DNA of 29,302 nt from an uncultured Pseudomonadota bacterium (GCA_963770835.1 CAVYRH010000012.1:1-29302); one strand, 5' to 3'. Positions 1-29,302 are shown, numbered from the stretch's first letter. A program made the numbers and translations. Notes: generated by a model from the sequence alone, not told the origin.

Positions 1-1604
1 TGGGGCTTATCGCCAGCACGGTCTACCTCGGACAAATCGGCTTTGGTTCCTCGAAGCACCAGCTATCCAGGGCCGTCTTTCTTCGGATCATCGTTCCGGT
101 CGTCTGCATCACTTGTTGGCCCTTTTGGACGTCCTTCACCTGCCGGCTTTCTTCGAACGCGGCCATACTGATTTATTCCCAAAACAGTTTCATCACAAAC
201 GGGGGGGCCTTTTCTTCCCTCACGAATTTTGACGTCACGACGGACACCGGGGGCCAAGGGGTGGCTCAACAAAATGAACGAACGAACTTCCTTTATGAAT
301 TCAACCTGGGAAAGGTCTTCGCCTGGTCCTTCGCGATGTTCCTTTGTGTGATGGGGCTCTATTGGGGATGGAACAAAACCGCCGCCGGGAACGGAGGAGG
401 GTTCGCCATCCTTGCAACGGCTGGGCTTTGCCTTGTTCTCATCACCCTTCTTCCGTCCATTTACACCTACTTGAACTACAACGTGGGCGTTGGGAACCTT
501 GCCCAAACCTCCCAAGAAGCCCCCCTCTTTTCATCTTCGGGTGTCTTGCCGACTAACCCCGCCGCTCAATTGAACCTTCCCCAGGAAAGTCATCCCATTA
601 TTCAAATAGGCCAACCAAGGGTTGCCCCCCAGGACCCCAACCCTGACCCCGTCAAGTATCCCAATGACACCTGGTCCAATCTTCTGAATTCCGGTATCCA
701 GGTTTTTGTTTCCCTTTTTGGCATCCTTATTTGCATCGCAATCCTGATCGCCAAGGGCTACCAGGTCGTCATGCTCATCCTCTATTTTTTCCTCATGTTC
801 GCCTTTTTCGGTTGCTACGGGCACCCGGATTGGGAGGATTTGACCTTCGCCGGGGCCTGGGCTTACATCAAACTTCTTTTCCAAAACGTGATTTGGGGCG
901 TTGGATTTTTCCTTTTGAATCTCATCCCTCACCTCAACTGGACCCCAACCGGCCAGGCGGCCGGGCAGGGAACGATCATGACGGCTTTCGGCCTTCTCTC
1001 CGCCCTTATGGTCATCCAAAACACCAAAGATATCGCCGACGTTTTCACGAAAACGAAATCCCATTACGAGGGTTCCGCTGGACAGATTTTCAGGGACGTC
1101 ACCCGTGTCATGGGTTTAGGCATTGGGGGCGCGAACCTGGCTTCCAGGGTTCTTGAAGCCTCCACGGGTCAGATCGGTCAAAAGGTCGCGGGCGGGGTAG
1201 GGGGAGGTGTCGGAGCGGCCACCGGGGCGCTCGGTGGGCTTCTCATCGGGAACCCCGCCGCTGGCGCGAAGCTCGGGATGAAAGTCGGATCCACCGTCGG
1301 CCAACAAAGCACCAAGGCGGTCAACGCCGTCAGCAGGACCCTCGGCAAGGCCACCAGCGGGAACCCTTTCAGGCCCGGGAATAATTTCGCCTCGATGAGG
1401 CAACCCAAGGGGACCGCCGGCGCCCAGGGGGCGCCTGGCCAGCCTGGATCCTCCGGGACGAAGGACGCCACACCCAAAGGGCCGCAGATCAACGCCATGC
1501 GTTTCGGTTCCCGGAACGTCGGCGGATCGACTGGATTCCGCCAATCACCGAAAAACTATCCGGGCCGAGGGTCTCAAGGCCCCAAGCCTTCGTTCAAGAA
1601 ATAA
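1..1604 (+). CDS. VirB6/TrbL-like polytopic T4SS membrane protein, 5' truncated
   Basis: Frame of the 261..1604 ORF is open back to position 3 (GLIASTVYLG...); many TM segments; Gly/Ala-rich C-tail; lies upstream of virB3/virB4-like genes. Confidence 0.65.
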   Translation, partial: GLIASTVYLGQIGFGSSKHQLSRAVFLRIIVPVVCITCWPFWTSFTCRLSSNAAILIYSQNSFITNGGAFSSLTNFDVTTDTGGQGVAQQNERTNFLYEFNLGKVFAWSFAMFLCVMGLYWGWNKTAAGNGGGFAILATAGLCLVLITLLPSIYTYLNYNVGVGNLAQTSQEAPLFSSSGVLPTNPAAQLNLPQESHPIIQIGQPRVAPQDPNPDPVKYPNDTWSNLLNSGIQVFVSLFGILICIAILIAKGYQVVMLILYFFLMFAFFGCYGHPDWEDLTFAGAWAYIKLLFQNVIWGVGFFLLNLIPHLNWTPTGQAAGQGTIMTAFGLLSALMVIQNTKDIADVFTKTKSHYEGSAGQIFRDVTRVMGLGIGGANLASRVLEASTGQIGQKVAGGVGGGVGAATGALGGLLIGNPAAGAKLGMKVGSTVGQQSTKAVNAVSRTLGKATSGNPFRPGNNFASMRQPKGTAGAQGAPGQPGSSGTKDATPKGPQINAMRFGSRNVGGSTGFRQSPKNYPGRGSQGPKPSFKK

Positions 1605-1613
1605 GGATTCGAC

Positions 1614-1925
1614 ATGAGTAAGCCCCTTGACCAGCCTCCCAAGTTCCTCGAACTTTTCCCGATCAACGATTTCATGGTCGTCGGTGGATTCGTCGTCCTG
1701 AACGTGCCGCTTTTCCTCCTCTTGTCCCACTTATTCGGCTTCATCTTTTCGATCATAGCCTGTGGGTCGTCCTGCTACGGGGTCTTTTGGTTCTTCATCA
1801 TCAAGAACAAAATGCCGAGGGGGTTTTTCGAATTCGTCCTGGCTTTCATCACCAAACCCAAGCTCCTGCTCCCGGGCCGGGAGAGGTCGCAAATCATCGA
1901 GAGGAAGGAAAGCGCAAATGGCTGA
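1614..1925 (+). CDS. VirB3/PrgI-like small membrane protein
   Basis: 103 aa, two TM segments, overlaps the start of the VirB4-like gene. Confidence 0.6.
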   Translation: MSKPLDQPPKFLELFPINDFMVVGGFVVLNVPLFLLLSHLFGFIFSIIACGSSCYGVFWFFIIKNKMPRGFFEFVLAFITKPKLLLPGRERSQIIERKESANG

Positions 1926-4464
1926 TTCAGTTAAGGAGGGCGTTGCCGCCGAGAGATTGAGGTTGGCCAAGGTAGGCGACGGGTACATTGAACTCAACAC
2001 TCCCCGGAGGTTCGTGTCCGTGTTCAAGCTCGCCGGCGGCGTGAACCCCTATAACGACGACGACCAGGCCATCCAGGGAAAGGTCGCCCAATTCGACAAC
2101 GCCATCCGCCAGTTGAGGGCCAACGAGGAAATACAAGTCCTCCTGCGCCGGGTTCCGGTCCAGGGGGAGAAGCTCGCCGCCGATTTCCGGGAATCCTGCT
2201 CTGAAAATGCCCCGGAGGGCTACCGCAACCACTTCAACGCAAGGCAGGAGGAATGGATCGAGGATTTCGCCGCCAACAATTCACTTTGCGGCTTCGAGAC
2301 CTACCTTCTTTTCACCATCAACCAGGACACAAAGCCCGTTTCCGAATCCATGTTCGACTTCTTCACGGGCCTTATTTCGTCCTCCAAACCCAAGCCGTCC
2401 GATCCCCTGCAGAATCTCGACGAAGTCCAACGCCGGGCCAAGACCTGGTGCACTTCCTTGACCGTGGCCGGGCTTGGGATCGAGGAGCTTTCGAAAGGGG
2501 ACATTTACCGGCTTCTCTATTCGGAAATCAATCTCATGCCTTGGTTGGGAAGCGTCGCCGGCTTCGAACGGACCGAAAGCGTCTCGGCCGGCCCGGACGG
2601 GTTCCAAACCCTCCGCGAGGCCCTGGCCACCCAACCCATCGAGGTCGAACCCAGGCACGTCAAGGTGGGCGAAACCTACGTCCGGACCATGAGCGTCATG
2701 AATTTCCCCATCTTCGGGGAGAAGCCGTTGTTCCTCTACCAATTCCTCGAGCAGGTGGAGAATTTCAAGATAAGCCTTTTCGTCCGGGGGGTCGACCAGG
2801 ACCTCGGGAAAAGCATCATCAAGAAACAATTGAACCAGGACAGCTCGTCATTCTCTCCGGACGGCCGCAAGAAGAATTACGACAGCGAGGCCAGCGGCAT
2901 CAAGAGGGACGCGACCCTGGCTGAGATCGCCCAGGGTGATACCGGCCTGGCCAAGTCGGCCCTTTTCGTCTCCGTCTACGGCAGCTCCGAATCCGACCTC
3001 AAGGACAAGTACGAGAACTTCGCTTCCAGGCTCCCGGATATCCACAAGTACGACGGCGTTTTCCAGCAGGAACAGCTTTTCTTTTCGACCCTCCCGCTTT
3101 GCTTCAACGAGGTCCAACAGAAGCACGAATGGATGAGGACGACCGCGGACATTTCCAACTGCTGGCCTTTTTTCATGGACCCCATGGCGGACGACAGCGG
3201 TGTCATCCTCGGTTATTCGGAAACCAACCAGGTCGTCAAGATCGACCTTTACACCAGCAGGAACGAGAACAACAACATCGCCATATTCGGGTCGTCCGGC
3301 TCCGGGAAAAGCGTCGGGGCGCAGGTCATCTTGAACCGCCTCATGCCCCAGGGGCCCTTCGGGACCATCATCGACCGCTCCGGGACCTACGCCACCACTT
3401 GCGACGCGGCGGGCGGTGAATACATCAAGTACGACCTTCAATGCAAGAAACACGCGAACCCCTTCGACTGCCCGGAGGAATCCTACCGGATAAAGGGCGT
3501 CGTCTCGGAGGACCAGGAGGAGGCCGCGATGGGTTTCGTCTCGACCGTCCTCTCTGAGATAACCGAGGAGGGCAAGGAAAGGCCGATGACCCAGGTGGAG
3601 ACTTCCCTTATCTTCACCGCCATCAAGAGGACCTATCTTCGGATTTTCAAGGAAACGAAGGGGGAGAAATACCCCCTCCTGCGCGACGTCAGAAGGACGT
3701 TCCTTGAAATGTCCAAGTCCGGGGAAGTTTCGGAGAAAAGCCGCGAAACCTGCATGACCTTCGCCGAAATCCTCCTCCAATACGTCGAGGACGGCCCTTA
3801 CGCCAACATCTGCGACCGGGAGACGAACATCGACCCCCAAAACCCCCTTCTGGTCTTCGACACCGCTTTGATGGCCAAGCGGCCGAAACTCAAGGCCTTG
3901 GTGACCTACCTGATCACCTCCTTCGCTTTCGCCCGGGCGCGTTATTGCCACGACCAGGGCCGCCGGGCCTTCACGCTTTGCGACGAGCTTTGGGACCTCA
4001 TCAGCACGCACTCCGGCCGCCAGCTGGCGGACATCCTCTCCAGGACCTCACGCCACTTGGGGAACGCCTTCATCCCCATCACGCAAAGGATTTCCGACGT
4101 GACCGGGAACGAGGAAGCCAGGACCATCCTGGACAACGCCGGCACGAAGATTTTCCTCAAGCTTGGCGACCAGGACCGGGCGCTTTGCGCGCAAGCTTTC
4201 GAACTCAATGAAAAGGATTCCCGGCAGGTTTCGAGCCTCCACATGCTCCGCAACGTCTATTCCAAGGCCTACATCAAAACGGCTTACCGGCAGGGAGCCG
4301 TTTATATCGTGGCCGACCCCTTGACCAGGTGGATCTCCACTTCATTCCCGGCCGACCGGGATTTGCGGAAGGAATACATGGCCAGCTTCAACCCCGAAGG
4401 AACGGTGGAGGGTTGCTGGTACGCCCTTTACAAACTTGTCGAGCACGAAATAGAACCCATTTAA
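1918..4464 (+). CDS. virB4: VirB4-family conjugation ATPase
   Basis: ATG 1918 with GGAAGGA RBS; Walker A GSSGSGKS, IIDRSGTY, Walker B LCDELW, SRHLG..ITQ, NAGTKIFL. Confidence 0.9.
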   Translation: MADSVKEGVAAERLRLAKVGDGYIELNTPRRFVSVFKLAGGVNPYNDDDQAIQGKVAQFDNAIRQLRANEEIQVLLRRVPVQGEKLAADFRESCSENAPEGYRNHFNARQEEWIEDFAANNSLCGFETYLLFTINQDTKPVSESMFDFFTGLISSSKPKPSDPLQNLDEVQRRAKTWCTSLTVAGLGIEELSKGDIYRLLYSEINLMPWLGSVAGFERTESVSAGPDGFQTLREALATQPIEVEPRHVKVGETYVRTMSVMNFPIFGEKPLFLYQFLEQVENFKISLFVRGVDQDLGKSIIKKQLNQDSSSFSPDGRKKNYDSEASGIKRDATLAEIAQGDTGLAKSALFVSVYGSSESDLKDKYENFASRLPDIHKYDGVFQQEQLFFSTLPLCFNEVQQKHEWMRTTADISNCWPFFMDPMADDSGVILGYSETNQVVKIDLYTSRNENNNIAIFGSSGSGKSVGAQVILNRLMPQGPFGTIIDRSGTYATTCDAAGGEYIKYDLQCKKHANPFDCPEESYRIKGVVSEDQEEAAMGFVSTVLSEITEEGKERPMTQVETSLIFTAIKRTYLRIFKETKGEKYPLLRDVRRTFLEMSKSGEVSEKSRETCMTFAEILLQYVEDGPYANICDRETNIDPQNPLLVFDTALMAKRPKLKALVTYLITSFAFARARYCHDQGRRAFTLCDELWDLISTHSGRQLADILSRTSRHLGNAFIPITQRISDVTGNEEARTILDNAGTKIFLKLGDQDRALCAQAFELNEKDSRQVSSLHMLRNVYSKAYIKTAYRQGAVYIVADPLTRWISTSFPADRDLRKEYMASFNPEGTVEGCWYALYKLVEHEIEPI

Positions 4465-4480
4465 ACCGAAAGGATAGGTC

Positions 4481-5068
4481 ATGCAAAAGCTAGGAAAAAT
4501 ACAAACGAACCCGTCGACTTCGAAGGGAAAAGGGAAGGGGTTCATCTTCGGAACGGGGGCGGTCATCGTCTTGGTCGTCGCGGCGCTTCTTTCGTCCCAA
4601 AACGGGTTCAACTTCAAAACCTCCAAGCCCGCGGCCGCGGCCGAGGACAATCCCGACCACGACCTGGTTTATTACGAGGCCTTCGCCCAAAAGGTCTGCA
4701 TCGCCCTCAACAACATCAGCTACGTCAACTTGCTTCCCGACGCCAACAACGAAATTCCATACTTCAAGACGCTGGACCCCTACTTCGACCAAGCCACGGG
4801 ATTCAAGGTCCACAACGGCTTCATGGACACCGAGCACCAGCAGAAAATCATGGCGTTGAAGCTTTTCTGCACGGCTGAGAACATCAATCTCGTGAGCGCG
4901 GAGAGCGGGAGCGCCGGCGTGACCGTCTGGATCACCGGGACGAACCAATACGCCTCCGCCGCCAAGATGACGACCGCCAACTGGCCTTTCTCGATCAAGC
5001 TGGTGGTCCAGAAATCCGGGGCCGACTACAAGGTGACCGACTTCATCCTCCAACAGAGCAAGTCATGA
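4481..5068 (+). CDS. Bitopic T4SS component (VirB8-like by position and topology)
   Basis: One N-terminal TM helix, helical then beta-rich C-domain ending YKVTDF; follows virB4. Confidence 0.45.
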   Translation: MQKLGKIQTNPSTSKGKGKGFIFGTGAVIVLVVAALLSSQNGFNFKTSKPAAAAEDNPDHDLVYYEAFAQKVCIALNNISYVNLLPDANNEIPYFKTLDPYFDQATGFKVHNGFMDTEHQQKIMALKLFCTAENINLVSAESGSAGVTVWITGTNQYASAAKMTTANWPFSIKLVVQKSGADYKVTDFILQQSKS

Positions 5069-6615
5069 CGGAAGCCTTCGCCGAGGGCAACCCCGAGAAA
5101 GCCCAAAAGCTCTACATCAACGTCGACTACCTGAAATCGAAGGGCCAATACCAGGACGCCCTGGATATCCTCGACGAGATCATCAAAAAGCACGACCCCA
5201 CCCATTTCCGACCCTACCGGGAAGCGGCGGAAATTTTCCTTTCGTTCGACCAGGCCGACGGGGCCATCGGCATCCTCAACGAATACAAAACCAACGTCCT
5301 GGCGAAAAAAGGAAAGGCCGAATTCACGGCGGAAACGACCCTTAACAATGACGACGTAAAATTCCTTGTCCTGGCCGGCAAGGCCCATCTCCTCAAGAAA
5401 CACTACCCCGCCGTCCAGAATTTCGTCTCGCTCGTCCTCAAAAACCAGCACTCGAACACCGAAGCGGTCGAGCTCCAGGCCGACCTATGGTTCGGCGAAA
5501 AAAAGTTTCCCGAGGCGATCAGGCTTTACCAAAGCCTTTTCAAGCAGGACTACCATCCCCAACAGATGCTTTTTTCCCTGGCCCTGGCCCATAACGAGAT
5601 CGACGAACCGGAATGGGCCATGTCCTACATCACCGACCTCCAAAAGAGCATGAAGGACCCCGCCCTCGACGAACTTTACGAAACGACCCTGAAAGCCCTC
5701 GCCTTGAAGCAGTTGAAGATGGACCAGTCCATCCGTTTCCCCGAAACCCTCTTCATCCGTTTTTTCCCGGGACTTGTCGAGAAGAAAATCATCGATAGGT
5801 CGAATTCCTCTATTTCCAACGACAAGAACTTCCAGGACCGGTTCACCGACCCGATGACGGGGGTCTTTGCGATGGAAGCGATAAAGGTGAAGCTCCCCAT
5901 CTTCCACGCCCGGGCCAAGGGCCAGTTTTTCATCGGATGCACGGACATTGACTATTTCAAATCCGTCAACGATTGCCTTGGCCACGACATCGGGGACGAG
6001 ACGATCAAGGCCTACGGAAAGGCCCTCCTTGAATTCTTCCCGGGAAAGGTGTTTCGCAACAAGAAAGGCGATGAATTCGTCTGGTGTTTCGAAGGGACGG
6101 AGAAAGACTGCCTCGACAGGGCCGTCGACTTCCGCCGGCACGTCGAGGACAAGCTGCGCCTGGTCATCAACGAGGCCATCCTGAAATCCCCGATCATCGA
6201 CTCCAAAACCCAACAGAAGGTTTTCATGAATTGGGATTTGACCTGCTCCCAGGGGATCGCCGAATGGGAGGACGGGAAGGAAATGGAAAAGGTCATCAAG
6301 GAGGCCGACCTGAATTCCTACGAGTCAAAGGCCGTTAAGGTCGGCCGCAACGCCATCTTCTACAAGTTCAAGCTGCTGGACAAGGGGGCGCGGCCCATCC
6401 AATACAACAAGACCCTCGTGAAGCATTTGAATCTCATGGCGCAAGACAAGGGGTACGAAACCTGGTGGAAGATGTTGGAGAAGGCGCCCATGGACTTGAG
6501 GAACGAGGTACTGAAGGCCGCGAACCAGGCTTCGGACGACGAGATCAAGAAAGCCGCCTTCGACGAAGAAGAAGCCGCCGTGCCTGATGGCGGTCAAAAA
6601 GCCGTAACGGGTTAA
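5065..6615 (+). CDS. TPR-repeat + GGDEF-domain protein with variant signature KGDEF
   Basis: N-terminal TPR-like helices; TDPMTG, DIDYFKSVND.LGHDIGD, RNKKGDEF, TCSQGIA, EADLNSYESK..VGRN; ATGA overlap with the upstream gene. Confidence 0.85.
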   Translation: MTEAFAEGNPEKAQKLYINVDYLKSKGQYQDALDILDEIIKKHDPTHFRPYREAAEIFLSFDQADGAIGILNEYKTNVLAKKGKAEFTAETTLNNDDVKFLVLAGKAHLLKKHYPAVQNFVSLVLKNQHSNTEAVELQADLWFGEKKFPEAIRLYQSLFKQDYHPQQMLFSLALAHNEIDEPEWAMSYITDLQKSMKDPALDELYETTLKALALKQLKMDQSIRFPETLFIRFFPGLVEKKIIDRSNSSISNDKNFQDRFTDPMTGVFAMEAIKVKLPIFHARAKGQFFIGCTDIDYFKSVNDCLGHDIGDETIKAYGKALLEFFPGKVFRNKKGDEFVWCFEGTEKDCLDRAVDFRRHVEDKLRLVINEAILKSPIIDSKTQQKVFMNWDLTCSQGIAEWEDGKEMEKVIKEADLNSYESKAVKVGRNAIFYKFKLLDKGARPIQYNKTLVKHLNLMAQDKGYETWWKMLEKAPMDLRNEVLKAANQASDDEIKKAAFDEEEAAVPDGGQKAVTG

Positions 6616-6624
6616 GGGGGATAC

Positions 6625-6939
6625 ATGGCCACGAGCGTCGAACTTCTGGAACCGACCTACATCAACAAGAAGGGGATTAAGGCGAGATTCTCGGCCCGGG
6701 TTTCCTGGGAAGGCGGAAAGAAGTACGTCATCTTCACAAACATTTTCGCCGTCGAAAGAAGGACCGGGATCAAGCTGAAGTTCCCGGGCGAAATGGATCT
6801 CCCCCAACAAACGCCGGTCATCGATGGCGAAAAACCACGGAAGAAATCCCTGCCGGCCTATCCGAACAAGGACCTCCGGGACGAGATAACCATTGAGGTC
6901 CTCAATTTTCTCAGGAAGATTGAAAGGGCCGATTCGTAG
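6625..6939 (+). CDS. Divergent SpoVG-like nucleic-acid-binding protein
   Basis: KGIKARFSARV...NIFAVERRTGIKLKFP...YPNKDLRDEITIEVL follows the SpoVG pattern; good RBS. Confidence 0.5.
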   Translation: MATSVELLEPTYINKKGIKARFSARVSWEGGKKYVIFTNIFAVERRTGIKLKFPGEMDLPQQTPVIDGEKPRKKSLPAYPNKDLRDEITIEVLNFLRKIERADS

Positions 6940-7051
6940 CTCTTTGAAAACTGATTTAACTGGCTTTTCCCACAACCCCTTGTAGACTCGGCATTACCCA
7001 CCCACAAATTTTACTTGTATTAGTAAGATAATATATTATTATACTGAAATC

Positions 7052-7267
7052 ATGGTAACAAAGGTAATTCTAACCAAACTCCATTGTGAGCGTTGCGAGC
7101 ATGATTGGATCCCAAGATCCGAGAAGCTCCCGCACCATTGCCCAAAGTGCCATTCGCCCTATTGGAACAAGCCGCGCGGTTTACAGCGTGGCCGGCCCCG
7201 TAATCAGGCGCTTCTTCCCTTTGAGGCCGAGGCTAGGGCTGCGAGGCCAAAAACATCACGTCGTTAA
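7052..7267 (+). CDS. Small zinc-ribbon protein
   Basis: CERC-x2-W-x-PR...CPKC-x-SPYW; AT-rich promoter-like sequence immediately upstream. Confidence 0.7.
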   Translation: MVTKVILTKLHCERCEHDWIPRSEKLPHHCPKCHSPYWNKPRGLQRGRPRNQALLPFEAEARAARPKTSRR

Positions 7268-7305
7268 ATGTTTTTCGGAGGATTTTGATTTGAGCGAATG
7301 AGTAG

Positions 7306-7344
7306 AAATAAAAAACCCCGAACACTTCGCAGTGTTCAGGGTTT
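7306..7344 (-). terminator. Intrinsic terminator for a minus-strand transcript
   Basis: Minus strand reads AAACCCTGAACACT-GCGA-AGTGTTCGGGG followed by TTTTTTATTT. Confidence 0.7.
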
Positions 7345-7500
7345 CATTGGTTTCTGCCTGATCTGAAAAATCTCTTGGCGGGGACTTCAGATGAGGCTTT
7401 TGATTCACACGCTAGAAGTGCGTCTTCAACGCCCTTTTTGCGTTCTGGACACTCACACGGGGCCTTCCTTCGCGGGGCCGGTCCCAACAGTGAAGCCATT
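7306..7500 (-). ncRNA. Predicted counter-transcribed antisense RNA over the rep leader
   Basis: Consensus minus-strand promoter 7507-7534, terminator 7306-7344, internal stem-loop 7356-7397 with TTGGCGG in its loop region. Confidence 0.6.
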
Positions 7501-7506
7501 GGGATA

Positions 7507-7534
7507 ATTATATTCCCAGGCTTCCGGGTGTCAA
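7507..7534 (-). promoter_or_regulatory. Sigma70 promoter TTGACA-16-TATAAT
   Basis: Plus strand TGTCAA 7529-7534 and ATTATA 7507-7512. Confidence 0.75.
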
Positions 7535-7555
7535 TAACAAACGGAGGCCTTTAGT

Positions 7556-8656
7556 TTGATCAACAATTTCGATGATATAACCCCGTCGGATTTCTTGGAT
7601 TTAGCCGACCGGCACATTGTCACCGACTACGAGTTTTGGGAAAAGTACCTCCCGATCCTCGGCCGCGCAACTATCGGCACTTACCTTGCCCTCCGAGCCA
7701 TGGCCAAAAAGAGCCAATTCCATAAATACGATCCGCAAACCCGGGCTATTTCTTTTAAACCTACTTTCAAGGAGATTCAGGCTTTTATGGGGGTCCACCA
7801 GGACACCCTTATAAAAGACTTTAATAAACTCGAGAAAATAGACTTATTAGAGGTCGAAAGGGCCGAATCGACTGAGGCGGGTAACAAAACGCCCGTGAAC
7901 AAATACACCCTATTCGAGCCACCCACAACCGGTAGGGGTACAAAAGAAGCCACTCTAAAAAACAGAGTGGCACCAGAAAACAGAGTGGGTTTTGAAAGTC
8001 CGGTCATAGCCACTCCAAAAACCGTAGTGGGTAAGGTTGAAGTAAACAAAGGGGTTTCCGAGAAGCCACTCCATTTTACCGAGTCTAGTAGTAGTAGTTC
8101 TTTAAAGCTTTATAAAAACTACTACTACCACCGTAAACAAGACGATCCCCTTTTTCCAATCCTTGACCAATTCTTTGAAAAGAACCCAAACATAAGCGTT
8201 GAGGAATTTGAAATCTTCTTCGTGGAGTGCCTTAAAAAATTCGAGGGTAATGAGTTGTTGGCCAAGAATTACTTGGCTGAAAAACTACTGGTAGTAACGG
8301 AACATAAACAAGCCGTTTCCCCCAAAAAAGTCTTGTGGCGGGCCATTGAAAGGAATTGGAAACCAAACAAGGAAAACTTGCCGGTGGTGGGGGAAGTGAA
8401 GCCGAAGGTTAAGGAAAAAAGCTATTCCGAAAGAATGAAGGAAGAGTACAAGAAAATCGAGAAAGAAAACGACGAGGCCCGGGAGGTAAGAAAAAAATCC
8501 TCTGTGGATGAAATCATCCTGTATTTCAATTCGTTGCCTCAATTTTTTGAACTTGAGAAGAAAATCCAGTTTGTAAGGAATTGGTATCCAGGAAACCCGA
8601 ATTTGGAAGAAGCAATAATAAAAATCAGAAAGGTGGGTGAGGCGAATGGCTCGTAA
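7556..8656 (+). CDS. Replication initiator-like protein (N-terminal winged HTH)
   Basis: W..YLPILG....TYLAL...PTFKEIQ..MGV....L...L.K..LLEV...N.Y pattern; CGGAGG RBS with TTG start; internal iterons; upstream of parAB. Confidence 0.7.
   Translation: MINNFDDITPSDFLDLADRHIVTDYEFWEKYLPILGRATIGTYLALRAMAKKSQFHKYDPQTRAISFKPTFKEIQAFMGVHQDTLIKDFNKLEKIDLLEVERAESTEAGNKTPVNKYTLFEPPTTGRGTKEATLKNRVAPENRVGFESPVIATPKTVVGKVEVNKGVSEKPLHFTESSSSSSLKLYKNYYYHRKQDDPLFPILDQFFEKNPNISVEEFEIFFVECLKKFEGNELLAKNYLAEKLLVVTEHKQAVSPKKVLWRAIERNWKPNKENLPVVGEVKPKVKEKSYSERMKEEYKKIEKENDEAREVRKKSSVDEIILYFNSLPQFFELEKKIQFVRNWYPGNPNLEEAIIKIRKVGEANGS
7949..8128. repeat. Intragenic iterons plus AT-rich inverted repeat (candidate oriV)
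   Basis: GCCACTCTAAAAAACAGAGTGG 7949, CACCAGAAAACAGAGTGG 7971, GCCACTCCAAAAACCGTAGTGG 8009, GCCACTCCATTTTACCGAGT 8065; GTAGTAGTAGTT/AACTACTACTAC 8088-8128. Confidence 0.6.
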
Positions 8657-9680
8657 GATCGCCGTATACAACAAGAAAGGCGGGGTGGCGAAAACCACGG
8701 ACGCGGTGAACATCGCCGCAACCCTGGCCGCCGCCAAGAAGGCGGACGGTTCCCTGAGGAACAACGTTCTTTTGGTCGACATGGACCCGCAACAGGACGC
8801 CAGCAACTACCTGGGGGTCGGGAGTTATTTCAGGAGCGACGAAGACGAAAACCGGGACCTCGGATTGGTTTTGAAGGGGGAGAAATCCATACGGGAGGTC
8901 ATGTACACCTACCGGGCGAAAGATTGGGTTGGTCCCAACACAAAAGGCGACGACGTCTACGAGGTCAGCGAAGTAATCGATTTCGACGACGAGGGCCATG
9001 AGATCAAGAACGTAAGGAAGTACCGCGAGATCGAGATTCCCAATTTCCAGATCGTGCCGGCCTACACCAATATCGTCATGGACAAGCCGCCGGTGGACGG
9101 GAACTACGTCAAGCTTTTGCGGGCCATGAAGGCGGCCGGCCTCGAGAACCAGGCCCACTCCGAGGAATACCTGGACGAGGACAACTTCCGCGCGAGCCTG
9201 GATCCTTTCTTCATGCTGGAAACCCTCAAAGAAGTAGATTCAAGCTTCGACTACGTCATCTTCGATTGTCCCCCTTCCTGGGACCGGCTTTCCAAGATGG
9301 CGGTCTTGGCCAGCGACCAGATCATCATTCCCTTGACGCCGGGGGAATTCGAGCGCATCGGGGTCGTCCGGGTCATGGAGCAGCTGGTCTACCTCAAGAG
9401 GCAGTACGGGAAAAAGCCCGACCTCATTTTCGCCGTCATGAACAAGATCAGGGGCAATGTCCCCCGCCATATCGCCTATTGGCGGAAGAACGCAAAACAA
9501 CTCGGGGGCCTCATGTCGGACACGGGGATCCCCAACACCGAGGACGTCACCGTCTCCGTCATGGAGCAAACGCCTTTCGGGTTCACGACGTCCGCGCGGT
9601 ACAAGAACATGCGCGAGACGTTCGAACAGCTGGTCGTCGAAATCGAGAAGAAATATCAGGAAAGGGAGGTGAGGAAATGA
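8646..9680 (+). CDS. parA: ParA-family ATPase
   Basis: KKGGVAKTT deviant Walker A, LLVDMDPQ, FDYVIFDCPPS. Confidence 0.92.
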   Translation: MARKIAVYNKKGGVAKTTDAVNIAATLAAAKKADGSLRNNVLLVDMDPQQDASNYLGVGSYFRSDEDENRDLGLVLKGEKSIREVMYTYRAKDWVGPNTKGDDVYEVSEVIDFDDEGHEIKNVRKYREIEIPNFQIVPAYTNIVMDKPPVDGNYVKLLRAMKAAGLENQAHSEEYLDEDNFRASLDPFFMLETLKEVDSSFDYVIFDCPPSWDRLSKMAVLASDQIIIPLTPGEFERIGVVRVMEQLVYLKRQYGKKPDLIFAVMNKIRGNVPRHIAYWRKNAKQLGGLMSDTGIPNTEDVTVSVMEQTPFGFTTSARYKNMRETFEQLVVEIEKKYQEREVRK

Positions 9681-10735
9681 GTGGACCCAAAAGACTCAGC
9701 TTAAGCTCGATCGCCGGGAAAAAACTTGAGGAGCATTTCGGGGACGGGGAGGTCGTGAAAGCGACCATCGCCGGGGCATCCCTCGAGGAGTTCAGCAAGA
9801 CTTGGAAAAAAGGGGTTGCCTATCCCATTCCCCTGGATTGGATTGACTTCGAGGATACCCGGATCAAGAACCGGAAGAAGATCGAGGAAACGGAAGTCGC
9901 CGAACTCGCCCACAGCATCATGACCAAGGGACAACAGGCCCCCATCCTGGTCAAGTTTGGGGACAAGGGGAAGCTGATAATAGCCTACGGCTGGCACCGT
10001 TCCCTAGCTTGCCGGCAGGCGGGACTCACGACCGTCGAAGGAAGGGTCACGGACGCATCCGATACCGAATGCCGCGAGTTGGCCCTTATCGAAAACCTCA
10101 TCCGGAGGCAGCTCAAGCCCTTCGACGAGGCCAAGGCAATCTTCGACTTGAAAAGCATGGACCAGCTCCCCATTTCCGATATCGCCGCTATATCGGAAAA
10201 GGACGAAAAATCCATCTACGCCATTTTACAAATCTTCGACTTCCCCGTCATCGTAGCCGCCTTGGAGGAGGGGAGGATCTCCAGCCTCACCACCGCCCGG
10301 CATCTTGCGGCGAAAGCCCGCCCGAAAAACTTGTCCGAGGAAAACCAGCGGAAAATAATCGACGCCCTGGCTTCCCGCGAAATCCGGGTCCAGGATATCG
10401 ACTACGTCATGGACCACGAGGACAAGCTCGAAGCCCTCGGCGCCGGGGCAATCATGCCTTCCGCCGCGACCCCATCTGAATTGGGCGGGGATGGAACAGG
10501 GAAAGCCGAGAACCAAAAACCGGCGAAAACGCCATGGGCCGTTCGGTCCTATTTCCAAAAATTCGCCGACGGGAAGATTTCTTTCTTCACGCCGAAACTC
10601 TCCTCCAAGACCGACTTGAGGGAATTGAAAAAAATCCTGGGAGAAAACGCGAAGTTCAGCGAAAGCCTGGACAAGATAATCGGGTCGGTAGAGAAAGCGG
10701 GCAAAACCGAGAAAGGGAAGGGCAGGAAGAAATGA
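9677..10735 (+). CDS. parB: ParB-family partition protein
   Basis: ELAHSI..KGQQAPILV, YGWHRSLA (GxxR variant), ALIENLIRRQL, HTH; ATGA overlap with parA. Confidence 0.88.
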   Translation: MSGPKRLSLSSIAGKKLEEHFGDGEVVKATIAGASLEEFSKTWKKGVAYPIPLDWIDFEDTRIKNRKKIEETEVAELAHSIMTKGQQAPILVKFGDKGKLIIAYGWHRSLACRQAGLTTVEGRVTDASDTECRELALIENLIRRQLKPFDEAKAIFDLKSMDQLPISDIAAISEKDEKSIYAILQIFDFPVIVAALEEGRISSLTTARHLAAKARPKNLSEENQRKIIDALASREIRVQDIDYVMDHEDKLEALGAGAIMPSAATPSELGGDGTGKAENQKPAKTPWAVRSYFQKFADGKISFFTPKLSSKTDLRELKKILGENAKFSESLDKIIGSVEKAGKTEKGKGRKK

Positions 10736-12690
10736 GCCTTGAGGAATACTACGCCTACGGCATAAGGATCTTCGGGGCCGCGGCCGCCGTCCGCTTCCTG
10801 CTGGAAGTTTTCCTGGGTGTCCCGCCTTCCCTGGGTTGGCTTGATTATGTCGGGTCAGCTTTGGCGATCTACCTGGGTTACCTCTTGGCGCGGCAGAAGA
10901 ATTTGACGGATTACGACCGGATCATCGCGGTCGCCCCATTTTTTCTCCTGCTCAAGCATTTCCTCAATGGCATGCTCACGGGGGTCGGTTTCCCCCTGTT
11001 CCTGGCCGTGCCGTTCGAGATCATGTTGTGCCTGACCGCCTATTCCTTTCTTCGCGTCGTCGAACCCAAGAAGAAACCCGTCAAGGCGACAACGGAGGAA
11101 TTGGGGCCCTACCCGATTATCCTCAACCAAGCGGAAAACCAATTCATCACGACGAGGCAATCCACCGAGCATATCCAGGTGATTGGCAAGAGCGGTTCCG
11201 GGAAGACCGCCAGCTATTTTCTAAGCGCGGCAAATCAGGTCATCCAATATGGGCTCGGGACGTTCATTCTCGACCCCAAGTCCGAGGAGATCGACAAGCT
11301 GGTCTACTACGCCTGTGAGGCGGGGCGGATCGGAAGTTTCTACAGCCTTGACCTTTTAAACCCGAACCGGAGTGTCCGCTGCAATCCCTTATGCAAATTC
11401 ACCTACGACGAGAAAGGGAACAAGGTTCCCGATTCGGATGTCGCGGCCAACGTCGCCTACAACGCCCTTTACTTCGCCGATACCGGGGGGGAACCCCATT
11501 GGAGGCAATTAGGCCAGGCCTTCCTCAAGAATTTCACGGTGCTTTTTCACAAGAAATTTCCCGTCATCACCTTCGCCGATTATTACCACGTCGTGGCCGC
11601 CGAACTCGAATCCTTCCGAAGCATCCAGGTTCTTTGTGACATGTATCCCGAAACCATCGAGGCGCAATACTTCCAGAACCATTGGATCAACACCTCGACC
11701 ACGGAGAAAAAAAAGGTTCTCGCGGGATTATTGAACCACCTATCGGCCTTCGTGACGGGAAAATGGGCGCCGCTCATCAATTGCCGTAAACCCGATATAA
11801 CCATGCAAAGGGTCGTCGAGGAGAACCTGATTTTTCACCTGGGGACGGCCGCCATGGTATACCCCAGCGACTACAAGGCCATCACGGTCGCATTCCTCTA
11901 CGACCTTATGGCCGAGATAGGAAAGAGGGATAAAGACGATAAGCCCATATTCCATGTTTTCCTGGATGAATTCCATAATGCGGTGTACCCCGGATTCGCC
12001 GATATCATCAACAAGTCCAGGAGCAAGGACGTTTCCATCCACCTTGGCCACCAGAGTTTCGGGGACTTGAACCAGGTCAGCGATTCGTTCGAGACCCAAA
12101 TCATCGACAACACGACAACCAAAATTTGCTTCCGTATCCTGAACGACCAAACCGCGGACCGCCTGTCCCGGATCATCGGGACCAAGGAAGCCGAAATCAT
12201 CAACGTCCGGTCGTTCAAGACAAACGCCGGGATACTCGGCGGAAGGAGTGAGGCCGGCCAAACGGAGAAAGGGAAGGGGGAGCGCGATTTCATAGTCCCC
12301 CCGGACGTATTCAAGAATCTTCAAAAGGGGGAGGCCGTTGGCTTCGTCACCTACGAGAGCGGCGTGACGAGTTTCCAGATGCAGTTCGACCTCGCCCCAT
12401 TCCCGCCCAACAGCTTCGACTATCGGGATTTCCTGCCCATCCGCAACGACCACCTGAAGCTCGTCGAGAAGTCGTTGCCTTTGGACTACCGCGAGGTCGT
12501 GGCCACCGTAAAAGGAGCCGAAAAGGGGAAAGGCTCGGAAGAGCCGGAGAAAGAGGAGCAGAAAATAAGCTTCGATAAGGACAACGTCCTGGAGGAATTG
12601 GGTAAGCTTAAAAAGGATATGCTAAACAACCGGCGGCCCAGAAAGACTTCTGGGCCAGCGGCCCCGGTCGGGGAAAGCCCGGAAGCCTGA
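10732..12690 (+). CDS. Type IV coupling protein (TraD/VirD4-like)
   Basis: N-terminal TMs, HIQVIGKSGSGKT, ILDPK, FLDEF, SRSKDV....HQSFGDL; ATGA overlap with parB. Confidence 0.9.
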   Translation: MSLEEYYAYGIRIFGAAAAVRFLLEVFLGVPPSLGWLDYVGSALAIYLGYLLARQKNLTDYDRIIAVAPFFLLLKHFLNGMLTGVGFPLFLAVPFEIMLCLTAYSFLRVVEPKKKPVKATTEELGPYPIILNQAENQFITTRQSTEHIQVIGKSGSGKTASYFLSAANQVIQYGLGTFILDPKSEEIDKLVYYACEAGRIGSFYSLDLLNPNRSVRCNPLCKFTYDEKGNKVPDSDVAANVAYNALYFADTGGEPHWRQLGQAFLKNFTVLFHKKFPVITFADYYHVVAAELESFRSIQVLCDMYPETIEAQYFQNHWINTSTTEKKKVLAGLLNHLSAFVTGKWAPLINCRKPDITMQRVVEENLIFHLGTAAMVYPSDYKAITVAFLYDLMAEIGKRDKDDKPIFHVFLDEFHNAVYPGFADIINKSRSKDVSIHLGHQSFGDLNQVSDSFETQIIDNTTTKICFRILNDQTADRLSRIIGTKEAEIINVRSFKTNAGILGGRSEAGQTEKGKGERDFIVPPDVFKNLQKGEAVGFVTYESGVTSFQMQFDLAPFPPNSFDYRDFLPIRNDHLKLVEKSLPLDYREVVATVKGAEKGKGSEEPEKEEQKISFDKDNVLEELGKLKKDMLNNRRPRKTSGPAAPVGESPEA

Positions 12691-12731
12691 TTTACTAACC
12701 TGTAGAGCTTTATTTTTAAAGGCCAATAATT

Positions 12732-13553
12732 ATGCTAATCGAAGAAACGGAATTAAAAATATTCACGGATGGTTCCCAATATTCCAGCCCAAGAAAAGGC
12801 GGGGTCGGAATCCTTTTTGTTACGGTAGACGAGGCTGGTAACGAAGTGGCGGAACCATTGGTCGTTCCGGGTTACAAATATTCAACAAACAATCAAATGG
12901 AGGTCCAAGCGGCCTTGATTGCCTTAAAGGAGACTATTAGGCACAAGGATTTGAACCGGTTTAAGAAGGTGATAATTTTCTCTGACTCGATGTACCTGGT
13001 TGAAAATTTCAAAAATGCCCTCTTTAACTGGTCCAGGAATGGTTGGAGGAATTTTGACGGAAAGCCCATTTCGAATGCGGATATCTGGAAGGATTTATTG
13101 AAACAGGTAAAAAGTCTCCGGCAATTAGGAACAACCGTCGACTTCAAGTGGGTCAAGGGGCATTCCAAAAACGAATTCAACAAGGAGGCGGACCGTCTCG
13201 CCAAACAGTCCGCGAAAAATCCGTTAAATGAACCCATCCTTGTTCAATCGATAAGGCGGAAATGGTTCCCAGGGGTAACGGAACCGGGGGTGGTCAAATT
13301 ACACGGGCAAAGGATACAGGTCGGGATTCTTTCCACGGTTCCTTTGAGGATGGGAAGGGGCTACCAGCACCGTTACCAAGTTTTGTCAAAACGAAGCGAA
13401 TTTTACAAGAAGATCGATTTAATTTTTTCGGACAATTTTTTGGTGAGTGATGGGCATTGTTACAACGTTCGGGTTAATGATGACAATGCCTACCCGAAAA
13501 TTTTAGAGGTTTATTCCGAGTTCAATTTTAAAACTAGGGAGAAGATCTCTTGA
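12732..13553 (+). CDS. Ribonuclease HI with ~100 aa C-terminal extension
   Basis: FTDGS, TNNQMEV, SDSMY, NADIW, WVKGHS, NKEADRLA; all catalytic motifs present. Confidence 0.88.
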   Translation: MLIEETELKIFTDGSQYSSPRKGGVGILFVTVDEAGNEVAEPLVVPGYKYSTNNQMEVQAALIALKETIRHKDLNRFKKVIIFSDSMYLVENFKNALFNWSRNGWRNFDGKPISNADIWKDLLKQVKSLRQLGTTVDFKWVKGHSKNEFNKEADRLAKQSAKNPLNEPILVQSIRRKWFPGVTEPGVVKLHGQRIQVGILSTVPLRMGRGYQHRYQVLSKRSEFYKKIDLIFSDNFLVSDGHCYNVRVNDDNAYPKILEVYSEFNFKTREKIS

Positions 13554-13567
13554 GGAATCTTCATTTG

Positions 13568-13585
13568 ATTCTCATATGTGAGAAT
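13568..13585. repeat. Palindrome TTCTCAC(A/G)TGTGAGAA family, copy 1 of 4
   Basis: ATTCTCATATGTGAGAAT upstream of the relaxase gene. Confidence 0.7.
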
Positions 13586-13626
13586 AAACAAACTATAACG
13601 ACAAATTAAGGCAGTTTGACCACCAA

Positions 13627-14460
13627 ATGAATGCTCTCCGCCCCGACGACTATGCCAAGCTCATCTACATACACAGCAATCGAACCATGGACTTTCAGCT
13701 ATTTCGGTACAAGTTCTTCCCGAACAAGTCTCACGTCACCGCTTGGAAGGTCATCCAACGCTACGCCAAGCCGGGGAATGAGTACGTCGAGATCCTTCAA
13801 AGGTCGCACTTCGAGAAGGCCGTCTTTCGCCTTACCCGTAAGGCGATCACGGAGCTCCGGGACAAGCAGCTGGCCCTCGTCACCTACGTCCACCCCGTTT
13901 CCATCAATTGGGACCATGTCCAGCATCACCACCGGGTTGTGTCGCTCCGGATCGTTTTGGAAAGGAACCCCTATTTTCAGGACGTGTTTTGGGTGTCGGA
14001 TTATGAAATGGCCTGTGGGATCGGTCGGGAGGCCAAGTGGAACTACCGCCTTAAGGATTTCGGGGGTAGGGAGGAATACTCCCGCTCTTGGAAAAGCCAA
14101 AATTTCTACCGGGTGCCGGATGGCTACTTCGAGGCCTTGATCGGGACTAAGCACATTCCATTCGTATTGGAATACGAACACAAGGAATACTCGGCGGAAA
14201 AGGTCTTTGGGGTCATCCGCGGGTTGGAAGAGGACTTCGCGCCAACCAACAAGCTCTTTGTCTGCCAGGACGAGAAAAACGCCGTCCGTCTCAACAACCT
14301 CATCTGGACTTGTATGGACGCATCAAGGCGGCGGACCATCAACCGAAAACTTTGGCTCATCACCGACTTCGAAAGCGCCATCCATAAACCCTTTGAGGAA
14401 GCCTTCAAACCCATCGAAAAGCCACGGGAAAAAGCCCTAAAACCGAAGGTAAAGGCCTAA
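13627..14460 (+). CDS. Replication-relaxation (Replic_Relax)-like relaxase
   Basis: N-terminal wHTH-like region, HVQHH, W.S.YE, RVPDGYF, FVLEYE (PD-(D/E)xK-like); near T4CP and a large hairpin. Confidence 0.65.
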   Translation: MNALRPDDYAKLIYIHSNRTMDFQLFRYKFFPNKSHVTAWKVIQRYAKPGNEYVEILQRSHFEKAVFRLTRKAITELRDKQLALVTYVHPVSINWDHVQHHHRVVSLRIVLERNPYFQDVFWVSDYEMACGIGREAKWNYRLKDFGGREEYSRSWKSQNFYRVPDGYFEALIGTKHIPFVLEYEHKEYSAEKVFGVIRGLEEDFAPTNKLFVCQDEKNAVRLNNLIWTCMDASRRRTINRKLWLITDFESAIHKPFEEAFKPIEKPREKALKPKVKA

Positions 14461-14467
14461 AACCAAA

Positions 14468-14489
14468 GAATTCTCACGTGTGAGAATTC
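14468..14489. repeat. Palindrome copy 2 of 4
   Basis: GAATTCTCACGTGTGAGAATTC just after the relaxase stop. Confidence 0.75.
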
Positions 14490-14550
14490 CGAAAAAGGTT
14501 AAAACCGTATTAACCTTTTTCTTTCATAAAATCCTTATCCCACAAGGCTT

Positions 14551-14646
14551 TTACCACCCGCTTGCGCCCCGACCCCGCTCTCCCAATGTCACATAGAGAT
14601 GTGCCAGTTGGTTTGAGAGCGGGGTCGGGGCGCAAGCGGGTGGTAA
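14551..14646. other. Perfect 32-bp inverted repeat, candidate oriT
   Basis: TTACCACCCGCTTGCGCCCCGACCCCGCTCTC 14551-14582 and its exact reverse complement 14615-14646; the loop has further pairing. Confidence 0.55.
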
Positions 14647-14826
14647 GTGTAATGTGATTTTATGTTTGGTTTTTTAAAACGAAAGTCAGAAGCGAAAGGA
14701 TCAATTTTCAGCCGAGGTTCATGGCTGAAAATTGGAAATCGGCCGAGCCGATTTCAGAAAGGTTTGATTCCGGGTCCCAGGGTGGTTCGTCCTGGAACCC
14801 GGAATCCTCCAAAGCCTTTTTAAAAG

Positions 14827-14840
14827 TCTCACATGTGAGA
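14827..14840. repeat. Palindrome copy 3 of 4
   Basis: TCTCACATGTGAGA. Confidence 0.75.
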
Positions 14841-15012
14841 ATAAAATAAAGTTTATGACAATTAAACCACCACTTTAAGGTCTTTAGCTTCCAGCGGTTG
14901 GCGAAACCAACCCAAGAACCCAAACTTCCGGTAAGCGGAAGTCACCTTGCCGCAGCTCCGGCGGCGGTTTTCGCCGGGGCCGCTTGTTATAATCCCTAAG
15001 AGGGGTTTCGGG

Positions 15013-15207
15013 ATGGAGTTCTGCAAGCTTTGTAAAAAGGAATTAACCGTAAGGGACAAGGACGGGGTCCATCGGGGTTGCCAGGAATGGATCAACAAAC
15101 TGGAATCCGGCGACGTCGTTGACTTGTTTCCGGAGATTCCGAGTTGGCCCAAAAGATACAAGCGTGAATATTTGGAAGATTCAGAATCTGAAAAGGATTT
15201 GGGTTAA
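15013..15207 (+). CDS. Small putative zinc-finger protein
   Basis: MEFCKLC...HRGC; extended -10 TGTTATAAT and GAGGGG RBS upstream. Confidence 0.5.
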   Translation: MEFCKLCKKELTVRDKDGVHRGCQEWINKLESGDVVDLFPEIPSWPKRYKREYLEDSESEKDLG

Positions 15208-15291
15208 TAACGGTTATCCCGAATTTTGTTCGGTATAAAAATTGTTATACCGAAAAGAACTTGACAACAACTTTATATTTCAGGGGTTTAC

Positions 15292-15636
15292 TTGAAGCTC
15301 AGGATCAACAACATCGAGTTTCTGCAGAAAAAATTCATGGCTGGCCGCCTGTTCTTCAAGGCCTACTTCGACCTGGACGAATCCCTTGGGAACGTCTATT
15401 CGGCCATATACATGGCCCAGGAAGATCCGGCCAGCCCCGTGGGTTTCGAATTCGAGGGCGGCATTTTGGACGCGCCCAAAAGCAAGAATGGCAAAAAGAT
15501 TTCCGACATTGGGCGAGTCGCGCGCCGGGCAATAATGCGGGAGACATTGGGGCGGGCATTGGAAAAACAGCTAATCACCACTGAGGTTTTTTCGGTGTCG
15601 ATGGCCGCCATTGGGAAAGATTCGGAAATTCCTTAA
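15292..15636 (+). CDS. Hypothetical protein (114 aa)
   Basis: Plausible composition, AGGGG RBS, TTGACA upstream; no motif recognised. Confidence 0.55.
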   Translation: MKLRINNIEFLQKKFMAGRLFFKAYFDLDESLGNVYSAIYMAQEDPASPVGFEFEGGILDAPKSKNGKKISDIGRVARRAIMRETLGRALEKQLITTEVFSVSMAAIGKDSEIP

Positions 15637-15928
15637 AAAGCACTCCCCCGAAACTTTTATAAAATAGTTATATAATGTTCTTGACAAAATTACTGTGTTT
15701 AGTTGGGGTGTTTTCTGTTTTCAGCTTCATCGAGGTCTTTAAAAACATTAAACACCCCGCATTGAGGGTTCTGGCAAATGAACCTGACTTTTTGTTTTTT
15801 GGGTTTTCCTGGGTCGGAGATGGGTTTGCGGTCTATTTCTTTTAATTCCGAATTGCATGATTCACAGAGAGGCATCGAAACTCCTTCTACATCTTTTTGA
15901 GCTCCTGTTAATTATAACGTGGCCGGGG

Positions 15929-15945
15929 ATTCTCACATGTGAGAA
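15929..15945. repeat. Palindrome copy 4 of 4
   Basis: ATTCTCACATGTGAGAA. Confidence 0.75.
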
Positions 15946-16205
15946 CCCGGACGGATAGTCAAAAAAGGTGGTTTTTGCCCTTTGCATTTAAAGGCCGTTT
16001 TTTGGGGTCGATTTTTTCGGCCAGGGTGATGAGACTTTGTGGTCCATTTGGCGGCCTAAAAGAATACAACCGTATACTTTTTGGTGGCAAGCCTTTCGGC
16101 TTGAGGGACTTTGGAATTTCCCCTCGCCCCCTCCCACCGGGCTGTCCCCGGGGGGACACTCCCCCAACCATCTACATTGACAGGCACCCTTGCGCCAGCG
16201 CAGAT

Positions 16206-16282
16206 GCGGCGCTAGCTCAAGGGTAGAGCGCCCAAGTTCGCCACTTGGGGGGTTGCGGGTTCGATTCCCGTGCGCCGCTTCA
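16206..16282 (+). tRNA. Atypical tRNA (Gly-like acceptor end) with a 19-nt anticodon arm
   Basis: Acceptor GCGGCGC/GCGCCGC, discriminator T then TCA; D arm GCTC/GAGC; T arm GCGGG-TTCGATT-CCCGT; anticodon arm CCCAAGTTCGCCACTTGGG. Confidence 0.75.
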
Positions 16283-16430
16283 TCTTTTCCCAGGGTAGGC
16301 CGCCTGTCAATGTCCACCCTTGACACCTGAACTTCCCGGCGTAAGAATTTCAATTGAAGGGATCGGGATTGGCGAGCACACCAGGACCGGAAACGTTCCT
16401 GGGTGGCCTTAACTGGCTGCAGGTTCCTTT

Positions 16431-16463
16431 AAAAAGGTTCCGGTTCTCCGGGGCCTTTTTTTA
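16431..16463 (+). terminator. Intrinsic terminator
   Basis: AAAAAGGTTCCGG-TTCT-CCGGGGCC followed by a T run. Confidence 0.65.
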
Positions 16464-16489
16464 TTTCACTTCACTCTTGGGGGTTTTCC

Positions 16490-16684
16490 TTGCCGCGTTT
16501 TGCTCCGGGGGTCGAGGTTTATCACAAGCAGTCCATGGCCATCGGCCGGGTCGTTTCCGTTCGTGGGGATTCCCTTACGGTCCATCTTTCCGAGAGGATG
16601 GCGGACCAGGTCTGGGGTGTTTCAGAGGTCGAGGTTTACGACCACGAAAAGGTCGCACGGATCATCCAGGGCAAGGATTCCTGA
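16490..16684 (+). CDS. Small SH3/KOW-like hypothetical protein
   Basis: F.PG..V.H.....GRVVSV.GD.LTV.L beta-barrel-like pattern; TTG start. Confidence 0.4.
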   Translation: MPRFAPGVEVYHKQSMAIGRVVSVRGDSLTVHLSERMADQVWGVSEVEVYDHEKVARIIQGKDS

Positions 16685-17323
16685 TTTAATGCCTTGAAGG
16701 GGGAAGGGAATAGGGAGCCGCTGGCTACGCCTTCGGCACTTCCCTCTTCCCTGGTATTCCCCCTGGGTCGAGCTTCCCTTCACTCCGTTCCGGGCGATCT
16801 CTCCCCACCCCTTTACCCGGGGGCGTTAGCCCCCAAGCCCCTAAACAAAAGGGCTTCCCTTTTGTAATTCCCTTCCGCTTTGCGTGCGCTTCCGCGATCC
16901 GCTTTCCTCGGGGGACTCCCCTTCCCTTTTCCTTTGGGTTCCCCACCAATAGAGTCGTCTTGAGAAGAAGCCGGCTCCGTTGGTCCCCCCGCAAAGGCGG
17001 TTCCCCGCCCGGTCCACAACAACCGCGGCCCTGGCAGGAAACCGATAAAGGTAAGGGGTCTTCGCGTCCTCAAGGCCGTTTCCAAAAAGGAAAAGTTCGG
17101 TGTCGGCTCAAAAAATACCACCTCGATTTCCCTTTTTGTAAAACCTCCGCTTGAAGCCTGGCGGCTTCCCTGCCTTTCGGGTCTAGTGGCAGCACCAAGA
17201 GGTAAAAGCCTTCAGCTTTCCTATTCCCCACTTCCCTTCCCCATCTGGTGGATCCTCCAAAGGTTGACGTGCCGGCCGCCGCAAAGACCGCGTGTGCCGG
17301 CGATCTTTTGGATCCCATTTATT

Positions 17324-17607
17324 GGGTCGAAGCCGGCCCAAACCCCCGCCATGACCAGTGAAGATTCCTTTGAAAATTTATTTCTTTAAGATGCGCCGAC
17401 TGCGAGGCACCTCCCACGCCAATCCGAAACCGGGATTGTCATGTGAGGCAAGGCCGACGCCGCTTTCGCTTTGTGAATAAATCCCCAAGACGGAATCCCC
17501 TTCTTAATTTCCAGCCCCGCCGCCGGTTTGTGCCGGCGGGGCCGGAAATTTAAAAGTCCCGCAAAAGAGGCCGAAGGCCCCAGGCAAAAAAATAAAGGAG
17601 CAAGTCA
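17324..17607 (+). repeat. Conserved structured leader A, copy 1
   Basis: Near-identical to 20292-20619; multiple stem-loops; ends in AAGGAG RBS. Confidence 0.85.
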
Positions 17608-17916
17608 ATGGGACTGCAAATCGAAGTGAAGGATATGAAAAAAACCAAAAAGGAGGACACCAAGACCTTAGCGTTTTTCAAGGTCACGGTATCAGTGGAC
17701 GGTGAGCCGGTTATCACCCTGCCGAATTACCGATTGGTCAAGACCGACAAGGGTTTGAAGGTGGACGCCGCAATCCACGAGGTCAAGCAAGCGAAGGAGC
17801 AAGGTGGAAAGCCTGAATTCATCAAGTGCTACTACCCATTCAACAACCTCAACGAAAAGGTTCTGCCCGAAGCCGAGAAGGTCTACAAGGCTCTCCCGGT
17901 GAAAAAGGGCAAATAA
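17608..17916 (+). CDS. SpoVG-like protein, family A copy 1
   Basis: TLAFFKVTV...LPNYRLVKTDKGLKV...YYPFNNLNEKVL..Y. Confidence 0.6.
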   Translation: MGLQIEVKDMKKTKKEDTKTLAFFKVTVSVDGEPVITLPNYRLVKTDKGLKVDAAIHEVKQAKEQGGKPEFIKCYYPFNNLNEKVLPEAEKVYKALPVKKGK

Positions 17917-17988
17917 GAGGAACAGCCCCGCCGGGGGCGCCGCCGAAAACGGCGCTACCCGGCAACATTTTTTTAGAAGGGGGAAAGA

Positions 17989-18171
17989 ATGTTTTTTATT
18001 CAGGTCAAAAATTCTTGGACTGGTCAGCTTGCCGGGGCTATAAGTGAAACGGACTCGGAAGCCTTTGATATGGTTCTACAGGAAAAAGGTTGGAAACCCT
18101 GGGACGTCCAGATCGTCGTAAGGGAACAAATAGACCCAAGCCTTTACCGCCAGGAGGATTTAAAGGGCTAG
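17989..18171 (+). CDS. Small hypothetical protein (60 aa)
   Basis: Purine-rich RBS, follows the SpoVG-like gene. Confidence 0.45.
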   Translation: MFFIQVKNSWTGQLAGAISETDSEAFDMVLQEKGWKPWDVQIVVREQIDPSLYRQEDLKG

Positions 18172-18174
18172 AAC

Positions 18175-18203
18175 TTGACGTGTGCCACAAATGTCGCTAC
18201 AAT
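18175..18203 (+). promoter_or_regulatory. Promoter TTGACG-17-TACAAT with overlapping operator-like repeats
   Basis: TGTGCCACAA and TGTCGCTACAA in spacer and -10; related to the motif at 21745-21782. Confidence 0.6.
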
Positions 18204-18242
18204 TTATTTACGGTTATACGAACGCGAGGGAAACGAGGACTT

Positions 18243-18587
18243 ATGGCATTGAAACCGGAAGATGTGAAGGTTTGGGCAATCGAAGAATTAGAACGGGTTA
18301 AAGAAAAAATAAAAGCCTTCGATGAAATGCCCAACGGTGCAATGTTCCGGGACCTTTATTTGAAATTTAAAGGTTACCTAAAAACCTTTCCGCCCGACAG
18401 CCGGGTTTTCTCAGTTCCCTTGAGTGATGGCGGGGGCCTTTGGGTTGTCCATAGCGAACAAAAGCGGATTTTGTTAGTGGCACAATATTCCGCCCGATAC
18501 GAAATCTGTTTAGTTAAACACCTTTTTTTGGCCGAGGAAGTGACCCAGGCCCTTTTTGATAAAATCATCAAAGGAGAAAAAATATGA
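18243..18587 (+). CDS. Hypothetical protein, possibly RelE-like fold; paralog of 21834..22202
   Basis: Shared LKTFPP, G.WV, LLV..Y, C.V motifs; GAGG RBS. Confidence 0.6.
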   Translation: MALKPEDVKVWAIEELERVKEKIKAFDEMPNGAMFRDLYLKFKGYLKTFPPDSRVFSVPLSDGGGLWVVHSEQKRILLVAQYSARYEICLVKHLFLAEEVTQALFDKIIKGEKI

Positions 18588-19039
18588 AAACCCAAAAAGT
18601 TCATTTCCGGTTCAACCGGCGAATTGGGGTCAACAAAAGCGAAATGATCCGCTTTCGAGTTGACCTTATGAGGAAAAAGTCTTGGGTCGAGGCAATGGAA
18701 GCCTTGGGGGTGAAAGATTTTTCATCTTTTGCCCGGCAAGCCATTGACGGGGCCATTGACCGGGACTTTCGGGCCAAGGACCCTAAATGGCAGGAGTTTT
18801 TGAAGGCCGTAAAAGATATTTCCATCAAAATTTTGGGTTACCAGTTGATTGATAATCCTTCTTTGCGGAACCAGGATTTGACCGAAACCGAAAATATTTT
18901 GTACAAGAGGGGCCGGGAGTTGGCCCGCACCAGGGGAATAACCCATACTAAGGAACTGCCCACCCCTGAAAAAAAGACCATACGGTTTTCAGGGCGGCGC
19001 CCGGTTGTCATTCGTCATGCCCATGCGGCGAGGGCTTAA
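18584..19039 (+). CDS. Ribbon-helix-helix-like protein; paralog of 22232..22600
   Basis: IRFRV...W.EA..ALGVKDFSSFAR.A...DPKWQ.FL; ATGA overlap. Confidence 0.65.
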   Translation: MKTQKVHFRFNRRIGVNKSEMIRFRVDLMRKKSWVEAMEALGVKDFSSFARQAIDGAIDRDFRAKDPKWQEFLKAVKDISIKILGYQLIDNPSLRNQDLTETENILYKRGRELARTRGITHTKELPTPEKKTIRFSGRRPVVIRHAHAARA

Positions 19040-19278
19040 TTTGAAAAGCAAACCAGAGGAAACAGGGAAGCTCTCCCTTAAAAAACCCGACGCCAAGACC
19101 GCCGCGAAGATTGACAAGGCGGTCAAACATGCGGAAAAAATCGGGGAATGGATTTCTGATAAAGAATTAAGACCCCATGCTCATGGGAAATAAAACTAAG
19201 AAACCAAAGACCTCATCAAACACTTGAAGAAACTTTAAGAGCTAATTGTCCTCGAAGGAGGACAGCGGCCTTTTGGAG

Positions 19279-19310
19279 AAAAGCCCCGCCTTTCGGCAGG
19301 GGCTTTTTTT
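19279..19310. terminator. Bidirectional intrinsic terminator
   Basis: AAAAGCCCCGCC-TTTC-GGCAGGGGCTTTTTTT between convergent genes. Confidence 0.75.
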
Positions 19311-19492
19311 ATAACTGTTTTGTTTCCGCGTTTTTTTCGCAAACAGATTCATTCCAGCTTCGAAAAGTATCAAACAAAAAAAGCCCGACCCCTTCCGGGG
19401 CCGGGCCATTTTCCGGCTTTCACTTCTTCACGAAGTTTTGTGCCAGTTCCTTTTTTGGGAACTGGCGCACACAAGGCCAGCGCCTCGGTTTG

Positions 19493-19919
19493 TTACCTCC
19501 GCGCAGTGGGCTTCCACTCCTTTTTCGGCCACGTCTTAGCAGGTGCCGCCGCACTCGTCACAGCCGCCGGCCCGGCCACCGCGGGCACCACAGAACTCGC
19601 CAGTGTCGTGGGAACCACGGACGCCAGACTCGCTGGTTTCTCCCCGTCTTTCCGCCACCGCTTTGCGGTAGGCTTCCAAGCCCTCATGCGTGATCAAATC
19701 CCTCAAGGCCTTGTTCAAGTAGTAGAAGGGAACAAATCCCACTTCCTTGAACTGCCGTGACGGCAAATCCACGAAAGTCCCCTTGGCCCCCTCGACAATT
19801 CTCATCCCTGGCCAAATAGCCTCGTACTTCTCCTCAAACGTCACCTTTGCCGAGAACGTCCCGACCTGCTGTCCCTTCTTGGCGATATTCAACTTCACAA
19901 CTTCAATCTTTGGATTCAT
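19493..19919 (-). CDS. SpoVG-like protein, family B copy 1 (probable frameshift near 19650; Ala/Pro-rich tail)
   Basis: GMRIVEGAKGTFVDLPSR resembles the SpoVG IRVIDG..GLFVAMPS motif; GAGGAGG RBS; as written the frame stops at 19536. Confidence 0.7.
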
Positions 19920-20113
19920 GCGAATCCTCCTCATTTTTATTTGAGGGTTCCGCGCCTTTTTACTGCGCCCCCCTCTACGAACGAGTAGGGGGGCGCGGGT
20001 AAAAAGGATTTTGCTTTTGGCTAAAGGGAAGTAGCGAAGCGGATTTCCTGTAGCTCCGGTCGGTAATCCTTTAAGCGACGAATCGCGAGAGTGAAACGCC
20101 AGCGTTCGAGGCC
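19920..20113 (-). repeat. Conserved structured leader B, copy 1
   Basis: Shares GCGCCCCC/GGGGGCGC stem, GTAAAAAG, AGCGAAGCG, AAGCGACGAA and CAGCGTTCGAGGCC with 23197-23377. Confidence 0.7.
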
Positions 20114-20291
20114 TGGTTCACCGTCCACGGTATTTGGGGACGAGGGAAGGGGCGTGAGACCCAAGGCCGCTCGCTGGGTTTATTTATTTGTACTTTGTGA
20201 AAGCCTATTCCCTACCTTCAAACACAAAAGAAGGTTCGCCGGCCGCCGATTTCGCGGGCGTGTAACCTTCATCCATCCCCCCAATCCAGAT

Positions 20292-20619
20292 GGGCCGAAG
20301 CCGGCCCAAACCCCAGCCATGCCCATTGTAGATTCCTTTGAAAATTTATTTCTTAAAGACGCGCTGACTGCGAGGCACCTCCCACGCCAATCCAAAACCG
20401 GGATTGTCATGTGAGGCCGACCCAATTGGCCTTCGGCCAAGGGCGATTGGAAACCATCGGGTCGGCGCCGCTGTCGCTTTGTGAATAAATCCCCAAGACG
20501 GAATCCCCTTCTTAATTTCCAGCCCCGCCGCCGGCCTTGTGCCGGCGGGGCCGGAAATTTAAAAGTCCCGCAAAAAAGAGGCCGAAGGCCCCAGGCAAAA
20601 AGGATAAAGGAGCAAGTCC
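20292..20619 (+). repeat. Conserved structured leader A, copy 2
   Basis: Near-identical to 17324-17607 plus an inserted self-pairing subdomain. Confidence 0.85.
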
Positions 20620-20917
20620 ATGGGACTGCAAATCGAAGTGAAGGACATGAAGAAATCGAAAAAGGAGGAAACCAAGACCCTTGCGTCTTTCAAGGTCACG
20701 GTTTCGGTGGACGGTGAGCCTCTCATCACCCTGCCGAACTACCGGCTCGTCCAGACGGACAAGGGTTTGAAGGTGGACGCCGCCATCCACGAAGTCATCC
20801 AGCCGAAGAAGGCCGGGGACAAGGCGACTTCATCAAGTGTTACTACCCCTTCGCCAACCTGAACGACGAGGTTTTGCCGGAGGCCAAAAGGTCTTCAAGG
20901 GACTTCCGGTCAAGTAA
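20620..20917 (+). CDS. SpoVG-like protein, family A copy 2 (two apparent frameshifts)
   Basis: Close paralog of 17608..17916; FIKCYYPF and VFKGLPVK* continue in shifted frames. Confidence 0.6.
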
Positions 20918-20980
20918 CCAGGAACGGCCCCGCCGGGGGCCTAAACCCGGCAATCCTTTTTCAGGAGAAGCGAATGACGC

Positions 20981-21009
20981 TTGACAATATGTCTCCCACG
21001 GGAGACAAT
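20981..21009 (+). promoter_or_regulatory. TA promoter TTGACA-17-GACAAT with palindromic operator
   Basis: TGTCTCCC-AC-GGGAGACA 20990-21007; ATG just downstream suggests a leaderless transcript. Confidence 0.7.
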
Positions 21010-21014
21010 TAGCA

Positions 21015-21356
21015 ATGGAAGCCAGACCAAGGACGCTCCTCGAATACCAGACCACGAAAGGCGAAAAGCCTTTTCAAGTTTGGTTGGACTCCGTTAAGGA
21101 TGCCAAGGCGAAGAAGGCGGTTTTCGACCGTTTGCGCCGGGCCCAACTCGGAACCCTCGGGCATTGTGACGACGTCGGGGAAGGGGTTTGGGGCTTCAAG
21201 ATCGACGTAGGGCCGGGTTACCGGGTCTACTTCGGTCAGGACGGGCCGGTTCTGGTAATCCTCCTTTTGGGTGGTGAGAAGCACGGCCAACAAAAGGATA
21301 TTAACCTGGCCAAGGATTACTGGCAGAACTATAAGGCCAGAAAAGGGAAAGGGTGA
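21015..21356 (+). CDS. RelE/ParE-family addiction module killer toxin (HigB-like)
   Basis: PF..WL..VKD..A, VGEGV, IDVGPGYRVYF, LLLGG.K..Q..DI..A..YW. Confidence 0.88.
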   Translation: MEARPRTLLEYQTTKGEKPFQVWLDSVKDAKAKKAVFDRLRRAQLGTLGHCDDVGEGVWGFKIDVGPGYRVYFGQDGPVLVILLLGGEKHGQQKDINLAKDYWQNYKARKGKG

Positions 21357-21361
21357 TTCCT

Positions 21362-21716
21362 ATGAAAAAGAAAAAAGTAATTTCTCCCCGGCGGAACCTT
21401 TCGACCTCAACGGAGTTGTAGCCAAGAACTTGAAAAAGGACGAGGCTTTCCGCCGGAATACCTCAAAGACCTCCTGACCGAAAAGGACCTTCCTTTCCTG
21501 GCCGCTAGTCTCAAGCCTGTGGTCCAAGCCTTGGGTGGGGTGGGGAACTTCTCAAAGGAAACGGGCTTGGGTCGCCAAAGCCTCTACAAGGCCTTGTCCG
21601 GTAAAGTTCTCCCGGACTTCCCGACCCTCATCAAAATTCTCAACTTCGCTGGTTACGACCTAGCCTTGAAGAAAAGGGAACACCACGGCCGCAAAACCCA
21701 CGCTTTAGCTCATTGA
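21362..21716 (+). CDS. HTH addiction module antidote (HigA-like), apparent frameshifts in the 5' part
   Basis: ALGG....SKETGLGRQSLYKALS....P.F.TL.KIL...G. Confidence 0.8.
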
Positions 21717-21744
21717 CGGCCCCCGGTAATCTTAACCCGGTAAT

Positions 21745-21782
21745 TTGTAGCTCTTGTTTGTAGCTACAATTTGTAGTATATT
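21745..21782 (+). promoter_or_regulatory. Promoter TTGTTT-17-TATATT with TTGTAG repeats and TTGTAGCTACAA palindrome
   Basis: TTGTAG at 21745, 21758 and 21771 (13-bp period). Confidence 0.55.
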
Positions 21783-21833
21783 CCTTAGAGACGGGGAAGG
21801 GTTGGTTGAAGCCAATCCTTTACGGAAAGAAAC

Positions 21834-22202
21834 ATGAACGAGACGACCGGCGATTCCTTTGACGACATGAAATTTTTCAACCCCTGGGAGGTCAGGATTG
21901 ATGACGGGATCAACCCAAAGCTCGTTGATATCTTCAAAAAACATCCCTTGTTGCAAAAGCCCTTCTTCACGTTCCTGGACGAACTGAAGACCTTCCCGCC
22001 AAATGCCGACCACTTCAAGGAACCCATGAGGTCCTACTACGAGGAAGGGGTTTGGGTCACCATCACGGACGGGCATATCCGCCTGGCCTTGTTGGTGGAG
22101 TACCGGAAGCACGAGCAAACCTGTTGGGTGGTGGAGGCCGCGTTGGACGTACCGCGCGGGCATGATTGGTTGAAGGATTGGTATAAGAAAAAGAAATTTT
22201 AG
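21834..22202 (+). CDS. Hypothetical protein, possibly RelE-like fold; paralog of 18243..18587
   Basis: LKTFPP...GVWV...IRLALLVEY...CWV. Confidence 0.6.
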   Translation: MNETTGDSFDDMKFFNPWEVRIDDGINPKLVDIFKKHPLLQKPFFTFLDELKTFPPNADHFKEPMRSYYEEGVWVTITDGHIRLALLVEYRKHEQTCWVVEAALDVPRGHDWLKDWYKKKKF

Positions 22203-22231
22203 TAAAAACGAAACAGGGTTGGAGGTAAAGC

Positions 22232-22600
22232 ATGAAAGCCCATGTCGCAGAAAAGTCGAGTTTCTTCCCGGTTATTCGGGGAGAGGAGGAAAAATCTATC
22301 ACCCTTCGTTTTCGGGCGACGCCTTCCCAGGCGAAATATTGGGAAGAATCCCTGAAAGCTTTGGGCGTGAAGGACTTTTCGTCCTTCGCCCGCGGGGCCG
22401 TTCAGGCCGCCATCGAAATGGGCCAAAAGGCCCATGACCCCAAGTGGCAGGATTTCCTTGAGGCTATCCAGCCTATCGCCAAGAAGAAGCTGGGTTATGG
22501 AATCTTCCATGGTGGCGCGACCGTCACCGAGGGTTACGGCAAGGAGCGCAAGGGAATCACCGCCGAGGAATTCAACCGCCAAGTAGAAAAAAAGAAATAA
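22232..22600 (+). CDS. Ribbon-helix-helix-like protein; paralog of 18584..19039
   Basis: ITLRFRA...ALGVKDFSSFAR...DPKWQDFL; GGAGG RBS. Confidence 0.65.
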   Translation: MKAHVAEKSSFFPVIRGEEEKSITLRFRATPSQAKYWEESLKALGVKDFSSFARGAVQAAIEMGQKAHDPKWQDFLEAIQPIAKKKLGYGIFHGGATVTEGYGKERKGITAEEFNRQVEKKK

Positions 22601-22881
22601 AAACCACAGGGAACTAAAGAACACCACCTTGGGGGAAAACCGTGAAATCAAAACGTAAACAGGCTAAGCTATCTCGCCGAAAAAGCCGGTTTAAATAAAT
22701 CCAACAAATTCCTTTTAAATTTAATGGAACAAAGTTTTACAAACCTGGCCAAGCTCGTCAAAGATTGGAGGAAGAACTAGAAAAGGCGGTCAAAAAAATG
22801 GAAAGGAAATCAAAAGTTCAAGAAATAGGCCTAACTCCCCGAAATTTGCAGGGGAGGAACCCTCCCTGCGCCTCTCCTTTC

Positions 22882-23196
22882 TCATTCCTGCTCTAACTTC
22901 TTCTCAAGGGTCGCCTGTTCGTAGGCGTCCAAGGCCTGGTCCTGGATCAACTCCTTCAGGGGCTTGTTCAGGTAGTACAGCGGGACCGGGTCCTGGCTCT
23001 CCTTGTACTTCCTGGTGGGGACGTCCACGAATGTCCCCTTGCTTCCTTCGATGACGACCATCTTCGGGAAGTGCGTCTCGTAGCTGACCTCGTTCCCTTC
23101 CTCCTTATGGACGAAGGAAACCTTGGCGGTGAACGTCGCCACCAGCTGGCCCTTCCTTCCCAGGTACAACTTCAAAATCCCAACCTTTGGATTCAT
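22882..23196 (-). CDS. SpoVG-like protein, family B copy 2
   Basis: KMVVIEGSKGTFVDVPTR...YYLNKPLKELI...LDAY; GAGGAGG RBS. Confidence 0.7.
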   Translation of the reverse strand: MNPKVGILKLYLGRKGQLVATFTAKVSFVHKEEGNEVSYETHFPKMVVIEGSKGTFVDVPTRKYKESQDPVPLYYLNKPLKELIQDQALDAYEQATLEKKLEQE

Positions 23197-23377
23197 GCGA
23201 ACCCTCCTCAATTATTTTTTGAAGAGGCGCGTTTGGAGGCGCCCCCTCACCAACCGGAAGGGGGGCGCCGTAAAAAGATTAGGTTTTGCGGGAGGGAAGA
23301 AGCGAAGCGAATTCCCGGGAGCTTTGCCTTGGGTTAAAGCGACGAAGCGCGAAAACGAAGTGACAGCGTTCGAGGCC
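23197..23377 (-). repeat. Conserved structured leader B, copy 2
   Basis: Motif and stem conservation with 19920-20113. Confidence 0.7.
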
Positions 23378-23542
23378 CGCCGCCGGGCCCGGGTTTTCCG
23401 GGCCGGGCGGGGTCCCGGAGGGCTAGGGCCGGTCGCGTTTTTTTGTCTTTTGGCCCTAAGGTGAAAAGCCTTTCGGCTTTTTTTGTAAAGGTTTTGTTCT
23501 CGCCGCATTTTGCAAAAGGGGTAAAATTACCTGAATAAAGCT

Positions 23543-23570
23543 TGTCCACGACGGGGACCCGTCGTGGACA
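23543..23570. repeat. 28-bp palindromic site 1 of 5
   Basis: TGTCCACGACGGG-GA-CCCGTCGTGGACA. Confidence 0.95.
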
Positions 23571-23595
23571 AGCCATGGAGGCGAATTTGGAACAA

Positions 23596-24069
23596 ATGAA
23601 GATATTTTTTATTTTTGTGCTTTTATTGGCTGGAGTGGGGTATTCAAAGGAAATGGTTTCCAAACCTCTTTATGTCAACGGAAGCCAATTTGAGGGTGTT
23701 ATTTTTCAGTGCGGAGACCCTTCAATGCCGTCTGATAAACCCTGCTGGACGCCAAATGTATATCAGGTGCGCCAAATGGAAAATCACCTTGGAGCCTTCC
23801 TGCTGGCTCAACATAACAGAATCAAAAATTCGAACCCATTATGGAAAGCTTGGGATTCTTCAAAAAACTTCAGCGAATACAAACGGCAGTATTGGGGCTT
23901 ATACGAAAAAGGGCGCAAGGTGATTTACGTAAGCTTATTTTGCCTGGCTGAGAAAGATTGGAAAGAAAAGGTGCATCGAGCCCACGGCGGGGGGACTTGT
24001 TTTTTGGAAATCAAATACGATCCCGGAACCGGGGAATATTTCGACTACGGGGAAAATCCCCCAAAATGA
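23596..24069 (+). CDS. Secreted hypothetical protein (cassette 1)
   Basis: Signal-peptide-like MKIFFIFVLLLAGVGYS; four Cys; stop 8 nt before site 2; alternative start at 23575. Confidence 0.7.
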   Translation: MKIFFIFVLLLAGVGYSKEMVSKPLYVNGSQFEGVIFQCGDPSMPSDKPCWTPNVYQVRQMENHLGAFLLAQHNRIKNSNPLWKAWDSSKNFSEYKRQYWGLYEKGRKVIYVSLFCLAEKDWKEKVHRAHGGGTCFLEIKYDPGTGEYFDYGENPPK

Positions 24070-24077
24070 AGTTTTAA

Positions 24078-24105
24078 TGTCCACGACGGGGACCCGTCGT
24101 GGACA
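24078..24105. repeat. 28-bp palindromic site 2 of 5
   Basis: Identical to site 1. Confidence 0.95.
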
Positions 24106-24183
24106 GGTCTTAGGGCATTAAATGGGATTGCGAACCATGCCTAATGGATATACAATCGTATATATAGAAAAGGAGGTTTTCCT

Positions 24184-24417
24184 ATGAAAACTTTAATTGT
24201 TCTTCCCGATGAATTGGGAGCCGAGCTGAAGCATACCATTCCCGCCCGCCAAAGAAGCCGGTTTGTGGCGGAAGCTGTTGAAAAACAACTTCGGTCTATG
24301 AAATTCAAAAAGGTTCTCAAACAAACCGCTGGTTCGTGGACGGATAAAAATCATCCTGATATGACAACCCAAGCGGGGATTAACCGCCACTTGGGCCGAA
24401 TCCGGGGATGGAGTTAA
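24184..24417 (+). CDS. RHH-type antitoxin (VapB-like) (cassette 2)
   Basis: KTLIVLPDEL...RSRFVAEAV...AGSW; AAGGAGG RBS; upstream of a PIN toxin. Confidence 0.75.
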   Translation: MKTLIVLPDELGAELKHTIPARQRSRFVAEAVEKQLRSMKFKKVLKQTAGSWTDKNHPDMTTQAGINRHLGRIRGWS

Positions 24418-24426
24418 TCCGAGTCC

Positions 24427-24816
24427 ATGCCCTACTTGATAGATTCCGACGTTATTATTTGGGCTCTTCGCGGGCGTTCAGAGATTGTGGAACTCTTGTT
24501 AAATCTTTCAGAGGAAGAATCCATAGCCTGTTCAGCCATCAATGTTTTGGAAGTCGAGGTCGGAGCTAAAGCTTCCGAGATGAAAGCGGTCCATCAGCAT
24601 TTGGGAAGCTATGAGATACTTCCGGTACTCCCGTCAACAGCACGAAAAGCCGCTGAAATTCTTCGCTCATTTTCCCGCAAACCCCATCGGGGTGAATGGG
24701 CCGACGCAGTCATTGCCGCTACGGCCCTACTTAATGATTTGACGTTGGTCACCTTTAACACCCGTCATTACCAATACCCAGGGCTTTCACTTTATCCAAC
24801 GAAGGACATCACTTAG
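24427..24816 (+). CDS. vapC: PIN-domain toxin (cassette 2)
   Basis: YLIDSDVII, SAINVLEV..G, DAVIAATA, LVTFNTRHY. Confidence 0.9.
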   Translation: MPYLIDSDVIIWALRGRSEIVELLLNLSEEESIACSAINVLEVEVGAKASEMKAVHQHLGSYEILPVLPSTARKAAEILRSFSRKPHRGEWADAVIAATALLNDLTLVTFNTRHYQYPGLSLYPTKDIT

Positions 24817-24838
24817 TGTTTTGAGTGAGGCTGTAGGT

Positions 24839-24866
24839 TGTCCACGACGGGGACCCGTCGTGGACA
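24839..24866. repeat. 28-bp palindromic site 3 of 5
   Basis: Identical to site 1. Confidence 0.95.
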
Positions 24867-25065
24867 GGGAAAATCGAAAGATGGTTAGATCGAAGTGATT
24901 ATTAAAGGAAAATTATGTCGAAGCTTTGGTCCTGCCGAAAGTGTGGACGGAAAAACGAAGGGCTCTCTTGTGTCAATTGTGGCAACCCCAAAAGACACCC
25001 TTTCGATTATAAATTCATCATTTTTGTTGATTGCGGCCTGGTTCTTTTTATCCTGTTAGTTTTAT

Positions 25066-25628
25066 AAAACTTGCCAGAAAACCCCAGGCTTTTAAGCCTG
25101 GGGATGAATGGCTGCCCGGAGGCCCGACAGGTTTTTTGTCGGGCCGCAGGCCATAAAATATGGCATGCTTTGGTCATGTCAAAATACTGGGTAGGGGCAC
25201 ACACCAAGCACCGTCTGCAATTTCATCTCGTTTGGATACCGAAGTACCGGAAGCGAGTCTTGGATAGCAAAATAGCCGTCCGCCTGCAGGAGCTGTTTAA
25301 AGAGGCGGCCCAAGTAAACCGATGGGAAATCCACGAGTTAAATATTCAACGAGATCACGTGCATATGCTGATCCAGGTTGAGCCAAGGGTGAGTGTAGCC
25401 AAAGTAGTACAGATTCTAAAAGGTGGGACAAGTATCAAGATAAGGGAAGAATTTCCAGCTTTGCAGGAGTTCCTTTGGGGCGATAGTTTTTGGGCGGACG
25501 GGTATTTTGCGGAAAGTATAGGTACGGTGCAGGAAGAAATGATTCGCAAGTATATCCGGGAGCAACAGCATGACCAAAGTATGCTGAAAGGCTGAAACCC
25601 CGGGCTTTAGCCCGGGGAGTAGCTTCAT
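25066..25628 (+). mobile_element. IS200/IS605-family insertion sequence (tnpA only)
   Basis: Inserted 3' of TTAT, ends TCAT; subterminal hairpins CCCCAGGCT/AGCCTGGGG 25082-25103 and CCCCGGGCT/AGCCCGGGG 25598-25617. Confidence 0.85.
25176..25595 (+). CDS. tnpA: Y1 HUH transposase
   Basis: HLVWIPKYRK, DHVHML (HUH), LKG.TS, FWADGYF..S.G, IRKYI.EQ. Confidence 0.93.
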   Translation: MSKYWVGAHTKHRLQFHLVWIPKYRKRVLDSKIAVRLQELFKEAAQVNRWEIHELNIQRDHVHMLIQVEPRVSVAKVVQILKGGTSIKIREEFPALQEFLWGDSFWADGYFAESIGTVQEEMIRKYIREQQHDQSMLKG

Positions 25629-25929
25629 TAAAAGTCGTTCCAACTTTCGCGGATGTTTTCTCGAGTTTTGGCGGAACTCTTTTCTGGCCCAGAGAACTGG
25701 TCTTTAGATTATCCAATTTTACGAAAACTTTTCCGGGTGAATTAATATTTGGGGTTGTTTGGCTGGCTATATTAGTTTCCTTTGTTCTAGGTATTAAAAA
25801 ACAGGTGAAGTTTAAGTATTGGGCGATCTTGTTCTGGTTTCTTTTACTGATTTTGATCTTTTTAATAGTAATTATGTTTATGCCTGAAATTGGGTTGGGG
25901 CCGGTATCGAATTGAATCCGTTTGGAACT

Positions 25930-25957
25930 TGTCCACGACGGGGACCCATCGTGGACA
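25930..25957. repeat. 28-bp palindromic site 4 of 5 (one mismatch)
   Basis: TGTCCACGACGGG-GA-CCCATCGTGGACA. Confidence 0.93.
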
Positions 25958-26014
25958 GCTTGGATGTCGACCCAAAGAGAAAAACAGTGATCCAATAAGT
26001 AAGGATTAGATCTT

Positions 26015-26788
26015 ATGACTGACCACTATATTTTATTTGGCGCTCAATCACTTCTTGGCTTTTTTCTTTTCGCTCTTCTGGTCTGGAAACCTATCTTCCG
26101 AAGAAAAAAGATCGTACGAATTTGTCTTCTGGTTTTAATTGGGCTGGCAATCCTATTAAGTTTAGTTGCGTCATTTTTTCTTGATTCTTTCTGGAATTCC
26201 AATCCGGCGGTGGTCCAAAAGGCTTGCCTTGATCTTTTAATAGTTTTATGGCCTGTCGGTTTGTGCTTTTTATGTCGATGGAAGGCGATAAATCTTAAGG
26301 CTCGGGTCTTACGTGTGCTTGGCATATTGTTTCTAGGGCTTTTCGTCGGGATCAATCTTTGGTACTCCATCCCGGCCATCCTGAATGAGCCATATATGCC
26401 TCACGACGTCAAAGTCGAAAGGACCTCACCCCAAAACGGTACGATCGCCACGATCTTTTTTCGATATGGGCCGAGCATGTTCAATGATGGACAGACTTAT
26501 CTGAATCTTCGCCGAAAAGGAACCCCATTCCATCCAGTTGATTATTTACTAAGGAATTATTTGGAAGATAATCCGGCCAACATCATGATTTTGACGGGGT
26601 ACGATGCCCATTACGAACCGATCGATTTAGTATGGGTGGATGAAACGCATTTAAAGGTTCTGGTGTCGAACTATGACAAATTGTCCAAAAATACTTGGGC
26701 TGATTACGACCATTACGCGACCCTCTTTGAAAAGAAGAAAGACCGTTGGGAGAACGTCGAAATCGACTACGTGGATAAGAGTAAATAG
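26015..26788 (+). CDS. Membrane protein with 4 TM segments and a soluble C-domain (cassette 4)
   Basis: Hydrophobic N-half; SPQNG, I.L.W.D...L.V motifs; AAGGA RBS. Confidence 0.75.
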   Translation: MTDHYILFGAQSLLGFFLFALLVWKPIFRRKKIVRICLLVLIGLAILLSLVASFFLDSFWNSNPAVVQKACLDLLIVLWPVGLCFLCRWKAINLKARVLRVLGILFLGLFVGINLWYSIPAILNEPYMPHDVKVERTSPQNGTIATIFFRYGPSMFNDGQTYLNLRRKGTPFHPVDYLLRNYLEDNPANIMILTGYDAHYEPIDLVWVDETHLKVLVSNYDKLSKNTWADYDHYATLFEKKKDRWENVEIDYVDKSK

Positions 26789-26820
26789 TTAAATCGACCA
26801 TGTCGTTCATTAAGGTAAGC

Positions 26821-26848
26821 TGTCCACGACGGGGACCCGTCGTGGACA
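26821..26848. repeat. 28-bp palindromic site 5 of 5
   Basis: Identical to site 1. Confidence 0.95.
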
Positions 26849-26863
26849 AGGTTTTGCGGAAGT

Positions 26864-27646
26864 TTAATTCTGTATCTGTAGGTCGCACTCGGTATTGATG
26901 GACTTGGTTTCCTGCTTGAAGACCTTGTCGAAATTCTTCATCAAGTAATGCACGTCTTCCACCTGGTCGTTCAAGATCTTGTGGAAATCCTGGATCGACA
27001 TGAATTGCTGCTCGTAGACCTTGGAATAGGGGAAATAACTCCAGTGCCAGGGTTCGTCCCGGACCGCCCCGCGTTTCCCCAAATAAACTTTGCAAAAACC
27101 GAATACAGGGGCGTTGTGCTCCATCCAGTTGTAAAACTGGATGACCCGGACGGGGGTATCGGGGTGCACGTTCACCAATTGGCCCCTCAAGCTGGCTTCC
27201 GAAATATCCATGTCCGTGCCCCAGTGGTGCCGCGAAAGGCCGGGAACCGAAACCAGGCTCATGACGGCCCTCACCCTCCTCTTGGCGTCCAGGTTGTCGG
27301 TTTTTTTGTAAAGGGAATCGTAATGGTTCCAAATCTTCATTTGGTGCTTGAAGGACCTGTGGCCGGAAACAAGGATCAAATGCCAGCCGTCCTGGGCGGC
27401 TTTGTCCCGGAGCTTCCAAAAACTTTGCATGACTTGCGCGATGGCGTATTGGCCGGATTCGGGGTCCTCGATCATGTCGGGAGGCGATTGCAGCCCCAAG
27501 ATCTGTTCGTCGGTTATGGGGGGAGGAGGGGTTGGGACTTCCGGCGCCTGGCCCACCGGGGGAGCCGGCTTAAGGGCCAGGTGCTGGGTGGCGCAACCCC
27601 ATAGGCAGCTCAGGATCAGGAAGAGGGAAACGAAGCGTAATAGCAC
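26864..27646 (-). CDS. M15-family D-Ala-D-Ala carboxypeptidase lipoprotein (VanY-like)
   Basis: Lipobox LWGC; SGHRS..HQ, PGLSRHHWGTDMD, EPWHWSY. Confidence 0.88.
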   Translation of the reverse strand: MLLRFVSLFLILSCLWGCATQHLALKPAPPVGQAPEVPTPPPPITDEQILGLQSPPDMIEDPESGQYAIAQVMQSFWKLRDKAAQDGWHLILVSGHRSFKHQMKIWNHYDSLYKKTDNLDAKRRVRAVMSLVSVPGLSRHHWGTDMDISEASLRGQLVNVHPDTPVRVIQFYNWMEHNAPVFGFCKVYLGKRGAVRDEPWHWSYFPYSKVYEQQFMSIQDFHKILNDQVEDVHYLMKNFDKVFKQETKSINTECDLQIQN

Positions 27647-27673
27647 TTGGCTGAAATGTCCTTTAGAAAGTTG

Positions 27674-27832
27674 GGTAGTGAGTCAGTTTGAGTTGGACAA
27701 CCTTAAGGCACCCCTCACCCTACCCTCTCCCCCAAGGGGCGAGGGTCTTTAGCGGCATTTCCCCCTCTCCCTTGAGGGGAGAGGGCGGGGTGAGGGTGGA
27801 GTCGCATTTTCTTTTCAAACTGATGTACTACC
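27674..27832. repeat. MITE/REPIN-like element
   Basis: Termini GGTAGTGAGTCAGTTTGA and TCAAACTGATGTACTACC enclose two inverted CCCTCACCC..CCCTCTCCC..GAGGG units. Confidence 0.7.
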
Positions 27833-27834
27833 GG

Positions 27835-28456
27835 TTACTTGAGGTCCTTCGAGGAAACAATTTTCAAGTTTTTATCCAGTTCGTAAACACGGGGTATGCC
27901 GGTGTCGAGGTTTAATTCCAAGACCTGTTCCTTGGTCAGGTTTTCCAGGTGCATGACGATGGAGCGCAGGGAATTGCCGTGGGCGGCCACGATGACGTTT
28001 TTTCCCTGTTTCAGGTAGGGGACGATGTGGGTGTCGTAATAGGGAATGGTGCGGGCGGCGGTGTCCTTGAGGGATTCGGTAAAGCCGGTCCGTCCTTGGC
28101 GGCGGAACGTCGTAGCTGCGGCGCCAGATCTTAACCTGGTCGTCCCCGATTTCTTACCCGTTTCGGCCTTATTCAGGCCCTGGAGGGCGCCGTAATGGCG
28201 TTCGTTGAGGGCCTGGTCCATGTAGACGGGCAAGTCCTTGAACTTGGCCACCTGCATGATGAAGCGCCAGGGTCCGCTGGGCCCGCTGGAGGTCGGAGGT
28301 AAAGGCCACGTCGAACTTATAACCCTTCAGCTTTTCACCCGCCTGCCGGGCTTCCTTTTCTCCCAGTTCCGACAAGGGCACGTCGACCCATCCGGTGAAT
28401 TTGTTTTCCAGGTTCCACTGGGACTGGCCGTGGCGGACCAAGACGAGTATCGGCAT
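27835..28456 (-). CDS. gpmA: 2,3-bisphosphoglycerate-dependent phosphoglycerate mutase (frameshifted as written)
   Basis: [50 protein letters not shown] spread over different frames. Confidence 0.9.
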
Positions 28457-28535
28457 GGGAAACCTCTTTTGAGCGGCGGATAAAAACGAAAGTGGATTTT
28501 AACCGCTGGATTCCCGTTTGAAAAGGGGAATGGTT

Positions 28536-28691
28536 GGCAGTGTATCAGTTTGAAAGAAAATGTTGCTCCACCCTCACCCCACCCTCTCCCCTCGAGGGAG
28601 AGGGGGAACATCTACCAAACCCTCGCCCCTTGCGGGAGAGGGCAGGGTGAGGGGTGTCTTGAAGTTGTTCAAGTCAAACTGAGACACCACC
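28536..28691. repeat. MITE/REPIN-like element, second copy
   Basis: Termini GGCAGTGTATCAGTTTGA and TCAAACTGAGACACCACC with the same internal inverted units. Confidence 0.7.
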
Positions 28692-28763
28692 GGAACGCGC
28701 CTTGATCGGACCGGGATCGTATAGCATACTTAATCCTTCTTTTATCCTTCCTGGGGTGGACCC

Positions 28764-29302
28764 ATGCCGTCCAAGGCCGAATTAAAATTTATGAGGCGCG
28801 CGCTTTTCCTCGCCGAGTCCCCGGCCGCTACGCTGCCCCCAATCCCAAAGTGGGCGCGGTGCTGGTCAAGGCGGGCCGTATCGTCGGGGAAGGCGGCCAT
28901 TCCCGCTATGGCGGCCCCCATGCGGAGATCATCGCCCTTCGCCAAGCGGGGAAAAACGCCAAGGGCGCGGCCCTTTACGTGACATTGGAGCCCTGCAGCC
29001 ACCACGGCAAAACCCCGCCCTGCGCGGAGGCGGTCATCCGGGCGGGAGTTCGTAAGGTGGTGGCGGCCATGAAGGACCCCTTTCCCTTGGTGCAAGGACG
29101 GGGGTTCCAAAAACTCCGCCAGGCGGGCATTACCGTTAAAACGGGTGTGCTAGAAAAAGAAGCCCGGCAAATGAACGAAGCCTTTCTTTTCGCGGTGACC
29201 CATTCGAGGCCCCGGGTTCTTTTGAAAGCCGCCATCAGCCTCGACGGCAAGATCGCTACGGCCTCCGGGCGGTCCCGCTGGATCACGGGGGACGGGGCGC
29301 GA
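28764..29302 (+). CDS. ribD: Riboflavin biosynthesis deaminase/reductase, 3' truncated, frameshift near 28820
   Basis: MRRAL.LA, PNPKVGAVLV, PHAE, YVTLEPCSHHGKTPPC, KAAISLDGKIAT.SG.SRWITG. Confidence 0.92.

Follow-up and report, generated by a model that had tools for sequence, protein, structure and literature searches.

What is a 28-bp palindrome doing at every joint of a run of small, co-oriented genes? A sequence-only reading of the 29,302-nucleotide stretch of DNA analyzed here, from an uncultured soil bacterium (the window), had answered that it delimits a cassette array whose sites are neither attC nor Xer sites and whose recombinase lies outside the window. Our analysis supports that reading, and we put at about even the chances that the palindromes both join four cassettes into an array and serve as double-stranded crossover sites for a shortened serine recombinase whose gene lies on another contig.

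Four cassettes between five sites

The consensus site, TGTCCACGACGGGGACCCGTCGTGGACA, can be written as 13-GA-13 and is identical at site 1 (23543..23570, the first joint), site 2 (24078..24105), site 3 (24839..24866) and site 5 (26821..26848, the last joint), while site 4 (25930..25957) shows a single change, G to A at position 19. All lie on the plus strand. As had been stated, these five near-identical copies are the only ones in the window, whose first 23.5 kb contains none.

Each of the four intervals codes on the plus strand only and holds one unit, with stop-to-next-site gaps of 8, 22, 12 and 32 nt for cassettes 1 to 4, in agreement with the 8-32 nt described before. Cassette 1 (23575..24069, +) is a 164-aa ORF without a Pfam family, and its hydrophobic, signal-peptide-like N-terminus fits the secreted protein originally proposed. 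Cassette 2 (24184..24816, +), described as a VapBC pair with its own promoter-like sequence, is likely a toxin-antitoxin pair: a Pfam profile search found a PIN domain (60.2 bits) on the VapC-like ORF 24427-24816, but no match for the small ORF 24184-24417 upstream of it. The promoter-like sequence (TTGCGA-17-TACAAT, 24128-24156) is indeed present ahead of the VapB-like gene, but such matches are no commoner in the region than in shuffled sequence (4 found vs 4.7 expected). Cassette 3 (24915..25917, +) is a 143-aa ORF (24915-25060 plus 25630-25917) interrupted by an IS200 copy (25061-25629; TnpA ORF 25071-25595, Y1_Tnp 141 bits) that has five more identical copies elsewhere in the genome. The reading of this unit as a zinc-ribbon membrane gene was borne out as far as the reading frame, which is whole again once 25061-25629 is omitted, and the hydrophobic tail; the start is only weakly zinc-ribbon-like, with matches under the Pfam cut-off, and no T2SS-F/PilC match appeared even at E values up to 1. 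Cassette 4 (26015..26788, +) encodes a 257-aa membrane protein with no Pfam family. The cargo was correctly seen as AT-richer than its surroundings, with a GC content of 0.42-0.48 within the array and 0.55-0.59 in the flanks (500-base bins). Downstream, a VanY-like gene on the minus strand (26864-27646) converges on the array and has its stop 15 nt from site 5. The array also borders a region with conjugation functions (VirB4/TraG-type ATPase, coupling protein, ParA-like gene).

One array among many in the genome and family

The array in the window is one of many. About 85 co-oriented copies of the site were found in this genome, on 15 of its 26 contigs; allowing up to 5 mismatches there are 82, with a uniform orientation on each contig save for one degenerate copy, and at up to 3 mismatches the whole genome gave 52 forward and 48 reverse matches, and none to the pattern read backwards. 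The copy mapping called for by the sequence-only reading thus returned sites that are clustered and co-oriented, not dispersed in both orientations. Inter-site intervals of at most 4 kb make up 53 of 69 (median 991 bp) and contain 17,996 ORF residues along the site orientation vs 2,152 against it. Moreover, at 71 of the 87 sites the 60 nt upstream contain the end of a co-oriented frame that is 60 codons or longer, compared with 20/87 when the orientation is flipped and 410/2000 at random places. The other arrays are likewise AT-richer than the genome, have mostly one gene per unit and occupy many chromosomal loci, many of them without an enzyme gene beside them. Among their genes, many encode toxin-antitoxin pairs, acetyltransferases or proteins without a known function.

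The site has an 18-base core that 21 of 24 relatives within the family (candidate division FCPU426) share and that is identical across 16 genera. In 15 genomes that represent eight further families of phylum FCPU426 it was not found, nor was the site found in one genome of the family itself (G019, 97% complete), and viral contigs gave no exact match to the 18-mer. The VanY locus of three same-genus relatives shows neither a site nor a pseudo-site, so it offers no empty-site comparison. Several mobile elements were observed at these sites: a full group II intron inserted exactly at the boundary between site positions 11 and 12, an ORF-less intron type directly behind the site, both in cassette orientation, and IS110-family elements at or beside sites.

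Sequence properties of the site

Site statistics were drawn from 151 non-redundant sites, the length in the family being 28-30 bp. Positions 11-15 (GGGGA) are 98-100% conserved, position 16 is conserved in 82% and position 19 in 54%, and the left half-site is far more conserved than the right. Perfect palindromes account for only 25 of the 151 sites, and Watson-Crick pairing of mirror positions equals the expectation under independence (for positions 10/19, 71 observed vs 72.4 expected). Across these alignments, then, the half-sites evolve independently and hairpin covariation is absent, which points to a double-stranded protein site and not to an attC site, a REP or a terminator. An intrinsic terminator was called at 0 of the 5 window sites, and in the site alignment the site is followed by R and then A-rich bases with no T run. 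The attC cores RYYYAAC/GTTRRRY do not occur in the 28-mer, just as the sequence-only reading had said. The 28-mer can be read equally well as 11-6-11 or 13-2-13.

Cassettes recur in different contexts, with exchange points inside the site

Whether cassette content varies with breakpoints inside the site had been posed as a test, and both in this genome and in its relatives it does. Cassette 4 recurs at C3:411995-412913, C15:2019-2937 and C25:28912-29830; its upstream neighbors are different on each of C12, C3 and C15, while C25 ends at the site, and the right half carrying A19 accompanies the cassette in all four copies. Copies of cassette 2 that are 84-86% identical follow a site in relative G002 and on contig C5 of this genome, with other neighbors. 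On the other side, the 6.2-kb left flank of the array (17374-23571) recurs at 98% identity on C16, where the copy stops exactly at the site and different cassettes follow. In relative G002, too, one cassette occurs in two settings that share an identical flank, and a cassette shared by metagenome contigs L152 and L165 keeps the inner half-sites while the outer halves and the neighbors differ.

The position of the exchange could be bracketed from pairs of sites that share one flank at 97-100% identity. Where only the left flank is shared (n = 4), the differences are confined to positions 19-28, and where only the right flank is shared (n = 5), to positions 5-10; each cassette brings the right half of the preceding site and the left half of the following one. 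These sequence comparisons showed exchange points falling between site positions 11 and 18, a bracket that is not narrowed to the GA: in a pool of 307 sites, 64 differ somewhere within positions 11-18, and they yielded one informative pair, whose shared flank is the end of an IS110 element. Fourteen soil or metagenome runs (Logan contigs) contain at most 0.39 of the sampled words; in the four of them that were compared, many loose contig ends fall exactly at sites, and the assembled contigs, the only material covered, contain no cassette-skipping joints.

A short serine recombinase is the candidate enzyme

In line with the recombinase expected beyond the window, one site-linked serine recombinase lies on another contig and is the candidate enzyme. 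It is the only Resolvase-domain gene in the genome (C17:12078-12905) and encodes 275 aa with a Resolvase domain (PF00239, 80.2 bits) and a Recombinase domain (PF07508, 41.6 bits, residues 186-268). The protein ends 7 aa past the latter, and zinc ribbon and coiled coil are absent. Residues Y14, R16, S18, R62, D87, R88 and R91 are invariant across 16 homologues. Its sequence matches 3guv and 3bvp, and the structure predicted for it agrees with the Bxb1, phiC31 and LI integrases over their N-terminal and recombinase domains (131 columns at 2.4 A rmsd against 4kis_C; TM 0.69 against Bxb1 9iu2_A). Judged from a dN/dS of 0.08-0.16 among five orthologues, the short recombinase is under purifying selection. 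The short form was found only in the site-bearing family; other matches in 99 genomes of the phylum are at least 484 aa long and at most 55% identical, the open frames of homologues outside the phylum span 448-573 aa, and in a plasmid collection all 121 matches fall below 60% identity, the ten listed reaching at most 32%.

The gene occupies the downstream end of an array, toward which it points. In 5/5 intact orthologues, including one that an intron splits, and in 7/7 gene remnants, the stop codon is followed by a site after 9-40 nt. On the 5' side there is no site within 8 kb at five loci (L082, L083, L084, L099 and L100), and in the genome of the window (G000) the nearest one is 6.2 kb away. 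No conserved extra ORF was found upstream of the recombinase, where only a short promoter/RBS-like stretch aligns (the G020 row is from the wrong side of the gene). The neighbors include ArdC, HigBA and RadC genes in G000 and ArdC in G043, and no genes of these types in G004 and G024.

Intact short recombinase genes are present in 5 of the 31 family genomes, and around 170 sites in 320 kb of metagenome DNA the sole trace of a serine recombinase is a 42-aa remnant. A Resolvase-domain gene was not found in four of the five site-rich relatives tested (G002, G012, G023 and G018; 89-99% complete), which is the main objection to this candidate. The phiC31 integrase, when cut before its zinc finger, is reported to have a much lower affinity for att sites (PMC3152356). 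Since the truncated phiC31 protein binds weakly, a natural form without a zinc-finger domain would need another hold on DNA.

A model for cassette capture

We propose that a dimer of the 275-aa recombinase would bind each 13-GA-13 site, that two sites would pair, and that all four strands would be cut around the GA. Being non-palindromic, the GA would permit a single alignment, and recombination between direct repeats would release a one-site circle able to re-enter any site in one orientation. Such a forced alignment would account for the N+1 sites per N cassettes and for their uniform direction. Without a coiled coil the enzyme would not distinguish attP from attB, all sites would be equivalent, and it could act in trans on many arrays. 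That the serine recombinase is the acting enzyme and that the cut falls at the site center are inferred. The better-conserved left half-site speaks against the model, as a symmetric dimer does not explain it, and so do the sparse occurrence of the gene in the family and around the metagenome sites, the weak binding of truncated phiC31 integrase, the crossover bracket of positions 11-18, and G002, in which no Resolvase-domain gene was found although one cassette occurs there in two contexts.

A broader form of the proposal, to which we give slightly less than an even chance, is that a whole family of the uncultured phylum FCPU426 carries a second, independently evolved integron, in which a serine recombinase devoid of zinc ribbon and coiled coil would exchange single-gene cassettes at the center of a 13-GA-13 double-stranded site, with many arrays per genome, some at the edge of a conjugative element. 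Among the titles and abstracts listed in literature searches there was no description of serine-recombinase cassette arrays or of palindromic non-attC sites. Publications on FCPU426, among the matches listed, are surveys.

Alternative explanations

The alternative that survives best, though we regard it as rather unlikely, is that the cassette system is real and another enzyme drives it, either an unidentified recombinase or a host tyrosine recombinase acting on an 11-6-11 site (arms TGTCCACGACG and CGTCGTGGACA, spacer GGGACC) after the model of XerC/D at pdif modules. The 28-mer suits 11-6-11 no worse than 13-2-13, the group II intron insertion falls exactly at the 11|12 boundary, and arrays remain in relatives without a serine recombinase. 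The genome has about 12 tyrosine recombinase genes, and on C26 one of them is separated by some 0.8 kb from a single site at the contig end, but that integrase is one of six paralogues and the other five are far from sites. Moreover, the profile that finds the 12 genes in the genome recovered one weak 92-aa fragment in the 320 kb of metagenome DNA around 170 sites. Position 16, which would belong to the spacer, departs from the consensus in 18% of sites and can differ inside a single array, while the GA is 98-100% constant. At the curated cut-off of 329.6 bits no gene qualifies as XerD-type (best 169.9 bits, the best matches being three tandem genes), and since the site is absent from G019 (97% complete) and from 15/15 genomes of eight other families, the 28-mer is not the chromosomal dif site. 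A canonical dif search with a loose motif returned about 80 scattered matches and no usable site, the best match lying beside three tandem tyrosine recombinases.

It is improbable that the short serine recombinase is instead the integrase of a conjugative or integrative element, with the palindrome as its attachment site and the cassettes hitch-hiking by tandem accretion. Such a role would fit the region with conjugation genes next to the window array, the ArdC, HigBA and RadC genes beside the recombinase in G000 and the ArdC gene in G043, and the C3 locus copy, where the same ArdC-RadC block (95.6% identical) precedes the first site at a distance of about 1.3 kb, measured from the RadC end, to 4.5 kb. 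However, no such neighbors accompany the recombinase in G004 and G024, the majority of cassettes consist of one small gene and are spread over many chromosomal loci, and no site pair was seen around a whole conjugative element. The first 23.5 kb of the window is free of sites.

Still more improbable is an ordinary repeated extragenic element (REP-like, a terminator or an operator) with rearrangements due to homologous recombination between copies. Short palindromes behind gene ends in tens of copies per genome would be typical of it, and mobile introns and IS110-family elements, for which hairpins are frequent homing targets, sit at or beside the site. Against this reading, the mirror positions do not covary and perfect palindromes are few (25/151); no copy in the window is called as a terminator, and the site is followed by R and an A-rich stretch in place of a T run; the copies are clustered and co-oriented, not dispersed or in head-to-head pairs; and the core is identical in 16 genera. 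The Y1-transposase genes are nine IS200 copies and two others, none flanked by the site. Furthermore, the exchange point lies on the central side of the marker in 9/9 clean pairs. Finally, atypical attC sites of a classical integron with an unassembled integrase are barely credible: the co-oriented, mostly one-gene, AT-richer units with many toxin-antitoxin pairs and unknown proteins would suit them, but the integron-integrase model TIGR02249 (cut-off 265 bits) passes in 0 of 31 family genomes (best score in G000, 44.6 bits), the site spans 28-30 bp vs about 57-141 bp for attC, and it is sequence and not structure that is conserved, with no compensatory change.

Significance

To our knowledge, integrons are the sole well-understood route by which bacteria bank and reshuffle single genes, with one enzyme family and one single-stranded site; current integron finders are, as far as we know, blind beyond IntI and attC, and we know of no cultured member of phylum FCPU426. 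If the serine-recombinase model is true, the same strategy arose twice from unrelated parts, here a serine recombinase and a plain double-stranded palindrome, and the search for gene-capture platforms would widen past IntI and attC. In that case the serine recombinase, compact, direction-free and acting on a 28-bp site, could also serve as a tool. The system is open to a bench test with one gene and one short site.

Comparison with known systems

The arrays resemble integrons and CALINs in their co-oriented, mostly single-gene, AT-richer cassettes that each end in a recombination site, in a cargo rich in toxin-antitoxin pairs, acetyltransferases and unknowns, in the many arrays without an enzyme, and in the group II introns and IS110-family elements that home to the site. 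attC sites are imperfect hairpins with R''/L''-L'/R' boxes whose structure is conserved rather than their sequence. Here, in contrast, the site is a sequence-conserved, double-stranded palindrome of 28-30 bp and not a folded single-strand attC, IntI was not found in the 31 genomes, a distinct attI is lacking, the gene of the candidate enzyme is downstream and convergent, and N cassettes have N+1 equal sites. Group IIC-attC introns are likewise mobile and target the recombination sites of cassette arrays; the introns seen here differ in that one type lies between positions 11 and 12 and the ORF-less type right behind the site.

REP/BIME elements with their RAYTs share the short palindromes behind genes and their conservation within a lineage, but the present sites are clustered and co-oriented, bound exchangeable genes, do not conserve a hairpin and have no associated RAYT. 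The pdif modules of Acinetobacter plasmids, mobilized by XerC/D, have 28-bp 11-6-11 sites in alternating orientation with Xer arm sequences. Common to both systems are a 28-bp site of 11-6-11 length and small modules, toxin-antitoxin pairs included, that recur in different contexts; here, however, all sites are direct repeats, the would-be spacer is variable and a canonical XerD was not found.

SCC elements are inserted and excised by the large serine recombinases CcrAB/CcrC as cassettes that can be stacked in tandem and are bounded by direct site repeats; they span tens of kb, use a single site in rlmH and rely on full-length recombinases with zinc ribbon and coiled coil. Stackable cassettes between direct repeats and a serine recombinase (a candidate one in our case) are shared features, whereas our cassettes are ~1 kb, the arrays occupy 15 contigs, and the single short enzyme lacks zinc ribbon and coiled coil. 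Compared with large serine recombinases (the Bxb1, phiC31, LI and SPbeta integrases and TnpX), the candidate stops after the recombinase domain (275 aa vs 448-573 aa in the homologues of other phyla) and faces identical palindromes instead of distinct attP and attB. It is like them in the sequence and predicted fold of its catalytic and recombinase domains and, if the cut falls there, in a non-palindromic central dinucleotide that would set polarity.

Organization of the array and its surroundings

Five copies of the palindrome TGTCCACGACGGGGACCCGTCGTGGACA lie in the window (starts 23543, 24078, 24839, 25930 and 26821), and we found no further copy within it. Sites 1, 2, 3 and 5 are identical and site 4 (25930) has an A instead of a G at position 19. 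All coding in the four inter-site intervals is on the plus strand: cassette 1 encodes a 164-aa protein with a signal-like start, cassette 2 a PIN-domain (VapC-like) protein whose gene comes after a small ORF, cassette 3 a 143-aa ORF whose frame becomes continuous once an IS200 copy (25061-25629) is omitted, and cassette 4 a 257-aa membrane protein. The stop codons precede the next site by 8, 22, 12 and 32 nt, respectively, and the GC content of the array is 0.42-0.48 versus 0.55-0.59 in the adjoining DNA. From the site copies, the interval coding, the stop-to-site gaps and the GC content, the description given in the sequence-only reading is therefore correct: near-identical sites found nowhere else in the window, one plus-strand unit per interval ending 8-32 nt before the next site, cargo more AT-rich than its flanks, and a cassette 3 gene revealed by removal of IS200. 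The IS200 copy has hairpin ends and a Y1 transposase (141 bits); the genome, a 26-contig metagenome-assembled genome, holds six identical copies, five of them outside the window, and three more at 83% identity.

Conjugation genes lie in the left part of the window (1-16300): they encode a VirB4/TraG-P-loop ATPase at 1762-4464, a ParA-like ATPase at 8637-9680 and, at 10534-12690, a type IV coupling protein. An RNase H gene (12732-13553) and a tRNA-Ala(cgc) (16206-16279) are found in this part as well. The array therefore stands at the edge of a probable conjugative element. A 40-nt direct repeat (TCTCAYATGTGAGAATAAA...) precedes two ORFs at 13570-13609 and 14827-14866 and may serve the transfer region as operators; at 14551-14646 the two perfectly matching 32-nt arms of an inverted repeat are separated by 32 nt. 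Two tandem modules of ~3 kb each fill 17323-23510, each pairing a minus-strand ORF that is weakly SpoVG-like (19536-19934 and 22882-23211) with non-coding DNA rich in GC and hairpins (about 19967-20113 and 23239-23440), and similar modules stand before the first sites on contigs C16, C22 and C3. Beyond the array, a ~160-bp repeat rich in CCCTC/GAGGG hairpins (27674-27832 and 28536-28691) forms an inverted pair around a histidine-phosphatase gene, with dozens of copies scattered over the genome.

Distribution of the site

Allowing up to 5 mismatches, the genome contains 82 sites on 15 of its 26 contigs, and a profile search recovered 87 full-length sites. The site pattern read backwards gave no match across the 4.58 Mb. 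Dispersed copies in both orientations would be typical of an ordinary REP; the copies are instead clustered, and each contig has a single site orientation throughout the genome, except for one degenerate copy. Intervals between successive sites are 4 kb or shorter in 53 of 69 cases (median 991 bp), and ORFs of at least 60 aa within them amount to 17,996 residues in the site orientation versus 2,152 against it, the latter being partly spurious frames within introns. For 71/87 sites, a co-oriented open frame of 60 codons or more has its end no further than 60 nt upstream, compared with 20/87 when the sites are flipped and 410/2000 random places. Contigs C22, C25 and C17 begin or finish in a site, so the arrays break the assembly.

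Of 24 other genomes of the family, 21 carry the first 18 bases of the site (at most 1 mismatch), across 16 genera and in up to 95 copies; a sister family has one copy, and all 15 genomes from eight further families of the phylum lack them. G019, a family genome that is 97% complete, also has no copy. In JGI metagenomes, exact matching gave at least 153 stretches with the site, from which 61 non-redundant loci (320 kb) were retained, with 170 sites likewise in co-oriented rows; IMG/VR viral contigs gave no exact match to the 18-mer. In the literature searched we found no account of such a cassette system.

Cargo and mobile elements at the site

About half of the 82 cassette-interval ORFs scanned against Pfam have no family. 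The remainder include four PIN-domain toxin genes (one preceded by a VapB-like and another by a FitA-like antitoxin gene), a RelE/MqsA-like pair, a TacA/GNAT pair, a MazE-like antitoxin, several GNAT acetyltransferases, secreted and membrane proteins and a citrate transporter. A Cas1 gene (230 bits) is also cassette cargo, being the first ORF past a site at C15:16146-17186 (minus strand) and on C16 behind site 35972; the right flank of these sites recurs behind a third site, at C3:47167.

Mobile elements of three kinds are found at the site. A full group II intron, which starts with GTGCG and carries a ~455-aa reverse transcriptase and maturase ORF, lies in cassette orientation precisely between positions 11 and 12 of at least five sites (e.g., C3:1710-3678). 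An ORF-less group II intron of ~0.8 kb (Rfam RF02003, 57.8 bits, and RF00029, 41 bits, matching D1-D4 and D5-D6) lies directly behind the site in 14 places (e.g., C11:111634-112434, equivalent to L005:1529-2328), sometimes where the full intron has already split it. Finally, IS110-family (DEDD) transposase genes directly adjoin sites (C3:45328-46500, C3:81921-83100, C3:103000-103117 and C8:165072-); they occur on both sides and in both orientations, and the palindrome is abutted by the same end of the element.

Exchange at the site

Cassette 4 occurs on four contigs, with three different upstream neighbours on C12 (the window), C3 and C15, while on C25 the assembly breaks at the site; the A19 variant precedes it in all four copies. 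A 6.2-kb stretch directly left of site 1 is repeated on C16 at 98%; the match stops precisely at a site there, beyond which the two contigs carry different cassettes. The last cassette together with the VanY flank beyond site 5 is repeated on C3 at 99.7%, where it is the only cassette, and on C25 at 97.6%. Whether these within-genome copies are paralogues or co-assembled strains (contamination 3.65%), their content differs and breaks at the site. The window's VapBC-like cassette also lies behind a site in the relative G002, at 84% identity and among unrelated neighbours.

We then drew together 307 sites (four genomes, five recombinase loci and the metagenome loci) and took as informative those pairs in which one 40-nt flank, but not the other, is 97-100% identical. 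Differences are confined to positions 19-28 in pairs sharing the left flank (n = 4) and to positions 5-10 in pairs sharing the right flank (n = 5, 4 independent); more diverged pairs (flank identity 90-95%) differ on both sides, matching ordinary divergence. One cassette present in two metagenome contigs has kept its two inner half-sites (the right half upstream, the left half downstream), and the outer half-sites and neighbours differ. The cassette unit thus consists of a right half-site, the gene or genes and a left half-site, with the exchange point bracketed to positions 11-18. The expectation that cassette content would vary with breakpoints inside the site was thus borne out, by the different neighbours and by breaks between positions 11 and 18. 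We consider the cassette reading well supported and hold it with high confidence.

Sequence properties of the site

In a set of 151 non-redundant sites, conservation is 98-100% at positions 11-15 (GGGGA), 82% at position 16 and 54-85% at positions 19-22; a Y precedes the site in 89% and an R follows it in 90%. Mirror pairing equals that expected if the halves were independent (71 vs 72.4 for positions 10/19, 109 vs 104.8 for 9/20 and 122 vs 122.4 for 13/16) and perfect palindromes are few (25/151), so selection acts on two half-site sequences rather than on a hairpin. The same evidence speaks against attC-like strand folding, against a REP and against a terminator, and terminator scoring was negative for all five window sites (0/5). 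The view that the sites are not attC thus agrees with the lack of hairpin-type pairing among the 151.

A candidate recombinase

The sequence-only reading placed the recombinase outside the window or had it act in trans, and the only Resolvase-domain gene of the genome, C17:12078-12905, is linked to a site on another contig. The 275-aa product combines the Resolvase and Recombinase Pfam domains and stops 7 residues past the latter; its predicted structure (mean pLDDT 79.8) matches the N-terminal and recombinase domains of the Bxb1, phiC31, SPbeta-type and LI integrases. Homologues in other phyla (44-58% identity) are ordinary integrases of 448-573 aa, several adjoining tRNA genes; the form in this family (candidate division FCPU426) is thus a large serine recombinase from which zinc ribbon and coiled coil have been lost. 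The gene is not decaying: dN/dS among five orthologues is 0.08-0.16 and the catalytic residues are invariant.

This short form was found solely in the site-bearing family. In the genome studied, an oppositely oriented site begins 15 nt beyond its stop codon, and such a site lies 9-40 nt past the stop in 5/5 intact orthologues (G000, the genome studied, and its relatives G043, G004, G024 and G020), being split by a group II intron in G020; 7/7 gene remnants have a site placed in the same way. Relative to the site orientation, the gene is downstream and antisense to the cassettes. The gene-side half of the adjoining site is degenerate in four lineages and the far half matches the consensus. No site lies within 8 kb of the recombinase 5' side at five loci (L082, L083, L084, L099 and L100), and the nearest one on that side in the genome studied is 6.2 kb off.

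Several observations count against this enzyme. Intact copies were seen in only 5/31 family genomes; four of five site-rich relatives have no Resolvase-domain gene and the fifth has two unrelated small resolvases and a remnant of the short form; and the 320 kb around the 170 metagenome sites contain a lone 42-aa remnant. G002, one of the relatives lacking the gene, still shows one cassette in two different settings with a flank that is 100% identical. The left half-site is more strongly conserved than the right, an asymmetry that a symmetric dimer leaves unaccounted for. Array contigs, being AT-richer and fragmented, may often be missed by binning, and integrase-less attC clusters are common for integrons; we count both as excuses, not as evidence. 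In addition, when phiC31 integrase is truncated ahead of its zinc finger, its binding to att sites is weak (PMC3152356).

The short recombinase could alternatively be the integrase of a transfer element: the first 16 kb of the window hold conjugation genes, the recombinase adjoins ArdC-HigBA-RadC in the genome studied and ArdC in G043, and this ArdC-RadC block is repeated before the C3 copy of the window array, but two other orthologues have no such neighbours. A tyrosine recombinase may instead run the system, since one of ~12 such genes in the genome lies 0.8 kb from a lone site; however, its five paralogues are not near sites, a profile recovering all 12 found a single weak fragment near metagenome sites, and the genome has no canonical XerD. 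An 11-6-11 reading, proper to a tyrosine enzyme, would put the variable position 16 in the spacer. Between that lone site and the integrase gene, at C26:881465-882280 (equivalent to L031:433-1250), we noted about eight TTGGTAGYTTT-like repeats, each beside a small hairpin, which may be arm-type binding sites. Separately, three tandem tyrosine recombinase genes (C10:6741-10010), with a dif-like palindrome ~100 bp upstream (C10:6601-6628), look like a recombinase-in-trio element.

A REP-like element or a classical integron fails on the co-oriented, clustered copies, the missing hairpin signal and the lack of an integron integrase above the curated cut-off in the genome studied and in all 31 family genomes. 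The serine recombinase is the best candidate for the enzyme, and we give about even odds to the joint statement that these are cassette arrays with the short serine recombinase as their enzyme. Serine recombinases, as at resolvase/invertase and integrase sites, usually cross over at a 13-2-13 palindrome whose centre is invariant and non-palindromic, and the site described here has this 13-GA-13 form.
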